NCBI GenBank assembly: GCA_947630795.1
Contig: CANRJC010000011.1
Coordinates: 11,161-75,160, forward strand
Reading direction: 5' to 3'
DNA: 64,000 nucleotides
DNA from: an uncultured Phascolarctobacterium sp.
Lineage (GTDB): Bacteria; Bacillota; Negativicutes; Acidaminococcales; Acidaminococcaceae
The notes under the pieces are model-generated. The model was not told where the DNA came from and searched no databases. It saw only the letters and a program-made list of their open reading frames with translations. Shown here piece by piece: positions 1 through 64,000 of the stretch; position 1 is the stretch's first letter, and every line of letters begins with the position of its first letter. The position numbers and the translations under genes were made by a program.

Positions 1-2721
1 GCCTTCCCCGGGGAGCAGGAAGCCCTGCTGAACACTGCCCGCATCGCCGAACGCTGTCATGTGGACTTAGAGTTCGGCCACTTGCTGCTGCCTAAATTCC
101 CGGTGCCCGCCGGCTGCGACGCAGCAGCTTATCTGCGGCAGCTCTGTCTGGAGCGTTTGCCCCGCTGCTATCCCGATGCTTCGCAAGAAGTCTTCGCCCG
201 TTTGGACTACGAACTGGGCATCATCCACCAAATGGGCTACGACGATTATTTTTTGATCGTGTGGGACTTCATTGAGCACTGCCGCGCCGAGAAGATACCA
301 GTGGGCCCCGGGAGAGGCAGCGCGGCAGGCAGCTTGGCGGCCTATCTTTTGGGCATCACCGGCATCGATCCTCTCCGCTACAAACTGCTCTTCGAGCGTT
401 TCCTGAACCCGGAGCGGGTGAGCATGCCCGATATCGATACGGATTTTTGCTATAATCGGCGGCAGGAAGTCATCGATTACGTGGTGAAGCGCTACGGCAA
501 AAGAAACGTGGCGCAGATCGTCACCTACGGCACCCTGCTGGCCCGGGCGGCGGTGCGGGACGTGGGCCGCGTTTTGGGCCTCAGCTACCGCACCTGCGAC
601 GAGATCGCCAAAAAGATCCCCAAAGAATTGGGGATAACTTTGGAGCGGGCCTTGGAGAGCAGCAGGGAGCTGAGGGAGCTTTGCGACAGCACTCCCGAGA
701 ACCGCCGCCTCATCCAACTGGCCCGCAAAGTGGAGGGCTTGCCCCGTAACAGCGGCACCCACGCCGCCGGGGTCATCATCGCTCCCGGCGACCTTACCGA
801 CTACGTGCCCTTGCAATTGGATGCCGATAAAAAAGGGATCGTCACCCAATACGACAAGGACAGGGTAGAGGACCTGGGCCTTTTGAAGATGGATTTTTTG
901 GGCCTGCGCACCCTCACGGTGATCAGCGATGCTGTGCGCCACATCAAAGAGACCGCAGGTGTCGAGCTCGACATAGACCGCATCCCTTTGAACGATGCCG
1001 CCACCTGTCAGATGCTGTGCAGAGGAGACACCTTCGGCGTCTTTCAGCTGGAGAGCGCGGGCATCACCAAACTTTTGACGGATCTGGCGCCGGAAAGTTT
1101 CGAAGACCTCATCCCCTTGGTGGCTCTTTATCGGCCCGGCCCCTTGGGCACGGGGATGGCGGAAGACTTCATCGCCGGCCGTCACGGCCACCGCACGGCC
1201 AAGGTGCTCCATCCTTTGATGGAGCCCATCTTGAAAGACACTTACGGCGTCATCCTCTATCAAGAGCAGGTGATGCAGATCGCCTCGGCCTTGGGGGGCT
1301 TCACTCTCGGTCAGGCCGATATATTGCGCCGGGCCATGGGCAAGAAGAAGGCCAAAGAGCTGGACTCCATGCGCAGCGCCTTCGTGGCCGGAGCGCAAAA
1401 ACTCCACGGCATCCCGCCCGCTTTGAGCGAAGAGATCTTCGCTCTTTTGCAGCATTTCGCCGGCTACGGCTTCAACAAATCTCACTCGGTGGCCTATGCT
1501 CTGGTGGCCTATCAGACAGCTTATTTGAAAGCGCACTGGCCCTGCCAATATATGGCGGCTTTTTTAGACAGCGTCATGGGCGACTACGATAAGCTGAGCT
1601 GGTACATCGGCGTTTGCCGCAACGCCGGCTTGGCCATCCTCCCGCCCGACGTGAACGAGAGCGACAGCGGCTTCACCGTTCACCGAAGCGGCAAGGGCAA
1701 CGCCATCCGCTTCGGCTTGGCCGGCATCAAAGGCATGGGCATGGGCGTGGTGGAAGAGATCTGCCGCGCTCGCAAGGAAGGGGGACCTTTTCAGGGACTG
1801 GTGGATTTCTGCTGCCGGGTGGCCAACATCAGGCTCAACAAACGGCAGGTGGAGAACCTCATCCGTTGCGGAGCCATGGACAGTTTCGGTTGCAAACGCT
1901 CCGCTCTCTGCGCCGTGGCCGAACAGGCGGTGGATATCGGCGCCGCTCACCAAAAAGAGCTGGACTCCGGTCAAATAAATATGTTCGCCGACGAAAAAGA
2001 AGAAGAGAGCTACGGCGACGTCACTCTCCCCGACATCCCTGAATTTTCCCGGGCGCAGATGCTGCGGGACGAAAAAGAACTGCTGAGCTTTTATATCAGC
2101 GGCCATCCTTTGGAAGATTACAAAGCCCAAGTGAAGCGCTTGCTGCCTTTGGGCCGTTTGCGGGGGGACGACTGCCCCGTGCAGGACGGGCAGCAGGTGA
2201 GAGTGGCCGGCATCATCAGCGAATGCAAGATAAAGACCACCAAAGCGGGGGACCTTATGGCCACTATGACCCTGGAAGATATGAGCGGCCGTTTTCCCGT
2301 GATGGTCTTTCCCGCCTGCTTCGACCGCTGGGGAGAAGAGGTGCGGGAGGAGAACATCGTGCTGGTGGAGGGCCGCCTCAGCAGCAACGAAGACGAACAG
2401 AAGATCATCGCCATGAAGATAGAGCAGCTCGCTCAGGAGCCTCAAGCAGACGCAGGGGAGCAGGCGGCCGTGCATTTGAAGATCGCCGCAAGTTTGGACA
2501 ATGCTCTCACCACCCGTCGTTTGCGGGAACTTTTTTCCGCTTATAAAGGGAACGCTGTGGTCTATCTGCATATGAAGGCCAGCGGCAAAGTTTTCAAGAC
2601 CGAGCCGAATTTTTGGGTAGATCCCCAACAGCCCGGTTTTCGCGCCGCGGTGGAGAAGATCTTGGGGCCCGGCAGCTTGCACATCGGCGCTACACAGAAA
2701 AGTTACAAAGAAAAGATTTAA
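1..2721 (+). CDS. dnaE: DNA polymerase III alpha subunit (DnaE-type), 5' end lies outside the window
   Basis: Frame 1 is open from nt 1 (AFPGEQEALLNTARIAERCHVDLEF...), so the 886-aa track ORF is the C-terminal part of a longer protein. DnaE core motifs are present: GPGRGSAAGSLAAYLLGIT, MPDIDTDF, LGLLKMDFLGLRTL, FQLES, ALYRPGP, GYGFNKSHS. Confidence 0.95.
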   Translation, partial: AFPGEQEALLNTARIAERCHVDLEFGHLLLPKFPVPAGCDAAAYLRQLCLERLPRCYPDASQEVFARLDYELGIIHQMGYDDYFLIVWDFIEHCRAEKIPVGPGRGSAAGSLAAYLLGITGIDPLRYKLLFERFLNPERVSMPDIDTDFCYNRRQEVIDYVVKRYGKRNVAQIVTYGTLLARAAVRDVGRVLGLSYRTCDEIAKKIPKELGITLERALESSRELRELCDSTPENRRLIQLARKVEGLPRNSGTHAAGVIIAPGDLTDYVPLQLDADKKGIVTQYDKDRVEDLGLLKMDFLGLRTLTVISDAVRHIKETAGVELDIDRIPLNDAATCQMLCRGDTFGVFQLESAGITKLLTDLAPESFEDLIPLVALYRPGPLGTGMAEDFIAGRHGHRTAKVLHPLMEPILKDTYGVILYQEQVMQIASALGGFTLGQADILRRAMGKKKAKELDSMRSAFVAGAQKLHGIPPALSEEIFALLQHFAGYGFNKSHSVAYALVAYQTAYLKAHWPCQYMAAFLDSVMGDYDKLSWYIGVCRNAGLAILPPDVNESDSGFTVHRSGKGNAIRFGLAGIKGMGMGVVEEICRARKEGGPFQGLVDFCCRVANIRLNKRQVENLIRCGAMDSFGCKRSALCAVAEQAVDIGAAHQKELDSGQINMFADEKEEESYGDVTLPDIPEFSRAQMLRDEKELLSFYISGHPLEDYKAQVKRLLPLGRLRGDDCPVQDGQQVRVAGIISECKIKTTKAGDLMATMTLEDMSGRFPVMVFPACFDRWGEEVREENIVLVEGRLSSNEDEQKIIAMKIEQLAQEPQADAGEQAAVHLKIAASLDNALTTRRLRELFSAYKGNAVVYLHMKASGKVFKTEPNFWVDPQQPGFRAAVEKILGPGSLHIGATQKSYKEKI

Positions 2722-2832
2722 ACCTTGCGGGTTTATATGATATAATACTTGGGATATGAGCCCAGCGTTTAGCATCCGCAAGGATAACTGTTATAACGAA
2801 AGCAAATCAATCTTATCAGTGGGAGGTCAGCT

Positions 2833-3627
2833 ATGAACATCGTAGTGTGCTTGAAGCAGACGCCGGATACAGCAAAAGTCAAATTCGATCCGGCTACCAG
2901 AACGCTGTCGCGGGAAGGCGTGGAAAACATCATGAACCCTTTCGACCGGCAGGCGCTGGAAGCTGCCTTGGAATTGAAGGACGCCTACGGCGGCAAAGTG
3001 ACTGCCGTCTCCATGGGCCTGCCCATGGCTGCGGATATTTTGAAAGATGCCTTGGCTATGGGAGCCGACGAGGCCGTATTGGTGAGCGACAAAGCCCTGG
3101 CCGGGTCCGACACTTTGGCCACCAGCACCGCTTTGGCCGCCGCCATCAAGAAGATAGGAGCTTATGACGTGATCTTGTGCGGCAAGCAGGCCGTAGACGG
3201 CGACACCGCTCAAGTGGGACCGGAGATCGCCCAGCACCTGCGCATCCCCCAGCTGTGCAACTCTCTTGCCATCACCTTTGCCGACGGTCAACTGGTGGTG
3301 AAGAAGGAAAACGATTACGCCGCTCTCACTTTGGCCTGTGCTCCTCCGGTGCTCATCACCGTCTCCAAATCGGAAAAGGAGCCCCGCTTTGCTTCCATCA
3401 AGGGTAAGATGAAGGCCCGCAAGGCCGTCATCCCCACTTGGGGCATCGCCGACTTGGGCTTGGAGCCGCAGCAGGTGGGCCTGTCCGGTTCTCCCACCAA
3501 AGTGTTGAAGGCCTTCACCCCCACGCCCCCGGAGATCCACAGCGAGATCATCAAAGAAGACGACGCAGACGAAGCCGTAGAAAAACTTTTCGCCAAACTG
3601 ACAGAGGCGAAGATCATTAAGCGCTGA
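2833..3627 (+). CDS. etfB: electron transfer flavoprotein beta subunit
   Basis: 264 aa. The N-terminus MNIVVCLKQTPDTAKVKFD...NPFDRQALEAALELKD and the length fit EtfB. A GGGAGG RBS lies upstream, and etfA follows directly. Confidence 0.9.
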   Translation: MNIVVCLKQTPDTAKVKFDPATRTLSREGVENIMNPFDRQALEAALELKDAYGGKVTAVSMGLPMAADILKDALAMGADEAVLVSDKALAGSDTLATSTALAAAIKKIGAYDVILCGKQAVDGDTAQVGPEIAQHLRIPQLCNSLAITFADGQLVVKKENDYAALTLACAPPVLITVSKSEKEPRFASIKGKMKARKAVIPTWGIADLGLEPQQVGLSGSPTKVLKAFTPTPPEIHSEIIKEDDADEAVEKLFAKLTEAKIIKR

Positions 3628-3637
3628 GGTGAACGAC

Positions 3638-4834
3638 ATGGCTGTGAACGTAGATAAAGAACTTTGTATAGGCTGCGAAGCTTGCGCCGCCGTCTGCCCG
3701 GTGGGCGCCATCAACGTGAACGACGGCAAGGCTGTCTGCGATGAAGATAAATGCGTTTCCTGCGCTGCTTGCGTGCGGGAGTGTCCTCAAGAAGCCATCT
3801 CGACAGAGGCCGCCGCTCCTTCCCAAAAGGCGCCCAAGGCCAAGGCGGAAGACGTGTGGGTAGTGGTGGAATCGGACAGGGGAGAGCCCTTGGGCGTGGC
3901 CTACGAGATGTTGGGCGTTGGCTCCGACATGGCCGCCGCCTGCGGCGGCAAGTGTTGCGCCGTCCTCATCGCCGTGGAAGCGGGTGACCTGCCTCAAAAA
4001 CTCATCGCCGCCGGCGCCGATAAGGTCTACACCATCATCGGCGAAAAATATGCCCCCTACCACACGGAGCTCTACACCGAGACCATCGCCCAATTGGCGG
4101 AGAAATATAACCCCAACGCCCTGATGTTCGGCGCAACTTCAGAGGGCAGAGACCTGGCCCCCCGGGTAGCAGCCCGGCTGCACACCGGTCTGTGCGCCGA
4201 CTGCACCGCTATCAACATGACTCCCGAAGGTATAGTGGAGTGGACCCGGCCTGCTTTGGGCGGCAACATTTATGCCACCATCGTCTGCGACGAGAACCTG
4301 CCTCAGATGGGCAGCGTGCGCCCCAAAGTTTTTGCGCCCAAGACCCCCGACCCCGCCAGAAAGGGCGAAGTGATCCCCTTTGACGCAGTGGATCTGCCTC
4401 CTTCCCGGGTCACCGTTCTTTCGTCCGAACCCCTGACGGCCGGCACCGATCTGAAGCTGGAAGAGGCGGACATTTTGGTGAGCGGCGGCCGCGGCATGGG
4501 CAGCCAAGACAACTTCAAGCTTTTGGAAGAATTGGCGGGCCTTTTGGAAGGGGCCACCGTCAGCGGCTCCCGAGCCGTGGTGGACGAGGGCTGGCTCCCT
4601 CACTCCAAACAGGTGGGCCAATCGGGCAAGACCGTTAAGCCTCATGTTTATTTTGCCTGCGGCATCTCCGGCGCCGTACAGCATTTGGCCGGCATGAAAG
4701 AGTCGGACATCATAGTGGCCGTCAACAAAGACGCCACCGCTCCCATCTTCTCCGTCTGCAAATACGGCATCGTGGGCAATGCGCTGGAGATCCTGCCCAA
4801 GCTCATAGCCAAGATCAAGGCTTACAAAGCATAG
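3638..4834 (+). CDS. etfA: electron transfer flavoprotein alpha subunit with an N-terminal 2x[4Fe-4S] ferredoxin domain
   Basis: Two CxxCxxCxxxCP clusters (CIGCEACAAVCP, CVSCAACVRECP) are followed by an EtfA body (SGGRGMG, YFACGISGAVQHLAGM). ATG 3638 is preferred over GTG 3629 because GAGG lies 8 nt upstream. Confidence 0.88.
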   Translation: MAVNVDKELCIGCEACAAVCPVGAINVNDGKAVCDEDKCVSCAACVRECPQEAISTEAAAPSQKAPKAKAEDVWVVVESDRGEPLGVAYEMLGVGSDMAAACGGKCCAVLIAVEAGDLPQKLIAAGADKVYTIIGEKYAPYHTELYTETIAQLAEKYNPNALMFGATSEGRDLAPRVAARLHTGLCADCTAINMTPEGIVEWTRPALGGNIYATIVCDENLPQMGSVRPKVFAPKTPDPARKGEVIPFDAVDLPPSRVTVLSSEPLTAGTDLKLEEADILVSGGRGMGSQDNFKLLEELAGLLEGATVSGSRAVVDEGWLPHSKQVGQSGKTVKPHVYFACGISGAVQHLAGMKESDIIVAVNKDATAPIFSVCKYGIVGNALEILPKLIAKIKAYKA

Positions 4835-4845
4835 AAAGCGAGCGT

Positions 4846-6594
4846 ATGAAAAGAACAAAGATCATCTGCACTTTAGGTCCGGCCACCGACGATGCGGCTT
4901 TATTGCAAAAGCTGCTGCTCGCCGGCATGGACCTGGCCCGTTTCAATTTTTCTCACGGCGATCATGCCGAGCACGGCCGGCGGTTGGCGCTTTTGCGTCA
5001 GGCTGCCGCCGCCGCGGGGAAAGCAGTAGGCACCGTTGCGGATACGAAAGGCCCGGAGATGCGTCTGGGCCTTTTTGCTGAGCCGACGGTGCTCAAAAAC
5101 GGCGCCGAATTTATTTTGACCGCAGAAGAACGCCTGGGCGATGCCTCGGGAGCTTCCGTGAATTATCCCGCCTTGCCGGATGAAGTGAAGAGCGGCGACA
5201 CCATCCTCTTGAACGACGGCCTTCTCACTCTCAGGGTGGAGGCGGTGAAAGGAAAGGAGATCGTCACCACGGTCGTCGCCGGCGGCACCGTTTCTTCCCG
5301 CAAAAGAGTGGCCTGCCCGGGCTTGGAATTGGCTCTGCCCTTTTTATCCGAACAGGACAAGGCCGACATCCTCTTCGCCGCCGCCAACGGCATGGACTAC
5401 ATCGCCGCTTCCTTCGTGCAAAAAGCCGCCGATGTGATCGCCATCCGCAAAGTGCTGGAAGAGGCGGGCTACAGCATGGGCATCATCGCCAAGATCGAAA
5501 ATCAGGCGGGCGTGGACCACATCGAAGAGATCATCAACGCCGCCGACGGGATCATGGTGGCCCGAGGCGACCTGGGAGTGGAGATACCGGCGGAAGAAGT
5601 GCCGCTGGTGCAAAAAGACATCATCCGCCGCTGCAACGCCGCCGGCAAACCGGTGATCACCGCCACCCAGATGCTGGAGAGCATGAGCCATGCCAACCGC
5701 TGCACCAGGGCCGAGGCCAGCGACGTGGCCAATTCCATCTTCGACGGCACCGATGCCATCATGCTCAGCGGCGAGACAGCTTCCGGCGACTATCCTTTGG
5801 AAGCGGTGCAGACCATGGCACGCATCGCCGCCGCCACGGAAGACGCTTTGGATTATGCAGCCATCTTTCACGCCAAGGGGCTGGGGGAGTGCCTGCACAG
5901 CGCCGAAGCCGTCAGCCACGCTGCGGCCCAGGTGGCGGAAGAGATCGATGCCGCCGCCATCTTGGCTTTGACGGAAACGGGCTACACCGCCCGGCTCTTG
6001 GCCAAATATAAACCGCACTGTCCCATCGTGGCCCTCAGCCGTCAGCCTAAGACCGTGGGCCTAATGACCCTTTATTGGGGCGTGCATCCCCTGTTGGGGC
6101 CCTACGCCCCCGATACCGAGACCATGCTGGACCTGAACCTGCAGAAAGCGGTGAAGGAACAGGTGATCAAAGAAGGGAGCAGCGTGGTGATCACCGCCGG
6201 CGTGCCTTTGGGCAAGCCGGGCAGCACCAACATGATCAGAGCGGTGACGGTGGGCCGTTCTCTGCTGCGGGCCGTGGGCATCGGCCGCAAAGCGGTGCAG
6301 GGGAGAGTTTGCTTCGCCCGCTGCGGCGCAGATTTCACCGAAAAATTACGCAAAGGCGACATCCTCGTGGTGGACAGCCTCGACGAATATTACGTGCCCG
6401 AAGCCTGCGGCAAAGCCGCCGGCATCATCGCCGCCGAAGGAGGGCTCACCTCGGCCACGGCGGTGGTGGCCGTCACCTGCGGCCTGCCCGTGCTGGTGGG
6501 GGCCGCAGAAGCGGAGAAAGTTTTGCGTGACGGCCAGCTCATCACCCTCGACCCGGTGGCGGGCGCCGTTTACGAAGGAGAAGGAGAGCTGTAA
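4846..6594 (+). CDS. pyk: pyruvate kinase with a C-terminal PEP-utiliser mobile-domain-like extension
   Basis: KIICTLGPA, FNFSHGDH, MVARGDLGVEIP and MLSGETA motifs. The ~100-aa C-terminal extension resembles the swivelling domain of PEP-utilising enzymes. Confidence 0.93.
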   Translation: MKRTKIICTLGPATDDAALLQKLLLAGMDLARFNFSHGDHAEHGRRLALLRQAAAAAGKAVGTVADTKGPEMRLGLFAEPTVLKNGAEFILTAEERLGDASGASVNYPALPDEVKSGDTILLNDGLLTLRVEAVKGKEIVTTVVAGGTVSSRKRVACPGLELALPFLSEQDKADILFAAANGMDYIAASFVQKAADVIAIRKVLEEAGYSMGIIAKIENQAGVDHIEEIINAADGIMVARGDLGVEIPAEEVPLVQKDIIRRCNAAGKPVITATQMLESMSHANRCTRAEASDVANSIFDGTDAIMLSGETASGDYPLEAVQTMARIAAATEDALDYAAIFHAKGLGECLHSAEAVSHAAAQVAEEIDAAAILALTETGYTARLLAKYKPHCPIVALSRQPKTVGLMTLYWGVHPLLGPYAPDTETMLDLNLQKAVKEQVIKEGSSVVITAGVPLGKPGSTNMIRAVTVGRSLLRAVGIGRKAVQGRVCFARCGADFTEKLRKGDILVVDSLDEYYVPEACGKAAGIIAAEGGLTSATAVVAVTCGLPVLVGAAEAEKVLRDGQLITLDPVAGAVYEGEGEL

Positions 6595-7508
6595 TGAAAG
6601 AAGAGGAGCTGGCCGGCCTGTGCCGCAGCTTGCGCAGGGGAGAGACAGAGGCCGCGGCTGCTGCCGTCGAGGCAGCAGACGGCCCCTCTTCTTTGCGCCT
6701 CTTTTTGACGGCTGCCGCTTCCGGCCGCTCTCAGGCTTGTTTTGCCGCCTTGGTAAAGCAAAGCGCATGCTCTATGGAGCGGTTTTTGACCGCAGGGACG
6801 GCCGACGCAGCAGCTTTGGCTTCGGCTCTTCTTTATCTTGCTTTCGACCGCCGCTTTGAAGAAGTTTACGCCGCAGTCGTAAAACTTTACGAAAAATATT
6901 TGCTCGCCCTCGCTCAACGAGAGGATAACGCAGTTTTTGCGACCCTCTTTGAAGCAGCTGCCCTGGCTGCTGCTCTGGCCCGGCGGGCTTGGCAGCCGGA
7001 GACGGCTCTTTTGAACAAAATGCTGTGCCGCTTTTTGCTGCGGGCCGCAAAAGAAGAGCTGACCGCCGCCTATCTGCAGGAAGTGACGGGGCAGCTGGCC
7101 CAGCTGAGCGCCTATCACGGCTTTCTTCCGGCTTTGCGGCTCTATAAGGAAGTGAGCCTTTTTTGCCTGCTGCTGTGCAGCCGCTGCCGCCGCAGCGAAC
7201 TGCCTTTTTCTTTGCGGCAAAGGCTGCTCACCCGGGTGCTGGCCTTCGTGCGGGACGCTGCGGGAGCGGCGGCGAGGGCCTGCCTGACGGACGAAGGAGA
7301 GGCGCTGGCAGAGTGGTGCGCTTTTTTGGGGCGGCTCTGCGAGGAAAAGAAGCTGAGACCCCGGCGGGCCGAACTTTTTTCCGCACTGCTCATCGCCTAT
7401 TACAGCCGCACCAAACCGAAAAGTTTTTCCGAACAGCGGCTGCATCTGCCGACGCAGCTTTCGCCCCTGTCTGCACCTTACGACAGCCTTTTGGCCGACT
7501 GTACATAG
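6594..7508 (+). CDS. hypothetical Ala/Leu-rich protein
   Basis: 304-aa ORF whose ATG overlaps the pyk stop (TAATG), suggesting translational coupling. No recognisable motif. An equally long antisense ORF exists, as expected in GC-rich DNA, so the call is tentative. Confidence 0.4.
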   Translation: MKEEELAGLCRSLRRGETEAAAAAVEAADGPSSLRLFLTAAASGRSQACFAALVKQSACSMERFLTAGTADAAALASALLYLAFDRRFEEVYAAVVKLYEKYLLALAQREDNAVFATLFEAAALAAALARRAWQPETALLNKMLCRFLLRAAKEELTAAYLQEVTGQLAQLSAYHGFLPALRLYKEVSLFCLLLCSRCRRSELPFSLRQRLLTRVLAFVRDAAGAAARACLTDEGEALAEWCAFLGRLCEEKKLRPRRAELFSALLIAYYSRTKPKSFSEQRLHLPTQLSPLSAPYDSLLADCT

Positions 7509-7621
7509 TCTGAAACGAACGAACGGCCTCTGCTTTTTCTCCCGATGTTTTGCCAACGGAAGAGAGGGCAGAGGAGAGGCTTTTTCTCTGTCTCCTGACA
7601 AAAAGGAGTGAGATCACAAGT

Positions 7622-7807
7622 ATGAAAGAATCGGATATCGTAAAATTAAAGAGAGATTTTCAGGGGTTAAAGGTCGGAACAGAGGGTACGATAGTGCTTG
7701 AATATGACGGCTCTGCGTTTGAAGTAGAATTTTTTGATAAAAACGGAGATACTATAGCTGTCGTTACGACACCATCCGATGTTATCGAGGCAGTACTTGG
7801 ATTCTAA
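7622..7807 (+). CDS. small DUF4926-like protein
   Basis: 61 aa starting at the internal ATG (MKESDIVKLKRDFQGLKVGTEGTIVLEYDGSAFEVEFFDKNGDTIAVVT). The pattern matches my recollection of the DUF4926 family. Local G+C is visibly lower than in the flanks. Confidence 0.55.
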   Translation: MKESDIVKLKRDFQGLKVGTEGTIVLEYDGSAFEVEFFDKNGDTIAVVTTPSDVIEAVLGF

Positions 7808-7899
7808 GGCATAAGGTTTTATGAAGGTCGAACATAGATCGGCTTTGAAGAAGAAGTACTGCCCATCTTTTTATCGGCACGTCGGAGGGAGAGAGAAGA

Positions 7900-7943
7900 T
7901 AGTTAAGGTAGCGGTGGCTAAGGTGGAGCAGTATTGGGACTGA
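7900..7943 (+). pseudogene. 3'-terminal remnant of an Rpn-family (PD-(D/E)XK) gene
   Basis: ...VAVAKVEQYWD-stop parallels the end of the intact Rpn gene (AAAKVEQYWN-stop at 35927). The similarity continues through the terminator and heptamer array (7911-8021 vs 35895-36002). No upstream body or start codon is present. Confidence 0.4.
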
Positions 7944-7969
7944 AAATTTCATCAAGGCTGTAATGAAAA

Positions 7970-7997
7970 GAAGGGACGATCAGGCGTCCCTTCTTTT
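7970..7997 (+). terminator. intrinsic terminator
   Basis: Hairpin AAGGGACG-loop-CGTCCCTT followed by CTTTT. A near-identical hairpin follows the Rpn gene at about 35953-35980. Confidence 0.6.
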
Positions 7998-8000
7998 AGT

Positions 8001-8021
8001 GTGGAGTTTGGAGTGAGGAGT
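8001..8021 (+). repeat. heptamer array NNGGAGT x3
   Basis: GTGGAGT TTGGAGT GAGGAGT lies directly after the terminator. It belongs to the same family as the arrays at 28302, 34439, 35982 and 36195. Confidence 0.8.
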
Positions 8022-8217
8022 CGGGCGAGGGCAAACAGGCCGAGGTCAAGGACGGCTCTTCTTTTGAAAATAAAAAACATTTTCGCTCCGCAAAGTAATT
8101 AAACAGGCGGTGAGAAAAAAGCAGGAAAACGGAGCAGGAACAGCGAATTTGTCAAGGTAATGTGTCTAGGTGTAAATATTTGAGCCACAGCTCTTAATAG
8201 TTAAAGGAGGAAAGTTT

Positions 8218-10281
8218 ATGAAGGATTATACCGGCGATAAGATCCGCAACGTGGCCATCGTGGGCCACGGCGGAGCAGGCACCACGTCCGTGACCGAGGC
8301 TCTGCTCTATAGGTCCGGAGCCATCAGCAGAATGTGCAAGGTAGAAGACGGCGCCACCACCACTGACTACGAGCCGGAAGAGATCAAACGCAAAGTTTCC
8401 GTCAACGCCACTCTCGCTCCTGTAGAGTGGAGAGATTGCAAGATCAATTTTATCGACACTCCCGGCTTCGCCGACTTCGTGGCCGAAGTGAAAGGCGCTT
8501 TCAGAGCCGCCGACGTGGCATTGATCGTGGTCTCCGCCACCGGCGGCGTGCAGGTAGGCACGGAGCAGTGCTGGAAGCTGGCTGACGAGGCTCATCTGCC
8601 CAAGATCATCTTCGTGAACAAAATGGACAGAGAGAACGCCCATTTCGACCAAGTGCTGGAAAATCTGCGCCATAAATTCGGCAAGCACGTGCTGCCTCTG
8701 CAGCTGCCCTTGGGGAAGGAAGCCAATTTCGCCGGCATCATCGATCTTTATAAGATGAAGGCTTACAGGGCCAACGGCAACGGTTCCGACGAGATAGAGA
8801 TCCCCGACGAATATAAGGCTGCGGCCGAAGCCGCTCACGAGCAGATGGTGGAAGCCGCCGTAGAAGCCGACGACGATTGCATGATGCGCTATCTGGAAGG
8901 GGAAGAGGTGACCGACGAAGAGATCATGAAATGCCTGGTGAAAGGCATCCGTCAGGCCAACTTCTATCCCGTGCTCTGCGGCAGCGCCGTGAAGAACATC
9001 GGCTTGGGCCGGGTGATGAGCGCTATCATCGACTACACCTATCCCGCCGTGCTCAGCGATTTCACCGTCACCAACAAACTTACCGGCGAAGAAGAGCTCC
9101 ACGATGCCAATGCGCCTATGTCCGCTTTGGTCTTCAAGACCACTTCCGACCCCTTCGTAGGCCGGCTCAGCTTCTTCAGAGTGTTCAGCGGCACCATCGA
9201 GAGCGACAGCGTGGTTTATAATTCCCGCCGTGAGCAGGAAGAGAGGATCAGCAACATCTTCACCATGCGGGGCAAAACTCAGCTGCCCATGAAGAGAGCG
9301 GTGGCCGGCGACATCGGCGTCGTTGCCAAACTGCAATACACTTCCACCGGCGACACTTTGTGCACCAAGGCCAACCCCGTGGAGTTCGCTCCCATCGCCT
9401 TCCCGCTGCCCATGTACACCCGGGCCATTTCCGCCAAGAAGAAGGGCGACGAAGACAAGATCATGACCGCCCTCACCCGCTTGATGGACGAAGACCCCAC
9501 CATCATTGTCACCAAGAACCCCATCACCAAAGAATCTTTGGTATCCGGCATGGGCGATCAGCACATCGAGATTATCATGGAGAGGATGCAGAGGAAGTTC
9601 GGCGTGGAGGCCGAGCTGAAGGCCCCCATGGTGGAATACAAAGAGACCATCAGAGGCACTGCCGAAGTGGAAGGCAAGCATAAGAAACAATCCGGCGGCC
9701 ACGGCCAGTACGGCCACGTAGTGATCCGCATGGAGCCTCTGCCTCCGGGAGGCGGCTTCGAATTCGTGGATAAGATCTTCGGCGGCGCCGTGCCTCGTCA
9801 ATACATCCCCGCCGTAGAAAAAGGCATGATAGAATCGATGCAGAAGGGGATTTTGGCCGGCTATCCCGTAGTGGATATCCGCATCACTTTGCTGGACGGC
9901 TCCTATCACAGCGTCGATTCTTCGGAAATGGCCTTCAAGACCGCTTCCAACATCGCCTTCAAAAAAGCCATGGAGCAGTGCAAGCCGGTGCTTTTGGAGC
10001 CCATCTACAACCTCAGCGTCACCTGCGCCGACAGCATGATGGGCGACGTTATCGGCGACCTCAACTCCAAGCGGGGCCGCATCTTGGGCATGCAGCCGGT
10101 GGAAGAGGGCCTGAGCTTAGTGAGCGCTCAGGTGCCCTACGCCGAGATCACAGAATATGCGGTAGACCTTCGGGCCATCACCCAAGGCCAGGGCACTTTC
10201 GAGATGAAATTCGATCATTACGAAGACGTGCCTGCCAAACTGGCCGAGAAGATCATCGCCGACCGCAAGCAGCAACAGTAA
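8218..10281 (+). CDS. elongation factor G family paralogue with degenerate GTPase motifs
   Basis: 687 aa with EF-G domain order. G3 DTPG, G4 NKMD and G5 GSA are present, but the P-loop reads GHGGAGTTS (no Lys) and the DTPGH histidine is replaced (DTPGFADF). A strong RBS AAAGGAGG lies upstream. Confidence 0.9.
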   Translation: MKDYTGDKIRNVAIVGHGGAGTTSVTEALLYRSGAISRMCKVEDGATTTDYEPEEIKRKVSVNATLAPVEWRDCKINFIDTPGFADFVAEVKGAFRAADVALIVVSATGGVQVGTEQCWKLADEAHLPKIIFVNKMDRENAHFDQVLENLRHKFGKHVLPLQLPLGKEANFAGIIDLYKMKAYRANGNGSDEIEIPDEYKAAAEAAHEQMVEAAVEADDDCMMRYLEGEEVTDEEIMKCLVKGIRQANFYPVLCGSAVKNIGLGRVMSAIIDYTYPAVLSDFTVTNKLTGEEELHDANAPMSALVFKTTSDPFVGRLSFFRVFSGTIESDSVVYNSRREQEERISNIFTMRGKTQLPMKRAVAGDIGVVAKLQYTSTGDTLCTKANPVEFAPIAFPLPMYTRAISAKKKGDEDKIMTALTRLMDEDPTIIVTKNPITKESLVSGMGDQHIEIIMERMQRKFGVEAELKAPMVEYKETIRGTAEVEGKHKKQSGGHGQYGHVVIRMEPLPPGGGFEFVDKIFGGAVPRQYIPAVEKGMIESMQKGILAGYPVVDIRITLLDGSYHSVDSSEMAFKTASNIAFKKAMEQCKPVLLEPIYNLSVTCADSMMGDVIGDLNSKRGRILGMQPVEEGLSLVSAQVPYAEITEYAVDLRAITQGQGTFEMKFDHYEDVPAKLAEKIIADRKQQQ

Positions 10282-10313
10282 CGAGAGGGCAGCGAGCGGG
10301 CCGCTCCTGCCTT

Positions 10314-10345
10314 GCCCCCGGCCTGCGCCGCCGGGGGCTTTCTCA
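10314..10345 (+). terminator. intrinsic terminator after the EF-G paralogue
   Basis: GCCCCCGG-loop-CCGGGGGC followed by a T-rich tail. Confidence 0.5.
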
Positions 10346-10467
10346 TTGAGGACCGGGGCTTTTTCTTAAGAGAAGGCTTTGATTTCACGGAAAATTTTCC
10401 CAAGGGCCTTTGCAAAATTGTATAATGAGACGGTGGACAGCTACCGTTCACGATAGGAGGTAACATT

Positions 10468-11412
10468 ATGAAAACAAGATTGACCGAATTGTTGGGCATC
10501 GAATATCCCATCATCCAAGGCGGCATGGCCTGGTGCTCCGACGCCGCACTGGCTGCGGCTGTCTCTAACGGCGGCGGCGCCGGCATCATCGGCACCGGCG
10601 GCCGCACCACCGAGTGGGTGGAAGAGCAGATCGCCAAAGCCAAAAGCCTGACCGCTAAGCCCTTCGGCTGCAATGTGATGCTGATGGCTCCCAACGTGAA
10701 GGATATCATCGAACTCATCTGCAAAGAAAAAGTAGCCTTCGTCACTTTGGGCGCAGGCAACCCGGTGCCTCATCTGGCCACCTTCAAGGCCGCCGGCGTG
10801 AAGACCATCCCGGTAGTGCCCAACGTTAAACTGGCCAAACGCATCGCCGCAGCCGGAGCCGACGCCTTCGTCATCGAAGGCATGGAAGCCGGCGGCCACA
10901 TCGGCACCCAGACCACCATGGCCTTGATGGAAAATGTGCTGGCCAACAAATTCGACATCCCCGTGCTGGTGGCCGGCGGCATAGGCGACGGCCGGGCCAT
11001 CGCCGCAGCTCTTTTGATGGGCGCCGACGGCGTGCAGATGGGCTCCCGCTTCATCCTCACCGACGAATGCCCCGCTCATCCCAAAGCCAAGGCCGCCATC
11101 TGCGCCGCCACCGATACCGACAGCGCCGTTACCGGCTGGAGCAGAGGCCACGGCGTGCGCAGTCTTGCCAACGCTTTCACCAAACTCTATCACGAGAAAG
11201 AGATCGCCGGCGTGCCTATGGAAGAATTGATGGCCTTGGGCACCGGCACCAACCGCATGGGCATCTTCGAAGGCGATACGGTGAACGGCACTGTGATGGC
11301 AGGGCAGAGCCTGAACGTCCTCAACGAGATCAAACCCTGCGCTCAGGTCATCGCCGACCTGATGAAAGAGTGCGAGGCCACCTTGGCCCGGGCCGCTCAA
11401 ATCGGCAAGTGA
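10468..11412 (+). CDS. fabK: enoyl-ACP reductase II (FabK) / nitronate monooxygenase family flavoprotein
   Basis: 314 aa. GIEYPIIQGGMAWCSDAALAAAVSNGGGAGIIG and EGMEAGGHIG are typical of the FabK/NMO TIM-barrel family. No fab neighbours are present, so assignment to FabK specifically is an inference. Confidence 0.75.
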   Translation: MKTRLTELLGIEYPIIQGGMAWCSDAALAAAVSNGGGAGIIGTGGRTTEWVEEQIAKAKSLTAKPFGCNVMLMAPNVKDIIELICKEKVAFVTLGAGNPVPHLATFKAAGVKTIPVVPNVKLAKRIAAAGADAFVIEGMEAGGHIGTQTTMALMENVLANKFDIPVLVAGGIGDGRAIAAALLMGADGVQMGSRFILTDECPAHPKAKAAICAATDTDSAVTGWSRGHGVRSLANAFTKLYHEKEIAGVPMEELMALGTGTNRMGIFEGDTVNGTVMAGQSLNVLNEIKPCAQVIADLMKECEATLARAAQIGK

Positions 11413-11457
11413 GCCGGCAAAGATAAATTGACAAGGAAAAGTTTTCGCTGTAAAATG

Positions 11458-11820
11458 AGGAGCGTGAGTACGGAAAGTTGATCGCGGCCGCCTTGAGCGG
11501 CTGAGGAAAGTCCGAGCTCCGTAGGGCAGGATGCCGGATAACGTCCGGCGAGGGTGACCTTAGGGCTAGTGCCACAGAAATGCGGACCGCCTGCCTCGGC
11601 AGGTAAGGGTGGAACGGTGCGGTAAGAGCGCACCAGCAGTCTGGTAACAGGCTGGCTAGGTAAACCCCATCCGGAGCAAGACCGAATAGGGAAGGGATGA
11701 AGCGGCCCGCTGACCTTCCGGGTTGTGTCGCTGGAGCTTGCAGGCGACTGCAAGCCAAGATAAATGATCAACGCCGCCTGCGGGCGGAACAGAACTCGGC
11801 TTACTGAGTACTCACAACGA
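11458..11820 (+). ncRNA. rnpB: RNase P RNA (bacterial, type-A-like)
   Basis: Conserved GAGGAAAGTCCGAGC, ACAGAAA, GGTAAGGGTGGAA, GCGGTAAGAGCGCACC and ACAGAACTCGGCTTAC blocks in canonical order. P1 pairing is GTGAGTAC (11464-11471) with GTACTCAC (11808-11815). The exact ends are approximate. Confidence 0.88.
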
Positions 11821-11914
11821 TCATAAGGCTGCCTGCGCGTGAGCCGGGCAGCCTTAATATTAACAGCATATACCAAGCAAAATGCTGTTTTAATGAAAGA
11901 GGTCTCACAGCATC

Positions 11915-12850
11915 ATGCCTAAGATCGCCATCGTCACGCCTGTTTATAACGAAGAGGAGAACATCTGGGAATTCCATAAACGGGTCACCGCCGCCGTCGC
12001 TCCTTTGGGCTTTGACTACAGCATCATCTTTGTGGACGACGGCTCTCGCGACGGGTCGCATCGCATTTTGGCGGAACTGGCAGAAGAGGACGGCCATGTG
12101 GAAGCCTATTTTTTGAGCCGCAACTACGGCCATCAATTGGCCCTCACCTGCGGTCTCGATAAGGCCGACGCCGATGCGGTCATCACCATGGACGGCGATC
12201 TGCAGCATCCGCCGGAGCTGCTGCCCGAAATGCTGCGGCTGTGGCAAAACGGCGCGGAGATCGTGAAGACCCGCCGCTTGGCCACCGAGAACGTAGGCTT
12301 CATGAAGAGAGCCACCTCCAAGGCCTACTACAAATTGATCAACCTCCTCTCCGACGTGGAGATAACTCCGGGCGGCAGCGACTTTCGGCTCATGGACCGC
12401 AAAGCGGTGGAAGCCTTCGGCCTCTATCGGGAACGGGCCCGTTTCATCCGGGGCTTGGTGAATACCTTGGGCTTCAACTGTGCCACCTTGGATTTCGTGG
12501 CGCCGGCCCGTTTTGCCGGCTCTTCCAAATTCAGCCTGCATAAAATGCTCCACTTCGCTTTGGACGGCATCACCGCTTTCAGCAACCTGCCTCTGCGTTG
12601 GGCCTTCTACTGCGGCTTGGTGATGTCTTTTGTCAGCTTTTGCCTTTTGGGCCACATCTTTTACGTTAAATATATCATCGACGATGCGGTGCCCGGCTGG
12701 CCCACCTTGGCCGCCTGCGTCCTCTTTTTGGGCGGCCTGCAGCTTTTGGGCATCGGCATTTTAGGCGAATACATCGGCCGCATCTTTCAGGAAGTCAAGC
12801 ATCGGCCCCTCTATCTCATCGCCCGCCACGTGAAAAGGGAGGAAAAATAA
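11915..12850 (+). CDS. family 2 glycosyltransferase (GtrB/ArnC-like polyprenyl-phosphate glycosyltransferase)
   Basis: IAIVTPVYNEEENI, FVDDGSRDGS and MDGDLQHPPE motifs, plus two C-terminal hydrophobic helices. Confidence 0.85.
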   Translation: MPKIAIVTPVYNEEENIWEFHKRVTAAVAPLGFDYSIIFVDDGSRDGSHRILAELAEEDGHVEAYFLSRNYGHQLALTCGLDKADADAVITMDGDLQHPPELLPEMLRLWQNGAEIVKTRRLATENVGFMKRATSKAYYKLINLLSDVEITPGGSDFRLMDRKAVEAFGLYRERARFIRGLVNTLGFNCATLDFVAPARFAGSSKFSLHKMLHFALDGITAFSNLPLRWAFYCGLVMSFVSFCLLGHIFYVKYIIDDAVPGWPTLAACVLFLGGLQLLGIGILGEYIGRIFQEVKHRPLYLIARHVKREEK

Positions 12851-13053
12851 AAAGCTCCGCCCTATGCAAGCTCACAGCTCAAAAGAAAAAGTCCTCGCCG
12901 AAAAACGTCCGCCGAAAAGAAAGGCTGAGTAGTGAGGGAGCGGGCTCTTACAGCCTGCGGCCGCGCCTTGCCAAAGGAGGAGATCTGTGCTAAAATAAAT
13001 ATGTATATGTTTCCGCCGAAGTTTCGGCGGGGCAGGAAAGGAAGTGTTAGACC

Positions 13054-13707
13054 ATGCCGAAAAAGATCTTTCTCATGGTGCTGACTCTTTTTCTTTGTCA
13101 AGGCGTTTCTTTTTGTCACGCATCTTTCGAAAAAGGGGACGAAGGGCAGGACATAGTCAGTATCCAGCAGCGTTTGGCGGAACTGAAATACGATGTGGCG
13201 GTGGACGGCGACTTCGGCTCCGGCACGGAGGCGGCGGTGCGCAAGTTCCAGGCGGACTACGGCTTGGATGTGGACGGAGTGATAGGCCCCGCCACTTACC
13301 GCACTTTGATGAAAAAAGAATTGCCTCCCGATCGGCCTTCTTCTCTTGTGCGCCGCATCATCAGGGCGGGCTACAGCGTGCTGGGCGCTCCCTATGTTTT
13401 CGGCGGCACCAGCCCTTACGGCTTCGATTGTTCCGGTTTCATCCAATACGCTTTTCGCGCCGCCGGCGTCAGCTTGCCCCGCACTGCCGACGATCAGTTC
13501 GATTTCGGCCGCAGGGTGAGCCTGAAGAATATCCGCGTCGGCGATCTGGTCTTCTATACCACTTACGAGCCCGGGCCCTCCCACGTGGGCATTTATTTGG
13601 GCAACGGCAAGTTCCTCCACACCGGAAGCAGCACCGGCGTAGCGGTGGCCGATGCCTTCACCGGCTATTGGGGCGCCCGTTACTACGGCGCTTGCCGCAT
13701 CATCTGA
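13054..13707 (+). CDS. secreted NlpC/P60 (C40) peptidase with a peptidoglycan-binding domain
   Basis: Signal-like N-terminus. PG_binding_1-like segment (VSIQQRLAELKYDVAVDGDFGSGTEAAVRKFQ). NlpC/P60 core YVFGGTSPYGFDCSGF ... SHVGIY. Confidence 0.85.
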   Translation: MPKKIFLMVLTLFLCQGVSFCHASFEKGDEGQDIVSIQQRLAELKYDVAVDGDFGSGTEAAVRKFQADYGLDVDGVIGPATYRTLMKKELPPDRPSSLVRRIIRAGYSVLGAPYVFGGTSPYGFDCSGFIQYAFRAAGVSLPRTADDQFDFGRRVSLKNIRVGDLVFYTTYEPGPSHVGIYLGNGKFLHTGSSTGVAVADAFTGYWGARYYGACRII

Positions 13708-13984
13708 AATAGGGCGGACTGCGGGAGCGGTCTGCTTTTTCTTTTGCCTTTGAGCAAAAACAAAAAGCTTTTCAGGCGTCGACGGCCGAAAAATTTTCGA
13801 AGTCAAAGCAGAGCGAGCCTTCGATTGCGGCCGCCGCCTTTTTTCGCAAAAACTTCGGAAAAATTTTATGCAGCGAATGATCTGCGGGCTTTTTTGAAAA
13901 AGTTCGGCCTTCGAAGCACGAATTTTCCTGCACGCCCTTGCCTTCAAGGCGAGGGGCGTGATATACTGTTGACATTATCAAATG

Positions 13985-14200
13985 CATAGAGAAGGCAGGG
14001 CACGCCTTAGGGCGGTTCAGGCAAGAGCATCCACGGTCACGCCGCTGTGCGGGAAGATCCCAAGTCAGCGCCCGGTCCTGTCGGCTTGCAGTCACGAGCG
14101 ATGGTTGCGGCAGCGTCGAAATTTTTTCGGCGCAAGCTTCGGGAGGAGCGTCTTTTTGAGCGTGCCCGAAGCAGCTACAGGCTGTCGCGATGAGCGATAG
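13985..14200 (+). promoter_or_regulatory. probable cobalamin riboswitch leader of the cbi operon
   Basis: CGGTCACGCCGCTGT (compare the consensus CGGTCCCGCCACTGT), GGGAAG, and a B12-box-like AAGTCAGCGCCCGGTCCTGTC, located upstream of cbiD. A TTGACA box lies at 13969-13974. Several helices deviate from the consensus, so this is not certain. Confidence 0.55.
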
Positions 14201-14260
14201 CCTAAATTTTTTATTGCAATATTTTCTCAAATATATTTCCTTGCCAGAAAAGGTGAAGTC

Positions 14261-15397
14261 GTGGAAGAATATGCTTTCAGTCAAGGGAAGAGACTGCGCT
14301 GCGGTTACACTACCGGCAGTTGCGCCGCCGCCGCGGCCAAGGCCGCGACGACATTATTGTTGAGCGGGCGGCGGCTGTCTCGGGTGAAGCTGCTCACTCC
14401 CAAAGGCATAGAGCTGAGCCTTGAGCCTATAGAGCTTACGGCAGGCCCCGGCTGGGCCAGCTGCGGCATCGTCAAAGACAGCGGCGACGACCCCGACATC
14501 ACCGACGGCCTCGCAGTCTACGCCAAAGTCGAGAAAAAGAAAGAAGCGGGCATCGCCGTGGAAGGAGGCCCGGGAGTGGGGCGGGTGACCCTGCCCGGTC
14601 TGGCCTGCCCGGTGGGCGAGGCCGCCATCAACCCGGTGCCCCGCCGCATGATACGAGAAGCCGCCGCCGAGGCGGCCAGAGAAGCGGGCTATGCAGGGGG
14701 CTTGCGCATCGAGATCTCGCTGCCTGAGGGGGAAGAGCTGGCCAAGCTCACCTTCAACCCCCGTTTGGGCATAGTGGGGGGCCTCAGCATCTTGGGCACC
14801 GGCGGCATCGTGGAGCCCATGAGCGACAACGCTTTGATCCAAACTCTTTTTTTGGAACTGGACGCTCAAAAGGCCAAAGGCACCCGCGATCTTCTGGCCT
14901 TCTTCGGCAACTACGGGGAAGATTACGCCCGTGACATTTTGCATTTAGACTTGAGCAGAGCGGTGACCTGCTCCAACTTCGTAGGCGAACTGTTGGATTA
15001 TGCCGCTTACAGCGATTTTCGCAGCCTGCTGCTCATCGGTCACAGCGGCAAATTGGTGAAGCTGGCCCAAGGGGTGATGAACACTCACTCCAAATATGCC
15101 GACTGCCGCACGGAGAGCTTGGCTTTGGCGGCTCTTTTCGCCGGCGCCGCCAAGGAGACGGTGCAGAAGGTCTGGGCCGCCAACACCACCGACGAGGCGG
15201 TGCGAATTTTGAAAGATGAGGGGCTGCTGCAGCCGGTGATGAAAGAAGTGGGCCGGCGCATCCATTTTTACATGCAGCAGCGGGTACACGGGAAGCTGAA
15301 GACCGGCGCCCTGCTTTTTTCCAACGTCCACGGGCTTTTGGGACTGAGCGGCGAAGCGGCGGAACTTATAGAACTGCACAAAATAACAAAGGAGTAG
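14261..15397 (+). CDS. cbiD: cobalt-precorrin-5B (C1)-methyltransferase
   Basis: GTG start. N-terminus LRCGYTTGSCAAAAAKAA and a length of 378 aa are typical of CbiD. Confidence 0.9.
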   Translation: MEEYAFSQGKRLRCGYTTGSCAAAAAKAATTLLLSGRRLSRVKLLTPKGIELSLEPIELTAGPGWASCGIVKDSGDDPDITDGLAVYAKVEKKKEAGIAVEGGPGVGRVTLPGLACPVGEAAINPVPRRMIREAAAEAAREAGYAGGLRIEISLPEGEELAKLTFNPRLGIVGGLSILGTGGIVEPMSDNALIQTLFLELDAQKAKGTRDLLAFFGNYGEDYARDILHLDLSRAVTCSNFVGELLDYAAYSDFRSLLLIGHSGKLVKLAQGVMNTHSKYADCRTESLALAALFAGAAKETVQKVWAANTTDEAVRILKDEGLLQPVMKEVGRRIHFYMQQRVHGKLKTGALLFSNVHGLLGLSGEAAELIELHKITKE

Positions 15398-15407
15398 ATA
15401 GGAAAGT

Positions 15408-16112
15408 ATGAGAGGGAAACTGTACAGCGTAGGCATAGGGCCCGGCGACCCGGAGCTTTTGACACTGAAAGCGGTGCGCCTGCTCAAAGAGTGCGACGCG
15501 GTAGCCATCCCCCAAGGGGATAACGGCGAGCTCACCGCCAAAAGCATCGTCGCCCAAGTGACCGACTTGGAGCAAAAAGAGCAGCTTTTGATCTACATGC
15601 CCATGACCAAAGACATGGCCGTCATGGACAGAGCTCACCGCAAAGCTGCCGACGACGTGGAAGCTCTGCTGGATGCGGGCAAGACGGTGGTCTACATCAC
15701 TTTGGGCTGTCCCACGGTCTATGCCACCTGCATCTACGTCCACAAACTGGTAACGGCCGACGGTTATGAAGCGGAGCTGGTGCCCGGCGTCACCAGCATC
15801 TGTGCTGTGGCCGCTCGCTTGGGCACCTCCTTGTGCGAGCGCTCCGAGCCTCTCATCATCCTGCCCGGGTCTTACAAAGAAGTCAGCGGCTTCTTGGACG
15901 GCCCCGGCAACAAAGTGCTGATGAAGTCGGCCAGCGAGATAGGCCGCGTGCGGGACGAACTGAGGGAGAAGGGGCTGCTGAAAAATGCCGCCATGGTGGA
16001 GCGCTGCGGCCTTCCCGGCGAAAAAGTGTACCGGGATCTGGAAGAGATCGATCCCAAGAGCAGTTATTTTTCCGTCATCCTGGTGAAAGAAAAGGAGTTT
16101 GATACAAAATGA
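15408..16112 (+). CDS. cbiL: cobalt-precorrin-2 C20-methyltransferase
   Basis: LYSVGIGPGDPELLTLKA tetrapyrrole methylase N-terminus. 234 aa. Position in the cbi cluster. Confidence 0.85.
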   Translation: MRGKLYSVGIGPGDPELLTLKAVRLLKECDAVAIPQGDNGELTAKSIVAQVTDLEQKEQLLIYMPMTKDMAVMDRAHRKAADDVEALLDAGKTVVYITLGCPTVYATCIYVHKLVTADGYEAELVPGVTSICAVAARLGTSLCERSEPLIILPGSYKEVSGFLDGPGNKVLMKSASEIGRVRDELREKGLLKNAAMVERCGLPGEKVYRDLEEIDPKSSYFSVILVKEKEFDTK

Positions 16113-16897
16113 TCTACTTTATCGGAGCAGGCCCGGGGGCAGTCGATCTCATCACCGTCAGAGGCAAAAAACTTTTGGCCGAGGCCGACCTGATCATCTA
16201 CGCCGGTTCTCTGGTCAATGCGGAACTTTTGGCCGATGCCAAGCCCGGTTGCGTGATCATGAACAGCGCCAAGATGACCTTGGAAGAAGTGATCGCCGCT
16301 ATGGTGCCCGCCGCGCAGGAAGGGAAGACGGTAGTGCGCCTGCACACCGGCGACCCCAGCGTGTACGGAGCCATCAGGGAGCAGATCGATCTCTTGCGGG
16401 GCTACGAATTGGATTTTGAAATAGTGCCGGGGGTCAGCTCTTTCTGCGCCGCCGCTGCCGTGCTGGAGACGGAATACACTCTGCCTTCCGTGAGCCAGTC
16501 GGTGATCATCACCCGCATGGAAGGCAGGACGCCGGTGCCCACGCGGCAAAAGATCGCCGATTATGCCGCCCACAGGGCCACCATGGTCATCTTCCTCAGC
16601 ACCGGCATGTTGGAGAAGCTGTCTGCCGAATTGATCAAAGGCGGTTATAAAGAGCACACTCCCGCGGCCATCGTCTATAAAGCCACCTGGGCCGACGAGA
16701 AGGTGTGCCTCTGCACCGTGGGCACTTTGGCCGAGACCGCCGCCGCCCAAGGCATCACCCGCAACGCTCTCATTTGCGTGGGCAACTTCTTGGGCAACGA
16801 ATATGCCAGAAGCGAATTATATAATCCGACTTTCAGCCACGGTTTCAGAGAGGCCGACCCCGAACTTTTAAATTTGAAGCCGGAAACGAAGGCGTAA
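16109..16897 (+). CDS. cbiF: cobalt-precorrin-4 C11-methyltransferase
   Basis: IYFIGAGPGAVDLITVRG and RLHTGDPSVYGA motifs. ATGA overlap with cbiL. Confidence 0.88.
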   Translation: MIYFIGAGPGAVDLITVRGKKLLAEADLIIYAGSLVNAELLADAKPGCVIMNSAKMTLEEVIAAMVPAAQEGKTVVRLHTGDPSVYGAIREQIDLLRGYELDFEIVPGVSSFCAAAAVLETEYTLPSVSQSVIITRMEGRTPVPTRQKIADYAAHRATMVIFLSTGMLEKLSAELIKGGYKEHTPAAIVYKATWADEKVCLCTVGTLAETAAAQGITRNALICVGNFLGNEYARSELYNPTFSHGFREADPELLNLKPETKA

Positions 16898-16900
16898 AAA

Positions 16901-17956
16901 ATGAAGGCAGCGATCTACGCCTACACCGCCCGAGGTTGTCGTCTCGCGAAAAATTTAAAAAGTTTTTTGCCGAAAGCGGGCTATGAGAGCGTCGATATAA
17001 AAAGCACGGCAAAATTTGCGGCAGAATTTTCTCTTTCTGCTTTCAGCGAGCCGGCAGCTAAAACTTATGCGGAAGATTTTTCCGCCTGCGACGCCCTGCT
17101 TTTCGTGGGGGCCTGCGGCATAGCTCTACGCTCTGTCGCTCCCTGCATCAAAAGCAAAGAGAAGGACCCGGCGGTGCTGGTGATAGACGAGCAAGGCAAC
17201 TTCGTCATCCCGGTCCTGGGCGGTCACATCGGCGGCGCCAATGCTTTGGCCCGCTATTTGGCGCCCTGTCTGGGGGCCGTGGCCTGCGTGACCACCGCCA
17301 CCGACGTGAACGGACTTTTCGCGGTGGACGAGTGGGCCGCAAGAAATGCCATGGTCATCGACTCTCTGCCTGCTGCCAAAAAGGTGGCGGCGGCCTTGGT
17401 GGCCGGTGAAGAAGTTGGCCTCTCCGCCGACTTTCCCGTCAGCGGGCCCCTGCCTAAATATATAAAGATCAAGGACGAAGGAGCCGTGGGTTTCAGAGTG
17501 GCTCTGAACACGGAAAAAAGTCCCTATTCGGAAACGCTGCACTTATTGCCGAAGATCGTCCGTTTGGGCATAGGCTGCCGCCGCGGTGTGAGTGTCGAAC
17601 AGATCGAAGAAACAGTAGAGCGGGTCTTGGCCGAGGCGAAAATAGACCTGCGGACGGTGAAGAGCATCGCTTCCATCGATGTGAAAAAGGATGAAGCGGG
17701 GTTGCTGGCCTTCGCGGAAAAAATGTCGCTGCCTTTGCACTTTTACACTAAAGAAGAATTGCAGGCAGCGGCCGGCAACTTTTCCGCTTCCGCTTTCGTC
17801 AGCGCCGCCGTAGGAGTAGACAACGTGTGCGAAAGAGCCGCCGTCAGAGACGGAGGGGAGAGACTGCTGCTCCCCAAAACTTCTCTTGCGGGGCTGGGGG
17901 TGACCGTCGCCGCGGCCGCGGAAGATCTGCTGTTAGACTTTACGCTGAAAAGATAA
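16901..17956 (+). CDS. cbiG: cobalt-precorrin-5A hydrolase
   Basis: 351 aa. CbiG-like N and C domains (GIGCRRG, ASIDVKKDE). Lies between cbiF and cbiH as in anaerobic cbi clusters. Confidence 0.8.
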   Translation: MKAAIYAYTARGCRLAKNLKSFLPKAGYESVDIKSTAKFAAEFSLSAFSEPAAKTYAEDFSACDALLFVGACGIALRSVAPCIKSKEKDPAVLVIDEQGNFVIPVLGGHIGGANALARYLAPCLGAVACVTTATDVNGLFAVDEWAARNAMVIDSLPAAKKVAAALVAGEEVGLSADFPVSGPLPKYIKIKDEGAVGFRVALNTEKSPYSETLHLLPKIVRLGIGCRRGVSVEQIEETVERVLAEAKIDLRTVKSIASIDVKKDEAGLLAFAEKMSLPLHFYTKEELQAAAGNFSASAFVSAAVGVDNVCERAAVRDGGERLLLPKTSLAGLGVTVAAAAEDLLLDFTLKR

Positions 17957-17974
17957 ACGAGGGGAGACTGTCAA

Positions 17975-18712
17975 ATGACTGAAGGCAAACTGTGGGTAGT
18001 CGGGCTGGGGCCCGGCGGCATCGAACAAATGACCGCAAGAGCCTGCGCCGCTTTGCAAGAAGCGGACATCATCTGCGGCTATCATGTATATGTGGACCTT
18101 ATCAAAAACGATTTTCCCGGCAAGCGCTTCCTCAGCACCGGCATGACCAAGGAAGTTGAGCGCTGCCGTCTGGCTTTGCAGGAAGTGCTGAAAGGGCAGA
18201 AAGTGGCCGTCATCTCCAGCGGCGACGTGGGAGTGTACGGCATGGCCGGCATCATGTTGGAAGTGGCTGCGCCCTATCCCCACTTGGAGATAGAAGTGGT
18301 CCCCGGGGTAACAGCCGCCTGTTCCGGCGCCGCTCTTTTGGGAGCGCCCCTCATCAGCGACTTCTGCCTCATCAGCCTCTCCGACCTGCTCACCCCTTGG
18401 GAGAAGATAGAAAAACGGCTGAGCTGCGCCGCCGCCGGCGATTTTTGCATCGCCATCTACAACCCCGCTTCCCATAAACGCAAAGATCATTTGGCCAAGG
18501 CCTGCGCCATCCTTTTGCAGCATCAGGCACCCACCGTGCCCTGCGGCATCGTCCGCAACATCGGCAGAGCGGGGGAGGCTTGGGAGCTCACCACCTTAGG
18601 CGAACTGGGGAGCAAGACCGTCGATATGTTCGCCACCGTCATCATCGGCAACAGTCAAAGCAAAGTGATCAACGGCCGCATCGTCACTCCCAGAGGCTAC
18701 GATCTGGCATGA
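17975..18712 (+). CDS. cbiH: cobalt-precorrin-3B C17-methyltransferase
   Basis: LWVVGLGPGGIEQMT and SSGDVGVYGMAG methylase motifs. 245 aa. Confidence 0.88.
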   Translation: MTEGKLWVVGLGPGGIEQMTARACAALQEADIICGYHVYVDLIKNDFPGKRFLSTGMTKEVERCRLALQEVLKGQKVAVISSGDVGVYGMAGIMLEVAAPYPHLEIEVVPGVTAACSGAALLGAPLISDFCLISLSDLLTPWEKIEKRLSCAAAGDFCIAIYNPASHKRKDHLAKACAILLQHQAPTVPCGIVRNIGRAGEAWELTTLGELGSKTVDMFATVIIGNSQSKVINGRIVTPRGYDLA

Positions 18713-19470
18713 AAAAACTAGTCTATCTTTTGGGAGGGACCTCGGAAGCAAGAGCCCTCGCCGCCGCTCTAATGGATGAAGGCTATCGGGTGTTGCTCTC
18801 GGTGGCCACGGGCTACGGCGCCGCCTTGATGGAAAAAAGAGAAGGGCTGGAAGTTTTGGCCGCCAAGCTGGACCTTGCCGCCATGATAAAATTGCTGAAA
18901 GAGCGGCGGCCCCTGGCTGTGGCAGACGCCACTCATCCTTATGCCACCGAGGTGACGGCCACGGCCAAAGCGGCGGCAGCCGCAGTCGGTCTCCCGTATT
19001 TTCGCCTGCTCAGGCCCGAGGCTGCCGGCGGCGACTATATCACCGTAGCCGATTTTGCCGAAGCGGCAGAGCTCTTAGAGCAAACGGAAGGACCGATCTT
19101 TTTGACCACGGGCAGTAAAGATCTGGCCGCCTTCACCGCCGTAAAAGACTATTGCGAACGCATCGCTCTGCGCATTTTGCCTATGGCGGAAAGTTTGAAC
19201 AAGGCGCTGGCCTTGGGCTACGCTCCCGCCAACATCGTTTGCATGCAGGGGCCCTTCGACGAAGACTTGGACGCTGCCACTTTCGCCAAATACGGGGCCC
19301 GCTACGTGGTCACCAAGGACAGCGGCGAAGCGGGAGGTTTTTCCGCCAAAGCGAGAGCGGCCGTCCGAGTGGGGGCCCAGCTCATCGTCATCGGCCGCAA
19401 AGAGCGGGAAGAAGGTTCGTCCGTCTCGGAGCTGCTGGCCCGACTGAAGACCTTGAGCCGCGGCGAGTGA
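18709..19470 (+). CDS. cbiJ: cobalt-precorrin-6A reductase
   Basis: The internal ATG 18709 gives MKKLVYLLGGTSEARALA, typical of CbiJ/CobK, and overlaps the cbiH stop (ATGA). The track's upstream extension is Arg-rich and lies in a different frame within cbiH. Confidence 0.85.
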   Translation: MKKLVYLLGGTSEARALAAALMDEGYRVLLSVATGYGAALMEKREGLEVLAAKLDLAAMIKLLKERRPLAVADATHPYATEVTATAKAAAAAVGLPYFRLLRPEAAGGDYITVADFAEAAELLEQTEGPIFLTTGSKDLAAFTAVKDYCERIALRILPMAESLNKALALGYAPANIVCMQGPFDEDLDAATFAKYGARYVVTKDSGEAGGFSAKARAAVRVGAQLIVIGRKEREEGSSVSELLARLKTLSRGE

Positions 19471-19651
19471 ATTTTTTCAAAAGGCGCCCTCGAAAGAAAA
19501 ACACTTCGTTTGTAAATTTATTTTTTGAATGACGCCGTTCAAAACTCGCGGCGAAGACTTCATCGTAAAAACCGCAGATCAAACGCTGACACTTCATGAA
19601 AATGATCTTGCGCGAAAAGATCGCTACACCTGACGCAAGGAGGACGAGGCA

Positions 19652-20887
19652 ATGCTGCAAGTGAAGATCATCGGCATCGGGCCCGGCGACCCTCGGCTGC
19701 TGACTGCAGAGGCCAAAGAGGCCATAGCCGGCTGCACTATCTTGTGCGGCGACAAGAGGATGTTGGCAGCTTACGCCGCTTCTTCCGAAAAAACGTACGC
19801 CACCATCAAAACAGAGGAGATCAGGGCCGTGGCAGCGGCCGCCGACCCCGAGCGGGATGTTCTGGGCATTTTGGTCAGCGGCGACGTAGGCTTTTTCAGC
19901 TTGGCCAAAGTTTTGCGGGACCGCCTGTCCGGCTGTGAGTGCACCTTCATCTGCGGCATCTCCAGCTTGGTCTATTTTGCCGCCCGCCTGGGCCTTGCCT
20001 GGGACGATGCCCACATCATCAGCATGCACGGCCGCCGGCAGAATTTAGCGGCGGCTGTAGCCTCTCATCCAAAAGTTTTCGCTCTCACCGGCGGCGACAA
20101 CAACGCGGCCGTCCTCTGCCGCTCTTTGCACGAGCACGGCCTGGGCAACTGCTTGGTCTATGTCGGCGAGGACCTTTCTTATCCCACAGAGAAGTTCACT
20201 GTGGGCACGGCGGAAGAATTGGCGAAAAAAACTTTCGTCTCTTTGGCCGTGATGTTCATCATCAACCCCGAGCCTATGGTGCGGCCGCCTCTTTTCGGCC
20301 TGCCGGACGAACTTTTTCTGCGGGGCAAGGCACCCATGACCAAGCAGGAAGTGCGCTGTGTGGCTATGAGCAAATTGGCTCCCGCTCTCGACGACATCAT
20401 CTACGATATAGGAGCGGGCACCGGCTCCTGTTCCGTGGAATTGGCGCGGCTGGCTCCTTTGGGCCGGGTCTATGCTTTGGAGAGGAAGCCCGAGGCATTG
20501 GAGCTTTTGGAAAAAAACAAACAGCGCTTCGGTCTCGCCAATCTTACTTTGGTCCCGGGGGAAGCTCTGGACAATCTGCCTCGTTTGCTGCAAGAGGCGG
20601 CTCCTCAAGCTGTCTTCATCGGCGGCAGCGGCGGCGGCTTGGAGAAGATGCTGGACCTCATCTATGAGGCTGCTCCCGCCTGCCGCATCGTGGTGACAGC
20701 TATCACCGTGGAGACTTTGGCTCAGGTGAGCGCCTATTGCCAGAAGAGACCGCAGTTGGAGCTCGACCTGGTGCAATTGGCCGCCGCCCGGGGACAGCTG
20801 GCCGGAGGCTATCACCTTTTGAAGGCGGAGAACCCCGTCTTCATCATGACTTTGCAGCTGCGGCAGGAGAGAAGAAAAAATGTCTGA
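19652..20887 (+). CDS. cbiET: fused precorrin-6Y C5,15-methyltransferase (decarboxylating), CbiE+CbiT
   Basis: The N-terminal half is a tetrapyrrole methylase (IIGIGPGDPRLLT). The C-terminal half is a SAM-MTase (IYDIGAGTGSCSVE). 411 aa. Confidence 0.88.
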   Translation: MLQVKIIGIGPGDPRLLTAEAKEAIAGCTILCGDKRMLAAYAASSEKTYATIKTEEIRAVAAAADPERDVLGILVSGDVGFFSLAKVLRDRLSGCECTFICGISSLVYFAARLGLAWDDAHIISMHGRRQNLAAAVASHPKVFALTGGDNNAAVLCRSLHEHGLGNCLVYVGEDLSYPTEKFTVGTAEELAKKTFVSLAVMFIINPEPMVRPPLFGLPDELFLRGKAPMTKQEVRCVAMSKLAPALDDIIYDIGAGTGSCSVELARLAPLGRVYALERKPEALELLEKNKQRFGLANLTLVPGEALDNLPRLLQEAAPQAVFIGGSGGGLEKMLDLIYEAAPACRIVVTAITVETLAQVSAYCQKRPQLELDLVQLAAARGQLAGGYHLLKAENPVFIMTLQLRQERRKNV

Positions 20888-22247
20888 AGCGATCTTGCCT
20901 CGTTTTCTCATCGCCGCCCCCGGCAGCAGCAGCGGCAAGACCACCGTGGTGTGCGCTTTATTGCAAGCTTTAGGCTCGGCCGGCCTGCAGACCGCGGCGT
21001 TCAAGTCGGGCCCCGACTACATCGACCCCATGTTCCACAGCCGAGTGTGCGGCGCCAAGTCCCGCAACTTGGATCTTTACATGTTGGGAGAAGAGACCGT
21101 CCGCTATCTGCTGGCAGAAAACGGCAGGGGAGCGGACGTGGCGGTGCTGGAAGGAGCCATGGGCTACTACGACGGCATCGGCCAAAGCAGCGAAGCTTCC
21201 GCCTACGACTTGGCCCGCTGCACCAAAACGCCGGTGATCTTGATCGTGAACGGCAAGGGCGCGGCTCTTTCTTTGGCCGCTTTGCTGCAGGGTTTCAAAA
21301 ACTACAAAAAAGACAGCTTCATAGCGGGGGCCATCCTGAACAACGTGCAGCCTTCCGTCTATGCTTTTTATAAAGAAGTTTTGGAAAAAGAGAGCGGCGT
21401 GAAACTGCTGGGCTATTTGCCGCCGCTGCCCGAAGAGTGCCGCTTCGGCAGCCGTCATTTGGGCTTGGTGACTGCAGAAGAGATAGCCGATCTGCAGGCC
21501 ATCGCCCGGCGTTTGGGCGAAGAAGCGCAACGGAGCATCGATCTGGAGAGCCTTTTGGCCATAGCGAAAGGGGCAGAAGCTCTTTCTTACGAAGAGCCCG
21601 ACCTTCGCCCCCTGGGCTCCTGCACCGTCGCCGTTGCCCGCGATGTGGCCTTTTCCTTTTACTATCAGGATGCGCTGGACCTTTTGACGAAATTGGGAGC
21701 GGAGCTTGCGCCCTTCAGTCCTTTGGGGGATAGAGCCCTGCCCGCCGGTTGTTCCGGCCTCGTATTGGGCGGCGGTTATCCCGAATTATATGCGGCTCGG
21801 TTAGCCGCAAACAAAACTTTGCTTGCGGACATCAAAGCAAAGATAGAGGGCGGCCTGCCCACCTTCGCCGAATGCGGCGGCTTCATGTATCTGCAGCAGG
21901 GCTTTTATGGCGACGAAGGCTTCTTCCCCTGGGTGGGGCTCTTGCCGGGAGAAGTGCGCCTCACCGACAGTTTGAAGCGCTTCGGTTATGTGGAATTGGA
22001 AGCCCAAGAGGGCGGTCTCTTGTGCCGAGCGGGGGACCGTATCCGCGGCCACGAGTTCCACTACAGCGACAGCGAAGCCACCGGCTCTTCCTTCATCGCC
22101 CGTAAAGCCGGAGGAAAGAGGCAGTGGCCCTGCTGTTATCACACCGAAAATCTTTATGCCGGTTATCCTCACATCCATCTGTGGAGCAACACGGTATTTG
22201 CGGAAAATTTCATCGCTGCCTGCCTGACCTACAAAGGCCGACGCTGA
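20880..22247 (+). CDS. cbiA: cobyrinate a,c-diamide synthase
   Basis: IAAPGSSSGKTTVVCAL P-loop. C-terminal glutamine amidotransferase domain (AECGGFMYL). 455 aa. Confidence 0.9.
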   Translation: MSEAILPRFLIAAPGSSSGKTTVVCALLQALGSAGLQTAAFKSGPDYIDPMFHSRVCGAKSRNLDLYMLGEETVRYLLAENGRGADVAVLEGAMGYYDGIGQSSEASAYDLARCTKTPVILIVNGKGAALSLAALLQGFKNYKKDSFIAGAILNNVQPSVYAFYKEVLEKESGVKLLGYLPPLPEECRFGSRHLGLVTAEEIADLQAIARRLGEEAQRSIDLESLLAIAKGAEALSYEEPDLRPLGSCTVAVARDVAFSFYYQDALDLLTKLGAELAPFSPLGDRALPAGCSGLVLGGGYPELYAARLAANKTLLADIKAKIEGGLPTFAECGGFMYLQQGFYGDEGFFPWVGLLPGEVRLTDSLKRFGYVELEAQEGGLLCRAGDRIRGHEFHYSDSEATGSSFIARKAGGKRQWPCCYHTENLYAGYPHIHLWSNTVFAENFIAACLTYKGRR

Positions 22248-22268
22248 CAGTGGGGGAGCTGGTGCGTT

Positions 22269-23234
22269 ATGGAGCATATCTTGGCCCTGACCTTGGGCTA
22301 TGTTTTGGATCTGCTGCTGGGAGACCCTCTGTGGCTCCCTCACCCGATAGTGCTCATCGGCAAGCTCATCGCCGCCTTGGAAAAAAGACTGCGGCTGCCC
22401 TTCAAAGGCAACGACGTGGCCTTGCTCTACAGCGGCGCTCTCTTGGTCTTCACGGTGTGCTGCTGCACCTTCTTCGTGCCGTGGCTGCTGCTGTACGGAG
22501 CGGGCCTCGTCCATCCTTATCTGCGGACGGCGCTGGAGACTTGGTTCTGCTATCAGATCTTGGCCACGAAATGTTTGAGCGATAACGCCGAAGACGTGGC
22601 CGCCGCTTTGCGGGACGGCACTTTGGCAGAAGCCCGCACCAAAGTGGGCTGCATCGTGGGCCGTGACACGCGAGGCTTGAGCAGAGAAGAGGTCATCAAA
22701 GCTACGGTGGAAACGGTGGCGGAAAATACTTCCGACGGAGTTGTGGCTCCTCTTTTTTACATGTTCATCGGGGGCGCGCCTTTGGCCTTTCTCTATAAAG
22801 GCATCAACACCATGGACAGCATGATCGGCTACAGGACAGAGCAATACCTTTATTTCGGCCGCTGCGCCGCCCGTTTGGACGATGCGGTGAATCTGCTGCC
22901 GGCCCGTCTCAGCGCTCTTTTGATGATCGCGGCCTCCTTTTTCTGCGGCCTCGATGCGAAAAGAGCTTGGCGCATTTTCAAAAGAGACCGCTATAAGCAC
23001 CTCAGCCCCAATTCGGCCATGACCGAGAGCGTGGCGGCGGGAGCTTTGGGCCTGCGTCTGGGAGGCGACCACTTCTATTTCGGGCAATTGATCCATAAAG
23101 AGACCATCGGCGACGCCCTCTGCTCCCCGGCGGTGGAGCATATCGAAGCGAGCAGGAAGCTCCTTTACGCCACGAGCCTTTTGGCTTTGCTCTGCGGTCT
23201 CGCACTGTGGGCTCTTTGGACCAGCGTCTTATAG
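22269..23234 (+). CDS. cbiB: adenosylcobinamide-phosphate synthase
   Basis: Membrane protein with LGDPLWLPHPIVLIGK and ENTSDGVVAPLFY, typical of CbiB/CobD. Confidence 0.9.
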   Translation: MEHILALTLGYVLDLLLGDPLWLPHPIVLIGKLIAALEKRLRLPFKGNDVALLYSGALLVFTVCCCTFFVPWLLLYGAGLVHPYLRTALETWFCYQILATKCLSDNAEDVAAALRDGTLAEARTKVGCIVGRDTRGLSREEVIKATVETVAENTSDGVVAPLFYMFIGGAPLAFLYKGINTMDSMIGYRTEQYLYFGRCAARLDDAVNLLPARLSALLMIAASFFCGLDAKRAWRIFKRDRYKHLSPNSAMTESVAAGALGLRLGGDHFYFGQLIHKETIGDALCSPAVEHIEASRKLLYATSLLALLCGLALWALWTSVL

Positions 23235-23295
23235 TTTGATGCGGAGCTCGAAGCCTGCAAGGCCGGGCTCATAAAAGCAAGAGGAGAGAAAAAGC

Positions 23296-24390
23296 ATGAT
23301 CTTCTACGGTCACGGCGGCGATATCTACGACCCGGCCCTGGGGGGAAAGGTGCTGGACTTTTCCGCCAACATCAATCCTCTCGGCCTGCCCAAGGGAGCG
23401 AAGAAGGCTTTGCTGGAGGGGGTGCAGGCTTTCGAACGCTATCCCGATCCCTACTGCCGCCGATTGACGGCGGTCTTGGCGAAACACTTAGGTGTTGAGC
23501 AAGACTTCATTCTCTTCGGCAACGGAGCGGCCGATCTCCTGTACCGTTTGGCCCAGCTGCTGCGGCCCGCAACGGCCCTTCTTTTGGCCCCGGGCTTTTG
23601 CGATTACGCCCGCTCTTTGGAGAGCGTAGGCTGCAAGATCAAGTATCATTATCTTGCGGAGGCGAAGGATCTTCGTCTCGAAAGGGATATCTTGCCGAAG
23701 ATAAACACCGGGACGAAGATCGTTTATCTGTGCAATCCCAATAACCCCACGGGGCAGCTGGTCGATAGAACTTTGTTGACGGAGATCTTGGGGCGCTGCG
23801 AAGCCAAAGGCGCCTATCTGCTGCTGGACGAATGCTTCATGGACTTGGTGGACCCGAAGGAAGCCTACAGTTTGAAAGACGAATTGGCCGCTCATCCCCG
23901 CCTCCTCATCCTGAAAGCCTTCACCAAGACTTACGCCATGGCGGGCCTGCGCTTGGGGTATCTCCTCTGTTCCGATGCGGCCCTCATGGATAGGCTGCGG
24001 CAGCAGGCTCAGGCCTGGTCTGTTTCCGGCCCCGCTCAGGCGGCGGGGGCCGCCGCTTTAGAAGAGCAGGGTTATTTGGAAAAAACTCACGCTCTTTTGG
24101 CGGGAGAACGCAGTTATATGCGCTCCCGTTTGGCCCGCATGGGCTTGAAAGTTTACGGCTCTGCCGCCAACTACGTCTTTTTCCGCCTGCCGGTGCCTTT
24201 CGACCTGAAGGCGGGGCTGCTGAAACGGGGCATTTTGGTGCGCAGCTGCGCCGATTATCCCGGCTTGGACCAGCGTTATTATCGAGTGGCCGTGAAAAAA
24301 AGGAAAGACGGGCAACGGCTGCTGAAAGCCATCGAGGATTGTTTGCAAGATGCCATCGCTGCTATTGTTGATCGACGGACTGGGGGATGA
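23296..24390 (+). CDS. cobD: threonine-phosphate decarboxylase (PLP, aminotransferase class I/II fold)
   Basis: HGGDIY N-terminus, NPNNPTG, and KAFTKTYAMAGLRLGY (PLP lysine region). Position next to cbiB. Confidence 0.85.
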   Translation: MIFYGHGGDIYDPALGGKVLDFSANINPLGLPKGAKKALLEGVQAFERYPDPYCRRLTAVLAKHLGVEQDFILFGNGAADLLYRLAQLLRPATALLLAPGFCDYARSLESVGCKIKYHYLAEAKDLRLERDILPKINTGTKIVYLCNPNNPTGQLVDRTLLTEILGRCEAKGAYLLLDECFMDLVDPKEAYSLKDELAAHPRLLILKAFTKTYAMAGLRLGYLLCSDAALMDRLRQQAQAWSVSGPAQAAGAAALEEQGYLEKTHALLAGERSYMRSRLARMGLKVYGSAANYVFFRLPVPFDLKAGLLKRGILVRSCADYPGLDQRYYRVAVKKRKDGQRLLKAIEDCLQDAIAAIVDRRTGG

Positions 24391-25481
24391 GCCCCTGGCG
24401 TATTTAAACGACAAAACTCCTTTTGAAGCAGCTTCTCACCCGCTTTTCGACAAAGTGGGCGAGCAGTGCTCTTCAAGTTGCTCTGTTTGCGAAGATGACT
24501 TGGTGCCGGAGAGCGCAGGCTGCATCGGCCGTCTTTTGGGCCTGCCGAAAGAGGCTTTGCCCCGCAATCGAGCCTATTTGGAGATGCTGGCCCGGGGCTG
24601 GGACATAGCCGACGATCAGCAGGTGTGGCGCTGCAATTTAGTGGCCGTAGACGAAGAGGGGCGCTTGGCCGCCTTCAACGGCCGGGGCCTCAGCACCGTA
24701 GAGATGGCCGCCGCCGCCCGCAGCTGTTTTCATTTGGACGAAGCGTTCATCTTCGTCTTTCTTTCCGAATACCGCAACCTTTTGGTGGTGCAGCGGCAAA
24801 AAAACGGGGGAGGGCCCTTCGTTCCTCCTCCTCACGAACACGTGGGGGAAAAGATGGACGAACTGCTGGCGCCTTTAAGAGAGGGCTCGCCGGCACTGGC
24901 AGCTTTTTTGCAAAAGGCAAAAGAGAGGCTGCTGCCTTTCGCCCGGGGCGGCTGTCATTACGCTCTCTACCCGTGGGGGCTAAGCGTTAAGCAGAGCCTG
25001 CCGAGTTTTTCTTCGTTGAACGAAGGACGGCGAGGCGCCTTGGTGGGGAAGGCGGAGATAGTGCTGGGCCTGGCCAAGGCCATGGGCATGGAAGTGCGGG
25101 AACCCAGCACCGCCACCGGCGATGTGGACACCGACATTTTCGCCAAAGCTCGGGCCGCGGCAGACCTGTTAGCTTCCTACGATGTGGTGGTGGCCCACTT
25201 CAACGGCGGCGACGAAGCGGCTCACCGTTTGGACGGCAGGGCCAAGGCCGCCTTCATCAGCCAGATCGACAGCGAATTTTTGGCTTACGCGATGACGAAA
25301 TTCCGCAAACCTTTTCGCATCGTGGTGTGCGGCGACCACGTGACCAGTTCCCGCACGGGCAAGCACGGGGCGGGCCCGGTGCCGGTGCTGGCGGGAGTGC
25401 TGAACGGACCGCCGCTGCCCGCTTTTCGTTTGGCTTCTTATCGAGATATCCGAGCTTTTTTGTTGGAGGAGGAAGGGAAGA

Positions 25482-25489
<8 letters not shown>
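24350..25489 (+). CDS. ApgM-like metalloenzyme (cofactor-independent phosphoglycerate mutase family) embedded in the cob cluster
   Basis: N-terminus [12 protein letters not shown] and C-terminal [21 protein letters not shown] resemble archaeal-type iPGM / alkaline-phosphatase-superfamily phosphotransferases. It overlaps cobD by 41 nt and cobQ by 8 nt. Confidence 0.7.
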
Positions 25490-27017
<1,528 letters not shown>

Positions 27018-27020
27018 AAA

Positions 27021-27551
27021 ATGCAGGGGCTCGGTCTTTTGCACATCTATCACGGCAACGGCAAGGGGAAGACCACCGCCGCTTTGGGCTTGGCCCTGCG
27101 CTGCGCGGGACGGGGCGGCAGAGTGCTCATCGCTCAATTTTTGAAGGGACAGCCCAGCGGCGAATTGAAAACTTTGGCCCTCATCCCCAACATCAAGATA
27201 CTGCGGGCCAAAGAGGCGACGAAATTCACTTTTCAAATGACGCCGGAAGAACTGGTCGCCGTGAAAGAGCGGCACAGCGCCCTTTTAAAAGAGATAGCAA
27301 AAGAATTGCAAGAGGGAAACATAGATCTTTTGATCTTGGACGAAGCCTTGGGAGCTTTGCAAACGGGGCTTTTGGACAAGGAGGAGCTTTTGGACTTGCT
27401 GGACACTCGGCCGCAAGAGACAGAGGCGGTCCTCACCGGCCGCGACCCCAGCCCCCAATTGCTGGAGAGGGCCGATTATGTTTCCGAAATAGTGAAAAGA
27501 AAACACCCCTTCGATAAAGGGGTGCCGGCCCGCATAGGGATAGAACGCTGA
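27021..27551 (+). CDS. cobO: cob(I)yrinic acid a,c-diamide adenosyltransferase (CobA/CobO/BtuR type)
   Basis: HIYHGNGKGKTTAALGLALR P-loop and LDE motifs. 176 aa. Confidence 0.9.
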   Translation: MQGLGLLHIYHGNGKGKTTAALGLALRCAGRGGRVLIAQFLKGQPSGELKTLALIPNIKILRAKEATKFTFQMTPEELVAVKERHSALLKEIAKELQEGNIDLLILDEALGALQTGLLDKEELLDLLDTRPQETEAVLTGRDPSPQLLERADYVSEIVKRKHPFDKGVPARIGIER

Positions 27552-27579
27552 AAAGGCGCAGAAAAGAGGAGGAAGAAAG

Positions 27580-28209
27580 ATGCGATTGGCACAGGTTTTG
27601 CCCCAAGACATAGAGAAGCGCAGCATGGAGATCATCGGCGAAGAGCTGGGACAGCTGGTCATCCCCGCCGAGAGAGCGGACATCGTGAAAAGAGTGATCC
27701 ACACTTCGGCGGACTTCGACTACGCCCGCACCCTCATCTTCAGCGATGATGCTGTGGAAAAAGGACTGGCCGCTTTGAAGCAGGGAGCCACCATCGTCAC
27801 CGACACCAATATGGCCGCCACCGGCATCAACAAGGGCGCTCTCGCCAAGTTGGGCTGCAAGGCTCTGTGCTTCATGGCAGATGAAGACGTGGCCCAAAGA
27901 GCCAAAGAGGCGGGCAGCACCCGAGCCGCCGCCTGCATGGAGAAGGCAGCTGCTCTCGCCGGTCCCCTCATCATCGCCGTGGGCAATGCGCCTACCGCCT
28001 TGGTGCGCTTGCACGAATTGATCAAAGAAGGAAAGATCGCGCCGGCCCTTATCATCGGCGTGCCAGTGGGCTTCGTGAACGTGGTGGAGGCCAAAGAGCT
28101 CATCATGACCGGCGGCGTGCCCTTCATCGTGGCGAGAGGCCGCAAAGGCGGCAGCAACGTGGCCGCGGCCATCTGCAACGCTCTTCTTTATAAATTGACG
28201 AGAAAGTGA
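27580..28209 (+). CDS. cbiC: cobalt-precorrin-8 methylmutase
   Basis: VIHTSADFDY and IAVGNAPTAL motifs typical of CbiC/CobH. 209 aa. Confidence 0.9.
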   Translation: MRLAQVLPQDIEKRSMEIIGEELGQLVIPAERADIVKRVIHTSADFDYARTLIFSDDAVEKGLAALKQGATIVTDTNMAATGINKGALAKLGCKALCFMADEDVAQRAKEAGSTRAAACMEKAAALAGPLIIAVGNAPTALVRLHELIKEGKIAPALIIGVPVGFVNVVEAKELIMTGGVPFIVARGRKGGSNVAAAICNALLYKLTRK

Positions 28210-28270
28210 GAAAATATTTTGCCTTTTTCCGAAAGCTCCGAGGGGGAACGGCCCGGCTTTCCTCATCGTC

Positions 28271-28298
28271 GCCCCTGCCTTGCGGCCGGGGCTTTTTT
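28271..28298 (+). terminator. intrinsic terminator at the end of the cob operon
   Basis: GCCCCTGCC-TTGC-GGCCGGGGC followed by TTTTTT. A 2-unit heptamer array (28302-28315) follows. Confidence 0.7.
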
Positions 28299-28439
28299 AG
28301 TGTGGAGTGAGGAGTTGGCGGGCTTCTTGTATATATACATAGGAAGAAAAAGAAGAAAGCGAGAGGGCGGTGCAAGCTTCTTGCCGACGATCGCTTCACA
28401 CTGTCCCCAAAGCCGCTGCTCCTTTATTTTACACGGTGA

Positions 28440-28500
28440 GTGTGATAGAATATATTTGCCTGAAAAAGCAGGCGTTGCGAAGGCCTGCTGTTTTTTCGAA
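28440..28500 (+). promoter_or_regulatory. extended -10 promoter plus a terminator-like leader hairpin upstream of mtnP
   Basis: TGATAGAAT (TGn + TAGAAT). Downstream are two mutually exclusive hairpins, GCCTG-AAAAA-CAGGC and AGCAGGC-N9-GCCTGCT followed by TTTTTT, immediately before the mtnP RBS. Confidence 0.4.
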
Positions 28501-28519
28501 AAGATCAAGGAGGTCAGCC

Positions 28520-29314
28520 ATGCGCAAATTGGCCATCATCGGCGGCACCGGAGTAGAGGACCCGCAGAAATTTCCCGACTTCGAGAGCCGCACTATCGTC
28601 ACTCCCTACGGCGAGGCCGCTTACAAGATAGGCGAAAGAAACGGCGCTCAAGTTGTTTTTCTGAGCCGCCACGGCACCGCCCACAGCGTGGCCCCGCACA
28701 AAGTGAACTATCGGGCCAACATTTGGGCCCTCAAAAAATTGGGCACGGAAGAAGTGCTGGCCACCACCGCCGTAGGCAGCCTCAATAGGGCCATCACCGC
28801 CGGGCAGTTGGTGATCTGCAGCGACGTGCTGGACTTTACCAAAAGCAGGTGCAGCACTTTTTACGACAGCCCCGAGCGGGGAGTGGTGCACGTGGACTTC
28901 ACTTCTCCCTATTGTCCCCGGCTGCGGGCCCACCTGCACAAATTGCTGACGAAGCTGGGCATCGAGCACAGCGCGAGCGGCGTTTACGTGTGCACGGAAG
29001 GGCCGCGTTTTGAGAGCCCGGCGGAAATAAAAATGTTCGCTAAGTTGGGCGGCGACGTGGTGGGCATGACCAATATGCCGGAAGCGGTGCTGGCCCGTGA
29101 GGCGGAGCTCTGCTACGTCAATTGCAGCATCGTCACCAACATGGCGGCTGGCATCTCGCCTACGCCCCTCAGCCACAGCGAAGTGGTGGCGGCCATGAGC
29201 GAGAGCATCGAAAAGACGGGCCGCCTCATCGACGCCTTCATCGAAGAAGCGCCGCCGGCCGAAGGTTGCTCTTGCGCCTCTGCTCTTGCCGAATTCGGCG
29301 GCTTTAAATTGTAG
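28520..29314 (+). CDS. mtnP: S-methyl-5'-thioadenosine phosphorylase
   Basis: The internal ATG with an AAGGAGG RBS gives MRKLAIIGGTG. FLSRHG...H and NYRANIWALKKLG motifs of the MTAP/PNP family are present. The track's longer N-terminus spans the promoter and leader. Confidence 0.88.
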   Translation: MRKLAIIGGTGVEDPQKFPDFESRTIVTPYGEAAYKIGERNGAQVVFLSRHGTAHSVAPHKVNYRANIWALKKLGTEEVLATTAVGSLNRAITAGQLVICSDVLDFTKSRCSTFYDSPERGVVHVDFTSPYCPRLRAHLHKLLTKLGIEHSASGVYVCTEGPRFESPAEIKMFAKLGGDVVGMTNMPEAVLAREAELCYVNCSIVTNMAAGISPTPLSHSEVVAAMSESIEKTGRLIDAFIEEAPPAEGCSCASALAEFGGFKL

Positions 29315-29322
29315 GAGCTTTT

Positions 29323-30363
29323 ATGCTGAACACTATGGTGTGGGGCGGCGACCGTTTGACGCTTTTGGATCAGACCAAGCTGCCCGCAGTCACTGAGTAT
29401 ATAGATTGTTTCGATCATCTGCGGGTCAAAGAAGCCATCGCCCGCTTGGAGGTGCGTGGCGCTCCCGCCATCGGGGCCGCCGCCGCCTTTGCCATGGTGC
29501 TGGGGGCTAAACACAGCCAGCATGAGCCCTTTTTGTCTCAACTGGAAGAGATAGCAGCGGACCTCGAAAGCGCCCGGCCTACGGCGGTGAATCTCGCCTG
29601 GGGCTGCCGGACGATAATAGATACAGCGAAAAAATTTTATGAGGAAGGTCTCAGAGGTTCTCTTCTCCTAAAAAAACTGGAAGAAAAAGCCGTCGCTATT
29701 TACGAAGAAGACATCGCCGCCAACAAAAAGATGGGCGAGCACGGCGCAGCTCTTTTGCCTAAAGAGGCCGTCGTCCTCACCCACTGCAATGCGGGGGCCT
29801 TGGCCACCTGCGGCTGGGGGACGGCCCTGGGGGTAGTGCGCAGCGCCTATCTTCAGGGAAAAATAAAAATGGTGTACAGCGATGAGACCCGGCCCCTGCT
29901 GCAGGGAGCCCGCCTCACCGCCTACGAATTGGCAGAAGAAGGCATCCCCGTCACCTGCATCACCGACGGCATGGCCGCCTGGACCATGAAGGAAAAGAAG
30001 GTGGACTGCGTCATCGTGGGAGCGGACCGCATCGCCGCCAACGGCGACACCGCCAATAAGATAGGCACCTTCAACCTGGCTCTGGCCGCACGAGCCTTGC
30101 ACATCCCCTTTTACGTGGCCGCCCCTGCCAGCACTTTCGATCTGCATTTGGCAGACGGCTCGGCCATCCCCATCGAAGAGAGAGCGCCTGAAGAAATAAA
30201 AAAATTTGCGGGCCACATCATCGCACCGGAAAAAGCTTTGGTCTATAACCCCGCCTTCGACGTGACGCCGGCCGCTCTTATAACCGCCATCATCACGGAA
30301 AAAGGGGTCATCAGGCCGCCTTACGCCCAAAACATCTCTCGTTTGCTGAAAAATAAAGCATAA
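29323..30363 (+). CDS. mtnA: S-methyl-5-thioribose-1-phosphate isomerase
   Basis: LDQTKLP, VRGAPAIG, LTHCNAGALAT and GADRIAANGDTANKIGT motifs of the eIF-2B/MtnA family. Confidence 0.9.
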   Translation: MLNTMVWGGDRLTLLDQTKLPAVTEYIDCFDHLRVKEAIARLEVRGAPAIGAAAAFAMVLGAKHSQHEPFLSQLEEIAADLESARPTAVNLAWGCRTIIDTAKKFYEEGLRGSLLLKKLEEKAVAIYEEDIAANKKMGEHGAALLPKEAVVLTHCNAGALATCGWGTALGVVRSAYLQGKIKMVYSDETRPLLQGARLTAYELAEEGIPVTCITDGMAAWTMKEKKVDCVIVGADRIAANGDTANKIGTFNLALAARALHIPFYVAAPASTFDLHLADGSAIPIEERAPEEIKKFAGHIIAPEKALVYNPAFDVTPAALITAIITEKGVIRPPYAQNISRLLKNKA

Positions 30364-30382
30364 GATATCAGGAGGAGAACTC

Positions 30383-31624
<1,242 letters not shown>

Positions 31625-31645
31625 AAAGGAAGGCAGCGAGGGATC

Positions 31646-32302
31646 ATGTATGAAAAAGAGAGAAGAGCGGTGGCGGCCATGGGGCGGCAGCTGCTGGCAA
31701 GCGGGCTCACCGCCGGCACCTGGGGGAACATCTCTCTGAAAATTTCTGACGATGCTATCCTCATCACTCCTTCCGGCCTCGGTTACGACCAACAGCAGCC
31801 GCAAGACATAGTGCTGTTGAACAGCGAAGGAGAGATGTTAGAAGGCAAGCGCCTCCCTTCTTCGGAGAAGGCGCTGCACATAGCCATCTACAAAGCCTGC
31901 CCTCAAGCCCGGGCCGTCATCCACACCCACGGGGTCTACAGCGGCGCCTTCGCCGCAGCTCATAAAAAGATCCCCGCCCTCACCGAAGACTTGGCTCAGG
32001 TGATAGGGGGAGCGGTGGACTGCGCTGTTTATGCGCCGCCGGGCACAGAAGAATTGGCCGAAGCGGCGGTGAGAGCCCTGGGAGAGCGCAGGGCCGTGCT
32101 GCTTTCCAACCACGGCGCCGCGGTGTGGGGCGCATCTTTGGAGCAGGCCTTCATGGCCGCTCAGCTGATCGAAAAGGCCGCTCACATCGCCATCCTCGCA
32201 GAGCTCTTGGGCGGCGGCAAAAAATTGACGGCGGCTCAGACCAAGGCCATGCACATTTTTTATGAAGAACATTACAGCAAACGGCAGGAAGGAGAGGAAT
32301 GA
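31646..32302 (+). CDS. class II aldolase/adducin-family protein (MtnB / Ald2 / FucA-like)
   Basis: GTWGNIS, ITPSG, SSEKALHIAIY and VIHTHG motifs of class II aldolases. Genomic context with mtnP and mtnA. Confidence 0.8.
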   Translation: MYEKERRAVAAMGRQLLASGLTAGTWGNISLKISDDAILITPSGLGYDQQQPQDIVLLNSEGEMLEGKRLPSSEKALHIAIYKACPQARAVIHTHGVYSGAFAAAHKKIPALTEDLAQVIGGAVDCAVYAPPGTEELAEAAVRALGERRAVLLSNHGAAVWGASLEQAFMAAQLIEKAAHIAILAELLGGGKKLTAAQTKAMHIFYEEHYSKRQEGEE

Positions 32303-33591
32303 CGGTGAAGAAATTACTCATCCGCAATGCGGAAGTGACGGACGCTCCTGCCGGTGTCCCTCATTATATCTATATAGAAGACAACAAGATCGTCTTCGTC
32401 AAAAAAACTCTGCCGGAAAATTTCGACTTCGCCGACGTAGAAGTCTTAGAAGGCGGCGGCAAGCTGGCCACCCCCGGCCTGGTGAACACCCACGGCCACG
32501 TGGCCATGACTCTTTTAAGAAGTTATGCCGACGATCTGGACCTGATGGACTGGCTGCAAAACAAGATCTGGCCCGTGGAAGCGAAGATGAAGCCGCAAGA
32601 CATCTACTGGGGCTCCATGCTGGGCATCTACGAGATGCTGAGGGGAGGCACCACCTGCTTTGCCGATATGTATGCGGAGATGGATGAGGTGGCCCAAGCC
32701 GCCGCCAAACTGGGCATCAGGGCCAATCTCAGCCGCGGCCTCATCGGCGCGGCCCCCAACGCTCAAGAAGCTCTCGCCGAGAACAAACAGCTTTTCAAAG
32801 ATTGGCACAATTACGATCGGGGACAGATACGGGTGACCTTGGGGCCTCACGCTCCCTACACCTGCCCCGACGACTTCTTGCGGCAAGTAGTCGATGCTTC
32901 TTTCGAACTGGGCGCCGAAGTGCAGATGCATTTATGCGAGACCAAAGGAGAGATCGAAGACAGCCTGAGAGACTTCGGCATGACCCCCATCGCGAGGATG
33001 GAAAAGATCGGCCTCTTAGAGCGAGGCGTCATCGCCGCCCACTGCGTCCATCTGACAGAAGAAGACATGGACATCATGGCCGCACGCCAAATGCGGGTGG
33101 CCCTCAACCCTCAGTCTAATTTGAAATTGGCCAGCGGCATCGCCCCCGTGCCCGCTCTTCTCAAAGAAGGCATATGCGTGGGCATCGGCACCGACGGAGC
33201 CAGCAGCAACAATAATTTGGACATGTTGGAAGAAGTGCGGCTCACCGCCATGTTGCACAAGGCGACGACTTACGATCCTCTTGCTCTTCCCGCCGCCGCA
33301 GTGTGGAAAATGGCCACGGAGGACGGGGCCAAGGTGCTGGGCTTTAAAAACTTGGGCCGTTTGGAAGCGGGGGCCTATGCGGACATCGTGCTGTGGAAGA
33401 TGAGCGGTCCCCATTGGTACCCCCGGCACAACAAGTTGAGCCTTTTGGTCTACGCCGCCTCGAGCCAAGATGCGGAAACGGTGCTGGTGAACGGCAAGGT
33501 GGTCTTAAAAGACGGGCACCTGACTGCCTACGACGAAGAGAAGATCTGCGCCGAAACGGCGGCCTGCGCCAAAGCTCTCTTGGAAAGATAA
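32299..33591 (+). CDS. mtaD: 5-methylthioadenosine / S-adenosylhomocysteine deaminase (amidohydrolase)
   Basis: PGLVNTHGHVAMTLLR, HLCET, HCVHL and GTDGASSNN motifs of the MtaD/DadD amidohydrolases. 430 aa. Confidence 0.85.
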   Translation: MTVKKLLIRNAEVTDAPAGVPHYIYIEDNKIVFVKKTLPENFDFADVEVLEGGGKLATPGLVNTHGHVAMTLLRSYADDLDLMDWLQNKIWPVEAKMKPQDIYWGSMLGIYEMLRGGTTCFADMYAEMDEVAQAAAKLGIRANLSRGLIGAAPNAQEALAENKQLFKDWHNYDRGQIRVTLGPHAPYTCPDDFLRQVVDASFELGAEVQMHLCETKGEIEDSLRDFGMTPIARMEKIGLLERGVIAAHCVHLTEEDMDIMAARQMRVALNPQSNLKLASGIAPVPALLKEGICVGIGTDGASSNNNLDMLEEVRLTAMLHKATTYDPLALPAAAVWKMATEDGAKVLGFKNLGRLEAGAYADIVLWKMSGPHWYPRHNKLSLLVYAASSQDAETVLVNGKVVLKDGHLTAYDEEKICAETAACAKALLER

Positions 33592-33768
33592 TGCGCCGCT
33601 TTTTCTCAGGCAAGATACAAGAGGCGAAGAGAAAGATCCCCGGCGCTCTCTTTTTAAAAAAGCGGTCGAACATATTTTGAGCGTCGAAAAATTTTTCCGG
33701 AAAAATTTTTAAAGTAAGATCGCCGCGGCCTTGGGCCTGCGGAGAAATATTTACGAGGTGATCAAAAA

Positions 33769-34356
33769 ATGACTACAATGAAAGCACTCATCCCTCTCGG
33801 CATTTCCGCCCGCCATGCTCATCTCACCCGGGAACACATGGACATCCTCTTCGGCAAGGGCAGCGAGCTCCATCCCAAAAAGAAGATCGGCCAGCCCGGG
33901 CAGTATGCCTCCGAAGAGCAGATCACCATGGTGACCCCCAAGGGCGAGATGAAACTGCGGATTATCGGGCCCCTGCGCCCCTTCACTCAGATCGAGCTGT
34001 CTATGACCGACGCCCGCAAAGCAGGAGTGAAGGCGCCTGTACGCAACAGCGGCGACATCGCCGGCTCCGCCGGCGCCAAACTGGTGGGTCCCTGCGGTGA
34101 AGTGGAGATCGCCGAGGGCATCATCATCGCCGCCCGCCACGTGCATCTCTATCCCGAGACGGCGGAAAAACTGGGCCTGAAAGACGGCGACATCGTGGAC
34201 GTGGAGACGACGGGGGAGAGGGCGCTCACCATGCACAACGTGCTGGTGCGGGCCGGCATCAAACACGCCGACGAGATCCACATCGACACCGACGAGGCCA
34301 ATGCCTGCGGCATCGGCGGGGACGGGCTGAGCCTGAACATCGTGTGGGAGAAATAG
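33769..34356 (+). CDS. pduL: phosphate propanoyltransferase (PduL-type phosphotransacylase)
   Basis: Duplicated PduL signature: IPLGISARHAHLTREHMDILFG and IIAARHVHLYPETAEKLGL. 195 aa. Confidence 0.9.
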   Translation: MTTMKALIPLGISARHAHLTREHMDILFGKGSELHPKKKIGQPGQYASEEQITMVTPKGEMKLRIIGPLRPFTQIELSMTDARKAGVKAPVRNSGDIAGSAGAKLVGPCGEVEIAEGIIIAARHVHLYPETAEKLGLKDGDIVDVETTGERALTMHNVLVRAGIKHADEIHIDTDEANACGIGGDGLSLNIVWEK

Positions 34357-34438
34357 CGCCTGCATCAGAGGACAGCGTGAAATAAAGAGGGGCTGTTGCC
34401 TTGCGAAGATGCTCGCAAAGCGACAAGCCCCTTTTAAG

Positions 34439-34494
34439 TTTGGAGTGTGGAGTGAGGAGTGTGGAGTGTGGAGTGTGGAGCGTGGAGTGTGGAG
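34439..34494 (+). repeat. tandem heptamer array (NNGGAGT) x8
   Basis: TTGGAGT GTGGAGT GAGGAGT GTGGAGT GTGGAGT GTGGAGC GTGGAGT GTGGAGT lies right after the pduL terminator hairpin. Confidence 0.9.
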
Positions 34495-34625
34495 TTGGGC
34501 GCCGGTCACTGAGCCTGTCGAAGTGCCCGGCGCAGCAGTGCCTTTCATCCGCGCCCTAACGCTTCGACAGAGCTCAGCGGGCGGGCGCTACATGAGTGCC
34601 CGGCTCGAGCAGAATGTATGAACGT
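34495..34625 (+). repeat. dispersed intergenic repeat, copy 1 (MITE/REP-like)
   Basis: GGCGCCGGTCACTGAGC ... GAAGTGCCCGGCGCAGCAGTGCCTTTCATCCGCGCCCTAACGCTTCGACAGAGCTCAGCGGGCGGGCGCTACATGAGTGCCCGGCTCGAGCAGAATGTATGAA is nearly identical to 36011-36190. A scrambled partial copy lies at about 37040-37110. Confidence 0.85.
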
Positions 34626-34691
34626 GCAAGAGTGTGCAGGCCTAAAATTTTGTCGAATTTCAAATAGTACTGTTTATGAAAATTTAAAGCG

Positions 34692-34720
34692 TTGACTTTA
34701 TCTTTCAAGCTTGTTACAAT
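34692..34720 (+). promoter_or_regulatory. near-consensus sigma-70-type promoter
   Basis: TTGACT (34692-34697), 17-nt spacer, TACAAT (34715-34720). Confidence 0.6.
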
Positions 34721-34726
34721 AAAGGT

Positions 34727-34900
34727 GCTTTGAGCCGTCGCCGATCTCGCAAGAGGAGCGGCGGCACCGCAAGGGATCAGCCCAGTTGTTTGCGGAAAAA
34801 TGAATAGAGCAGCGATCCGGCCGCTCACCGACAGCGGGATAGAAGCAGTCGGACCGAAGTGAACACGTCCTTCGCCGTTAGGCGAAGGATTTTTGTTTTT
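34727..34900 (+). ncRNA. candidate structured small RNA (unclassified), with its own promoter and terminator
   Basis: About 170 nt between the promoter above and the intrinsic terminator TCCTTCGCC-GTTA-GGCGAAGGA-TTTTT (34868-34895). It contains GNRA-capped helices (CTC-GCAA-GAG inside GCCGTCGC/GCGGCGGC, and CC-GCAA-GG) and has no convincing ORF. I could not match the class by eye (not SRP, tmRNA or RNase P). Confidence 0.4.
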
Positions 34901-35021
34901 AAGTATAAAAGTTCAGCACCCCAAGTTTTTCTTCTCATTTTGTCCCTAAAAATGTATAATAAAAGTACGGTCACATCAGGGGCAAGGTGAGTAAAATAAA
35001 AAAGCAAAAGGAGGAGACCCG

Positions 35022-35927
35022 ATGCCCCGGATGAAAAGGACCGTAAAAGACAGTGTTTTCACTTATCTTTTCCAAGATCCGCAGTACACGTTGCAACTCT
35101 ATAAATCGCTGCACGGCGAAGACAAAGGCGTCGAAGAGAAAGACATCGAAGTGATCACGCTGACCAACGTCTTGGTCGACGACATCTACAACGACTTAGG
35201 CTTTTTGGTGAAAGACAGGCTGATCATTTTGGTGGAAGCCCAGTCCACATTTTCTCGGAACATCGCCTATCGTATGCTGCTTTACATGACAGCAACTTTC
35301 AAAGCCTACGCCGACAGAGAAAAGATGGACAGCCACTCGCAGAAAGATCTGCACTTCCCTCATGCGGAGGTATATGTTATCTACACGGGGGAGGGAGAAG
35401 TCCCCGCTGTCTGTCGATTTTCGGATCTCTGCGAAAAAGGGAAAGATGAAGAAGATATAGATGTAGAAACGAGAGTCCATGTGTTGCGGGGAGATGCCGC
35501 CGATAAAAACGACATCGTGAGGCAGTATGTGCGCTTTTGCAAGATCGCCGACGAAGAGCGGCGCAAAGGCGGCCCCACGGTGAAAACTGTAGAGAGGATC
35601 ATCGACCGCTGTATCGAAGAAGGAGTGCTGCCAGTTTTTTTGGCGTCACGCAGGAGGGAGGTAGAGGATATGATGGTAGTATTGTTCGATGAAAAGAAAG
35701 TAAGAGAGATCCACGAGTATAATGTCATAAAGGATGCTTTAGAAGAAGGCAGAGAAGAAGGCAGAGCCGAGGGCATGAAGAAAGGCAGAGACGAAGGCAT
35801 CGCTGCCATGGTCGCCACATTGAAAGAATTGTCTCTGGAAAGAGATTTTGCGAAGCAAAAATTGATGCAACGCTTCGACCTCACGCCCGAGGCAGCGGCG
35901 GCGAAGGTAGAGCAGTATTGGAACTGA
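35022..35927 (+). CDS. Rpn-family recombination-promoting nuclease / putative transposase (PD-(D/E)XK)
   Basis: N-terminus KDSVFTYLFQDPQY and the DLGFLVKDRLIILVEAQS catalytic-core pattern, plus the charged, repetitive C-terminal tail (EEGREEGRAEGMKKGRDEG) typical of this family. Confidence 0.8.
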   Translation: MPRMKRTVKDSVFTYLFQDPQYTLQLYKSLHGEDKGVEEKDIEVITLTNVLVDDIYNDLGFLVKDRLIILVEAQSTFSRNIAYRMLLYMTATFKAYADREKMDSHSQKDLHFPHAEVYVIYTGEGEVPAVCRFSDLCEKGKDEEDIDVETRVHVLRGDAADKNDIVRQYVRFCKIADEERRKGGPTVKTVERIIDRCIEEGVLPVFLASRRREVEDMMVVLFDEKKVREIHEYNVIKDALEEGREEGRAEGMKKGRDEGIAAMVATLKELSLERDFAKQKLMQRFDLTPEAAAAKVEQYWN

Positions 35928-35981
35928 AAATTTGCTCAAGGCTGTAATGAAGAAGGGACGCGCAGGCGTCCCTTCTTCAGT

Positions 35982-36216
35982 TTGGAGTGTGGAGTGTGGA
36001 GTTGAGGAAGGCGCCGGTCACTGAGCGGTCCCGGGCTCCCTCAGCTCGATCATATAAATCAGCTGAGCGTGCAAGAGGGAGGAAGTGCCCGGCGCAGCAG
36101 AGCCTTTCATCCGCGCCCTAACGCTTCGACAAGCTCAGCGGGCGGGCGCTACATGAGTGCCCGGCTCGAACAGAATGTATGAATGTTCAAGAAGGTGGAG
36201 TGTGGAGTTGAGGAAG
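35982..36216 (+). repeat. dispersed intergenic repeat, copy 2, bounded by identical 22-bp direct repeats
   Basis: GTGGAGTGTGGAGTTGAGGAAG occurs at 35989-36010 and again at 36195-36216. The 184-bp core between them shares a ~110-bp near-identical block with copy 1. Confidence 0.85.
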
Positions 36217-36220
36217 TTTT

Positions 36221-36979
36221 CTACGACGATCTTCTCTCTTCCCGCTCCATTTGTTTTTTCCACGTCTTGACAGTCTGCTCGCGCAAGAAAAGGAGCAAAG
36301 GCTCAAGTTCTTGTCGCTCGTCCCACGCTTCCAGCGCCGCATAATAAGCTTTGCGGTCTTCTTCGTGGATGATGATGGGCGGATGATCGCAGAGCAGCAG
36401 AAAGTAATTCATGAGCAGCCGCCCCGCGCGGCCGTTGCCGTCCGCAAAGGGGTGGATATTTTCGAATTTAGCGTGAAAATAAGCGGCGGCGACGAGGGCC
36501 TTATCCATGGGAACGGCGGTGAGTTCGGCCAAAAGCTCCGCCATTTCTTCCGCCACGCTCTCCGGCGCTGCGCCGATCTCGTTTTTGCCGGTCACATAGT
36601 CGTGCCGTTTGTATTCGCCGGGGCGTTCGCCCAACTGCCAACGACGGGAGTCGTAGGTGTTTTGCGTCAAAAGACGCTGGACTTCGCAGACCAAAGCGGC
36701 ATCGAGAGGACGCCTTTCCTCGAAAGCAGTCAGCAGAAACTCGCCGGCTTCTTTGGCGTTGCGGATCTCAAAAAGAGTGCGCAGGTCGCCTGTATAGCTG
36801 CTCACGCCGTCACGCTCGAAAATGTCGCGGGTGTCGCTGTAGGTGACGTTGGGGTTTTCGATCTTTCCGGAATGATAGGCAAAGGCGATGCTGTGCCCGT
36901 TCAGCGCTTCGGCAAGTTGGGCGGCGGTGGTGATGTGCCGTTTTTGCCACAGGGCTACGGCTTTTTCGTAAGCGGTCAT
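36221..36979 (-). CDS. Fic-family protein (class II-like, with an N-terminal inhibitory motif)
   Basis: Active-site motif HPFADGNGRAGR. An upstream SGKIEN matches the (S/T)xxxE(G/N) inhibitory helix. The start is set at the second ATG (MTAYEK), which has a GGAGG RBS 7 nt upstream. Confidence 0.88.
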   Translation of the reverse strand: MTAYEKAVALWQKRHITTAAQLAEALNGHSIAFAYHSGKIENPNVTYSDTRDIFERDGVSSYTGDLRTLFEIRNAKEAGEFLLTAFEERRPLDAALVCEVQRLLTQNTYDSRRWQLGERPGEYKRHDYVTGKNEIGAAPESVAEEMAELLAELTAVPMDKALVAAAYFHAKFENIHPFADGNGRAGRLLMNYFLLLCDHPPIIIHEEDRKAYYAALEAWDERQELEPLLLFLREQTVKTWKKQMEREERRSS

Positions 36980-37299
36980 GAACGCACCTCCCTCATGGGT
37001 CATTGTACCACGCTTTTGCCGTAAGCAGGAAAAATTTTTCGGCGGAAACTGCGAAAGCGGGCGCTCAGGGCCCGACTCGAGCAGAATGTCTGCCCCCTAA
37101 CGCTTCGGGACAGGGTCAGTGCGGCTCCGGAAGAAAATTTTCGCGGCGGCGGCTCATCTTGCGGTATAATGAACGATAGAGGCATATTCTGAAACTTATT
37201 TTACATGGACTGCGAAGTCGTATTCGTATAAAAGCACGGACCGGATAGAAGTTTGGAGCTGACGATCAAATCCTGCGATGATAAAAAAGGAGTTAAACT

Positions 37300-37830
37300 A
37301 TGGCAAGATTAGGATGCAAATGCGGAGCGATAATGGGAACGACTCAGTGTCCTTCTCCGTTTTCTCTTTTCGTGTACTATAAAGACGAGATCGAGCAAGC
37401 TTTATCCGATGATCCCGACATCACTTTGTTCGATTTTTTGACCGATTGGGACGAAAAGAATAAATGTCAAAAGGAATTTATGCATAGAGCAGAGCGAGTA
37501 GATTATTGGTATTGCAGAGAATGCCGCAGAGTGTATGAAGTTCAGTTGCGTCCGAAAGGGCATTGGCTCAGAGTATATAAGCGCAGCGATGAATTTTCGG
37601 TGTCGGAGCATAGTGATTGGTCGCAAATTTACGTTATGTCCGATGTGGAGACTTATGCCGCAACAGAGGCGAATAGCAAAATACGCTTGACAGATTATCT
37701 GGCGAAGCATGACGCTGTGCGTTATTATCTATCTCCTGACGAAACGACTGTATATGTAAAAAACACTGAAGACGGTAAAATACTATGCTCCTATTCGCTT
37801 GAGGAAGCCCTACCATCTGACATAGAGTAA
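37300..37830 (+). CDS. hypothetical protein with split CxC / CxxC zinc-ribbon-like cysteines
   Basis: 176-aa ORF with an AAAGGAG RBS. CKCG ... CRECRRVYEV. Lower G+C than the core genome. No recognised family. Confidence 0.6.
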   Translation: MARLGCKCGAIMGTTQCPSPFSLFVYYKDEIEQALSDDPDITLFDFLTDWDEKNKCQKEFMHRAERVDYWYCRECRRVYEVQLRPKGHWLRVYKRSDEFSVSEHSDWSQIYVMSDVETYAATEANSKIRLTDYLAKHDAVRYYLSPDETTVYVKNTEDGKILCSYSLEEALPSDIE

Positions 37831-38041
37831 ACATAAACCCGCCGGGCGCTACCAACATCCGACGGGTCTATTCATTTGAGGGATATGAATATCCTCCAAA
37901 TAAGCACCCTTAGTATAAAGGAAATTGTAGTTAACGTCAAGAAAAAATACAATATACAAGTACAATATATAGAGTTGCGTAGTATTAGAATGGAGCAAAT
38001 CGCATTAAATTTCTTACGGAATCCAGAAAGGTGCTGTCATC

Positions 38042-38920
38042 ATGTTCGAATTGGTACAACTGAACGAGAGGGATTTTTACATCGAAAGCCCGGCCAAGAT
38101 AGGGCTGGTGAAGGTGAACGACAACGAGGTGTGCCTCATCGACAGCGGCAACGACAAAGACGCAGGTCGAAGAGTGCGGCAAATTTTAGACCGCAACGGC
38201 TGGCGCCTGACCGCCGTCTTCAACACCCACGCCAACGCCGACCACATCGGGGGCAACAGATATCTGCAGGCGCAGACGGGCTGCAAGGTGTATGCTCCGG
38301 GCATCGACTGCGCTTTCACCCGCCGCACTGTTTTAGAGCCGGCCTTTTTGTACGGCGGCTATCCTCCCAAAGACCTGCGCCACAAATTTTTGCTGGCTCA
38401 GGAGAGCGCTGCCGAAGAATTGAGGGCGGAAGTTTTGCCGCCGAATCTAGTGCCCGTGAAACTGCCGGGGCATTTTTTCGACATGACCGGTTTTCGCACC
38501 GCCGCCGGCACCGTCTATCTGGCAGACTGCTTGGCGAGCCGCGAGGCGCTGGACAAATACGGCATCGTCTTCATCTACGACGTGGCGGCCTATTTAGAGA
38601 CTTTAGAGGCGGTGAAGAGCATGGAGGCGAAAGTTTTCGTCCCCGCCCACGCCCCAGTGACGGACGACATCGCCCCCTTAGCCGACTACAACATAAAAAA
38701 AGTGTGGGAGATCGCAGAAAAGATCGAAGAGCTGTGCCGCGAGCCTCTCTCTTTCGAAGTGTTGCTGCAGAAACTTTTCCTCTGCTTCGGCCTCACCATG
38801 ACTTTCGAGCAGTATGTTTTGGTGGGCAGCACGGTGCGCTCCTATCTGGCGTGGCTGAAGGACGCAGGCCGGGTGACGGTGCATTTTGAAAACGCTATGC
38901 TGCTGTGGGAGCGGGCGTGA
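38042..38920 (+). CDS. MBL-fold metallo-hydrolase
   Basis: CLIDSGND then NTHANADHIGGN (HxHxDH-like, with the second His replaced by Asn), and later a conserved PGH. 292 aa. Confidence 0.7.
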   Translation: MFELVQLNERDFYIESPAKIGLVKVNDNEVCLIDSGNDKDAGRRVRQILDRNGWRLTAVFNTHANADHIGGNRYLQAQTGCKVYAPGIDCAFTRRTVLEPAFLYGGYPPKDLRHKFLLAQESAAEELRAEVLPPNLVPVKLPGHFFDMTGFRTAAGTVYLADCLASREALDKYGIVFIYDVAAYLETLEAVKSMEAKVFVPAHAPVTDDIAPLADYNIKKVWEIAEKIEELCREPLSFEVLLQKLFLCFGLTMTFEQYVLVGSTVRSYLAWLKDAGRVTVHFENAMLLWERA

Positions 38921-38988
38921 AGCGATGCTTTCTGCGGCTCATAAAAAGAAGCGGGCCGCCGACATTCGTTATTCGGGAGGTAAAGATC

Positions 38989-39708
38989 ATGAAAAAATCT
39001 GTTTCTGCTTTGCTTTTGGCAATGTGCCTGTTTTCTCTCAATGCTGCGCCGGCAGCTGCCTATGAATACGATAAAGACGCCATCAAAAAAGAGTTCAAGT
39101 GCAAGCAGGACGCCATTCCTGCCTACGTTCTGGCCGATCTCTTGAAGGCTATGACCGTTTCCGACAACATTTTTGAAAATGACACCCTCCGTTTAGAAGT
39201 GCTGCCGTATATCAAAATGGAATATTTTAACGCAAGCTCGGCCCTGAGAAAGACCATGGCAGCCGATTCTGTCATCATGGTCACAGGCGGGGGCTTTAGG
39301 TTTGTCTCCCTCTATGTTCCCGTTCTGCCTTATTTGAAGGTTGCCGTCACCAACAAGACCGAGCAGCCTTTGGAGATCGATCTGGAGCGCAGCCAAATAA
39401 CTCTCGGCGGCTACTCCGGCCGCGGCGTCCAGACCGGCACCAACTTCAGAAATGCCGCGAGCGCACCCCAGCCCCCTTTGATCGTTTTCCCCAATTCCGC
39501 AAAGACAGTTGCCTTGTGGCGGACAGACTTTAATTTCTTCAGAGGCACTGTAACGGAAGGACCTCGCTGGCTCCCTCCCTTCGACTTGGCTTTGAACACC
39601 AATATTTTGGGCGAGACGATCTTGAAAGTGAACGACAAATATATCGCTTTTGTCCCAAAGGCTGTCATCGACGAAAGCAAGCTGCACTGGCAAAAGATCA
39701 GAAAATAA
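38989..39708 (+). CDS. secreted/lipoprotein-like hypothetical protein
   Basis: The internal ATG with a GGGAGG RBS gives the signal peptide MKKSVSALLLAMCLFSLNAAPAAA. No recognised domain. Confidence 0.65.
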   Translation: MKKSVSALLLAMCLFSLNAAPAAAYEYDKDAIKKEFKCKQDAIPAYVLADLLKAMTVSDNIFENDTLRLEVLPYIKMEYFNASSALRKTMAADSVIMVTGGGFRFVSLYVPVLPYLKVAVTNKTEQPLEIDLERSQITLGGYSGRGVQTGTNFRNAASAPQPPLIVFPNSAKTVALWRTDFNFFRGTVTEGPRWLPPFDLALNTNILGETILKVNDKYIAFVPKAVIDESKLHWQKIRK

Positions 39709-39872
39709 GAGAAAAGGCGGCGAGCGTCGCCCCCATGCTTCGGCTTTTACTGTTTTCGAAAGTCCCGACGGTGTGCGGCCTTCCCGGTCGTGCGCCGTTC
39801 TTTTTTTTGAGCAACGCTGATGAGAGGGAAGAGGGCCGTTTTCTGAAGATTTTTTCAGCAGACATTAACACT

Positions 39873-40020
39873 AATCTTGAAAAGGTGTAAAATTCGGCTT
39901 ATATTAATCTTGAAAAGGTGTAAAATTCGGCTTTCATTATTCTTGAAAACGTGTTAAAATCAAAATTGATCTTGGAAAAAGCACAAGATCCGTGCAAAGC
40001 AGATCTTGAAAGGTGGTAAC
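39873..40020 (+). repeat. five tandem ~32-bp units headed by ATCTTGAAAAGGTG (each unit is promoter-like)
   Basis: Units start at about 39874, 39907, 39940, 39969 and 40003. The first reads TTGAAA-17 nt-TATATT. The array runs into the RBS of the ATPase gene. Confidence 0.85.
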
Positions 40021-41373
40021 ATGAAACGCAAGCTCATGGAGCAGATGCTCAGCTGGAAAGAAAAGAGCGCAGGCAAGACAGCCTTGCTGATCGACGGGGC
40101 CAGACGCGTAGGCAAAAGCTATATCGCGGAAAAATTCGCCCGCGAAAACTACAAGTCTTACATTTTGATCGATTTCAACAGGGCCGATGAGCAGGTGAGG
40201 ACTTTATTCGACCAATACCTGAACGATCTCGACACCCTCTTCATGTACCTTTCTGCGATATACAAAGTGAAATTGTACCCGGGAGAGTCTCTCATCATCT
40301 TCGATGAAGTGCAGCTCTGTCCGCGGGCGAGAGCCGCCGTCAAATATCTGGTAGCAGACGGCAGATACCACTATCTGGAGACGGGCTCGCTGCTGTCCAT
40401 CCACGAAAATGTTGCGGACATCGTGATACCGTCGGAGGAGAGGCATCTCAAACTCTATCCCATGGACTTCGAAGAATTCCTGTGGGCGCTGGATGAAACG
40501 GCGCTGCTCGGCGTTATCAGGAATAATTTCGAGAAAAGGCAGCCCCTGGGGCAAGCGCTCCACAGAAAGGCGATGACCCTCTTCAGACAGTACATCATCA
40601 TAGGCGGGATGCCCCAGGCGATCAACGCCTACCTGCAGACGAAGAGCTTCGAAGAGGCGGACCTGGTGAAGAGAGACATCCTGGAGCTCTATCGGCAGGA
40701 TATCGCCAAACATGCAAGAGGCTACGAGAGAAAAGTGAGCTCCCTCTTTGACGAGATACCCGAACAGCTCTCCAAGCACGAAAAGAAGTTCACCTTGGCA
40801 GCCCTCGGACGCGGGAGCAGGTTTAGAGATTACGAAAGCTCCTTTTTGTGGCTGGAAGATTCGATGATCTGCAATATCTGCTACAATTCGACGGCGCCCA
40901 ATGTGGGCATCCGCCTGAACAGGGACAGGAACACTTTGAAGCTCTATATGGGGGATACCGGACTGCTGATCAGTTTGGCCTTCGATGAGAACGGGCTCAT
41001 CTCGGAGGATATCTATCAGAAGCTGCTGCTGGGCAAACTGGATATCAATGAAGGGATGATCTTCGAGAACATCGTCGCGCAGATGCTGACTGCGTCCGGC
41101 CACAAACTCTATTTTTATTCCAACCCTTCGCGAAATGACAGCGGGGAGAGGATGGAGATCGATTTTCTCATCTCGAAGAGAAGGACCACCGACAGACACA
41201 ATGTGTCCCCGATAGAAGTGAAATCCGGCAAGCGCTATACCTATTCGTCGCTGAAGAAATTCAAAGAAAAATACAAAGAAGAACTGGATGTTCCTTACAT
41301 CCTGCATACTGCGGATCTTGCGGAGAAAGAAGATATCAGACTGCTGCCCGTATATATGGCTTGGCTGCTGTAG
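40021..41373 (+). CDS. AAA+ ATPase of the AAA_14/DUF4143 type
   Basis: Walker A GARRVGKS, Walker B LIIFDEVQ, and a C-terminal EIDFLI ... PIEVKSG restriction-endonuclease-fold-like motif, typical of DUF4143 proteins. Confidence 0.85.
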   Translation: MKRKLMEQMLSWKEKSAGKTALLIDGARRVGKSYIAEKFARENYKSYILIDFNRADEQVRTLFDQYLNDLDTLFMYLSAIYKVKLYPGESLIIFDEVQLCPRARAAVKYLVADGRYHYLETGSLLSIHENVADIVIPSEERHLKLYPMDFEEFLWALDETALLGVIRNNFEKRQPLGQALHRKAMTLFRQYIIIGGMPQAINAYLQTKSFEEADLVKRDILELYRQDIAKHARGYERKVSSLFDEIPEQLSKHEKKFTLAALGRGSRFRDYESSFLWLEDSMICNICYNSTAPNVGIRLNRDRNTLKLYMGDTGLLISLAFDENGLISEDIYQKLLLGKLDINEGMIFENIVAQMLTASGHKLYFYSNPSRNDSGERMEIDFLISKRRTTDRHNVSPIEVKSGKRYTYSSLKKFKEKYKEELDVPYILHTADLAEKEDIRLLPVYMAWLL

Positions 41374-41427
41374 CCCGGCGGGAGCTGCGCTGTCTCCGTC
41401 TTCGCTTTTTGCAGATCATCGTCACTG

Positions 41428-41474
41428 ATCTTGAAAAGGTGTAAAATTCGGCTTATATTAATCTTGAAAAGGTG
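41428..41474 (+). repeat. 47-bp perfect direct repeat of 39874-39920
   Basis: ATCTTGAAAAGGTGTAAAATTCGGCTTATATTAATCTTGAAAAGGTG is identical on both sides of the ATPase gene. Confidence 0.9.
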
Positions 41475-41555
41475 CATCGCTCTTATACACCCTACTTTTA
41501 CGATCACACCGACGGTGCGCGGTATAAGCAACGGTGCAAAAAGGTTTTATCTGAA

Positions 41556-41903
41556 ATGAAAAAAAACGAGTATAACACTTTGGAAGAATTCACATCGCAA
41601 TATATAGGCGTATGGGGACCGTCCGACGGTCATTGGTTCGGGCTGGATTTTATATATAAAGGAGTTGAATACAGATTTCATACTTGGGCAATGTATAAAG
41701 ACGAGAGGAAAATTTTGCCTGACGGACGCAAGATAGTTTTTCGACTCTATAGGAAAAATGAAGAAGATATCTCGGGAAAAGACTACGTCCTATTGGGAGA
41801 ATTTGCGACTATGGAAGATGCATTGGATAGTACATGCATCGAAGGCACTCCTTTTCGTGAGATCATCATGGACGACGACACCGAGTTGCAGGGACAAGAT
41901 TGA
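41556..41903 (+). CDS. immunity-like small protein, copy 1
   Basis: 115 aa. From nt 41580 on it is identical to copy 2 (offset exactly 800 nt). The start is set at the ATG equivalent to copy 2. The in-frame upstream 28 codons look like the tail of a lost toxin-like gene. Confidence 0.65.
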   Translation: MKKNEYNTLEEFTSQYIGVWGPSDGHWFGLDFIYKGVEYRFHTWAMYKDERKILPDGRKIVFRLYRKNEEDISGKDYVLLGEFATMEDALDSTCIEGTPFREIIMDDDTELQGQD

Positions 41904-41969
41904 GCTAAGACAGGCAGAGTATTCACCTTTGACGGATTATCAAATTTTTCCTATAAAGGAGGTATCATA

Positions 41970-42359
41970 ATGGGATCACGAGGAGCTTTCGTAGATGTAA
42001 ACAGAGGAGACTTTACCTTTAAGGCTGGCGGTAAACATTACAAAACAATCGGTGTTTTGAGCGATGATCCTAATGTTAAGATCATCATTCAGGATGCGCC
42101 AAATGTAAAAGCGCCGGAGTATTCTCATACACCGGGCCGAATATATGCAGTAGTAAAAAACGGTATACTCAAACACTTGGCGTATTACGATGAAAATCAC
42201 AACCAAGCTGTAAATATCGATCTGGCGCACAGTCACGACGGAGTAAAACCGCACCGACATATTTATATGAATCATGACAAAGACTCACCTGGTGTTCCTC
42301 CTAATGCTGCAGAACTAGCTCTGATAGCTAAAATAAAAAAGGAGTTTCATTTGAAATGA
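41970..42359 (+). CDS. small His-rich protein, possible orphan toxin-domain cassette
   Basis: 129 aa with an AAGGAGG RBS. The stop overlaps the start of copy 2 (ATGA). Motifs HSHDGVKPHRHIY. No family recognised with confidence. Confidence 0.6.
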   Translation: MGSRGAFVDVNRGDFTFKAGGKHYKTIGVLSDDPNVKIIIQDAPNVKAPEYSHTPGRIYAVVKNGILKHLAYYDENHNQAVNIDLAHSHDGVKPHRHIYMNHDKDSPGVPPNAAELALIAKIKKEFHLK

Positions 42360-42703
42360 GAAAAAACGAGTATAAATCTTTGGAAGAATTCACATCGCAA
42401 TATATAGGCGTATGGGGACCGTCCGACGGTCATTGGTTCGGGCTGGATTTTATATATAAAGGAGTTGAATACAGATTTCATACTTGGGCAATGTATAAAG
42501 ACGAGAGGAAAATTTTGCCTGACGGACGCAAGATAGTTTTTCGACTCTATAGGAAAAATGAAGAAGATATCTCGGGAAAAGACTACGTCCTATTGGGAGA
42601 ATTTGCGACTATGGAAGATGCATTGGATAGTACATGCATCGAAGGCACTCCTTTTCGTGAGATCATCATGGACGACGACACCGAGTTGCAGGGACAAGAT
42701 TGA
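42356..42703 (+). CDS. immunity-like small protein, copy 2
   Basis: 115 aa, translationally coupled to the preceding gene. 324 nt are identical to copy 1. Confidence 0.7.
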   Translation: MRKNEYKSLEEFTSQYIGVWGPSDGHWFGLDFIYKGVEYRFHTWAMYKDERKILPDGRKIVFRLYRKNEEDISGKDYVLLGEFATMEDALDSTCIEGTPFREIIMDDDTELQGQD

Positions 42704-42904
42704 GCGGCGGAGCCGAAGGCCAAGGCGTATTTATCTTTGCCTTTTTGAAACGAGCGTCGATGATAAAAGGTGAGGCGCTTTCGCCTTCGTCTTTTGCAAA
42801 CGAGGGCTGCTCAAAAAATTTTCTCTTCATGCGCAAAACTGCATATATTTGTTTGACGGCGGGAAATGTTGGGTGTAAAATAGGAGCAGTAAGAGTTTGC
42901 TCCT

Positions 42905-42996
42905 TTAATCGGGTCCCGTGAGACTTCAAGGCAGAAACTTCCCAGTCGTTGCTCAGGCCTTCTGGTGTCCGCTCGGGACGCCGGAAGGCTTTTTTG
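42905..42996 (+). promoter_or_regulatory. pyr operon attenuator: PyrR-box-like element plus an intrinsic terminator
   Basis: GGTCCCGTGAGACTTCAAGG resembles the PyrR binding loop (..UCCAGAGAGGCU..). A strong hairpin GCCTTCTGGTGTCC-GCTC-GGGACGCCGGAAGGC plus TTTTTT (42956-42995) lies about 20 nt before the pyrB start. Confidence 0.5.
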
Positions 42997-43016
42997 GTAC
43001 AGGAGGTATAAAGTGC

Positions 43017-43976
43017 ATGGCTAAAAGCGACATATCTCTGGGCGGCAGAGATATACTGGACCTGGGCAGCCTCAGCAATGAGGAGATCGCTTTGATCTTG
43101 CAAACTGCCGCGGAAATGAAAAAGATCATGAAGAGGGACATCAAAAAAGTTCCTTCCCTGCGGGGAAAGTCCGTCATCAACCTCTTCTACGAACCCAGCA
43201 CCCGCACCCGCACCTCGTTTGAATTGGCGGGCAAATATTTGGGCGCCGACGTGGTGAACATCACCACCTCCTCTTCCAGCGTGGTGAAAGGCGAGTGCCT
43301 GCGTGACACCATCCTTACGGTGCAGTCGATGAACTGCGACGCCATCGTGATGCGCCACCCCATCGAAGGCGCAGCCGCATATGCCGCCAAGGTGGCCAAG
43401 CCCGTGGTGATCAACGCCGGCGACGGCGCTCACGCTCATCCCTCCCAAGGCCTGCTGGATCTTTACACCATCAAAGAAGCGGGGAAGAAGGTAGGCCCCG
43501 GGCTGAAGATGGCCATTTTGGGCGACATCCTCTACAGCCGCGTGGCCCGCACCAACATCGTGGCCTGGACTAGGCTGGGCGCCGAAGTGCACGTGGCCGG
43601 GCCCATGACCCTCATCCCTCACGATATAGAAGCTTTGGGCGTGAAAGTGCACAGCAGAGTGGAAGACGCCATCGAAGGAGCCGACGTCATCGACGTGCTG
43701 CGCATCCAGCTGGAGCGGCAGAAGAAGGGGCTCTTCCCCACCACCAGAGAGTATGCCCGGGTGTGGGGCCTGAACGAAAAACGTTTGGCCTTGGCCAAAA
43801 AAGACGTGCTGGTGCTGCACCCCGGCCCCATGAACAGAGGCTTGGAGATCTCGTGGGAAGTGGGCTACTGCGACAACGCCTACATCCGCGACCAGGTGCA
43901 GAACGGCGTGGCCGTGCGCATGGCTCTATTGTTCTTGACTTTGACGGGAGGGAAGCACTTTGAGAACCTTGATTAA
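43017..43976 (+). CDS. pyrB: aspartate carbamoyltransferase catalytic subunit
   Basis: The in-frame ATG after an AGGAGG RBS gives MAKSDISLGGRDILD. FYEPSTRTRTSFE, HPSQGLLD and HPGPMNRG motifs. Confidence 0.93.
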   Translation: MAKSDISLGGRDILDLGSLSNEEIALILQTAAEMKKIMKRDIKKVPSLRGKSVINLFYEPSTRTRTSFELAGKYLGADVVNITTSSSSVVKGECLRDTILTVQSMNCDAIVMRHPIEGAAAYAAKVAKPVVINAGDGAHAHPSQGLLDLYTIKEAGKKVGPGLKMAILGDILYSRVARTNIVAWTRLGAEVHVAGPMTLIPHDIEALGVKVHSRVEDAIEGADVIDVLRIQLERQKKGLFPTTREYARVWGLNEKRLALAKKDVLVLHPGPMNRGLEISWEVGYCDNAYIRDQVQNGVAVRMALLFLTLTGGKHFENLD

Positions 43977-45255
43977 AAACGGCAGGGTAGTGGACCCCGC
44001 TCAAAAGTTGGATGCGGTGCTGGACATCCTGATCGAAGACGGCCGCATCAAAAAACTGGCCCCCGCCATCATTGAAGCCGCCGACACCGTTTACGATGCC
44101 GCAGGCTTGGTGGTGTGCCCCGGTCTCGTCGACGTTCACACTCACTTGCGCGAACCGGGCTTAGAAGCTAAAGAAGACATCATCACAGGCACCATGGCCG
44201 CCGCCGCCGGCGGCGTCACCACCGTGGCCTGCATGCCCAACACCAAACCGGTCATTGACACCTCCATCATCGTCAGCGGCATCAAAGAAAGAGCCGCCAA
44301 AGAAGCTTATGCTCACGTGGAAGTGATCGGCGCCATCAGCAAGGGCGAAAAAGGCGAAGAACTGTCCGAGATGGTGGACATGGCCCAAAAGGGAGCCATG
44401 GCCTTTTCCGACGACGGCCACTACGTGAAGAGCAGCCGCCTCTTCCTCCTGGCCGCCCGCTACATCGCCCCCTTCGGCAAGGCCCTCATCTGCCACGACA
44501 TCGACCCCGAATTGGACGCGGAAGGCTATATGCACGAAGGTGCCGTTTCCGCCCGCATCGGCGTGCCCGGCGTGCCTGCCATCGCCGAAGATATCTGCGT
44601 GGCGAGAGACTGCATCATCTCCGAATATACGGGAGCTCACGTCCACATCGCTCACGTGGCTTCCAAAGGAGCCATCGACATCATCCGTCAGGCGAAGAAG
44701 AAGGGCATCAACGTCACCTGCGAAGTGGCGGTGCAGCACCTCACCCTCACCGACGAAGCCTGTGCCACTTATGACTCCGCCGCCAGAGTGAACCCGCCGC
44801 TCAGGAGTTTCGATCACGTGCAAGCTCTGCGGGAAGCGGTTTTAGACGGCACCGTGGACGCCATCGTCACCGATCACGCGCCCCACGCTCCCGAAGAAAA
44901 GGACGTGGAGTTCCGCTATGCCCCCAACGGTTTTTGCGGGCTGGAAACTTCACTGGGCGTGATGCTGACGGATCTTTATCACACCGGCATCTTCGACCTT
45001 GCCACCATCATCGATAAAATGAGCTGCAGCCCCGCCCGACTCTTCGGGCTGGATGCAGGCACTTTGCGGGAAGGGGCAGCGGCCGACCTTACCGTCATCG
45101 ATCTTGATAAAGAGTGGACAGTAGACCCCGACAAATTTTATACCCGGGGCAAGGCCACGCCCTATGCAGGCAAAGTTTGCCGGGGCAAAGCGGTGGCCAC
45201 CGTGCTTTCCGGCCGCTTCGTAATGAGAGATGGTGTAGTATGCACGAACAAGTAA
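43960..45255 (+). CDS. pyrC: dihydroorotase
   Basis: PGLVDVHTHLREPG, DDG and ITDHAPH-like (VTDHAPHAPEEK) motifs. 431 aa. TTG start overlapping the pyrB end. Confidence 0.92.
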   Translation: MRTLIKNGRVVDPAQKLDAVLDILIEDGRIKKLAPAIIEAADTVYDAAGLVVCPGLVDVHTHLREPGLEAKEDIITGTMAAAAGGVTTVACMPNTKPVIDTSIIVSGIKERAAKEAYAHVEVIGAISKGEKGEELSEMVDMAQKGAMAFSDDGHYVKSSRLFLLAARYIAPFGKALICHDIDPELDAEGYMHEGAVSARIGVPGVPAIAEDICVARDCIISEYTGAHVHIAHVASKGAIDIIRQAKKKGINVTCEVAVQHLTLTDEACATYDSAARVNPPLRSFDHVQALREAVLDGTVDAIVTDHAPHAPEEKDVEFRYAPNGFCGLETSLGVMLTDLYHTGIFDLATIIDKMSCSPARLFGLDAGTLREGAAADLTVIDLDKEWTVDPDKFYTRGKATPYAGKVCRGKAVATVLSGRFVMRDGVVCTNK

Positions 45256-46334
45256 GACTGGGAAAACTTTGTTTGATCGACGGCAGCGTTTATCACGGCC
45301 GTCTTTACGGCGGCGAAAGGCAGGCAGTGGGGGAGGTGGTGTTCACCACCGGCATGAGCGGCTATCAGGAGACCCTCACCGATCCGTCTTTTTGCAGCCA
45401 GATCGTGGTGATGACCTATCCTCTCGTGGGGAACTACGGCATCAACCCCATGTTCGACCAAGGGCGCCGCTCCTATTTCGCCGGCTATGTGATTGGCGAC
45501 CTGTGCGACTGCCCCAGCAATTGGCGCTGTGAAAGCACTTTGGAAGCTTTTCTGAAAGAGCAAGAGCTGCCCTGCCTGACGGGAGTAGACACCCGCAGCA
45601 TCACGAGAAAGATCCGCAGCCACGGCGTTTTAAAAGGCGTCATCGTGGCTGAAGAAACATCGGATGAAGAAGTGCAGGCCCTGCTGGCCTCCCCCGACGT
45701 GCACGACCAGATCGCGCAAGTCACTACGCCCAATATCTACACTTTGGGCCACAGGAGCAAAAAATATCACGTGGCAGTGCTGGACCTGGGCATCAAGCAG
45801 AACATTTTGAACTTTCTGCAGCTCTTCGACTGCCACCTCACCGTCTTCCCCGCCTTCACGAGCGCGGAAGAGATCTTGCGCTACGACCCCGACGGCATCT
45901 TCCTCTCCAACGGGCCCGGCGACCCCAAGGACGTGCCGGAAGTGATCGAAAACATCAAAAAGCTGATGGGGCAGCGGCCCATCTTCGGCATCTGCATGGG
46001 CCATCAATTGCTGGCCCTGGCCAACGGCGCCGACACTTACAAGATGAAGTTCGGCCACAGAGGCATCAACCAGCCGGTGAAAGACCTGCGGCAAAATAAG
46101 ATCTACATCTCTTCCCAGAACCACGGCTTCGCCGTGGACGAGAAGTCGCTGGCAGGGAAGGGCATCACCGTCACCCACATCTCCATGAACGACGGCACTG
46201 TAGAAGGGTTGGAATATCGGGACCATCCCTCTTTCGCCGTGCAGTATCATCCCGAGGCCTGCCCCGGCCCCGGCGGTCACGAATATCTCTTCCAACACTT
46301 CATCGATCTAATGGAGGGCCGTCACCATGCCTAA
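45240..46334 (+). CDS. carA: carbamoyl-phosphate synthase small (glutaminase) subunit
   Basis: The internal ATG gives [43 protein letters not shown] and HGFAV motifs. Confidence 0.92.
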
Positions 46335-49300
46335 GCTGAAAGATGTGAAAAAAGTTCTGGTCATCGGTTCGGGCCCCATCATCATCGGTCAGGCCGCCGA
46401 GTTCGACTACGCCGGCTCTCAGGCCTGCCGGGCGCTGAAAGAGGAAGGGCTGGAAGTGGTGCTGGTGAATTCCAACCCCGCCACCATCATGACCGACGTC
46501 CACATCGCCGATAGGGTGTATGTGGAGCCTATCAGCGTGGAATTTTTGGAAAATATCATCAAGAAAGAACGCCCCGACTCTTTGCTGGCCACTTTAGGCG
46601 GGCAAGTGGGCCTGAACATGGCCATGGAATTGGAAGAGAAGGGCATTTTGAGCGAATATCACGTGCGTCTTTTGGGCACCCAGATCGCCGCTATTCGTCG
46701 CGGTGAAGACAGGGAGCTGTTCAAAGAGACCATGGAGAAGATCCATCAGCCCATCCCCGAGAGCACCATCGTGGAGACGGTGATGGCCGCCTGCAGCTTC
46801 GCCCGTCAGATAGGCTATCCCCTCATCGTCCGCCCCGCCTACACCTTGGGCGGCACCGGCGGCGGCATCGCCAACGACGAAGACGAACTGGTGGACATCG
46901 TGCAGAAAGGCCTGGGCTACAGCCCCATCGGCCAGTGCCTCATCGAGAGGAGCATCGCCGGCTGGAAAGAGATCGAGTACGAAGTGATCCGCGACGCCAA
47001 CGACAACTGCATCACCGTCTGCTCCATGGAAAACGTGGACCCGGTGGGCGTGCACACCGGCGACTCCATCGTGGTGGCCCCGGTACAAACTCTCAACGAT
47101 AAAGAAGTGCAATTGATGCGGCAGGTGTCTATCGACATCGTGAGGGCTTTGGGGGTGGTAGGCGGCTGCAACGTGCAGCTGGCTCTCGATCCCTATTCCG
47201 AAAATTATTACGTCATCGAAGTAAACCCTCGGGTGAGCCGTTCTTCTGCCCTGGCCTCCAAAGCCACCGGTTATCCCATCGCCAAGGTGACCGCCAAGAT
47301 CGCCGTGGGCTATACCTTAGACGAGATCGAAAATGCGGTGACCAAAAAGACCAAGGCCTGCTTCGAGCCCACCATCGATTACATCGTGCTGAAGTTCCCC
47401 CGCTGGCCCTTCGATAAATTCGTCACCGCCGACCGCACCCTGGGCACCCAGATGAAGGCCACCGGCGAAGTGATGGCCATCGAGCGCAGCTTCGAAGCTT
47501 CCATGCTGAAGGCCATCCGCTCCTTGGAGATAGGCCTCACCCACATCCAAATGCCGGAACTGACGAAGCTCAGCGATGCAGAAGTGAAAGAGCGGATCGC
47601 CCTCATCGACGATCAGCGCATCTTCGCCGTGGCGGAAGGGCTGCGCCGGGGCATGACCATCGACGAGATCAATGCCGTCACCAAGATCGACAAGTGGTTC
47701 CTCTCCAAGATCCAAAACATCGTGAAGATGGAAAAAACTTTGGCCACTCATCCTCTCACGCCCTCGCTGCTGAAGAGAGCCAAACGCCTGGGCTTTGCCG
47801 ACAGCGTCATCGGCGGCATCGTGGGGAAGACGGCCATGGAGATAAGAAGCGAGAGAAAAGCAGCCGGCATCATCCCCACCTATAAAATGGTAGACACCTG
47901 CGCCGCCGAGTTCGAGGCCGCCACTCCCTACTATTATTCCTGCTACGAAGAGGAAGACGAAGTAGAAGTTACGCCTCATAAAAAAGCGGTGGTGCTGGGC
48001 TCCGGTCCCATCCGCATCGGCCAGGGCGTAGAATTCGACTATTGCTCCGTCCACTGCGTGTGGGCCTTGAAAGAATTGGGTTACGAGACCATCATCATCA
48101 ACAATAACCCGGAGACGGTGTCCACTGACTTCGACATCTCCGATAAGCTCTACTTCGAGCCGTTGACCACCGAAGACGTGCTGAACGTCATCGATAAAGA
48201 AAGGCCCGAAGGCGTCATCGTCCAGTTCGGCGGCCAGACCGCCATCAACCTGGCCGGGCCTTTGGCCGCTGCCGGCGTGAACATTTTGGGCAGCAGCGTG
48301 GACAGCATCGACAGAGCAGAGGACAGAGAACGCTTCGACGAACTGTTGAGCGAGTGCGGCATCCCCCGGCCCAAGGGACACACGGTGTTCGACACCGAAG
48401 GCGCTTTGGCTGCCGCTCACGACGTGGGCTATCCCGTTATGGTGCGCCCCTCTTACGTGCTGGGCGGCAGGGCCATGGAGATAGTTTACAACGACGAAGA
48501 GCTGAAGCACTACATGTCCAGCGCAGTGAAAGCTTCCCATGAACACCCGGTGCTGGTGGACCACTACATTTTGGGCACCGAAGTGGAAGTGGACGCCATC
48601 TGCGACGGCAAAGAAGTGCTGCTGCCGGGCATTATGCAGCATGTGGAACGCACCGGCGTCCACAGCGGCGACTCCATCGCCGTCTATCCGCCTCTTTCTT
48701 TGAGCGAAGCGGTGATCAAGACCATCATCAAATATACGAACCAGATGGCGCTGGGCCTGGAAGTGAAGGGCATGATCAACATCCAGTACATCGTGCGGGA
48801 TGAAAATGTGTACGTCATCGAAGTGAACCCCCGCTCCAGCCGCACCGTGCCCTATCTCTCCAAGGTCACCGGCGTTTCCATGGTGGACGTGGCCACCATG
48901 TGCGCCATGGGCCGCAGCTTGAGAGAGCAGGGCTACAAGCCGGGGCTGAGGATGTTCCCCGATTATTACGCCGTGAAGGCCCCCGTCTTCTCCTTCAACA
49001 AGATGAGCAACGTAGACATCACCTTGGGGCCGGAGATGAAATCTACCGGCGAAGTGATGGCCTGCGACTATCAATTCAGCCGGGCCCTCTACAAAGCCTG
49101 CATCGCCTCCGGCATCAACGTGCCTCACGAAGGGGCCATCCTCATCACCGTGGCCGATATGGACAAAGAAGAAGCGGTAGAGATTGCCCGGGGCTTCGAA
49201 GAATTGGGCTACGTGGTGACCGCCACCGGCGGCACAGCCAAATATTTGGAAGAGCACGGCATCCACGTGGTGCGGGCCACCAAAGTGAGCGAAGGTTCGC

Positions 49301-49536
49301 CCAACATCATCGACGACATCAAGGCCGGCCGCATCTCCATGGTCATCAACACCACCAACCACGGCCGCGATGCGGAAAGAGACGGCTTCAAGATCCGCCG
49401 CTCTACGGTAGAGCACGCCATCCCCTGCCTCACCAGCATGGACACCGCCAGAGAACTGCAGCGGGTGATGACCGCCATGCGCCGCCGCCGGGTGGTGAGC
49501 GTCATGGCTCTGCAAGACCTCACTTATGATGATTGA
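46327..49536 (+). CDS. carB: carbamoyl-phosphate synthase large subunit
   Basis: 1069 aa with duplicated ATP-grasp halves ([24 protein letters not shown] and [22 protein letters not shown]) and a C-terminal MGS-like domain. Confidence 0.97.
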
Positions 49537-49548
49537 GAGGCGCACTTT

Positions 49549-50313
49549 ATGACTCATAAAGTTATCGAAAAAGCAAAAGTGATGGGGCAGGAGCAGCTTT
49601 CTCCCACGGTGCGGCTGCTGGAAGTGGAGGCGACCGCCATCGCTGCCTCTGCACGGCCCGGCCATTTCGCCAACGTGAGAGTGAGCTATCATGCGGCGCC
49701 CCTTCTGCGCCGTCCCTTCGGCGTGGCAGGCGTCGATAAAGAGAGAGGCACCTTCTCTATGATCTACCGCATCATCGGGGAGGGCACGAAAATGCTGGCC
49801 GCTGCGAAAAAAGGCGACGTTTTAGACATCGTGGGGCCCTTGGGCAACGGCTTCGACCTTGACTGCGCCAGACCTCTCATCGTGGGAGGCGGGCTGGGCC
49901 TTGCTCCGCTGCTCTATCTCTCCCAAGTTTTAAAAAGGGCAGACGTTTTGATGGGGGGCAGGAGCGCCGACGAACTTTTTTGGCGGCACCTCTTTGCCGA
50001 AAAGGCCGAGAAGATCTTTCTCACCACCGACGACGGCTCTTTAGGCACGCAGGGCACGGTGCTGGCCCTTTTGCCCCGGCTTTTGGCAGAAGGAGGCTAC
50101 GACCGGGTCTTCGTGTGCGGGCCGGTGCCCATGATGAAGGCTGCGGCCGCAGCTTGTATCAAAGCAGGGGTGCCCTGTCAGGTCTCTTTGGAAAAATACA
50201 TGGCCTGCGGCCTGGGGGCCTGCCTCTCCTGCGCCTGCACCATCAAAGGCAAAAGAGCCAAAGTGTGTCAGGACGGCCCGGTCTTTTGGGCCGAGGAGGT
50301 GGAAGAATGGTAG
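49549..50313 (+). CDS. pyrK: dihydroorotate dehydrogenase electron-transfer subunit
   Basis: FAD/NAD-binding fold (RRPFGV). C-terminal 2Fe-2S cysteines MACGLGACLSCAC ... VCQDGPVF. Confidence 0.9.
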   Translation: MTHKVIEKAKVMGQEQLSPTVRLLEVEATAIAASARPGHFANVRVSYHAAPLLRRPFGVAGVDKERGTFSMIYRIIGEGTKMLAAAKKGDVLDIVGPLGNGFDLDCARPLIVGGGLGLAPLLYLSQVLKRADVLMGGRSADELFWRHLFAEKAEKIFLTTDDGSLGTQGTVLALLPRLLAEGGYDRVFVCGPVPMMKAAAAACIKAGVPCQVSLEKYMACGLGACLSCACTIKGKRAKVCQDGPVFWAEEVEEW

Positions 50314-51266
50314 CGCCTCTTTACGACGGCCGCCTGGCCGTAGATATCGCCGGCATCAAAATGCAGACGCCGGTCACCACCGGCTCCGGCACTTTCGGCT
50401 TCGGCCTGGAATTCACCGACTTCCTCGATCTGGAAAAAGTGGGAGCGGTGACGGTGAAGGGCACGTCTCTTCTGCCTTCTTGCGGCAACAAGGGGCAGAG
50501 AGCGGTGGAGACGCCGGCAGGGATGCTGAACGCCATCGGTTTGGAGAACCCGGGCAGCGACTACTTTTTAAACGTGACGCTTCCTAAACTGCGCAAGTAC
50601 GACGTTCCCGTCATCGTCAACATCTACGGCCACAGCCCCGAAGAATACGGACAGGTGGCGGCCAAATTGGACGTGGAGGGCGTGGCGGCGGTGGAGATCA
50701 ACATCTCCTGTCCCAACGTGAAAGAGGGAGGCATCATCTTCGGCACCTGCCCCGAAGCGGCGGCAGCCGTCATCAAAGAAGTGAAGAAAAACACTTCCAA
50801 GCCCGTCATCACCAAACTTTCCCCCAACGTGACGGACATCACGGTGATGGCCAAAGCGGCGGAAGAAGCGGGCAGCGATGCCCTTTCCCTCATCAACACC
50901 CTTTTGGGGACGAAGATCGATATCGAAAAGCAGAGGCCGGTGCTGGGCAACGTCACCGGCGGCCTCAGCGGTCCTGCGGTGCGGCCGGTGGCCGTGCGCC
51001 TCGTCTACCAAGTGGCGCAGGTGACGAAGCTGCCCATCATCGGCATGGGCGGCATCATGTGCGCCGAAGATGCGCTGGAATTTTTCTTGGCCGGGGCCAG
51101 TGCCGTGGCCGTGGGCACCGCCAATTTCGTGGAGCCCGATATCGCCGAAAAGATCGCTCACGGTCTTCTAAACTATTTGGACAGACATCAGATGCAAAAT
51201 ATCGAAGAGGCCGTCGGGCTGGCTCTTCCCCACGGGAAGCACAGCATGCCTCTTTACAATTGCTAG
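50307..51266 (+). CDS. pyrD: dihydroorotate dehydrogenase B catalytic subunit
   Basis: The internal ATG overlapping the pyrK end gives MVAPLYDGRLAVDIAGI. GTFGFG, NAIGLENPG, EINISCPN and GGLSGPAVRPVA motifs. Confidence 0.92.
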   Translation: MVAPLYDGRLAVDIAGIKMQTPVTTGSGTFGFGLEFTDFLDLEKVGAVTVKGTSLLPSCGNKGQRAVETPAGMLNAIGLENPGSDYFLNVTLPKLRKYDVPVIVNIYGHSPEEYGQVAAKLDVEGVAAVEINISCPNVKEGGIIFGTCPEAAAAVIKEVKKNTSKPVITKLSPNVTDITVMAKAAEEAGSDALSLINTLLGTKIDIEKQRPVLGNVTGGLSGPAVRPVAVRLVYQVAQVTKLPIIGMGGIMCAEDALEFFLAGASAVAVGTANFVEPDIAEKIAHGLLNYLDRHQMQNIEEAVGLALPHGKHSMPLYNC

Positions 51267-51284
51267 CAAAGTAGGTGATGAACG

Positions 51285-52001
51285 ATGCATAGTGACAAGC
51301 GTTTGATCGTCGCGTTAGACTTTCCGACGTTGGAAGAAGCAAAGGCCTGCGTTAAGGAATGCGGCGACGCCGTGAGCTACTACAAAGTGGGCATGGAACT
51401 TTATTATGCCGCCGGCAGCTCCATCCTCGCCTTTTTAAAAGAGGAAGGAAAACAGATCTTCCTCGATCTGAAACTGCAGGACATACCCAACACCGTGGCC
51501 GGCGCATTGAAAGTGCTGACGAAACTGGGCGCAGACATGATCAACGTCCACGCGGTGGGCGGGCCGAAGATGCTGGCGGCTGCGGCCAAAGCTGTGCAAG
51601 AAGCAGCCGCGGAAGCGAACAAGCCGGCGCCTAAATTGATCGCCGTGACCATCCTCACCAGCATGGACGAAGAACAATTCGCCGCACTGAATTATAAAGG
51701 CAGCATCGCCGACGAAGTGGTGGCTTTGGCGAAGATGGCGAAGGACGCGGGCTTAGACGGCGTGGTGGCTTCGCCTATGGAAGCGGCGGCCATCAGAAAG
51801 GCCTGCGGCCCCGGCTTCCTGATCGTCACCCCCGGGGTGCGGCCGGCAGGGAGCGCTTTGAACGATCAAAGCAGAGTGGCCACACCGGCCGGCGCTCTCA
51901 GAAATGGGTCCACCCACATCGTGGTGGGCCGGCCCATCACCAAAGCAGCCGACCGCAAAGCTGCAGCGGCGGCCATCGCGGAAGAGATAAAAGGAGTGTA
52001 A
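51285..52001 (+). CDS. pyrF: orotidine 5'-phosphate decarboxylase
   Basis: LIVALDF, DLKLQDIPNTV and VVGRPIT motifs. Confidence 0.93.
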   Translation: MHSDKRLIVALDFPTLEEAKACVKECGDAVSYYKVGMELYYAAGSSILAFLKEEGKQIFLDLKLQDIPNTVAGALKVLTKLGADMINVHAVGGPKMLAAAAKAVQEAAAEANKPAPKLIAVTILTSMDEEQFAALNYKGSIADEVVALAKMAKDAGLDGVVASPMEAAAIRKACGPGFLIVTPGVRPAGSALNDQSRVATPAGALRNGSTHIVVGRPITKAADRKAAAAAIAEEIKGV

Positions 52002-52005
52002 GAAC

Positions 52006-52587
52006 ATGGCTATCCTCACCGAAAAAGACGTAATGGCATTGTTGGAAGAGACTCAGGCGGTGCTGCACGGGCATTTTCTGCTGACCAGCGGCCTGCACAG
52101 CCCCATGTACGTAGAAAAGTTCAACGTGCTGCAGCACCCCAAATACACAGAGCGCCTTTGCCGAGAGATCGCCCGCCGTTATGAGGACGCAGGCGTGGAA
52201 TTGGTGATAGGCCCCATGACCGGGGGCATCCTGCTGGCCCACGAAGTGGGCAAGGCTTTGGGCACCCGGGCCATCTTCACCGAGCGGGAGAACGGCAAGA
52301 TGACTTTGAAGCGGGGCTTTCAGATCCCGGAGGGCACCAAGGTGCTGGTGGTGGAAGACATCACCACTACCGGCGGCAGCATCAAAGAGGTGATCGACGT
52401 GGTGAGAGAGCACGGCGGCGAGGTGATAGGCGTGGGGCTTTTGGTGGACCGCAGCGGCGGCAAGGTAAATTTGGGCGTGCGCACGGAGGCTTTGCTGCAT
52501 TTGAACGTAGAGACGTTCAAGCCGGAGAGCTGCCCGCTGTGCGCCCAGGGCGTGCCTTTCACCAAGAGGGGACGCACGGGCAAATAA
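52006..52587 (+). CDS. pyrE: orotate phosphoribosyltransferase
   Basis: GHFLLTSGLHS. PRPP-binding loop VLVVEDITTTGGS. Confidence 0.92.
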   Translation: MAILTEKDVMALLEETQAVLHGHFLLTSGLHSPMYVEKFNVLQHPKYTERLCREIARRYEDAGVELVIGPMTGGILLAHEVGKALGTRAIFTERENGKMTLKRGFQIPEGTKVLVVEDITTTGGSIKEVIDVVREHGGEVIGVGLLVDRSGGKVNLGVRTEALLHLNVETFKPESCPLCAQGVPFTKRGRTGK

Positions 52588-52614
52588 GAAGCTTTAAGAG
52601 AAAAGTTTGAGAAG

Positions 52615-52680
52615 AGAGCCCCAAGGGGCTCTTTTCGTTTGAGGGGGGAGAATCTATTTTAAACGTGTGCATTTCGAGAC
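52615..52680 (+). repeat. direct repeat DR-L, which includes the pyrE intrinsic terminator
   Basis: AGAGCCCCAAGGGGCTCTTTTCGTTTGAGGGGGGAGAATCTATTTTAAACGTGTGCATTTCGAGAC. The terminator hairpin is AGAGCCCC-AA-GGGGCTCT plus TTTT. It is repeated at 53823-53886 with a few mismatches. Confidence 0.9.
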
Positions 52681-52848
52681 GGGGAAAAAGGGGAAGCGCA
52701 ATTTGTTTTAGAGAGACGGTTATGCTATAATTGTTTTAAAGAGAGATAACGGATCAACGAAAAAGAAGCAAACAGCAGGGAAAATATGATCCCGAATACC
52801 GCAGTTACGATCGAGCGGCAAGTGCAGAGACGAAGGAGAAATGTGAAA

Positions 52849-53724
52849 ATGGCACGAAAGAAAAACAAACTTGAACTCGAATATGTCGAGCGGCTCATTG
52901 AACCGGTTTTTCTCGTGATTAAATGTCTCGGCGGCTCGGCAACTAATGCCGAGATCAGGGATGAAATAATCGAAACGCTCCGGCTTTCGGATGAAGTCGT
53001 AGACGAGCCCCATGTCGGAAAAGCAGCGCAGACGGAATTGGAATATCAATTGGCATGGGCGAGAACATATTTAAAAAATTACGGCGCTATAATTAACACA
53101 GAGCGAGGAGTGTGGGTTATTACTCCTGCTTTTGCAGACACCGTGGCCGTTGACGGGAAAGAGGTCATTAAGACTTTCTTGGAGAAAACCGGCAAATCAG
53201 GCGGTGAAAACGGTACGACACAGGATGACGATCCGTCGAACGACGGGGTAGATCCGCCGGAAGAACTGGAACCGTGGAGAATACAGATCGCAGAAATATT
53301 GCATAGCATGGATCCTTTTGCCTTCGAGCGTCTTTCACAGTTGCTGTTGAGAGAATGCGGTTTTTCGCAGGTAACGGTAACAAAAAAGACAGGCGACGGC
53401 GGGATCGACGGCAGGGGCAAACTTCTGATCAACGGGATATTCAGCTTCAATGTGGCCTTTCAGTGCAAACGGTTCAAGGGGAGCGTAGGCGCTGTGGAGA
53501 TAAGAAATTTCAGAGGATCGTTGACCACGGACAGGGAAAAAGGTATCTTTATCACCACCGGCTCTTTTACGAAAGCTGCCAGAGATGAAGCATCGATTGC
53601 CGGAAAGCAACAGATCGATCTGATCGACGGCGAGGAGTTCATAAATAAGCTGATAGAATATCGGATCGGCGTGAAGGAAAAGGCGGTCTTCGAGGTCGAT
53701 AAAGAGTTTTTCGATAAGGTCTAG
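52849..53724 (+). CDS. mrr: Mrr-type restriction endonuclease (Mrr_N winged helix + Mrr_cat)
   Basis: The internal ATG after AGGAGA gives MARKKNKLELEY. The C-terminal PD-(D/E)XK core reads FERLSQLLLRECGF ... GDGGIDGRG ... VAFQCKRF ... GIFITTGSFTKAA. Confidence 0.85.
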   Translation: MARKKNKLELEYVERLIEPVFLVIKCLGGSATNAEIRDEIIETLRLSDEVVDEPHVGKAAQTELEYQLAWARTYLKNYGAIINTERGVWVITPAFADTVAVDGKEVIKTFLEKTGKSGGENGTTQDDDPSNDGVDPPEELEPWRIQIAEILHSMDPFAFERLSQLLLRECGFSQVTVTKKTGDGGIDGRGKLLINGIFSFNVAFQCKRFKGSVGAVEIRNFRGSLTTDREKGIFITTGSFTKAARDEASIAGKQQIDLIDGEEFINKLIEYRIGVKEKAVFEVDKEFFDKV

Positions 53725-53822
53725 AGAGGTCGATGTTCGGCCCTTCTCTAAAAAGAAACTGCCGAAGGCGAAGTTTGTTTGCCTGATCGGTAAAAGTCAA
53801 TTCGAATATGTATATTAAAGAG

Positions 53823-53886
53823 AGGAGCCCCAAGGGGCTCTTTTCGTTTGGGGGGAATCTGTTTTAAACGTGTGCATTTGGAGGCG
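53823..53886 (+). repeat. direct repeat DR-R (copy of the pyrE terminator region)
   Basis: AGGAGCCCCAAGGGGCTCTTTTCGTTTGGGGGGAATCTGTTTTAAACGTGTGCATTTGGAGGC. Same orientation as DR-L, bracketing the ~1.1-kb mrr cassette. Confidence 0.9.
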
Positions 53887-53941
53887 GTTAAAAAGAAAGC
53901 TCATTAGTCGCCCGGCAGGCGACTTTTTTGTGCGACGGGTT

Positions 53942-54006
53942 TGGTATAATGAGGGGGAGAGGGGGAGAGCACGCTCTATTAAAAATTCTTGCGAAAATTT
54001 TCGCAA
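53942..54006 (+). promoter_or_regulatory. extended -10 promoter followed by an 18-bp perfect palindrome (operator-like)
   Basis: TGGTATAAT at 53942-53950. TTGCGAAAATTTTCGCAA at 53989-54006 is a perfect inverted repeat. It lies at the entry to the AT-rich island. Confidence 0.4.
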
Positions 54007-54447
54007 AGTGTTTTTAGAATGACGGATGTTGTCCAAGTGGTTTGATAAAATGAAAAAAGAGGATACTGTTGTAAGGCGTACTTGTTGATGTATAACGGAT
54101 TATAGTGAAAATGGTATTGAAAACGCCTGTGGATTCTGGTAATCTTTTTGATTATGTGCTATGATAAATCACGGAATTTATTGATATTTTTGTACTTTAC
54201 TATCAGAACCACGAGTAAGCTCATCAATAAAGAAAAGTTGCATTTTCTATTCGGCTGTGTATTTGCAAACACTTTAATTTCTACATTGATGCAGCAAGTG
54301 ACTCTGGAAAGAATTAAGCGTTATAGAATAGCTGTTTCTAATAATCTGTGAAGAATACAGTGCATTTGAGTTGGCGCTTCTGCCAAGTTATCAAAATAAG
54401 ACAATAGTTTACAAAAATGGGATATGAGATGATATGGAGGGTCAACT

Positions 54448-55968
54448 ATGGCGGGAGAAACTGTACAGGTAGGTAAATACACGCTGGAATCTCTTACAAC
54501 AGGTATGTACTCCGATCCCAAAATTGTCTATCGCGAATATATTCAAAACAGTGTAGATTCTCTAGAAAATGCTGTTGCCCTCGGTGTGATTGAAAAGTCA
54601 AGTATGCGTATAGACATCATCGTAAAAGCAGAGACCTCTTACATATGTATAAAAGACAACGGAATGGGTATTCCTTCTGCTGAGGCGCCTGAAACCTTGA
54701 TGAATGTCGGCAGTTCAAAAAAACGCAATTCCAACAATCGCGGTTTCCGCGGCATTGGTCGCCTTGGCGGGATGAGTTACTGCGATACCCTTGTGTTTAC
54801 GACATCTGCTGAGAAAGAGGCAGTTAAGACTGTTATCACCTTTGACTGTAAAAGACTTCGTAATTTACTTATTCCTGGTAAATACGAAGATATGAGTTTG
54901 TCTGAAGTATTGGAAGAAATTACGAAGGTTGATTTTCTTCCGGAAAAACCAGAGCTGCACTATTTGATCGTGGAAATGAAGGAGGTAAATGGTTTTTCAG
55001 ATTTACTCGACATTGATGCCGTAAAAAGTTATATATCGCAGGTAGCGCCACTCCCATACCAATTGCGTAGTTTTATTTATGCTCCTCAACTCAAAAAATA
55101 TCTGAGCAAGAATGGATATGTTGTTGAGGAGTTTCCAATTTTTCTTGGTGAGGATGAATTAAATCTGGCGCCAGTGTACAAACCGAACAAAAGTAGATTC
55201 AAATCCGACAGAGCAAAGCGAACAACCGATGAAATCACAAGCATGTCATACTTCGATGTAATAATCGATGGTGAATTATACGCACTGGGATGGTATGGTA
55301 ATTGTGGATGGCTCGGGACCTTGTCTGATAAGGAGTTGTCCGGCATCAGAGTAAGGAAAGGAAATATCCTTATCGGTGACAACAAAACGATGAATATAAT
55401 TTTTAAAGAAGCTCGTTTCAATGGGTGGACACAGGGCGAAATATTCATCGTTACTGATAAACTTGTTCCAAACGCTCGCAGAGACGACTTTGAACAGAAT
55501 GATGCTTACTATGATCTCATTAACGCTTTAAGTAATGGAGTGAGCTTAGAAATTTCCAGAGCTATTCGTGAAGCCTCGTTTACAAGAAATAATCCTAACG
55601 CGAAGGCATTGAGGGAGATTGAGAAGGTGATTGCAGAGGCTTCCAATGCTGTTTCGGAAGGATTTAATTCGAGCATTGATAAAGAAACACTCTTAAAATC
55701 TTTGACTGAAAGTGCTATTTCGTTATCCGAATTAAGAGTGAACGATGATTTTTCACAAAAGAAAAAAGAACTTGAAGAAAAGATCGAAGCGGCTATCAAA
55801 GAAGTTTCAGAAAGCAAAAACTTCAAAATTAACCATATTAATTCCAGTATAGATAAAAAGAGTAAGCAAGTTTTAAGAGTAGTTAGTAACATCCTTTCAA
55901 AGAAACTTGCCAAGTCCCTTGTTGATGAGATTATTGCAGAAATTGTTTCAGAATTGAACAGAAAGTAG
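54448..55968 (+). CDS. GHKL-superfamily ATPase (Hsp90/MORC-like, HATPase_c_3 type)
   Basis: Bergerat-fold motifs: N-box YREYIQNSVDSLENA, G1 IKDNGMGIP, G2 GFRGIGRLGGMSY. Coiled-coil-like Lys/Glu-rich C-terminus. GGAGGG RBS. Confidence 0.85.
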   Translation: MAGETVQVGKYTLESLTTGMYSDPKIVYREYIQNSVDSLENAVALGVIEKSSMRIDIIVKAETSYICIKDNGMGIPSAEAPETLMNVGSSKKRNSNNRGFRGIGRLGGMSYCDTLVFTTSAEKEAVKTVITFDCKRLRNLLIPGKYEDMSLSEVLEEITKVDFLPEKPELHYLIVEMKEVNGFSDLLDIDAVKSYISQVAPLPYQLRSFIYAPQLKKYLSKNGYVVEEFPIFLGEDELNLAPVYKPNKSRFKSDRAKRTTDEITSMSYFDVIIDGELYALGWYGNCGWLGTLSDKELSGIRVRKGNILIGDNKTMNIIFKEARFNGWTQGEIFIVTDKLVPNARRDDFEQNDAYYDLINALSNGVSLEISRAIREASFTRNNPNAKALREIEKVIAEASNAVSEGFNSSIDKETLLKSLTESAISLSELRVNDDFSQKKKELEEKIEAAIKEVSESKNFKINHINSSIDKKSKQVLRVVSNILSKKLAKSLVDEIIAEIVSELNRK

Positions 55969-55975
55969 GCTTACT

Positions 55976-57940
55976 ATGGAAGTACTACCATCTGAGTATC
56001 AGAATATTGAGCTCTCTAGATATGAGAAAATATTCGTGCGCTACGCCATTTCTAGCGATCAGTATGGCTTTCTTTTATTGAAAGTAAATCCCACTATGAT
56101 CGAAAATGAGAGTATGAATGTTGTGATTACTTCTAGAGGGGTTGTGTTTTTTAAGTTTTTGGAGAAAATCTCGGATGCAACCCTATTTGGAAGTGTAATG
56201 GAATCTTATAAATGCGTCTATTCTATGTCAGAAGAAATTATTGTCAAGAAACTTCTCAGCAATAAATCAATATCCGAGAATGGAACGGCTTTGAAGTTCC
56301 CAATCAATATCGTCCATGTTTTTCCGTGTCTCAAGCAAACAGATATTGAAAAGGTGAAGAATGATACTATTGCAGAATTTGTTGAAAAACATTGTTTGTT
56401 CGCAGAGAAGTTTTCTGAACTGCGTCAAGGATTTGCCGCCGTTTTAAATCACTTTTTGGATACTCCTATTATTACCATATCAGCTAATACAATGCAGATC
56501 TCCGATTTGAATGTAAATTCCATAATGCAGAGGATCGCTCCTGAATATGTTACTGTGCGAGTTGCTTGCATTGACTGTGCCAAAACAACACCTGGTGTAG
56601 ATAGTGAGCTTTTGGTTATAGATGAGAATGATGTTGTAGTTAAGGCTTTCCGCCTGGATAAGGAGCAAATCAACATTGTAAATAGAATCAGCAGGGATGA
56701 CCCAAATCAGCTGATACTGGCTTGTGCAGGATCCGGAAAAAGTGTATTGCTCATATCCAAATGTTTTAAGGCAGCGCAAATGAATCCTGACAAGAAGTTC
56801 CTAATCACATGTAAAAATGAAAATCTTCATTCACTTTATATTTGGTTTATTGACCGCGCCGGGCTTCATAATAAGAATGTTGAATGCATGACTTTTCATG
56901 CTCTTTGCAAGAAACTTCTTGAAAAGAACAAGTTTAGTGTAAAACCCAAAGATTTTGAAGGCTGGGTCAATTCGGCTATCGAAAAGCTAAATCAGGGTAA
57001 AATTACAGACAGATACTACGGTATCTTTATTGATGAGGTGCAGGCATTTGAACCCGAATGGTATAAGTTTTGTTTCAATCTCCTTGAAAACAAGGATACT
57101 AAAGATCATATATTTGTTATCTGTGGAGACAAAACGCAACGCTTGGACAAGCTCAAAAAGCATGGCCAAGCACCCTGGCAGGCTGGAGAAGGATATCCGA
57201 ATTACCGGGGTGGAAACAAAAACATACGCATAGAAAAGAATTACCGTAACTGTTATGAAATTAACGAATACATAAATCGGTATGTTTCTAACGTAAGACG
57301 ATATCTCTATGAAATACAAGATGATTATAAGATTGATCCCGATATGTTTTTGCGGGGGCAGGCTATCTTTCATGGGGAAGGAGTGCGATACATTCAGCTG
57401 ACTACAAAAAAAGTGGAATGTGAGATTGATAATATTATTCATTCTATCAAAGAAATACATGATATGAAAGAAATTCCATATGATGAAATTGCTGTGATAA
57501 TGTACCAAGGAAAGTTTCGAAAGAAAATTTCTGGCTGGTTGGACAAAAACTATTTTTTGCAGCAGAATTTAGAAAAAAGAATGGATGCTGAAAATATTCC
57601 GTACTGCCGCCTTTACTCTACTGAAGGGGCCTGGCAAGATCATTTTGGAGATACAGGCGGTGTTCGTATCATTAAATTTCAAACATCGCTAGGTTTGGAT
57701 TTTCGGGCAGCCATTATTTGCGGTCTTGTTACCTTGGGTGAGTATGAGCATATTAAGAATCCTGAATGGGAGTCTTTAAAAACTGATAAAGAAAAATATG
57801 AAAATACGATTACCGATATTCAACGTGCCATTCAAAACCTTTATGTGGCTTGCACAAGAGCTAAAGAGCTCCTATATATTATCGCTCCGGAAAGCGAAGA
57901 AGAATCCATCTTTATGAAGCTGCTCAAAGACTCAATTTAG
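55976..57940 (+). CDS. UvrD/Rep-family (SF1) helicase-like protein with a ~230-aa N-terminal domain of unknown, possibly degenerate NERD-like, type
   Basis: Walker A ILACAGSGKSVLL, motif II GIFIDEVQAF, motif III ICGDKTQRL, motif VI LYVACTRAKELLYI. 7-nt gap after the preceding gene. Confidence 0.85.
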   Translation: MEVLPSEYQNIELSRYEKIFVRYAISSDQYGFLLLKVNPTMIENESMNVVITSRGVVFFKFLEKISDATLFGSVMESYKCVYSMSEEIIVKKLLSNKSISENGTALKFPINIVHVFPCLKQTDIEKVKNDTIAEFVEKHCLFAEKFSELRQGFAAVLNHFLDTPIITISANTMQISDLNVNSIMQRIAPEYVTVRVACIDCAKTTPGVDSELLVIDENDVVVKAFRLDKEQINIVNRISRDDPNQLILACAGSGKSVLLISKCFKAAQMNPDKKFLITCKNENLHSLYIWFIDRAGLHNKNVECMTFHALCKKLLEKNKFSVKPKDFEGWVNSAIEKLNQGKITDRYYGIFIDEVQAFEPEWYKFCFNLLENKDTKDHIFVICGDKTQRLDKLKKHGQAPWQAGEGYPNYRGGNKNIRIEKNYRNCYEINEYINRYVSNVRRYLYEIQDDYKIDPDMFLRGQAIFHGEGVRYIQLTTKKVECEIDNIIHSIKEIHDMKEIPYDEIAVIMYQGKFRKKISGWLDKNYFLQQNLEKRMDAENIPYCRLYSTEGAWQDHFGDTGGVRIIKFQTSLGLDFRAAIICGLVTLGEYEHIKNPEWESLKTDKEKYENTITDIQRAIQNLYVACTRAKELLYIIAPESEEESIFMKLLKDSI

Positions 57941-57956
57941 TGAAAGGTAGGAAATT

Positions 57957-59270
57957 ATGAATCTGATTGAAAATAAAACGAAATTTAAGCATTCCGGTAG
58001 GCCAGGCTGGGGTGTCGGAACTTTCATAAAATCCGAGAATGACTATGTAACGATCAACTTTGAAAACGTAGGGCCTAAAAAATTCAGGAAAACAAGTATT
58101 AACGAAGAACTGAAGATCATAAAAGGAACCGATAATAGTACCGCAAATAAAAGTTTACAAAGTAGGCCAATAGACGGCTTGACGAACGCACAAAGCAGTT
58201 CGTTGATTCAATATGATGGGGAAGAAGGCAATGGTTTTGCCGGCAAAAATGTTATTGAAGCGTTTGAAGGTAACGACACAGTTTTATTTAATGAGACATA
58301 CATAATCATTGGAAAACATACGAAAGCGTTTAAATTACATGCTTTGTATGACTTGATAATTATGGGAGATGTGACTGTTCAAGAGTGCAAAGTAAACGGC
58401 TCATTAACAGTTCTGGGTGATGCTCGTATTAATAATCTGGACTGTCAAAATGGGTTTATTTGTAAAGGCGATTTGTATTCAGATAATATTTATGTTGGTG
58501 GGGATATGATCGTTGATTCTATCAACTGTGATGAGTTGCTCTGTGACGGAAATGTAGTTGTCAAAAAATCAGTAAACATTAACCGTAATGCAAAAATAGT
58601 AGAGACTATGATAGCATGCGAAGGAATAACGGGTGAAGGCAAGTTCTCCGCTCTCAATGCCATAGCAAACGAATATTTCGAATTTGATGGTGACTGCGAA
58701 GGAAAAATTGTAGAACTGGAAACGGATACTACAATCAGTAATACAGTTCCCGTTAAAGCTGTTTCTTTAGAGCCAATTGAAGAAATTATCAAATTAGCAA
58801 ACCAAAAACTCATCGAGGAGTACAAGAGATATCCTGAAATGGACGAAGAACAAATAATGGCACATTTAAGACATTTGAGCTTAATCGAGAGTGACGAATT
58901 AAAAACACTTCCTGTTGTGGAACAGATGTTTTCTTGTCTGGTAGAGATGTCTTATAAAAATAAAATTGGGACTATTGAAGAGTATTTGACAGTTCTTGAA
59001 GCAGAGAAAGTATTGCCAGCTGAAATATATTCTTATGAAACAATCGAGCACATAGGTAATAGCTACCTTCCTAAAGCGCAGAGTGAGGTTGAGAAATTAA
59101 GTTTTGAACCTACATCTATTCAGCAGTTCGCTAAGGTTCTTTTGCTGGCAGTAAAGCTTAAAGAAAGAGTATCCGATAATTGGGGAATCATTATGGAAAA
59201 ACTTTTCGAATCTATTGGGTTAAAATACGCAACTGTAAGTAAGATGATTGAAAGAAATAAGCCTATTTAG
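57957..59270 (+). CDS. hypothetical protein: N-terminal Tudor/SH3-like segment + bactofilin-like beta-helix repeats + helical C-terminus
   Basis: FKHSGRPGWGVGTFIKSENDYVTINFENVGPKKF resembles the HxxFGxGxV C-terminal domain of PcrA/UvrD (DUF3553-like). Residues ~150-230 show hexapeptide-like repeats (GDVTVQECKVNGSLTVLGDARINNLDCQNGFICKGDLYSDNIYVGGDMIVDS...). 16-nt gap from the helicase gene. Confidence 0.75.
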   Translation: MNLIENKTKFKHSGRPGWGVGTFIKSENDYVTINFENVGPKKFRKTSINEELKIIKGTDNSTANKSLQSRPIDGLTNAQSSSLIQYDGEEGNGFAGKNVIEAFEGNDTVLFNETYIIIGKHTKAFKLHALYDLIIMGDVTVQECKVNGSLTVLGDARINNLDCQNGFICKGDLYSDNIYVGGDMIVDSINCDELLCDGNVVVKKSVNINRNAKIVETMIACEGITGEGKFSALNAIANEYFEFDGDCEGKIVELETDTTISNTVPVKAVSLEPIEEIIKLANQKLIEEYKRYPEMDEEQIMAHLRHLSLIESDELKTLPVVEQMFSCLVEMSYKNKIGTIEEYLTVLEAEKVLPAEIYSYETIEHIGNSYLPKAQSEVEKLSFEPTSIQQFAKVLLLAVKLKERVSDNWGIIMEKLFESIGLKYATVSKMIERNKPI

Positions 59271-59365
59271 GCACAGAATAACAAATTTATAAGCTAAGAT
59301 CAGCATGGACATTATATGAGGAACAGCAATTAATCTAATTATTGCAAGAGCATCGGAGAAGGAAA

Positions 59366-62300
59366 ATGACCGTAAGCGAGGTAAATAGAATGCCTAACAT
59401 AAAAAGTATTGACCGTGAACTACTTGCTAATGCAATTTTGCAGGGTTTTAAAGGTAAAATAACAGGTGAAGGTACCGATGTAGTAATTGGGGAAAACCCA
59501 GAAAATAGATATTTCGTCGGAAAGCTCTTGCCCGTTAGTGATTCACAAAAATCCTCTTGGGGATCTGATTTTTTTATAGAATCTATAGGAACTGATTTTT
59601 ACATTGCTATAGAAGAAATAAAGACAGCACAGCTTACCATTTATCCAAAAGGGGACTTTTATTATCGTGCGTATCCTACTCTTGAACAGCAGCGTACTGC
59701 TATGCTCAAAAGAGCCAATGAACTGTTTGAAACAAGTTTTTCAAGCTTTGATGAGATTATTAAACGATATGAAGAGGATTATTCAGTATTATCTAAACTC
59801 AAAGAAAAACTCATTCCAATTTATAAGAAAGTGCAAATCAACCGTAGCGACTTTACGCTAACATTTAATTTGCATGAACTTCTGCGAGATAATCCACAGT
59901 TCGGTTTTGCAGGCGCAAATCACGCACAGAACATGCAATTTGCAGAATTTCTTGACAACCTCCAAAATTCGATTTGTGAGGATGAATACTGCTATACCAC
60001 GGAACTATTTGAAAAAACTACTGTAAAGGACTTGTTGACAGAACAAAATTATAAAAATTTTCTTAAAAGGAATGCCAAACAAGGCCCTCCTATACGTCAG
60101 AATTGGAATGTATATGTTGATTTGACCTTAAAACTCATTAAGGACAGAGACGAATATTTGATATCTGTTGCCCTTGTTAATGGATCTCAGGTTCAATCAA
60201 ACAGCGTTACTCATAAATCGAATAAAAAATCCAATGATAAGCCTACAATCGAGACACTTTTTAACTCCGGGATGGAAATCAAGCTCGATGGGGCTAATTT
60301 CTCTACTATTGACCTGGATTTCTTTGCTGAAGATTACAAATACAACAGCAGCCAGAAAGCTGTAGGAAATAATTGTTCCGTCATTTATGATGCGGACAAC
60401 AACTCGATTATAACAAACCATCTGCCTGTATTTATTCAAAAACGGTTGCTCACAAATGATGAGTTTGCTGTCTCGTTCCAATCATTGATCGATGACCCTG
60501 TTACAATTCTCAGGGACATCCATAATAATATGCTCGCTGAACACAAAAATTGGGAAAATATTCTTGAAGAAAAGAGACCAGTACTTTCGCCTGTTGGGAT
60601 TAAAAATATGCAGGAAGAAATTAACGAGTTTGCACGAGAAATCCGTCGCTTTGAGTTTGGTATTGAGATAATCAACGATTACCCAATCATTATGAAAAGC
60701 TTCAAAAATATGAACCAGACGTTCTTGAATACCTCCAAAAAATATAGTACTTGGAGATTGTTTCAGATTGTTTATATCGTTTCGCTCATACCAGATATAG
60801 CGGCATGTGATGGGACTGCGATTCTTGATGTTCACAAAAAACAGAGCACGCTTAACGAGGTTTCTCTTCTATACTTCCCTACAGGTGGCGGTAAGACTGA
60901 AGCTTTCCTTGGGGTTTTGGTTTTTAATCTGTTCTTTGATAGATACCGCGGAAAGGAATGCGGCGTAACATCAATCCTCAGATATCCATTAAGGCTTCTT
61001 TCTGTTCAGCAGGTACAGCGTTTGGCTAATGTTCTTGCTCAAGCTGAACTGATCAGGAGAAATGACAAAGCAATATTCAGAACTGAAGAATTTTCTCTTG
61101 GCTATTTTGTTGGTGATGCGAACACGCCTAACAAAATAGAAAAGAAAAATGTACTAAAGTATAGGAGAGCTTCACAAGAAGTCCTAGATGAGGAGCGAAT
61201 TATTGATGTTTGCCCTTTTTGTGGCAAAAAGACAGTTCATTTGAAATTCGATGAAAACTCTTATCGTCTGATTCATTATTGTGACAATACGGAATGCAGG
61301 TCAAATGGCATTTTACCGATTTTTATGGTTGACCACGAAATCTACCGTTATTTACCTTCTGCCATTATAAGTACAGTTGATAAGCTTGCCATTTTGGGGA
61401 ATAACCCGAATTTTAGAAATATTTTTTCTGGAGCTACCCACAGATGCCCAAAGCATGGTTTTACGAACACTACAAAATGTATGGTAGATAGGGAGTTTTG
61501 CGATGTTGATATTGCCGATTTCGAAGAAGTTGAAATGTATGACCCAGCACCTACTTTGTTCATACAAGATGAGTTGCACTTGATTCGTGAAAGTCTGGGA
61601 ACGTACGCTTCTCATTATGAATCTTTTATTGATTACTATGTGAAAAATGTATCACCGTCACATCGACCTATCAAAATCATCGGTGCTACTGCAACAATTT
61701 CCTCTTACAAGACGCAGATTTCTCAGTTGTATAACAAGGATCCCATTCGCTTCCCCTGTGCTTCTCCAGATTTGAAACGAAATTTCTATTCATATATTGG
61801 GAATGATGATATTCAACGTTTAATTATAGGATACGCACCTTTCGGTAAAGCTATTATCAATTCTGTAGTCTACTCACTTAAATATATGAGAGAAGTTGTA
61901 TATGACTATGTGAAATGTCCTGAAAAGGTCTTGAATATCCCCGGTATAGGTATTGATTCTATTGATGAGGCATTGGAAATACTGAAAGACTACTGGATCT
62001 TCCTTGAATATAACAATATCAAGCGAGACGGGAATAATGTTGAAGGTGCTCTCGAAACACCTATTAATGTTGAGCTCCGCAAAGATGGAGTAACTCCTTT
62101 CAAAACAAGAAAAATGACCGGTGACGAAACCTTTCAGGACGTGCGTGAGGTTTTATCGAAGGTAGAAAACAATGAGGATGTGTTTAACGGTGTAAACCTT
62201 ATTGTTGCAACATCGATGATTTCTCATGGGGTCGATGCTGATCGATTTAACATAATGTTCTTCTATGGTATGCCTGGTAATACGGCTGAGTACATTCAGG

Positions 62301-62833
62301 CATACAGCAGAACCGGAAGAAAATATACAAGCATTGTTATCGATATAATGAGACCTTCCAGAGAAACAGATCAAAGCTATCTAAAAAACTTCGTAAACTT
62401 TCATGAGTTTAAAGATATTCTGGTCGAATCTGTTCCCATCAACCGTTGGGCAACGAAAGCCATAGATTGGACGTTGCCGGGTATCTTCACAGGTCTACTG
62501 CTGATGAAATATGACCCCCAATTACAATCAAGTTGCGGTTCGCAATTCTTTATGAACAACATTAAAAAGGCAATTTCTAATGGCTACTTGGATAAGGCAA
62601 CTGTTATCGAAGAATTAAAACTGGCTTATGGATGCACTGTTGCAGGACAAGTAAATGAGCTTGGAAACCAATACAAAGAAAAGATTGAAAGTTTCGTTGA
62701 GGATGTTTTTGCAAGAATCTCTGATAAGAACTGGGAAAAGGAAAATATCTTTTCTGGATTTGAACTTATGGGTTATCACATCATGAATAGTATGAGAGAT
62801 ACCGATACTCAATTGATTATCGAACTGGAATGA
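59366..62833 (+). CDS. large SF2 DExH helicase with zinc-ribbon inserts (DrmA-like architecture)
   Basis: About 500 aa of unassigned N-terminal region, then Walker A YFPTGGGKTEAF, motif II FIQDELHLI, motif V/VI IVATSMISHGVDADR ... QAYSRTGR. Cys clusters CPFCGKK...YCDNTEC and HRCPKHG...KC lie inside the RecA1 region. The start could be ATG 59366 or ATG 59390 (GAGGT RBS). Confidence 0.85.
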   Translation: MTVSEVNRMPNIKSIDRELLANAILQGFKGKITGEGTDVVIGENPENRYFVGKLLPVSDSQKSSWGSDFFIESIGTDFYIAIEEIKTAQLTIYPKGDFYYRAYPTLEQQRTAMLKRANELFETSFSSFDEIIKRYEEDYSVLSKLKEKLIPIYKKVQINRSDFTLTFNLHELLRDNPQFGFAGANHAQNMQFAEFLDNLQNSICEDEYCYTTELFEKTTVKDLLTEQNYKNFLKRNAKQGPPIRQNWNVYVDLTLKLIKDRDEYLISVALVNGSQVQSNSVTHKSNKKSNDKPTIETLFNSGMEIKLDGANFSTIDLDFFAEDYKYNSSQKAVGNNCSVIYDADNNSIITNHLPVFIQKRLLTNDEFAVSFQSLIDDPVTILRDIHNNMLAEHKNWENILEEKRPVLSPVGIKNMQEEINEFAREIRRFEFGIEIINDYPIIMKSFKNMNQTFLNTSKKYSTWRLFQIVYIVSLIPDIAACDGTAILDVHKKQSTLNEVSLLYFPTGGGKTEAFLGVLVFNLFFDRYRGKECGVTSILRYPLRLLSVQQVQRLANVLAQAELIRRNDKAIFRTEEFSLGYFVGDANTPNKIEKKNVLKYRRASQEVLDEERIIDVCPFCGKKTVHLKFDENSYRLIHYCDNTECRSNGILPIFMVDHEIYRYLPSAIISTVDKLAILGNNPNFRNIFSGATHRCPKHGFTNTTKCMVDREFCDVDIADFEEVEMYDPAPTLFIQDELHLIRESLGTYASHYESFIDYYVKNVSPSHRPIKIIGATATISSYKTQISQLYNKDPIRFPCASPDLKRNFYSYIGNDDIQRLIIGYAPFGKAIINSVVYSLKYMREVVYDYVKCPEKVLNIPGIGIDSIDEALEILKDYWIFLEYNNIKRDGNNVEGALETPINVELRKDGVTPFKTRKMTGDETFQDVREVLSKVENNEDVFNGVNLIVATSMISHGVDADRFNIMFFYGMPGNTAEYIQAYSRTGRKYTSIVIDIMRPSRETDQSYLKNFVNFHEFKDILVESVPINRWATKAIDWTLPGIFTGLLLMKYDPQLQSSCGSQFFMNNIKKAISNGYLDKATVIEELKLAYGCTVAGQVNELGNQYKEKIESFVEDVFARISDKNWEKENIFSGFELMGYHIMNSMRDTDTQLIIELE

Positions 62834-62847
62834 GGGTGGTGAATAAT

Positions 62848-64000
62848 ATGAGTTCTAAACGGCAGATGAAAAGAGGAAAGAATCAGTCTTTGTACAAATA
62901 TCTTCCCGAAACTTGGATAGATTTTTCTGTTCGAGGCAAGGAAAGGAAACAATATATTGCTAAAGTTGTAAGATGGAACAGCGAAAAGCTAGACGAAATA
63001 AATGTCAAAAGACTTATTAGAACCGTTAATGAGTTAGTTCGCTCGTTTGAAAACCAATGCCAAACACATGGCGCTATTAAGCCAACTGTTGGTTTTGGGA
63101 CTGAACTTACTAAGGATAATTGTTATGTTCTTACCCCTAAAGCTTCTGACGAAGAAAGAGGTATTGTCGCTCAGATTAGCCCTTTGACTTTCTATTGTAA
63201 GAGCTGCCATAAGGTTTATCAGTTCAGTAGCGAGGAAGAATATCAAAAGCATAAATATTGTACTAATCCGGAATGCCATCAATCCGAGCTTGCTCAGTTC
63301 CGGCAGATATATTTCTGCAAGTGTGGATATGCAACAGACAGGCATAATCCACGTTGTCCAGAGCACGGATATCAATATGTAAAATGGGACGGAAACTATA
63401 ATTTTATTTGTTACAGATGTAACAAGACTATTCCCATGCAAGTGAAGTGCCCGATTTGTGGTGAAATATTGAGGCCTAAAGTTGCCCTTGATCCAGCTCA
63501 GTTTTTTGTGTTTAGTTTAAGTCTTATTGACTTAATCGACGAAAAATTGGAAAATTTTATTTCTGAAACCTCTTATGGGACATATATAACATTCGCATAC
63601 TGGCTTGAATTAATAAATAAAGAGGAGCTTGATGAAATTATAAGGAATGGAATTGTTTCTGATCCGGATATATATCAAAAAGAATATGACAGAATGTATA
63701 AGGAAATGCTTCCTCTTGGGGCGACTGTCGCAGCGCAGGCGGCAAAAATAGCTGCCGACAAAATATGCGGAAATAGATTTAATGACATCGTTAATGACCT
63801 AAGAACCAAGGTTTTTTCTACAAAAAGCGATATGTCCAGCATGGCTGAACGAATTCTGGAGTATGAAATGGTAACCAGGCTAGATGATGTATCTGATTTG
63901 GATTCTGCTATAAATGTCGCTCGTCTTTTAAATACAAACGCAAATCCGAAACAATACGCACAGATTGCAAAGCGCTTTGGCATTAATAGCGCCAGAGTTT
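62848..64000 (+). CDS. Cys-rich (multi zinc-ribbon) protein, 3' end outside the window; DUF1998/DrmB-like by position and cysteine pattern
   Basis: Not in the ORF track because it has no stop in the window. My own translation from ATG 62848 (RBS GAGGGTGG) stays open to nt 64000: MSSKRQMKRGKNQSLYKYLPETWIDF ... FYCKSCHKVY ... YCTNPECHQ ... FCKCGYATDRHNPRCPEHGY ... FICYRCNK ... KCPICGE ... It starts 14 nt after the helicase stop. Confidence 0.75.
   Translation, partial: MSSKRQMKRGKNQSLYKYLPETWIDFSVRGKERKQYIAKVVRWNSEKLDEINVKRLIRTVNELVRSFENQCQTHGAIKPTVGFGTELTKDNCYVLTPKASDEERGIVAQISPLTFYCKSCHKVYQFSSEEEYQKHKYCTNPECHQSELAQFRQIYFCKCGYATDRHNPRCPEHGYQYVKWDGNYNFICYRCNKTIPMQVKCPICGEILRPKVALDPAQFFVFSLSLIDLIDEKLENFISETSYGTYITFAYWLELINKEELDEIIRNGIVSDPDIYQKEYDRMYKEMLPLGATVAAQAAKIAADKICGNRFNDIVNDLRTKVFSTKSDMSSMAERILEYEMVTRLDDVSDLDSAINVARLLNTNANPKQYAQIAKRFGINSARV

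Follow-up and report, generated by a model that had tools for sequence, protein, structure and literature searches.

The analysed window was a stretch of 64,000 nucleotides in which base composition changed sharply towards the 3' end. The G+C profile ran at 0.57-0.61 until about 52.5 kb and, beyond 54 kb, stayed at 0.35-0.41 as far as the end of the window at 64 kb; computed by region, G+C was 0.374 for the island at 54448-64000 versus 0.566 for positions 1-52000. The abrupt switch described in the original prediction, from more than half G+C to roughly one third, was thus measured as a drop from 0.57 to 0.37, and the horizontal acquisition that it had proposed agreed with this drop and with the dense packing, AT richness and defence-type gene content of the multi-gene cluster found there. 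The insertion site was bordered on the host side by pyrE (52006..52587, + strand; NCBIfam pyrE_Therm, 193.9 bits for a cut-off of 150), the last gene of a host carB-pyrK-pyrD-pyrF-pyrE operon, the ORFs 5' of it matching pyrF, pyrD, pyrK and carB. The pyrE terminator region, consisting of the hairpin GAGCCCCAAGGGGCTC plus about 60 nt, was present in duplicate on the + strand (copy 1, 52616..52690; copy 2, 53825..53895), the copies making up the direct-repeat families D1 and D2 with 87-97% identity between the two intervals. The restriction enzyme that had been noticed beside the cluster proved to be an Mrr-type endonuclease gene (52786..53724, + strand; Pfam Mrr_N 6.5e-15 and Mrr_cat 3e-27, PADLOC mREase_IV 3.5e-26), type IV and modification-dependent, which formed a separate single-gene cassette with a G+C of 0.483, between the host and island values. 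The AT-rich cassette started 3' of terminator copy 2 with a non-coding leader (53896..54447, + strand), the putative location of a promoter, in which ORFs reaching 80 aa were absent and promoter-like sites were no commoner than in shuffled sequence.

Five intact + strand genes, A to E, followed at the coordinates and with the motifs originally given, separated by the same gaps of 7, 16, 95 and 14 nt. The first three had been read as a GHKL ATPase, a UvrD-like SF1 helicase with an extra N-terminal domain and a beta-helix protein with a Tudor-like N-terminus, and each of these readings was borne out. Gene A (54448..55968, + strand, 506 aa) matched Pfam HATPase_c_3 (E = 1.3e-11), gave partial N-terminal NCBIfam matches to HSP90-family, Topo VI-B and MutL models, and contained the N-box, G1 and G2 motifs ExxxNxxD, DxGxG and GxxGxG as EYIQNSVD, DNGMGI and GFRGIGRLG. 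Gene B (55976..57940, + strand, 654 aa) matched Pfam UvrD-helicase and UvrD_C, carried the Walker motif GSGKS and hit the PADLOC model 'NERD+UvrD' C3a187 (4.1e-22) with its helicase part only, the matches to GajB being weak. Its N-terminal extension of about 215 aa had no detectable homology, and the profile of this extension did not resemble that of the NERD domain in gene F, described below (hhalign probability 0.2). Gene C (57957..59270, + strand, 437 aa; Pfam DUF3553, 4.7e-5) was predicted to begin with a Tudor-like beta-barrel (DUF3553), connected by a linker to a beta-helix, after which comes a helical domain. Foldseek searches with its AF2 model (pLDDT 66) matched the N-terminal barrel to 7egt_B, the C-terminal domain of UvrD (probability 1.0, target TM 0.77), and also to PHF1 Tudor domains. 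It was the fastest-evolving and most modular gene of the cassette, with 28-64% identity between cassette clades.

Gene D (59366..62833, + strand, 1155 aa, with an alternative TTG start possible at 59342) had been described as a DExH SF2 helicase of about 1150 aa with zinc ribbons, in line with its motifs GGGKT and DELH and its CxxC pairs. This YprA-family SF2 helicase matched DrmA, a core component of DISARM, in PADLOC (PDLC02576, E = 3.6e-174, over residues 21-1121) and in the PDB (7s9v_A, E = 4.2e-55), with only marginal PADLOC matches to DpdJ (E = 6e-4) and DpdF (5e-3). Gene E (62830..64000, + strand, starting at 62848 or 62830) left the window after the first ~390 of the 624-630 aa of DrmB; predicted to be a multi-zinc-ribbon protein, it indeed contained several CxxC ribbons. 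PADLOC DrmB was matched by the window fragment at 1.4e-10 and by the full protein, taken from contig L002, at 1.5e-56, and the PDB DrmB chain 7s9v_B at 3e-7; Pfam did not call DUF1998 in this DUF1998-type zinc-binding partner of DrmA. Both proteins scored under the curated NCBIfam DISARM cut-offs (D, DISARM_DrmAS, 372 bits for a cut-off of 950; E, DrmB_fam, 91.5 bits for a cut-off of 240). Homologous to the two chains of the solved Serratia DrmAB structure, D and E are identified as DrmA and DrmB. The claim that no named system fits the cluster therefore stood for the cluster as a whole and failed for these two genes. DISARM was missing from the list of systems that the original prediction had excluded.

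The cluster did not end with the window. Genes beyond nt 64000 were read from contigs encoding proteins identical to those of the window (L002 among them), where DrmB (624 aa) was followed by F (554 aa), G (683 aa) and H (501 aa), and the five-gene unit first proposed had to be extended to eight genes. Gene F encoded a NERD nuclease joined to an SF1 helicase (Pfam NERD, E = 1.3e-9; full-length PADLOC NERD-helicase match, E = 2.8e-70), in which the PD-(D/E)xK residues D55/D60...E69-x-K71 and Walker A and B were invariant in six aligned sequences. F is slightly more likely than not to be the nuclease effector, and we found no relative of it in IMG/VR. The earlier remark that no obvious nuclease effector was visible, true of the window, did not hold beyond it. 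Gene H was a second GHKL protein (HATPase_c_3, 2.3e-12) with the same motifs as A, to which it was 38-39% identical over nearly its full length. Their motifs and profile matches place A and H, at family level, among the GHKL (Bergerat-fold) ATPases, to which MORC, MutL, Hsp90 and Topo VI-B belong. In a neighbour-joining tree A formed a clade within the radical-SAM-linked GHKL family, and A-type GHKLs were seen in this cassette only. B and F likewise formed a paralogous pair.

Gene G encoded a predicted radical-SAM enzyme with a domain of the B12-binding type. Its motif CGNKCGFC corresponds to CxxxCxxC, the cysteines of which were the sole invariant ones in 42 diverse family members, and by this CxxxCxxC criterion G is assigned to the radical-SAM superfamily. 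Pfam Radical_SAM was matched by 37 of the 42 members (best E = 1.1e-10) and by G itself at 6e-4, under the gathering threshold; Pfam B12-binding (PF02310) was matched by 11 of the 42 relatives (best E = 1.6e-8) and not by G. The top Foldseek matches were the B12-type radical-SAM enzymes OxsB, MgmA and AprD4, at a TM of only 0.2-0.3 and with a low-confidence N-terminal half; in the model the catalytic half had a pLDDT of 30-70 and was joined to an all-helical C-terminal domain of about 260 aa of its own. A profile search detected no sequence homologue of G in the PDB. Of the eight proteins, G showed the strongest conservation, with 75-84% identity between clades.

The order A-B-C-DrmA-DrmB-F-G-H was kept in more than 20 contigs, across a radical-SAM identity of 46-100%: in L006/L007 and L008/L009, in the genome loci L010-L020 (Dysosmobacter, Gemmiger, Butyricicoccus, Lachnospiraceae), in L023 and in 14 metagenome loci, drawn from the top 80 of at least 582 and hence from a biased sample. 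All eight proteins co-varied between cassette clades and their catalytic motifs were intact. Stop and start codons overlapped or lay 1-16 nt apart at six of the seven junctions, the 95 nt between C and DrmA being the only sizeable intergenic gap. In every locus compared, the G+C of the cassette (0.36-0.41) was below that of the flanks, which varied between loci and often contained mobile-element genes; serine recombinase, IS91 transposase, WYL-domain and imuB genes were found there, with imuB and LexA-like genes beside some copies. Distribution across hosts was sporadic. The neighbourhood of A to E was thus conserved elsewhere, as part of an eight-gene order that remained constant in divergent copies with differing flanks, and in the loci examined neither A-B-C nor this DrmAB clade was found without the remaining genes. 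The possibility raised originally that the cluster belongs to a conjugative or phage replication module found no backing, as no relaxase, replication-initiator or capsid gene lay inside the cassette or consistently adjoined it. These results very probably make this a DrmAB-centred defence cassette, and the eight genes are quite likely to act as one unit. Taken together, the island is probably the 5' two-thirds of a single mobile eight-gene operon about 15.4 kb long, a DISARM-related anti-invader system. Activity of the window's own copy is putative because, in the alignment, its C protein is without the C-terminal tail of about 105 aa carried by most relatives, and because drmA is split in one sibling contig.

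Relatives of G were not confined to this cassette. Clustered at 50% identity, the family forms about 1,200 groups, from gut Firmicutes, alphaproteobacterial plasmids and environmental metagenomes. Among the best 80 of at least 582 metagenome loci, the radical-SAM gene came after PbeA-PbeC-PbeD in 17 and after ParB-like/SNF2 genes in 21, and a GHKL gene lay directly 3' of it in 34 of the 66 testable loci. DGQHR (DndB/DpdB-like) genes directly adjoined it on Rhizobium and Novosphingobium plasmids, a single DGQHR-radical-SAM fusion protein was found, and the G-H pair also occurred beside Menshen-like genes. Pbe systems have been reported alongside modification modules of the phosphorothioate or methylase type (PMC10853773). 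Because the radical-SAM gene, often with a GHKL gene, adjoins both Pbe and ParB/DGQHR-SNF2 systems, a radical-SAM DNA-marking module is suggested, and we tentatively read G-H, at somewhat less than an even chance and from gene neighbourhood only, as a module for DNA modification or self-marking. In contrast to the other radical-SAM contexts, the DISARM-like cassette contained no DGQHR or ParB protein. The further proposal that G, usually with its GHKL partner, represents a new DNA-marking module, whose mark is neither conventional methylation nor phosphorothioate, is possible but doubtful. Were it true, the mark would be made by radical chemistry, perhaps cobalamin-dependent C-alkylation, and a widespread module would serve as the shared modification half of at least three unrelated restriction-like machineries: DISARM-like DrmAB, Pbe/CxC-ABC and ParB/DGQHR-SNF2.

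Every functional step of the model that follows is one that we infer. By analogy with Serratia DISARM, DrmAB would be an ATP-driven sensor and translocase loading on the exposed single-stranded or 5'-overhang DNA of the invader, and F would provide the DNA-cutting step, the presumed job of the PLD nuclease DrmC in canonical DISARM. G-H would occupy the slot of the missing methyltransferase, most likely for marking host DNA or licensing self in some other way, by radical chemistry. Genes A, B and C may constitute a second ATPase-helicase module, in which A would be a duplicate of an H-type GHKL and C a rapidly changing adaptor or sensor, its Tudor-like domain resembling the partner-binding C-terminal domain of UvrD. 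DrmAB has been reported to discriminate by DNA structure, with DrmC dispensable (Bravo et al. 2022; PMC9142583), and therefore neither a mark nor a nuclease would be strictly required.

The paralogous pairs A/H and B/F suggest modular assembly, and together with the portability of G-H, found with Pbe, ParB/SNF2/DGQHR and Menshen-like genes, and the lone sizeable gap upstream of drmA, they would fit two or three independent, co-travelling systems: A-B-C, a minimal DrmAB (with F) and G-H. We consider this improbable, given that the eight-gene order was the same in every sufficiently long locus in spite of the wide range of radical-SAM identity and the unrelated flanks, that the other junctions are so tight, that A-type GHKLs are confined to this cassette and that neither A-B-C nor this DrmAB clade was seen alone in the loci examined. 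A role in DNA repair or in the replication and maintenance of a mobile element, on the model of YprA/MrfA-type repair helicases with UvrD-like partners, seems highly improbable. It would draw on the repair activity of YprA/MrfA relatives of DrmA (Bell et al.), on the likeness of the C domain to the UvrB-binding C-terminal domain of UvrD and on the imuB and LexA-like neighbours of some copies; against it stand the strength of the match between D and PADLOC DrmA, the sporadic distribution of a cassette that is AT-rich in all hosts and variably flanked, the lack of replication and capsid genes noted above and the lack of F relatives in IMG/VR. Moreover, two separate genes encode helicase and DUF1998 partner here, a split that Bell et al. 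describe as consistent in the DISARM branch alone and as sporadic in other lineages.

Within a single DrmAB-based system, G could also have another role. Together with H, it might mark no self DNA and instead produce antiviral small molecules or altered nucleotides in the manner of viperins, attack or chemically change the DNA or proteins of the invader, or act as a redox- or SAM-sensing regulator. Prokaryotic viperins are radical-SAM enzymes with an effector role in defence. Such effectors also include OpnA of Ophion (bioRxiv 10.1101/2025.09.30.679545), and both the discrimination by DNA structure of which DrmAB is capable without a methylase and the missing DGQHR/ParB partner of G in this cassette would be compatible with a non-marking function. 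We nonetheless regard it as rather unlikely, as the G family sits in the usual slot of the modification module across three architectures (DrmAB, Pbe and DndB/DpdB-like plus SNF2) and a DGQHR-radical-SAM fusion is known, if from one protein, and as G had no sequence relation to viperin-type enzymes in the PDB; its evolution, slower than that of any other cassette gene and in this like that of many modification enzymes, points weakly the same way. The reading that we prefer remains that of one DISARM-related operon, in which G-H would act as the candidate modification half.

Neither a methyltransferase nor a PLD/HKD domain was found by Pfam and PADLOC in the eight cassette proteins, PADLOC gave no match to DrmC, DrmD, DrmE or DrmM, and A, C, G and H had no PADLOC model beyond weak matches. 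The methyltransferase absence noted for the window extended past nt 64000 in the related contigs, where a PLD nuclease was missing as well, and to the Pfam-annotated or scanned flanking genes of the loci examined. Among named systems with partial likeness, Gabija was rejected: B and F partially match GajB models (best E = 3.7e-11 and 1e-6), but the cassette contains no match to GajA, the OLD-family ATPase-TOPRIM nuclease. F matches PADLOC 'RTasNERD-Hel', a model for NERD-helicases of defence reverse transcriptases, over its full length, with no reverse transcriptase in or beside the cassette. Pbe (CxC-ABC-ATPase) and Dnd/Dpd-type systems (Xiong et al. 2019; PMC10853773) combine a modification half with a restriction half, and relatives of G, 38-48% identical, end PbeA-PbeB-PbeC-PbeD operons. 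Genes of the Pbe, Dnd, Dpd, DGQHR and SNF2 types are absent from the cassette, the shared radical-SAM (+GHKL) module being the sole link, and no radical-SAM partner is described by Xiong et al. 2019 or by the Aravind lab (NAR 2024; PMC10853773). OxsB, MgmA/QCMT and AprD4, cobalamin-dependent radical-SAM enzymes of the class B type, have an N-terminal Rossmann-like domain followed by the CxxxCxxC core, as predicted for G. Similarity in sequence between G and solved structures was undetectable, and B12 binding by G is putative.

Many uncharacterised DISARM-like classes exist among the YprA-family systems (Bell et al. 2025; bioRxiv 10.1101/2025.09.15.676423), and like these the cassette falls outside canonical DISARM, Dpd and Druantia; radical SAM, GHKL, MORC and HATPase went unmentioned in the parts of that preprint available to us. 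TALON shares with the cassette a YprA helicase and a NERD nuclease, but its TPR-CSD and TBP genes are absent here. ARMADA, in which a fused YprA helicase is accompanied by a PglX-like methylase and a further helicase of BrxHII/RapA type, was rejected: the cassette has no BrxH or PglX matches, its helicase and DUF1998 protein are split as in DISARM, and the best models for D were those of DrmA. Dpd and BRIGADE, which carry genes for 7-deazaguanine synthesis and insertion (DpdA/B/C, QueC/D/E, FolE) plus a DpdJ-type helicase, were likewise rejected, the cassette being devoid of deazaguanine synthesis genes and of any Dpd or Que gene. DISARM classes 1 and 2 (Ofir et al. 2018; 7S9V/7S9W, PMC9142583) have adjacent, separate drmA and drmB in common with the cassette, and are also large multi-gene operons on mobile DNA with restriction genes nearby. 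They protect against phages, with self-protection linked to methylation, and include DrmMI (N6-adenine) and/or DrmMII (C5-cytosine), DrmC, and DrmD (SNF2, class 1) or DrmE (class 2). The cassette is not canonical DISARM because no methyltransferase, PLD nuclease, DrmD or DrmE was present in any of these loci. A description of it was not found in the searchable literature. In place of those DISARM components, DrmAB is accompanied by a pair of GHKL ATPases (A and H), the UvrD-like helicase B, the Tudor/beta-helix protein C, the NERD-SF1 helicase F and the radical-SAM enzyme G, and this gene content points to a DISARM-related yet apparently new arrangement that, as a whole, lies outside the named systems.

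The AT-rich island from 54448 to the window end (64000) holds the first part of a single eight-gene operon that is conserved and mobile; its catalytic motifs are intact, and homologues of DrmA and DrmB stand at its centre. The original prediction had described a five-gene cluster, and its five intact + strand ORFs (A to E) were recovered with gaps of 7, 16, 95 and 14 nt, but the gene count had to be revised to eight, with F, G and H following drmB. In four metagenome contigs with identical proteins, the sequence runs on beyond the window end; the added genes encode a 554-aa protein with NERD and SF1 helicase domains (F; Pfam NERD E = 1.3e-9, PADLOC NERD-helicase E = 2.8e-70), a 683-aa radical-SAM protein with the motif CGNKCGFC (G) and a 501-aa second GHKL ATPase (H). 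E and F are separated by 3 nt, F and G by 1 nt, and G and H overlap; the contig encoding identical proteins stops 111 nt after H.

D gave a full-length match to a DrmA model of PADLOC (E = 3.6e-174) and a match to the solved Serratia DrmA (7s9v_A, E = 4.2e-55), and the full E protein, read from the contig encoding identical proteins, matched PADLOC DrmB (E = 1.5e-56) and the solved DrmB (7s9v_B, E = 3e-7). Judged by these matches, D corresponds to DrmA and E to DrmB, and the claim that the cluster fitted no named system had been made from an exclusion list in which DISARM was omitted. Both proteins missed the NCBI curated DISARM cut-offs (372 versus 950 bits for D, 91.5 versus 240 bits for E) and, scoring well under them, are therefore divergent members of the DrmA and DrmB families. 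In a recent survey, DISARM is described as the sole branch that consistently splits the helicase and its DUF1998 partner into two genes, the same split being sporadic in other lineages (Bell et al. 2025, bioRxiv 10.1101/2025.09.15.676423).

The abrupt composition switch noticed beforehand was confirmed, the G+C content falling from 0.566 (1-52000) to 0.374 (54448-64000); on a finer scale it was 0.57-0.61 up to ~52.5 kb, 0.48-0.53 across an Mrr gene and 0.35-0.41 from 54 kb to the window end. On the 5' side of the island lie carB-pyrK-pyrD-pyrF-pyrE, followed by the restriction gene with Mrr_N and Mrr_cat domains. The pyrE terminator hairpin and the ~60 nt after it are duplicated, with one copy on each side of the Mrr gene (52616-52690 and 53825-53895; 87-97% identical), and because of this duplication the Mrr gene resembles an insertion event of its own, in which ~1.2 kb entered the same hotspot at the pyrE terminator. 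The start of the AT-rich cassette lies 3' of the second copy.

Co-conservation of the genes in other genomes, which the original prediction had made a test of its proposal, was borne out for the enlarged unit, as the order A-B-C-DrmA-DrmB-F-G-H recurred in many hosts and contigs. It was present in the loci L006/L007 and L008/L009, in every long locus found when species-representative genomes were scanned (Dysosmobacter, Gemmiger sp. An50, Butyricicoccus, Clostridiaceae, and several MAGs of Lachnospiraceae and Clostridia), in a contig of environmental origin with only 46% identity in the radical-SAM protein, and in 14 of the 80 metagenome loci that a profile of the radical-SAM family retrieved (the best 80 of at least 582 matches). 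In Gemmiger sp. An50 a complete cassette lies within ~59.2-80.8 kb of NZ_NFID01000007.1 (L011). Gut Clostridia (Lachnospiraceae, Oscillospiraceae) commonly carry the cassette, which moves between hosts of very different G+C content; its own G+C content was 0.36-0.41 in every host and always under that of its flanks. These flanks varied among the loci examined, and included a large serine recombinase, an IS91 transposase, a family-A DNA polymerase, WYL and LexA-like genes with imuB, or ordinary chromosomal genes. Low G+C content in all hosts together with differing flanks is the signature of a mobile cargo cassette. As to a phage origin, an N-terminal pattern search of IMG/VR found no relatives of F. 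A WYL-domain protein lies directly 3' of H in three cassette copies (L006:13584-14576, L016:15250-16242 and L040); WYL regulators often control defence systems. In a sibling contig of the window cassette (L001:6942-10371) drmA is split into ORFs of 616 and 530 aa, by a frameshift or a low-coverage error, and L017 is a decayed copy in which C is missing, H is truncated and the next gene encodes a 716-aa protein carrying two HATPase domains.

The domain calls made earlier for the five window genes held, and the motifs GSGKS, GGGKT, DELH and the GHKL N-box were all found in the translations. A belongs to the GHKL ATPases (HATPase_c_3), B is a UvrD-like helicase extended at its N-terminus by a domain of ~215 aa, D is an SF2 helicase with zinc ribbons, and E carries several CxxC ribbons. 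A and H are paralogous (38-39% identity across nearly their full length); in a simple NJ tree without bootstrap the A-type proteins formed one clade within the radical-SAM-linked GHKL family, and this nesting suggests that they arose by duplication. The N-terminal domain of B was considered as a degenerate NERD and rejected (hhalign probability of 0.2 against the F NERD profile), the helicase cores being the sole part shared by B and F. C is a modular protein, in which a small N-terminal beta-barrel, Tudor-like in the predicted structure, precedes a beta-helix and a helical domain. In a structural model of no more than moderate confidence, the barrel matched the C-terminal domain of UvrD, itself Tudor-like (7egt_B; probability 1.0, target TM 0.77), and also PHF1 Tudor domains. 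The window copy of C (57957-59270, 437 aa) is without the ~105-aa C-terminal tail of most relatives (541-549 aa; compared with L006:1350-2975), other short variants occur too, and in one cassette clade (L008-type) the N-terminal Tudor-like domain is absent. Searches for the identity of the tail gave a non-significant helix-hairpin-helix-like match only (Pol IV, E = 0.075).

In a typical DISARM operon, auxiliary genes accompany those for a DNA methyltransferase, for DrmA and DrmB and for the PLD nuclease DrmC (Bravo et al. 2022, PMC9142583). Neither a methyltransferase nor a PLD domain was present in any of the eight cassette proteins, none of which matched the PADLOC DrmC, DrmD, DrmE or DrmM models, and no such genes were seen among the flanking genes examined. 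Because the PD-(D/E)xK residues of its NERD domain (D55/D60...E69-x-K71) and its helicase motifs were invariant in six aligned sequences, F is the obvious candidate nuclease.

The radical-SAM protein G belongs to a family of 1,194 clusters at 50% identity (E <= 1e-3). No sequence homologues were found in the PDB with either the single sequence or a 22-sequence profile, even at E = 10. Among 42 diverse family members, a CxxxCxxC triad contained the only invariant cysteines, 37 matched Pfam Radical_SAM and 11 matched B12-binding. The AF2 model, built from an alignment of low diversity (74-100% identity), was poor in the catalytic half (pLDDT 30-70); its best fold matches were the cobalamin-type radical-SAM enzymes OxsB, MgmA and AprD4 (TM 0.2-0.3), which, given the shallow alignment and the poorly modelled catalytic half, back the general architecture only. 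From the Pfam matches of the family, the cysteine triad and these fold matches, G is therefore predicted to consist of a B12-binding-type domain, a radical-SAM core and a private helical C-terminal domain. Distant partial radical-SAM relatives (24-40% identity) occur in phage records; those in KP836355.1 (Marinitoga camini virus 1) and in MT836743.1, an 8.9-kb contig from human faeces that is recorded as 'Bacteriophage sp.' and lacks annotation, are 30-40% identical over ~57% of the radical-SAM protein.

The most informative result came from the other neighbourhoods of the radical-SAM gene. The 80 metagenome loci, which are a biased sample, were sorted into four context groups using heuristic ORF labels, and a GHKL gene lay immediately 3' of the radical-SAM gene in 34 of the 66 testable loci: 11 of 12 in the DISARM-like context (14 loci), 3 of 13 in the Pbe context (17 loci), 10 of 17 in the ParB/SNF2 context (21 loci) and 10 of 24 among the loci of other context or too short (28 loci). 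The Pbe operons, found on many environmental contigs (L053, L056, L057, L059-L061, L074 and similar; e.g. L059:984-9775), begin with a gene for a large HTH (Sigma70_r4) protein, continue with PbeA, a small protein, PbeC and PbeD, and end in the radical-SAM gene; PADLOC gave E-values of up to 2.7e-225 for PbeA and of 2.8e-95 for PbeC, and no description of this variant was found in the searchable literature. In the ParB/SNF2 group the order is ParB-like, 139-aa protein, SNF2 helicase, ParB-like and radical-SAM gene. Within the same best 80 matches, the commonest unlabelled neighbour was a 750-790-aa DndB/DGQHR protein. As annotated, a DGQHR, radical-SAM and 'ATP-binding protein' triad is carried by two conjugative plasmids of cultured alphaproteobacteria, Rhizobium leguminosarum WSM1325 pR132505 (NC_012854.1, 3945-12197; L107) and Novosphingobium aromaticivorans pNL1 (NC_002033.1, 7982-14480; L108), adjoining on both a PIN-like and ATP-binding gene pair. 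Of these loci the Rhizobium one was scanned: its DGQHR gene matched DpdB/DndB-type models and its 'ATP-binding protein' gave the same GHKL-type N-terminal matches as A; pR132505 also carries ParB-like and SNF2-type helicase genes. One database protein (P0203, 791 aa) fuses a DGQHR domain (residues ~91-284) to a radical-SAM core (313-637), which may connect the two families in the Rosetta-stone sense; some further fusion candidates (P0149, P0195, P0235) may instead stem from errors of gene calling or assembly. Another defence-island context is L025:934-8263, where a Menshen-like GHKL-NsnB-NsnC trio (PADLOC NsnB E = 9.8e-69) directly precedes a radical-SAM relative with its GHKL partner. Classical DNA methylases made up 3 of 103 neighbour-cluster representatives and were not systematic neighbours.

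The DrmAB, Pbe and DndB/DpdB-SNF2 sets belong to systems normally paired with a DNA-modification module, and for Pbe the pairing with phosphorothioate or methylase partners has been stated explicitly (Aravind lab, PMC10853773). Because of this habitual pairing, guilt by association allows the tentative proposal that the radical-SAM gene, with or without GHKL, repeatedly fills the slot of the modification module. By analogy with Serratia DrmAB, which acts on single-stranded or 5'-overhang DNA (Bravo et al. 2022, PMC9142583), the cassette DrmAB would sense and translocate on exposed single-stranded or 5'-overhang invader DNA, F would degrade or nick that DNA, G and H would mark or license self DNA, and A, B and C would make up another GHKL-helicase module, one that includes a fast-evolving adaptor. 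A role of G as an effector or regulator instead of a marker appears somewhat less probable to us than the modification-slot proposal. All eight proteins co-varied between cassette clades, with identity highest for G (75-84%) and lowest for C (28-64%), and we regard it as distinctly unlikely that independent systems travel together here and do not form one unit. A function in DNA repair or element maintenance seems very improbable.

That one radical-SAM (+GHKL) module recurs next to restriction-like systems of three families raises the question whether radical-SAM chemistry serves bacteria in marking their own DNA, and so in telling self from non-self. Since WSM1325 and the pNL1 host are cultured strains that carry the module, DNA mass spectrometry and knock-outs are feasible. 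If no marking takes place, the cassette would still be an uncharacterised defence machine with several ATPases, two of them GHKL clamps, and of interest to those linking bacterial GHKL/MORC proteins to eukaryotic chromatin silencing.

The ARMADA, BRIGADE, TALON, Dpd, Druantia, Gabija, Menshen, Mza and Tiamat labels were rejected for weak single-domain matches or absent defining partners. Radical SAM, GHKL, MORC and HATPase are not mentioned in the searched text and supplements of Bell et al. (2025, bioRxiv 10.1101/2025.09.15.676423), and no description of the cassette was found in the searchable, openly accessible literature. PADLOC v2 gave no significant model, and weak matches at most, for A, C, G or H, four of the eight genes. 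Current annotation misses the cassette because of these absent models and the unreached NCBI cut-offs. With DISARM it shares the DrmA/DrmB core, but it fails three defining features (methylase, PLD nuclease, and DrmD or DrmE); together with the lack of any other matching system, of a description in the searchable literature and of PADLOC models for those four genes, this makes it a class of DISARM-like system whose set of partners is new. That the cassette reveals a radical-SAM DNA-marking module is a less likely reading than this one. The cassette shows that a wholly different set of partners can be built around the DrmAB core, which widens what is meant by 'DISARM-like'.

Follow-up and report, generated by a model that had tools for sequence, protein, structure and literature searches.

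An eight-gene, methylase-less DISARM variant probably headed by a GHKL ATPase, an SF1 helicase and a beta-helix protein in an uncultured Phascolarctobacterium

Introduction

DISARM is among the less understood restriction-like defences, and both its effector step and its self-avoidance are still debated. Its class-2 form, with the gene order DrmE-DrmA-DrmB-DrmC-DrmMII, was reportedly named by Ofir et al. in 2018. A published account describes DrmAB as a complex activated by single-stranded DNA (PMC9142583). ARMADA type II (Bell et al. 2025, PMC12458937) is a DISARM-related operon on a YprA/DrmA-like helicase; it includes a PglX-like methylase besides a BrxHII-like helicase and lacks DrmB.

Operons with prokaryotic MORC/paraMORC proteins combine a GHKL ATPase that has intact ATP-binding motifs with an SF2 helicase and a restriction-fold nuclease, and the GHKL protein is proposed to loop or clamp DNA and so to aid the other two (Iyer, Abhiman and Aravind 2008, PMC2292703). 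The MutL-UvrD pair of methyl-directed mismatch repair is a precedent for a GHKL partner that is needed to load or activate a helicase (PMC2292703). Further SF1 helicases of defence systems are the NERD-UvrD helicases (PADLOC models C3a187 and RTasNERD-Hel) and GajB of Gabija. Here we compare with these systems a locus in which a GHKL ATPase, an SF1 helicase and a beta-helix protein (genes A, B and C) precede DISARM genes.

Results

Gene layout and flanks

The window, i.e. the whole 64,000-nucleotide stretch that was analysed, contained gene A (54448..55968, 506 amino acids), gene B (55976..57940, 654 amino acids) and gene C (57957..59270, 437 amino acids) on the plus strand, with the same boundaries as in an earlier note on this DNA. 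The gaps of 7 nt (A-B) and 16 nt (B-C) confirmed the tight coupling described there. Many metagenome contigs keep the order A-B-C, and their proteins are 78–85% (A), 56–79% (B) and 54–72% (C) identical to those of the window; the three are real genes, not chance open reading frames. Shine-Dalgarno-like sequences were present 5' of A (GGAGG), C (AAGGTAGG) and D (GAGG).

Gene D followed at 59390..62833 on the plus strand. Alignment with relatives placed its start at ATG 59390 (MPNIKS..., with the GAGG upstream), which gives a C-D gap of 119 nt; the gap of 95 nt given earlier holds only for a start at ATG 59366. In a DNA alignment with the related locus L005, the spacer (59271..59389, plus strand) was the remnant left after loss or replacement of about 270 nt that code for a C-terminal HhH-like tail of C in relatives. 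The window C lacks this tail of its close relatives. In relatives the C-D gap was only about 15–30 nt, and the alignment indicates that the wide gap of the window is a deletion scar. The terminator scan found no terminator-like site in the spacer, and promoter-like sites were no commoner than in shuffles. Gene E (62848..64000, plus strand) was present with its N-terminal 384 amino acids only, since the window ends inside it.

Upstream of A, the GC content dropped from about 58% to about 37% in the 52–56 kb interval. A terminator-like hairpin located 3' of an Mrr gene (53906..53924, plus strand) is the upstream limit of this low-GC island, and the promoter of the operon is therefore expected between about 53930 and 54440. 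In relatives, genes for HTH_26 and WYL regulators precede A; a search of the window showed none in this copy. Without these regulators and the HhH tail, the window copy could be differently regulated or partly decayed.

Gene A: a GHKL ATPase related to radical-SAM-linked proteins

The domain assignments made earlier for A, B and C were borne out by Pfam, by conserved motifs and, for B and C, by AlphaFold2 (AF2) models and Foldseek. Gene A encodes a GHKL (Bergerat-fold) ATPase, here called GHKL1 (Pfam HATPase_c_3, E 1.3e-11). The ATPase motifs E30, N34, D70/G72/G74 and GFRGIGRL were invariant or nearly so among 49 diverse homologues, and residues 301–346 held conserved Arg/Asn/Gly motifs. The nearest solved relatives by sequence were Hsp90/HtpG N-terminal domains, with a match that spans only the first ~90 residues. 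No PADLOC model matched A or C.

The family of A comprised 1987 clusters at 50% identity. Its hallmark neighbour was a radical SAM enzyme, the gene of which adjoined the A-family GHKL gene in 69 of 80 genome loci; with Hsp90/HtpG as the nearest relatives, the earlier label 'MORC-like' is too loose. The GHKL-radical SAM pair co-occurred with DrmAB, a HerA-like ATPase, SNF2 and ParB-N-like proteins, DGQHR/DndB-like proteins and PIN nucleases. In a neighbour-joining tree, a rough distance tree without support values, the GHKL1 clade was sister to the GHKL2 clade of gene H, which is linked to radical SAM genes. Gene B lay directly after A in every GHKL1 locus seen. A is assigned as a paralogue of H that now adjoins B instead of a radical SAM gene, and it looks like a duplicate of H.

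Gene B: an SF1 helicase with a possibly NERD-like N-terminal domain

Gene B encodes an SF1 UvrD-like helicase (Pfam UvrD-helicase, E 3.7e-7; UvrD_C, E 1.6e-6). The SF1A features of UvrD, Rep and PcrA, namely Walker A, Walker B, motifs III and VI and the RecA-like 1A/2A fold, were all present, and the helicase motifs AGSGKS (Walker A), DEVQ (Walker B), GDKTQ and VACTRA were invariant. The AF2 model resembled UvrD, Rep and PcrA (Foldseek E 1e-6 to 1e-8) and the C-terminal domains of HelD (6vsx, 3dmn; target-normalised TM-score 0.71–0.75). DNA helicase IV was the best NCBIfam match (3e-10), and the PADLOC 'NERD+UvrD' model C3a187 matched the helicase part only (E 4e-22). B has no Tudor tail of its own.

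The N-terminal domain of B (~190 amino acids) was modelled with an alpha-beta-beta-beta-alpha-beta core (AF2; pLDDT 78–95 over residues 11–190). As had been noticed before, it lacks the catalytic residues of NERD: the E...D...ExK pattern is missing, with ES.N(V/L)...(F/L)(F/L)(K/R) in B versus SE.DFLV...EVKGG in F. An hhalign comparison of B and F gave a probability of 99.5% at full length, N-termini included, versus a non-significant 1.6% for the N-terminal domains alone. A profile search of the B N-terminus against the PDB returned only spurious matches to histone H2B helices, and the Foldseek search with the whole B model was dominated by the helicase core. The domain may be NERD-like and stripped of its acidic catalytic residues. 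B and C had no DrmE or DrmD match in PADLOC, and the idea that either is a diverged DrmE was ruled out by hhalign probabilities of 1.4% (B) and 0.3% (C).

Gene C: a beta-helix protein with an optional Tudor-like module

Gene C encodes an adaptor-like protein, the AF2 model of which consists of a small N-terminal barrel (residues ~9–54), a confident beta-helix (~99–253; block pLDDT mostly 83–96) and a helical C-terminal domain (~274–433). Pfam assigned DUF3553 to residues 11–43 (E 4.7e-5); this domain has been described as Tudor-like, with the RNAP-interacting domain of PcrA/UvrD as its nearest counterpart (PMC6511836). In line with this, the N-terminal domain resembled the UvrD C-terminal Tudor domain 7egt_B (Foldseek probability 1.0, target-normalised TM-score 0.74, 29% identity). 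The C-terminal Tudor of UvrD/PcrA, which binds UvrB or RNA polymerase, is part of the helicase itself, whereas in C the shared fold is found at the N-terminus of a separate beta-helix protein and in part of the family only.

The conserved core of the C family was the beta-helix with the helical domain, while the Tudor and HhH modules varied among relatives. The Tudor module was placed as in the window in the closest clade only; some relatives carry it elsewhere in C, and it was absent in L096, L099–L102 and L122. Since many orthologues lack the Tudor and HhH modules, these are not essential to the core mechanism. For the beta-helix, Foldseek found only weak generic matches (LpxD, GlmU; E >0.1), and the Pfam match to Bactofilin (DUF583; E 0.04, 14.6 bits) was under the cut-off of 27.9. 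A search of PDB sequences with the C profile yielded nothing meaningful, and C had no match in sequenced phages and plasmids. The gene always lay directly upstream of DrmA.

The DISARM core and the genes beyond the window

Gene D is DrmA, the SF2 helicase of DISARM: it matched the PADLOC DrmA model PDLC02576 over profile positions 41–1182 of 1235 (E 3.6e-174), its PTGGGKT and DELH motifs were invariant in the alignment, and it carries a Cys-rich insert. Gene E is DrmB (DUF1998-type); its fragment shared 80% identity with the first 384 residues of the L088 protein, and its orthologue in L001 matched the PADLOC DrmB model PDLC02582 (E 2.2e-58). The defence context proposed earlier for the trio was right.

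Relatives place three further genes beyond the window end, so that the five-gene unit described in the earlier note is one of eight genes. Gene F encodes a NERD nuclease fused to an SF1 helicase (Pfam NERD and AAA_19; PADLOC RTasNERD-Hel, 2e-67) with an intact PD-(D/E)xK NERD motif (E-D-ExK). Gene G encodes a radical SAM protein (Pfam, 2.5e-7), with CxxxCxxC in 78 of 79 family members, and gene H a second GHKL protein, GHKL2 (Pfam HATPase_c_3). The absence of a clear nuclease site, remarked on earlier, thus holds for the trio, in which no nuclease or effector domain was found, but not for the whole system. The window's own element was retrieved in L174–L177 with the exact protein B (the exact protein A had no record in the contig index), and there F and G follow E.

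Two other interpretations were discarded. A gene of ~680 amino acids that adjoins the second GHKL gene was considered as a diverged B; BLASTP showed no similarity, and the gene encodes the radical SAM protein. An apparent second gene order, C-DrmA-DrmB-F-rSAM-GHKL, proved to be the 3' half of the same operon, ended by the 10-kb flanks.

Comparison of loci along DrmA identity

The full eight-gene order was found in L088, L090–L094, L096, L097, L100, L109 and L122. At a DrmA identity of at least 45%, all 16 distinct loci that extended far enough upstream carried A, B and C, and 14 of the 15 distinct loci whose downstream flank measured 6 kb or more carried G and H. In the exception, L099, G and H were inverted and lay upstream of A, divergently transcribed from it. 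At 34–39% DrmA identity, six loci (L104–L108, L113) carried B-DrmA-DrmB-F without A, C, G and H; F was missing only from L104, at a contig end. In L106–L108, a D12 (Dam-type) methylase and a DndB-like DGQHR protein follow (Pfam and PADLOC applied to L106 only). Loci with DrmA identities of at most 36% had DrmE-DrmA-DrmB-DrmC(PLD)-C5 methylase, the canonical class-2 DISARM. A and C were seen only in DrmA loci, where G and H were present wherever the flanks allowed this to be checked.

This graded series shows that B belongs to the DrmAB/F core and that the operon gained A, C, G and H jointly. The earlier view of A-B-C as a sub-module of its own is contradicted by the six loci in which B accompanies DrmA, DrmB and F without A and C. 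Unlinked occurrence of A, B and C, which the earlier note named as speaking against that view, was found in part: B was seen without A and C, and the wider family of A without B and C. The GHKL1-type A and C were accompanied by DrmA-DrmB-F in every recovered locus of sufficient length.

Compared with canonical DISARM, B occupies the position of DrmE, F that of the PLD nuclease DrmC, and G and H that of the methyltransferase, where the intermediate variant has its Dam-type methylase and DGQHR protein. Operon position thus raises the idea that G and H replace the methylase. No methylase was found within or directly beside the eight-gene operon in L088–L100, L109 and L122. L091 carries a tRNA U5-methyltransferase-like gene 3 kb upstream, which is not conserved in other loci.

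The system was abundant in metagenome assemblies, and the genome scan recovered the A-B pair from Clostridium, Christensenellaceae, Dorea and Oscillospiraceae MAGs. A scan of viral contigs with B yielded one contig only, and L001 and L002 adjoin phage-like genes. The system is not mainly phage-borne.

Discussion

Relation to described systems

Next along the gradient of DrmA identity come the canonical class-2 DISARM loci. Both operons have DrmA and DrmB adjacent and in the same order, one large gene upstream of DrmA and a nuclease gene downstream of DrmB. The eight-gene operon differs in that DrmE is absent, B not being homologous to it by the hhalign comparison above, and in that the PLD protein DrmC, found only where DrmA is at most 36% identical, is replaced by F. 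No DNA methyltransferase (DrmMI/DrmMII) was found in complete operons, which add two GHKL ATPases, a radical SAM enzyme and the beta-helix protein C. The helicase of ARMADA type II that is comparable to F and B has a RelE-like rather than NERD N-terminal domain, and the paper on that system (PMC12458937) does not contain the words GHKL, MORC, HATPase or Tudor.

The MORC/paraMORC operons share the GHKL ATPase, SF2 helicase and restriction-fold nuclease with our locus, but the account of them has no radical SAM partners and mentions UvrD only by analogy with MutL (PMC2292703). The GHKL-radical SAM pairing was absent from the MORC/paraMORC papers examined, and A itself is by sequence nearest to Hsp90/HtpG N-terminal domains. 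MutL-UvrD shares the combination of a GHKL ATPase with an SF1 UvrD-type helicase, a likeness of possible working and not of membership: A had no MutL family match in Pfam or NCBIfam, MutS and MutH are absent, and the setting is a mobile defence island. Of the proteins that match SF1 helicase models, F has the complete NERD-plus-helicase architecture of the NERD-UvrD proteins, and B matches by its helicase part. The reverse transcriptase partner of such systems is absent here, GajA (OLD-family nuclease) occurred in no locus, and B matches GajB partially only.

Literature searches for DISARM/DrmA or DUF1998 with GHKL, and for radical SAM with GHKL, MORC, DISARM, HerA or DGQHR, did not find the eight-gene operon described. 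It is apparently an undescribed, methylase-less variant of a known system, DISARM, with two GHKL ATPases and a radical SAM enzyme.

Proposed mechanism and alternatives

In the reading that we consider reasonably probable, class-2 DISARM gave rise to a single anti-phage operon of eight genes that opens with A, B and C and would work as follows. The gene order is GHKL1 (A), an SF1 helicase with a probably dead NERD-like N-terminus (B), a beta-helix adaptor (C), DrmA, DrmB, a NERD-SF1 helicase (F), a radical SAM protein (G) and GHKL2 (H). DrmAB would be the motor that senses single-stranded DNA, as in published DISARM, F would provide the nuclease, and G and H would mark or inspect DNA in place of methylation. 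A could be a dimeric clamp, driven by ATP, through which helicase B is recruited to target DNA or activated there, comparable to MutL with UvrD, and B would yield the single-stranded DNA on which DrmAB and F act. C may be the scaffold that joins these parts to DrmA; where present, its Tudor module, which resembles the domain by which UvrD/PcrA binds RNAP or UvrB, and its HhH module would serve as tethers to polymerase or DNA. The contacts A-B, A-H, G-H and C-DrmA are proposed from gene adjacency alone.

The very close spacing of A, B and C and the larger gap before D could also mean that the trio is an autonomous three-gene defence system which merely adjoins a DISARM-like system in a defence island; restriction-like systems repeatedly combine a GHKL ATPase with a helicase (PMC2292703). 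We regard this as highly improbable. DrmA-DrmB-F was present in every recovered locus with a GHKL1-type A or C that was long enough, B adjoins DrmA without A and C in L104–L108 and L113, and the wide gap, so much narrower in relatives, is read as a deletion scar; besides, the trio lacks an effector domain of its own, and A and C correspond to no PADLOC model. An improbable reading, if less so, is that the trio is a transcription-coupled sensor, in which the Tudor of C would sit on RNA polymerase like the PcrA/UvrD C-terminal domain, and the helicase IV/HelD-like B would target transcription complexes that are stalled or of phage origin, or R-loops, and pass the exposed single-stranded DNA to DrmAB. 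It draws on the Tudor fold of the C N-terminus, on the link of DUF3553 with the RNAP-interacting domain (PMC6511836), on the helicase IV and HelD matches of B and on the missing Tudor tail of B. However, the Tudor is moved or absent outside the closest clade and hence accessory, and all similarity of B to HelD and helicase IV lies within the generic SF1 core.

Rather unlikely, but to be taken more seriously than either of these, is that A, C, G and H serve to control autoimmunity or to license the attack rather than to process DNA at the front of the system: in an operon without a methyltransferase, the scaffold C, the radical SAM enzyme and the two GHKL ATPases, possibly as a heterodimer of A and H, would hold DrmAB, B and F in an inactive state on host DNA until a phage cue arrives. 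These four genes appear together exactly where the methylase and DGQHR genes vanish. A and H are moreover paralogues of a dimerising ATPase class, and GHKL paralogue pairs commonly heterodimerise, as in MutL-alpha. Against this reading, nearly every locus has A beside B and H beside G, an arrangement more readily explained by two pairs than by one heterodimer, and in L099 G and H are divergent from A.

A broader hypothesis, which we put forward only tentatively and consider rather doubtful, concerns the GHKL ATPase-radical SAM pair itself, represented here by G and H, to which A adds a duplicated GHKL. It could form a module, so far undescribed and widely transferred, whose radical chemistry serves to mark or interrogate DNA in place of methyltransferases in restriction-like immunity; A would couple the module to B via the scaffold C, and self would be told from non-self without a methylase.

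Meaning for DISARM biology

Within the eight-gene DISARM variant that we favour, the lineage has kept the DrmAB core and swapped every accessory part: an SF1 helicase for DrmE, a NERD nuclease-helicase for the PLD nuclease, and a radical SAM enzyme with a GHKL ATPase for the methylase. A second GHKL ATPase and a beta-helix adaptor were gained as well. Because the core was kept while the accessory parts were swapped, the lineage is a natural experiment on which functions the partners of DrmAB must supply. Should the radical SAM/GHKL pair prove to modify DNA, the result would be an epigenetic self-mark of a new kind. In the communities that carry the system, phage-host dynamics are probably shaped by it.

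Gene content and genomic setting

The three genes flagged in the earlier note encode a GHKL ATPase (A, 54448–55968, 506 aa; Pfam HATPase_c_3), an SF1 UvrD-like helicase (B, 55976–57940, 654 aa) and a beta-helix protein (C, 57957–59270, 437 aa) with an N-terminal DUF3553, a beta-helix and a helical C-terminal domain. Their positions and the spacings of 7 nt (A–B) and 16 nt (B–C) were exactly as claimed, and the GHKL, UvrD-like and beta-helix/Tudor domain calls were upheld by Pfam and, for B and C, also by AF2 models. The trio is followed by the genes for the DISARM proteins DrmA (D; PADLOC E-value 3.6e-174), whose start ATG was placed at 59390 by comparison with relatives, and DrmB (E, start 62848), which is cut by the window end. 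The C–D spacer contained no terminator-like site. C, where present, always lay directly upstream of drmA, and the trio is contiguous and probably co-transcribed.

The genes lie in a low-GC island (approximately 37% GC from approximately 53.9 kb to the window end, versus approximately 58% upstream), just downstream of the chromosomal pyrimidine-biosynthesis operon (pyrB, pyrC, carA, carB, pyrK, pyrF, pyrE) and an Mrr-type restriction gene (52786–53724) located upstream of A. The Mrr gene was flanked by a direct repeat of approximately 76 nt, 87–97% identical (52616–52690 and 53825–53895), which includes the hairpin GAGCCCCAAGGGGCTC; the repeat looks like a terminator region duplicated on insertion of an Mrr cassette after pyrE. 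A second stretch of lower GC content (48–52%) was observed upstream of the pyr operon at 34000–44000. It encodes an AAA_14/DUF4143 ATPase (40006–41373) and two ORFs without Pfam matches (35022–35927 and 37876–38889), and may be another inserted element.

Where the region ahead of A was visible in relatives (L001–L007, L088, L089, L091–L093), A was preceded by an HTH_26 gene and in some of them also by a WYL gene. Both regulator genes were absent ahead of A in the window (53725–54447), and the 720 nt upstream of A had no similarity to the upstream DNA of relatives. The window copy may be differently regulated or unregulated.

The complete operon in relatives

Contigs of close relatives (identity to the window proteins: A 78–85%, B 56–79%, C 54–72%) had the conserved order HTH_26 (sometimes plus WYL)–A–B–C–DrmA–DrmB–F–G–H. 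F combines a NERD domain and an SF1 helicase in one protein (approximately 554 aa), G is a radical SAM protein (approximately 685 aa) with the motif CxxxCxxC in 78 of 79 family members, and H is a second GHKL ATPase (approximately 490–500 aa) of the same family as A. The window's own element was recovered in four ENA contigs with the same Mrr gene upstream, and there F and G come after E. In one of these contigs (L174:6942–10371; coverage approximately 3x), drmA is broken into two ORFs (616 and 530 aa), owing either to a frameshift or to misassembly. The operon adjoins phage-like genes (S24 repressor, Sipho_Gp157, RusA, primase, DNA polymerase) in two JGI contigs (L001:1–8341 and L002:1–8341). 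One IMG/VR contig (L178) carried an operon copy whose B was 35% identical to that of the window, and C was not found in sequenced phages and plasmids.

The earlier note saw no clear nuclease site in any component. This holds for B, which lacks the catalytic residues, but not for F, which retains the complete NERD catalytic signature SE.DFLV...EVKGG; the missing nuclease therefore exists, just outside the window.

Distribution of the genes among DrmA loci

We collected 80 genome loci around GHKL-family genes and 80 metagenome loci around drmA, labelled their genes by iterated profile searches and sorted the loci by DrmA identity to the window. At a DrmA identity of 45% or more, every one of the 16 distinct loci whose upstream flank was long enough carried A, B and C, and G and H were found in 14 of the 15 distinct loci whose downstream flank reached 6 kb or more. 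In the exception (L099:1351–6632), the radical SAM and second GHKL genes were located ahead of A, in the opposite orientation, rather than downstream of F, so G and H can change place together inside the system.

Six loci with 34–39% identical DrmA (L104–L108, L113; e.g., L106:6627–18678) represent an intermediate DISARM variant with the arrangement B–DrmA–DrmB–F, F being absent only from L104, at a contig end; A, C, G and H were absent from all six. In three of them (L106–L108; Pfam and PADLOC were run on L106 only), F was followed by a D12 (Dam-type) methylase and a 769-aa DndB/DpdB-like DGQHR fusion protein. Loci with DrmA at most 36% identical were canonical class-2 DISARM, DrmE–DrmA–DrmB–DrmC(PLD) with a C5 methylase.

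Since B occurs in the 34–39% loci without A, C, G and H, it belongs with the DrmAB/F core. It occupies the position of DrmE in the operon and showed no homology to DrmE. The same identity tiers show that A, C, G and H came in together, precisely in the loci that lack the methylase and DGQHR genes. The trio does not form an evolutionary or functional unit by itself, and the claim of an autonomous A–B–C unit is not upheld, B being found with DrmAB and F without A and C.

Helicase B and protein C

All helicase motifs of B were invariant, and its AF2 model matched UvrD, Rep and PcrA. Residues approximately 11–190 formed a confident AF2 domain with an alpha-beta-beta-beta-alpha-beta core, for which a profile search of the PDB returned nothing real. 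When the profiles of B and F were compared over their full length, the alignment ran through both N-termini (probability 99.5%); the N-terminal domains alone gave a probability of 1.6%, which is not significant. The catalytic Asp and Glu of F are Asn/Met and Phe/Leu in B, with only the Lys/Arg often retained. The impression that the B N-terminus has NERD-like strands but not the catalytic residues is reasonable, and the domain may be homologous to NERD.

In its AF2 model, C has a small barrel, a beta-helix predicted with confidence and a C-terminal helical domain; the beta-helix and the helical domain form the conserved core of the family. The N-terminal Tudor-like barrel matched the C-terminal domain of UvrD (7egt_B; probability 1.0, target-normalised TM-score 0.74, 29% identity), and an earlier description of DUF3553 (PMC6511836) places it nearest to the Tudor domain through which PcrA/UvrD interacts with RNAP. 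This N-terminal module was confined to the closest clade, and many C orthologues are without it. In four loci (L011, L017, L097, L098), a Tudor/SH3-like segment (e.g., VSHNRYGKGIVVK) was inserted inside the helical domain; one protein family carries one small Tudor-like module at different positions. A HhH-like C-terminal tail of approximately 105 aa was likewise optional: it was present in L001 and L005 (L005:6010–6336), encoded as a separate 76-aa ORF in L091–L093 (L091:11396–11626) and deleted in the window (site 59271–59389). Given these variable parts, C resembles a scaffold whose docking modules can be exchanged.

Origin of A and the GHKL–radical SAM pair

The ATP-binding motifs of A were invariant or nearly so in 49 diverse homologues (HATPase_c_3 E-value 1.3e-11), and its family comprised 1987 clusters at 50% identity (E ≤ 1e-3). 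A is a GHKL ATPase, as the earlier note had it, but its closest solved relatives by sequence were Hsp90/HtpG N-terminal domains, with the match limited to the first approximately 90 residues, which makes ‘MORC-like’ a loose label.

In 69 of the 80 genome loci, which come from many phyla, the GHKL gene and a radical SAM gene were immediate neighbours in the same orientation (e.g., L063:9992–13451, L039:8286–11494 and L179:6277–9500; genome loci set L012–L087). The pair consists of a GHKL ATPase of approximately 500 aa and a radical SAM protein of approximately 480–720 aa, and its partners vary: a HerA-like ATPase with a 388-aa protein, an SNF2 helicase with ParB-N-like proteins, DGQHR/DndB-like proteins, a PIN_8 protein, or DrmAB. 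In a rough neighbour-joining tree, the GHKL copies adjoining B formed one clade, sister to the radical-SAM-linked copies of the same DISARM-like operons. The most parsimonious interpretation is that A arose by duplication of H, with helicase B taking the place of the radical SAM gene as its neighbour. In RefSeq, relatives of G and H are labelled ‘hypothetical protein’ and ‘ATP-binding protein’, and no description of the pair was found in the searchable literature.

Proposed mechanism

Taking as shown the gene content and order, the intactness of the catalytic motifs and the stepwise replacements along DrmA identity, we propose that DrmAB would act as an ssDNA-sensing motor, the role it reportedly has in published DISARM, with F as the putative nuclease effector. 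G and H would stand in for the methylase as a DNA-marking or DNA-inspecting module. A may be an ATP-driven dimerising clamp that recruits or activates B on target DNA, like MutL with UvrD, a precedent discussed in PMC2292703, and C would link all these components to DrmA.

Three other explanations were weighed against this DISARM-like scheme. The added genes could form an autoimmunity-licensing layer, possibly with an A–H heterodimer, which we regard as unlikely. A transcription-coupled sensor working through the Tudor domain of C is more doubtful still, and a free-standing A–B–C trio, against which the comparative locus data speak, appears very improbable.

Relation to known systems

PADLOC recognised DrmA, DrmB and, generically, both SF1 helicases (B and F), and had no model matching A, C, G or H. 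Full-text searches, with subscription journals outside their coverage so that absence is not proof, found no paper that links GHKL to DISARM or DrmA, or that links radical SAM to GHKL, MORC or DISARM. The words GHKL, MORC, HATPase and Tudor were all absent from the YprA/ARMADA survey. We rate the operon as a variant of DISARM with a known core and an apparently new combination of genes, and the operon around the trio is more unusual than is visible from the window alone.

Follow-up and report, generated by a model that had tools for sequence, protein, structure and literature searches.

The 64,000-nt stretch of DNA analysed here (the window) ends inside a pair of adjacent genes, D and E, which the initial annotation had read, from their architecture, as a large DExH helicase and a Cys-rich partner resembling the DrmA-DrmB pair of DISARM. 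This reading raised the question whether the two proteins are homologous to DrmA and DrmB and, if so, to which system they belong. To our knowledge, both the killing of phage DNA by DISARM and its avoidance of self-attack are unclear, DrmC being dispensable and the real nuclease unknown.

Homology of the helicase and its Cys-rich partner

The open reading frame of gene D extends on the forward strand to nt 62833 from either a TTG at 59342 or an ATG at 59366. The latter start, which is preceded by GGAGAAGG, agrees with the publicly available gene call (1155 aa). All motifs previously quoted for D were present: PENRYFVGKLLP (aa 45-56, nt 59498-59533), WRLFQIVYIVSLIPDI (aa 463-478), GGGKT (aa 507-511, nt 60884-60898), DELH (aa 735-738), QAYSRTGR (aa 978-985), and the Cys inserts CPFCGKK, CDNTEC, CPKHG, and CMVDREFC (aa 616-712). 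Profile comparison, which turned the proposed resemblance into a measured homology for both proteins, matched D to the PADLOC DrmA model PDLC02576 over its full length (residues 29-1129, E = 3.9e-174), to NCBIfam DISARM_DrmAS (E = 6.4e-111, 372 bits; curated cut-off 950) and, Cys inserts included, to DrmA in the PDB (7s9v_A, E = 4.2e-55). Scores on the PADLOC models for DpdJ and DpdF were 14.7 and 12.9 bits, respectively. Since D is a 1155-codon reading frame in DNA of 37% GC whose helicase motifs (GGGKT, DExH, and QAYSRxGR) were retained in 50 of 50 relatives, it is not a chance feature. By these matches, D is a homologue of DrmA.

As annotated, a spacer of 14 nt separates the stop codon of D, which ends at 62833, from the ATG of gene E at 62848. 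Gene E leaves the window after 384 of its 624 aa and ends at window-equivalent position 64722. Its full sequence was read from a metagenome contig (L001:6993-8864) that is identical to window positions 55856-64000 (8145 nt, 0 mismatches). While the part of E inside the window matched PADLOC DrmB with E = 1.3e-10, the full-length protein did so with E = 1.4e-56. It also matched NCBIfam DrmB_fam (E = 5.4e-26, 91.5 bits; curated cut-off 240) and PDB DrmB (E = 3e-7), with alignment of the Cys motif. With an AlphaFold2 model of E (pLDDT 93, pTM 0.90), Foldseek returned DrmB (7s9v_B, E = 5.4e-14, TM-scores 0.51/0.59) as the sole significant PDB match. By sequence and predicted fold, E is thus identified as a DrmB homologue, approximately 16-25% identical to canonical DrmB. 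Because D and E score well below the NCBIfam cut-offs (372 against 950 and 91.5 against 240 bits), the pair appears to belong to a divergent branch and not to orthodox DISARM.

The Cys cluster that defines DUF1998/MZB (C570, C576, C583, C586, and C594) is present in E, at the C-terminus and past the end of the window. The Pfam model for this domain (PF09369) gave no match to E at E <= 0.05, and matched a haloarchaeal DrmB used as control. The at least four CxxC-type pairs noted at nt ~63190-63465 are real (C117xxC120, C138x4C143, C157xC159, C170xxH173, C188xxC191, and C201xxC204), and C117, C120, C138, C143, C159, C201, and C204 were invariant or nearly so among 59 homologues. However, these pairs are N-terminal zinc ribbons and not the DUF1998 motif. 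In solved DrmB, the DUF1998 site is accompanied by four additional metal sites (PMC9142583). Within the YprA/MrfA superfamily, separation of the helicase from the OB-CON-DUF1998 array, into two genes, is confined to the DISARM branch (PMC12458937). Both features of the DISARM-like clade, the split pair and the conserved C-terminal Cys cluster, were found in D and E.

Canonical DISARM partners and the genes downstream of E

A DrmA-type protein directly followed by a separate DrmB-type protein, as in DISARM, was thus present, and canonical DISARM partners were sought around it. No PLD domain, as expected for DrmC, was detected in the eight proteins of the locus (A to H) or in recurrent flanking genes. 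Searches of Pfam, PADLOC, and NCBIfam revealed no methyltransferase domain of either type (N6A, DrmMI; C5, DrmMII) in A-H, nor did a methyltransferase recur in the flanks of 58 loci. Consistent with the annotated lack of SNF2 or DrmE companions, A, B, C, F, G, and H gave no PADLOC match to DrmD (SNF2) or DrmE. The same search recovered, as positive control, haloarchaeal DrmE-DrmA-DrmB-PLD loci (L060-63), with a 295-aa PLD gene in the position after DrmB and a weak DrmE_C match. Genes of the Dpd system (a fused DpdJ and Dpd modification genes) were likewise absent from the cassette. The lack of a methylase or PLD gene up to nt 64000, reported earlier, extended beyond the window: drmC and drmM were absent from the downstream DNA on L001 and from approximately 50 related loci. 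A canonical DISARM operon directly downstream was looked for and was absent, its place being taken by genes F, G, and H.

These three genes lie outside the window and were read from L001. F combines Pfam NERD-nuclease and SF1-helicase domains, and its best PADLOC match was an RT-associated NERD-helicase model linked to defence reverse transcriptases (E = 2.8e-70). G is a putative B12-type radical-SAM (rSAM) protein with a Rossmann-like N-terminal domain and a single CxxxCxxC motif, conserved in 37 of 37 homologues; Pfam Radical_SAM matched both G and its relatives. A model of G (AlphaFold2, pLDDT 81) was closest in Foldseek to the B12-dependent rSAM methylases MgmA (1.4e-5) and TsrM (6e-5) and to MiaB, with E-values of 1e-5-7e-5 and TM-scores of just 0.3-0.5. 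PDB sequence and profile searches with G returned nothing usable beyond a marginal GapR-like match (E = 0.013). H carries Pfam HATPase_c_3.

That D and E belong to an ordinary DISARM, with methyltransferase, PLD nuclease, and DrmD or DrmE encoded elsewhere in the genome, is scarcely plausible. In DISARM, DrmC is in many cases absent or not needed, with supply in trans as a possibility (PMC9142583), and the window itself stops inside E. However, the identical contig has F, G, and H directly downstream, none of the eight proteins matched DrmC, DrmD, DrmE, or DrmM in PADLOC, and H is the last gene of the cassette in relatives, whose flanks are unrelated and lack a recurrent methylase or PLD gene. 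Moreover, as the cassette travels from host to host, on ICE-like DNA and as a low-GC island (see below), a fixed partner in trans is unlikely.

Composition, synteny, and mobility of the eight-gene cassette

Together with the pair, the genes upstream and downstream of it form a cassette of 15.5 kb (Table 1) in the order A (GHKL), B (UvrD-like SF1), C (adaptor), D (DrmA), E (DrmB), F (NERD-SF1), G (rSAM), and H (GHKL). From A to H, gaps of 7, 16, 95, 14, and 3 nt are followed by overlaps of 8 and 1 nt. Such tight or overlapping junctions suggest that the eight genes form one transcription unit. Catalytic motifs were conserved in every enzyme of the cassette.

Table 1. Features of the cassette, with window coordinates and presence beside DrmAB in assessable bacterial loci.
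Feature	Position (nt)	Strand	Size	Evidence	Presence
Gene A, GHKL ATPase 1, first in cassette	54448..55968	+	506 aa	Pfam HATPase_c_3 1.3e-11	30/38
Gene B, UvrD-like SF1 helicase	55976..57940	+	654 aa	Pfam UvrD-helicase, UvrD_C	44/44
Gene C, fast-evolving adaptor	57957..59270	+	437 aa	Weak Pfam DUF3553 4.7e-5, beta-helix families	34/44
Gene D, DrmA-type SF2 (DExH) helicase	59366..62833	+	1155 aa	PADLOC, NCBIfam, and PDB matches	
Gene E, DrmB-type partner	62848..64000	+	First 384 of 624 aa	PADLOC, PDB, and Foldseek matches	
N-terminal zinc-ribbon cluster of E	63196..63459	+		Cys-pair coordinates	
Gene F					46/48
Gene G					38/43
Gene H					31/37

The terminal proteins A and H share 37% identity over their full length, conserved N-box, DxGxG, and GFRGIG motifs (EYIQNSVD, DNGMGI, and GFRGIG in A), and likeness to Hsp90-type ATP-binding domains. 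A profile of A matched, through its N-terminus, the ATP-binding domains of Hsp90, TRAP1, and HtpG in the PDB. Judged on these similarities, A and H are paralogues. In B, a 220-aa N-terminal domain precedes the helicase, which retained GSGKS in 45 of 46 and DExQ in 46 of 46 relatives. PADLOC matched B to its 'NERD+UvrD' model (4e-22) and to GajB models. A reading of the N-terminal domain of B as a degenerate NERD was not demonstrable (hhalign probability 0.8%). In C, a DUF3553-like module at the N-terminus is followed by a core that resembles a beta-helix and by a helical C-terminal part. Alignment of 18 homologues showed a conserved core with add-ons gained and lost, among them an internal DUF3553-like insert (L037, L041, and L045), C-terminal extensions and, in L035, a NusA-type KH domain (2e-27). 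Identity of C dropped to 22-30% in loci where D and E held 42-46%. A PDB sequence search with C gave no match, and comparison did not support a paralogous relation of C and G.

Synteny was assessed in 51 bacterial genome loci, in which presence of each gene was counted by tblastn per assessable locus. Loci were scanned with a profile of 17 DrmB sequences, the full 59-sequence alignment being too diverse. The full set of eight genes was present in order in 23 of the 33 loci that could be assessed completely; these came from many bacterial families and extended down to approximately 40% DrmB identity. The UvrD-like helicase accompanied DrmAB in every assessable locus (44/44), and the earlier division of the region into a 'sub-module 1' with B and a 'sub-module 2' with D and E therefore fails. 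Among the partners of DrmAB, B is the most constant; the GHKL, adaptor, and rSAM genes are accessory. Reduced cassettes were also found (B-D-E, B-D-E-F, and B-D-E-F-G-H), which indicates that the eight genes are modules rather than an indivisible machine. Loci without G-H (L020, L049, and L052) carried B-D-E or B-D-E-F versions, and in L035 unrelated genes replaced G-H. When metagenome contigs were scanned with G as the anchor, 46 of 80 loci were DrmAB-type cassettes. The G-H pair was also present in another cassette, which lacks DrmAB and contains SNF2, ParB-like, and DndB/DpdB-like genes. Identity patterns of G and H, and partly of A, were discordant with those of B, D, E, and F: in loci L014-18, D and E showed 71% and 75% identity and G and H 49% and 40%, and in loci L022-26 the reverse was observed.

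Such discordance, the reduced variants, the second context of G-H, and a few permuted loci (L039, L095, and L114) would be expected if two or three independent systems simply lay next to each other in a defence island (GHKL with UvrD-like helicase, DrmAB with NERD-helicase, and rSAM with GHKL), a reading close to the earlier sub-module view. We consider it distinctly improbable, as B was never found apart from D-E, gene order was fixed in most fully assessable loci of many families with tight or overlapping junctions, even the permuted loci kept all modules together, and paralogues A and H bracket the set. In addition, no A-B or G-H pair was found beside an unrelated system, the one alternative cassette excepted.

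The portability of G-H also bears on a second alternative, in which the cassette is a restriction-modification system: G and H would write a new rSAM-dependent DNA self mark (e.g., C-methylation) that replaces DrmM, and B, D, E, and F would restrict unmodified DNA. Such a role would agree with the lack of a classical methylase in the cassette, with the B12-dependent rSAM methyltransferases and nucleic-acid-modifying MiaB as nearest folds of G, with its Rossmann-like domain and one conserved CxxxCxxC, and with the travelling of G-H as a unit, also beside SNF2 (DpdE-like), ParB-like, and DndB/DpdB-like genes typical of Dnd/Dpd DNA modification. However, an essential mark is not expected to be missing from the G-H-less B-D-E and B-D-E-F versions or exchanged for unrelated genes, as in L035. 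TM-scores for G were modest, and the marginal GapR-like match was its sole hint of DNA binding. We therefore regard a self mark as unlikely. If true, it would define a restriction-modification system with a radical-SAM modifier, and G-H as a portable modification module common to it and the SNF2/ParB/DndB-type cassette.

The low GC content of the cassette (37%) in a host genome of 57% GC and its carriage on ICE-like DNA show that it moves between hosts. Among Clostridia of the gut and of digesters it was common, and it was carried on conjugative elements. Flanks varied by locus (ICE relaxase, WYL regulator, Mrr, and McrB), with no family shared by more than 5 of 58 loci. No tRNA gene that could mark an integration site was detected in the 64-kb window. 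Viral contigs contained a single copy, on a contig that is also found as a Desulfosporosinus genome contig, and plasmids in PLSDB held only distant haloarchaeal DrmA-like genes (<= 35% identity).

Carriage of some copies on conjugative elements would also suit a module for DNA repair or mobile-element maintenance (MrfA/YprA-like with MutL/UvrD-like components) instead of an immune system. MrfA, a repair helicase, belongs to the YprA family (PMC12458937), and GHKL proteins with UvrD are reminiscent of mismatch repair. We give this explanation very little credence: the matches of D and E are to DrmA and DrmB rather than to the repair branch, and the two are split, the hallmark of the DISARM branch; F best matched a defence-associated model; and the patchy distribution, foreign base composition, and Mrr, McrB, and WYL neighbours also speak against it.

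Proposed mechanism and comparison with known systems

Protein homologies, conserved gene order, intact catalytic motifs, and the lack of methyltransferase, PLD, DrmD, and DrmE genes are direct observations; the cassette that they describe is a DISARM-like putative defence system, for which we infer a mechanism. D and E are probably a YprA-family helicase divided into two genes, of the DISARM type, and the core of a mobile eight-gene defence cassette that operates as follows. DrmAB would be a sensor and translocase, driven by ATP, and would load on invader ssDNA or 5'-overhang DNA, as reported, together with ssDNA gating, for DrmAB of Serratia (PMC9142583). F, in the slot that DrmC (PLD) occupies after DrmB, would supply the DNA-cutting and unwinding effector, and B may be a second, obligatory motor. 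By analogy with the licensing of UvrD by MutL, A and H might be ATP-gated clamps of the MutL/MORC kind through which the SF1 helicases are licensed. C, with interchangeable Tudor-like, KH, and helical modules, could tune recruitment or sensing, and G and H could form a portable accessory module for nucleic-acid marking or a further effector. Self would probably be told from non-self by DNA structure (free ends, ssDNA), not by a classical methyl mark. The combination of GHKL proteins with helicases and nucleases and the MutL-UvrD analogy have been described (PMC2292703), as have nuclease swaps and uncharacterised DISARM-like classes (PMC12458937).

What seems new here is that DrmAB, without methylase or PLD, is accompanied by additional helicases, a pair of GHKL ATPases, and a radical-SAM protein. 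No description of a DrmAB/GHKL/NERD/rSAM cassette was found in the literature, the coverage of which was incomplete, so that this absence is not proof of novelty. The 'DISARM-like' McrBC-linked cassette of the CoCoNuT paper is a different, SNF2/PglX set, later named ARMADA. The eight-gene cassette represents a natural experiment in which the DrmAB core was kept and everything else swapped. It could reveal what DrmAB requires for function, could test whether discrimination by DNA structure alone suffices, and may uncover a nucleic-acid role for a radical-SAM enzyme in immunity.

Like MORC/paraMORC operons and MutL-UvrD, the cassette has GHKL genes beside helicases and restriction-fold nucleases, and a GHKL gene beside a UvrD-type helicase (PMC2292703). 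In contrast, the survey of those operons lists no DrmAB-type helicases or radical-SAM partners (PMC2292703), and A and H resemble Hsp90-type domains, a likeness judged on the ATP-binding part. Druantia type III, ARMADA, and TALON are likewise immunity systems centred on a YprA helicase (PMC12458937): Druantia III is also methylase-free, ARMADA II adds a UvrD/GajB-like helicase, and TALON uses a NERD nuclease (PMC12458937). However, each of their helicases is encoded by one gene, has a nuclease domain at its C-terminus, and belongs to the other defence clade, and the cassette lacks their DruH, BrxHII/PglX, TPR-CSD, and TBP genes. With Dpd, the cassette shares the DISARM-like YprA clade and a multi-helicase restriction set, and the sister cassette with the G-H module has DpdE-like SNF2 and DpdB/DndB-like genes. 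DpdJ, on whose model D scored just 14.7 bits, is a single fused gene, and the tgt-like DpdA and preQ0 synthesis genes are missing from the cassette.

DISARM of classes 1 and 2 comprises DrmA, DrmB, and DrmC with DrmD and DrmMI or with DrmE and DrmMII, respectively. The cassette shares with it the split into DrmA and DrmB, the four-Cys DUF1998/MZB site at the C-terminus, additional zinc sites, helicase Cys inserts, a nuclease gene after DrmB, and a setting in defence islands or mobile elements. Where DISARM has a methyltransferase, PLD protein (DrmC), DrmD, or DrmE, the cassette instead contains the NERD-SF1 helicase-nuclease F and the obligatory UvrD-like helicase B, together with the GHKL ATPases A and H, the variable adaptor C, and the radical-SAM protein G.

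Genomic setting and homology of the DrmA-DrmB pair

GC content fell from 56.6% (window 1-52000) to 37.4% (54448-64000), and the fall began directly past the pyr genes and a type IV restriction gene of the Mrr type. The window ends in 10 kb of foreign DNA, with the low-GC stretch occupied by five co-directional genes (A-E; see table), and the 37% GC copy of the cassette represents a recent import. The Mrr gene lies between pyrE and this cassette, with which it makes up a small island of defence genes downstream of the pyrimidine operon. A second stretch of reduced GC content (48-52% vs 57%) was observed upstream of the pyr genes, at window 34000-44000. The cassette measures 15.5 kb (window 54448 to window-equivalent 69948), and its genes were separated, in order, by 7, 16, 95, 14 (D stop to E start) and 3 nt, followed by overlaps of 8 and 1 nt. 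In the sole sizeable intergenic gap, 95 nt at 59271-59365 before D, a simple scan showed no promoter-like or terminator-like site.

Features of the defence island and the adjoining pyrE (F-H in window-equivalent coordinates; presence by tblastn as present/assessable loci)
Feature	Position	Length	Assignment	Presence
pyrE	52006-52587		upstream of Mrr gene	
Mrr gene	52786-53724		Mrr-type type IV restriction endonuclease; Pfam Mrr_N + Mrr_cat; 48% GC	
Hairpin	53906-53924		terminator-like; after Mrr gene	
A	54448-55968		GHKL ATPase	30/38
B	55976-57940		UvrD-like SF1 helicase	44/44
C	57957-59270		variable adaptor	34/44
D	59366-62833	1155 aa	DrmA	
E	62848 to window end	624 aa (384 within window)	DrmB	
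F	64726-66390	554 aa	SF1 helicase joined to a NERD PD-(D/E)xK nuclease domain; PADLOC match to RT-associated NERD-helicase, 2.8e-70	46/48
G	66383-68443	686 aa	radical-SAM enzyme with GCGNKCGFC	38/43
H	68443-69948	501 aa	second GHKL ATPase; shares 37% identity with A along its full length	31/37

The initial annotation had likened D and E to the DrmA-DrmB pair of DISARM, and a sequence check located every feature that it described for the two genes, each in its reported place. The D start codon (ATG at 59366) is preceded by GGAGAAGG. The encoded protein contains PENRYFVGKLLP (aa 45-56), WRLFQIVYIVSLIPDI (aa 463-478), GGGKT (aa 507-511), DELH (735-738) and QAYSRTGR (978-985), as well as Cys-rich inserts at aa 616-712. 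Profile searches turned the proposed relationship of D to DrmA into a measured one: D matched the PADLOC DrmA model PDLC02576 over its full length (E = 3.9e-174), nine further PADLOC DrmA models also matched, and NCBIfam DISARM_DrmAS gave E = 6.4e-111 (372 bits vs a curated cut-off of 950). Alignment with the solved Serratia DrmA (PDB 7s9v_A; E = 4.2e-55) took in the zinc-ribbon inserts and, weakly, an N-terminal 'RYxVGKLxP' motif.

The remainder of E was read from a metagenome contig (L001), which showed 0 mismatches in 8145 nt to window 55856-64000. Full-length E was related to DrmB as anticipated, matching PADLOC DrmB (1.4e-56), NCBIfam DrmB_fam (5.4e-26; 91.5 bits vs a curated cut-off of 240) and the PDB structure of DrmB (7s9v_B; 3e-7), with the C..DP.C...C..C...E.SC..N..LDR motif aligned. 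An AlphaFold2 model of E based on 59 diverse homologues (pLDDT 93, pTM 0.90) had DrmB as its only significant PDB match (E = 5.4e-14, TM 0.51/0.59), aligned end to end. E is Cys-rich as claimed, with six Cys/His pairs at aa 117-204 (nt 63196-63459). These pairs proved to be of a zinc-binding type, forming N-terminal zinc ribbons with conserved C117, C120, C138, C143, C159, C201 and C204, but they are not the DUF1998 motif, which corresponds to a C570-C594 cluster beyond the window. The Pfam MZB/DUF1998 model did not detect E at E<=0.05, whereas it detected a haloarchaeal control DrmB. The structure of DrmB has four additional metal sites besides the DUF1998 site (PMC9142583), and these fit the N-terminal ribbons of E. 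D and E are thus DrmA and DrmB by measured homology, and both are divergent, scoring far under the NCBIfam curated cut-offs.

A different sample of this strain yielded a contig of ~3x coverage on which a frameshift cuts D into ORFs of 616 and 530 aa (L004:6557-9986, corresponding to window 59366-62833). The split is due either to misassembly or to pseudogenisation of this copy. Two further loci (L085 and L134) contained entire cassettes full of frameshifts.

Conservation and modular composition of the cassette

On L001, E is followed by F, G and H, without drmC or drmM, so that the reported absence of a methylase and a PLD gene holds downstream as well. Searches with PADLOC, Pfam and NCBIfam showed no methyltransferase, PLD, DrmD or DrmE signature in the eight proteins A-H.

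Among 1.84 billion representative proteins, 1098 DrmB-like clusters were identified, and a scan with a DrmB alignment against one genome per species yielded 56 loci. Gene presence was scored with the eight proteins in the 51 bacterial loci. All eight genes occurred in identical order in 23 of 33 fully assessable loci, to ~40% DrmB identity. Key motifs were kept throughout: GGGKT in 50/50 DrmA, NERD D..ExK in 46/46 F, CxxxCxxC in 37/37 G, and the GHKL N-box in 34/34 A and 31/31 H, whose ATP-binding domains are Hsp90-like. The remaining five loci were haloarchaeal, and the four with full flanks (L060-63) were canonical DrmE-DrmA-DrmB-PLD, which showed that the search does reveal a DISARM PLD where one is present.

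Hosts were mainly Clostridia, together with Desulfovibrio, Selenomonas, Bacteroidetes and Thermoguttaceae assemblies. The Flavonifractor version (L038/L040) has 62% GC, like its high-GC host, and the family is therefore not restricted to low-GC DNA. Flanks varied: L008-10 have an ICE relaxase together with conjugation genes, L005-7 a WYL regulator, the window Mrr and L035 McrB, and no flanking family recurred in >5/58 loci.

The initial separation of a 'GHKL/UvrD module' from a 'DrmAB module' was overturned by these data, as the UvrD-like helicase B was the most faithful DrmAB partner. Reduced cassettes consisted of B-D-E (Neobacillus, Ureibacillus), B-D-E-F or B-D-E-F-G-H (Flavonifractor). 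Identity patterns of G/H, and partly of A, were discordant with those of B/D/E/F, indicating module exchange. The core is B-D-E-F, with A(+C) and G-H as accessory modules. C was the fastest-evolving gene (22-30% identity where D and E retain 42-46%) and combined a conserved beta-helix-like core with locus-variable add-ons (DUF3553-like, NusA-type KH, helical tails), a pattern expected for a specificity or recruitment subunit.

In Bacillus pinisoli (L035), genes for 174-aa, 714-aa and Hsp70-like (546 aa) proteins (13710-17983) take the place of G-H after A-B-C-D-E-F, and McrB is encoded further downstream; the C protein of this variant (5017-6561) has a NusA-type KH domain (2e-27). In a Neobacillus sp. 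(L049:2-4462), the minimal B-D-E is preceded by a gene for a 1486-aa protein that has a sacsin-type (GHKL-like) domain, which suggests that the link with GHKL proteins is retained in a different form; 1.7 kb downstream lies a gene for a PLD-ResIII helicase.

The radical-SAM module and a proposed mechanism

The family of G carries Pfam Radical_SAM (NCBI name 'radical SAM protein'). For a cassette homologue, the AlphaFold2 model (pLDDT 81) comprised an N-terminal Rossmann-like domain, a radical-SAM barrel and a helical C-terminal domain of ~270 aa. Its top PDB folds were the B12-dependent radical-SAM methylases MgmA and TsrM and the tRNA-modifying MiaB, with E-values of 1e-5 to 7e-5 and TM scores of only 0.3-0.5. 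A G-anchored metagenome scan yielded 80 loci, including 46 with the DrmAB-type cassette and 19 with a DrmAB-free cassette in the order ParB_N-like, small ORF (136 aa), SNF2 helicase (DpdE/ZorD-like), ParB_N-like, G, H. Where sequence extended past H (L081, L082), a 189-aa small ORF and a DndB/DpdB-like protein followed. Examples include L082:6093-15188, L080-84, L086, L089, L097, L100, L103, L106, L120, L122 and L136. This second cassette, which appears to be likewise uncharacterised, identifies G-H as a portable pair. Its other genes are typical of DNA-modification systems, and a nucleic-acid-modifying role of G-H is supported, not established. A mark made by G may serve self/non-self discrimination, as these neighbours would favour; however, the existence of cassettes without G-H, and the unrelated genes that stand in for the pair in L035, argue against essential self-marking by G.

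By analogy with Serratia DrmAB (PMC9142583), D-E would translocate after loading on ssDNA or 5' overhangs, with B as a putative second motor. F, which occupies the position of the DISARM nuclease gene (PMC12458937), is the likely DNA-degrading effector. The licensing of UvrD by MutL (PMC2292703) offers a model for the GHKL paralogues A and H, which may clamp DNA and license the SF1 helicases in a similar way. For discrimination, the system may rely on structural cues, like the methylase-free Druantia III, or else on a G-made mark.

In such a context, A, C, G and H are not covered by any PADLOC v2 model. The gene set is not described in the YprA-helicase paper (PMC12458937), which mentions uncharacterised DISARM-like classes, and its supplements, in the MORC, CoCoNuT or Dnd surveys, or in the full-text literature searched, of which coverage was incomplete. 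As far as this coverage shows, the cassette is a new form of the DISARM-like kind.
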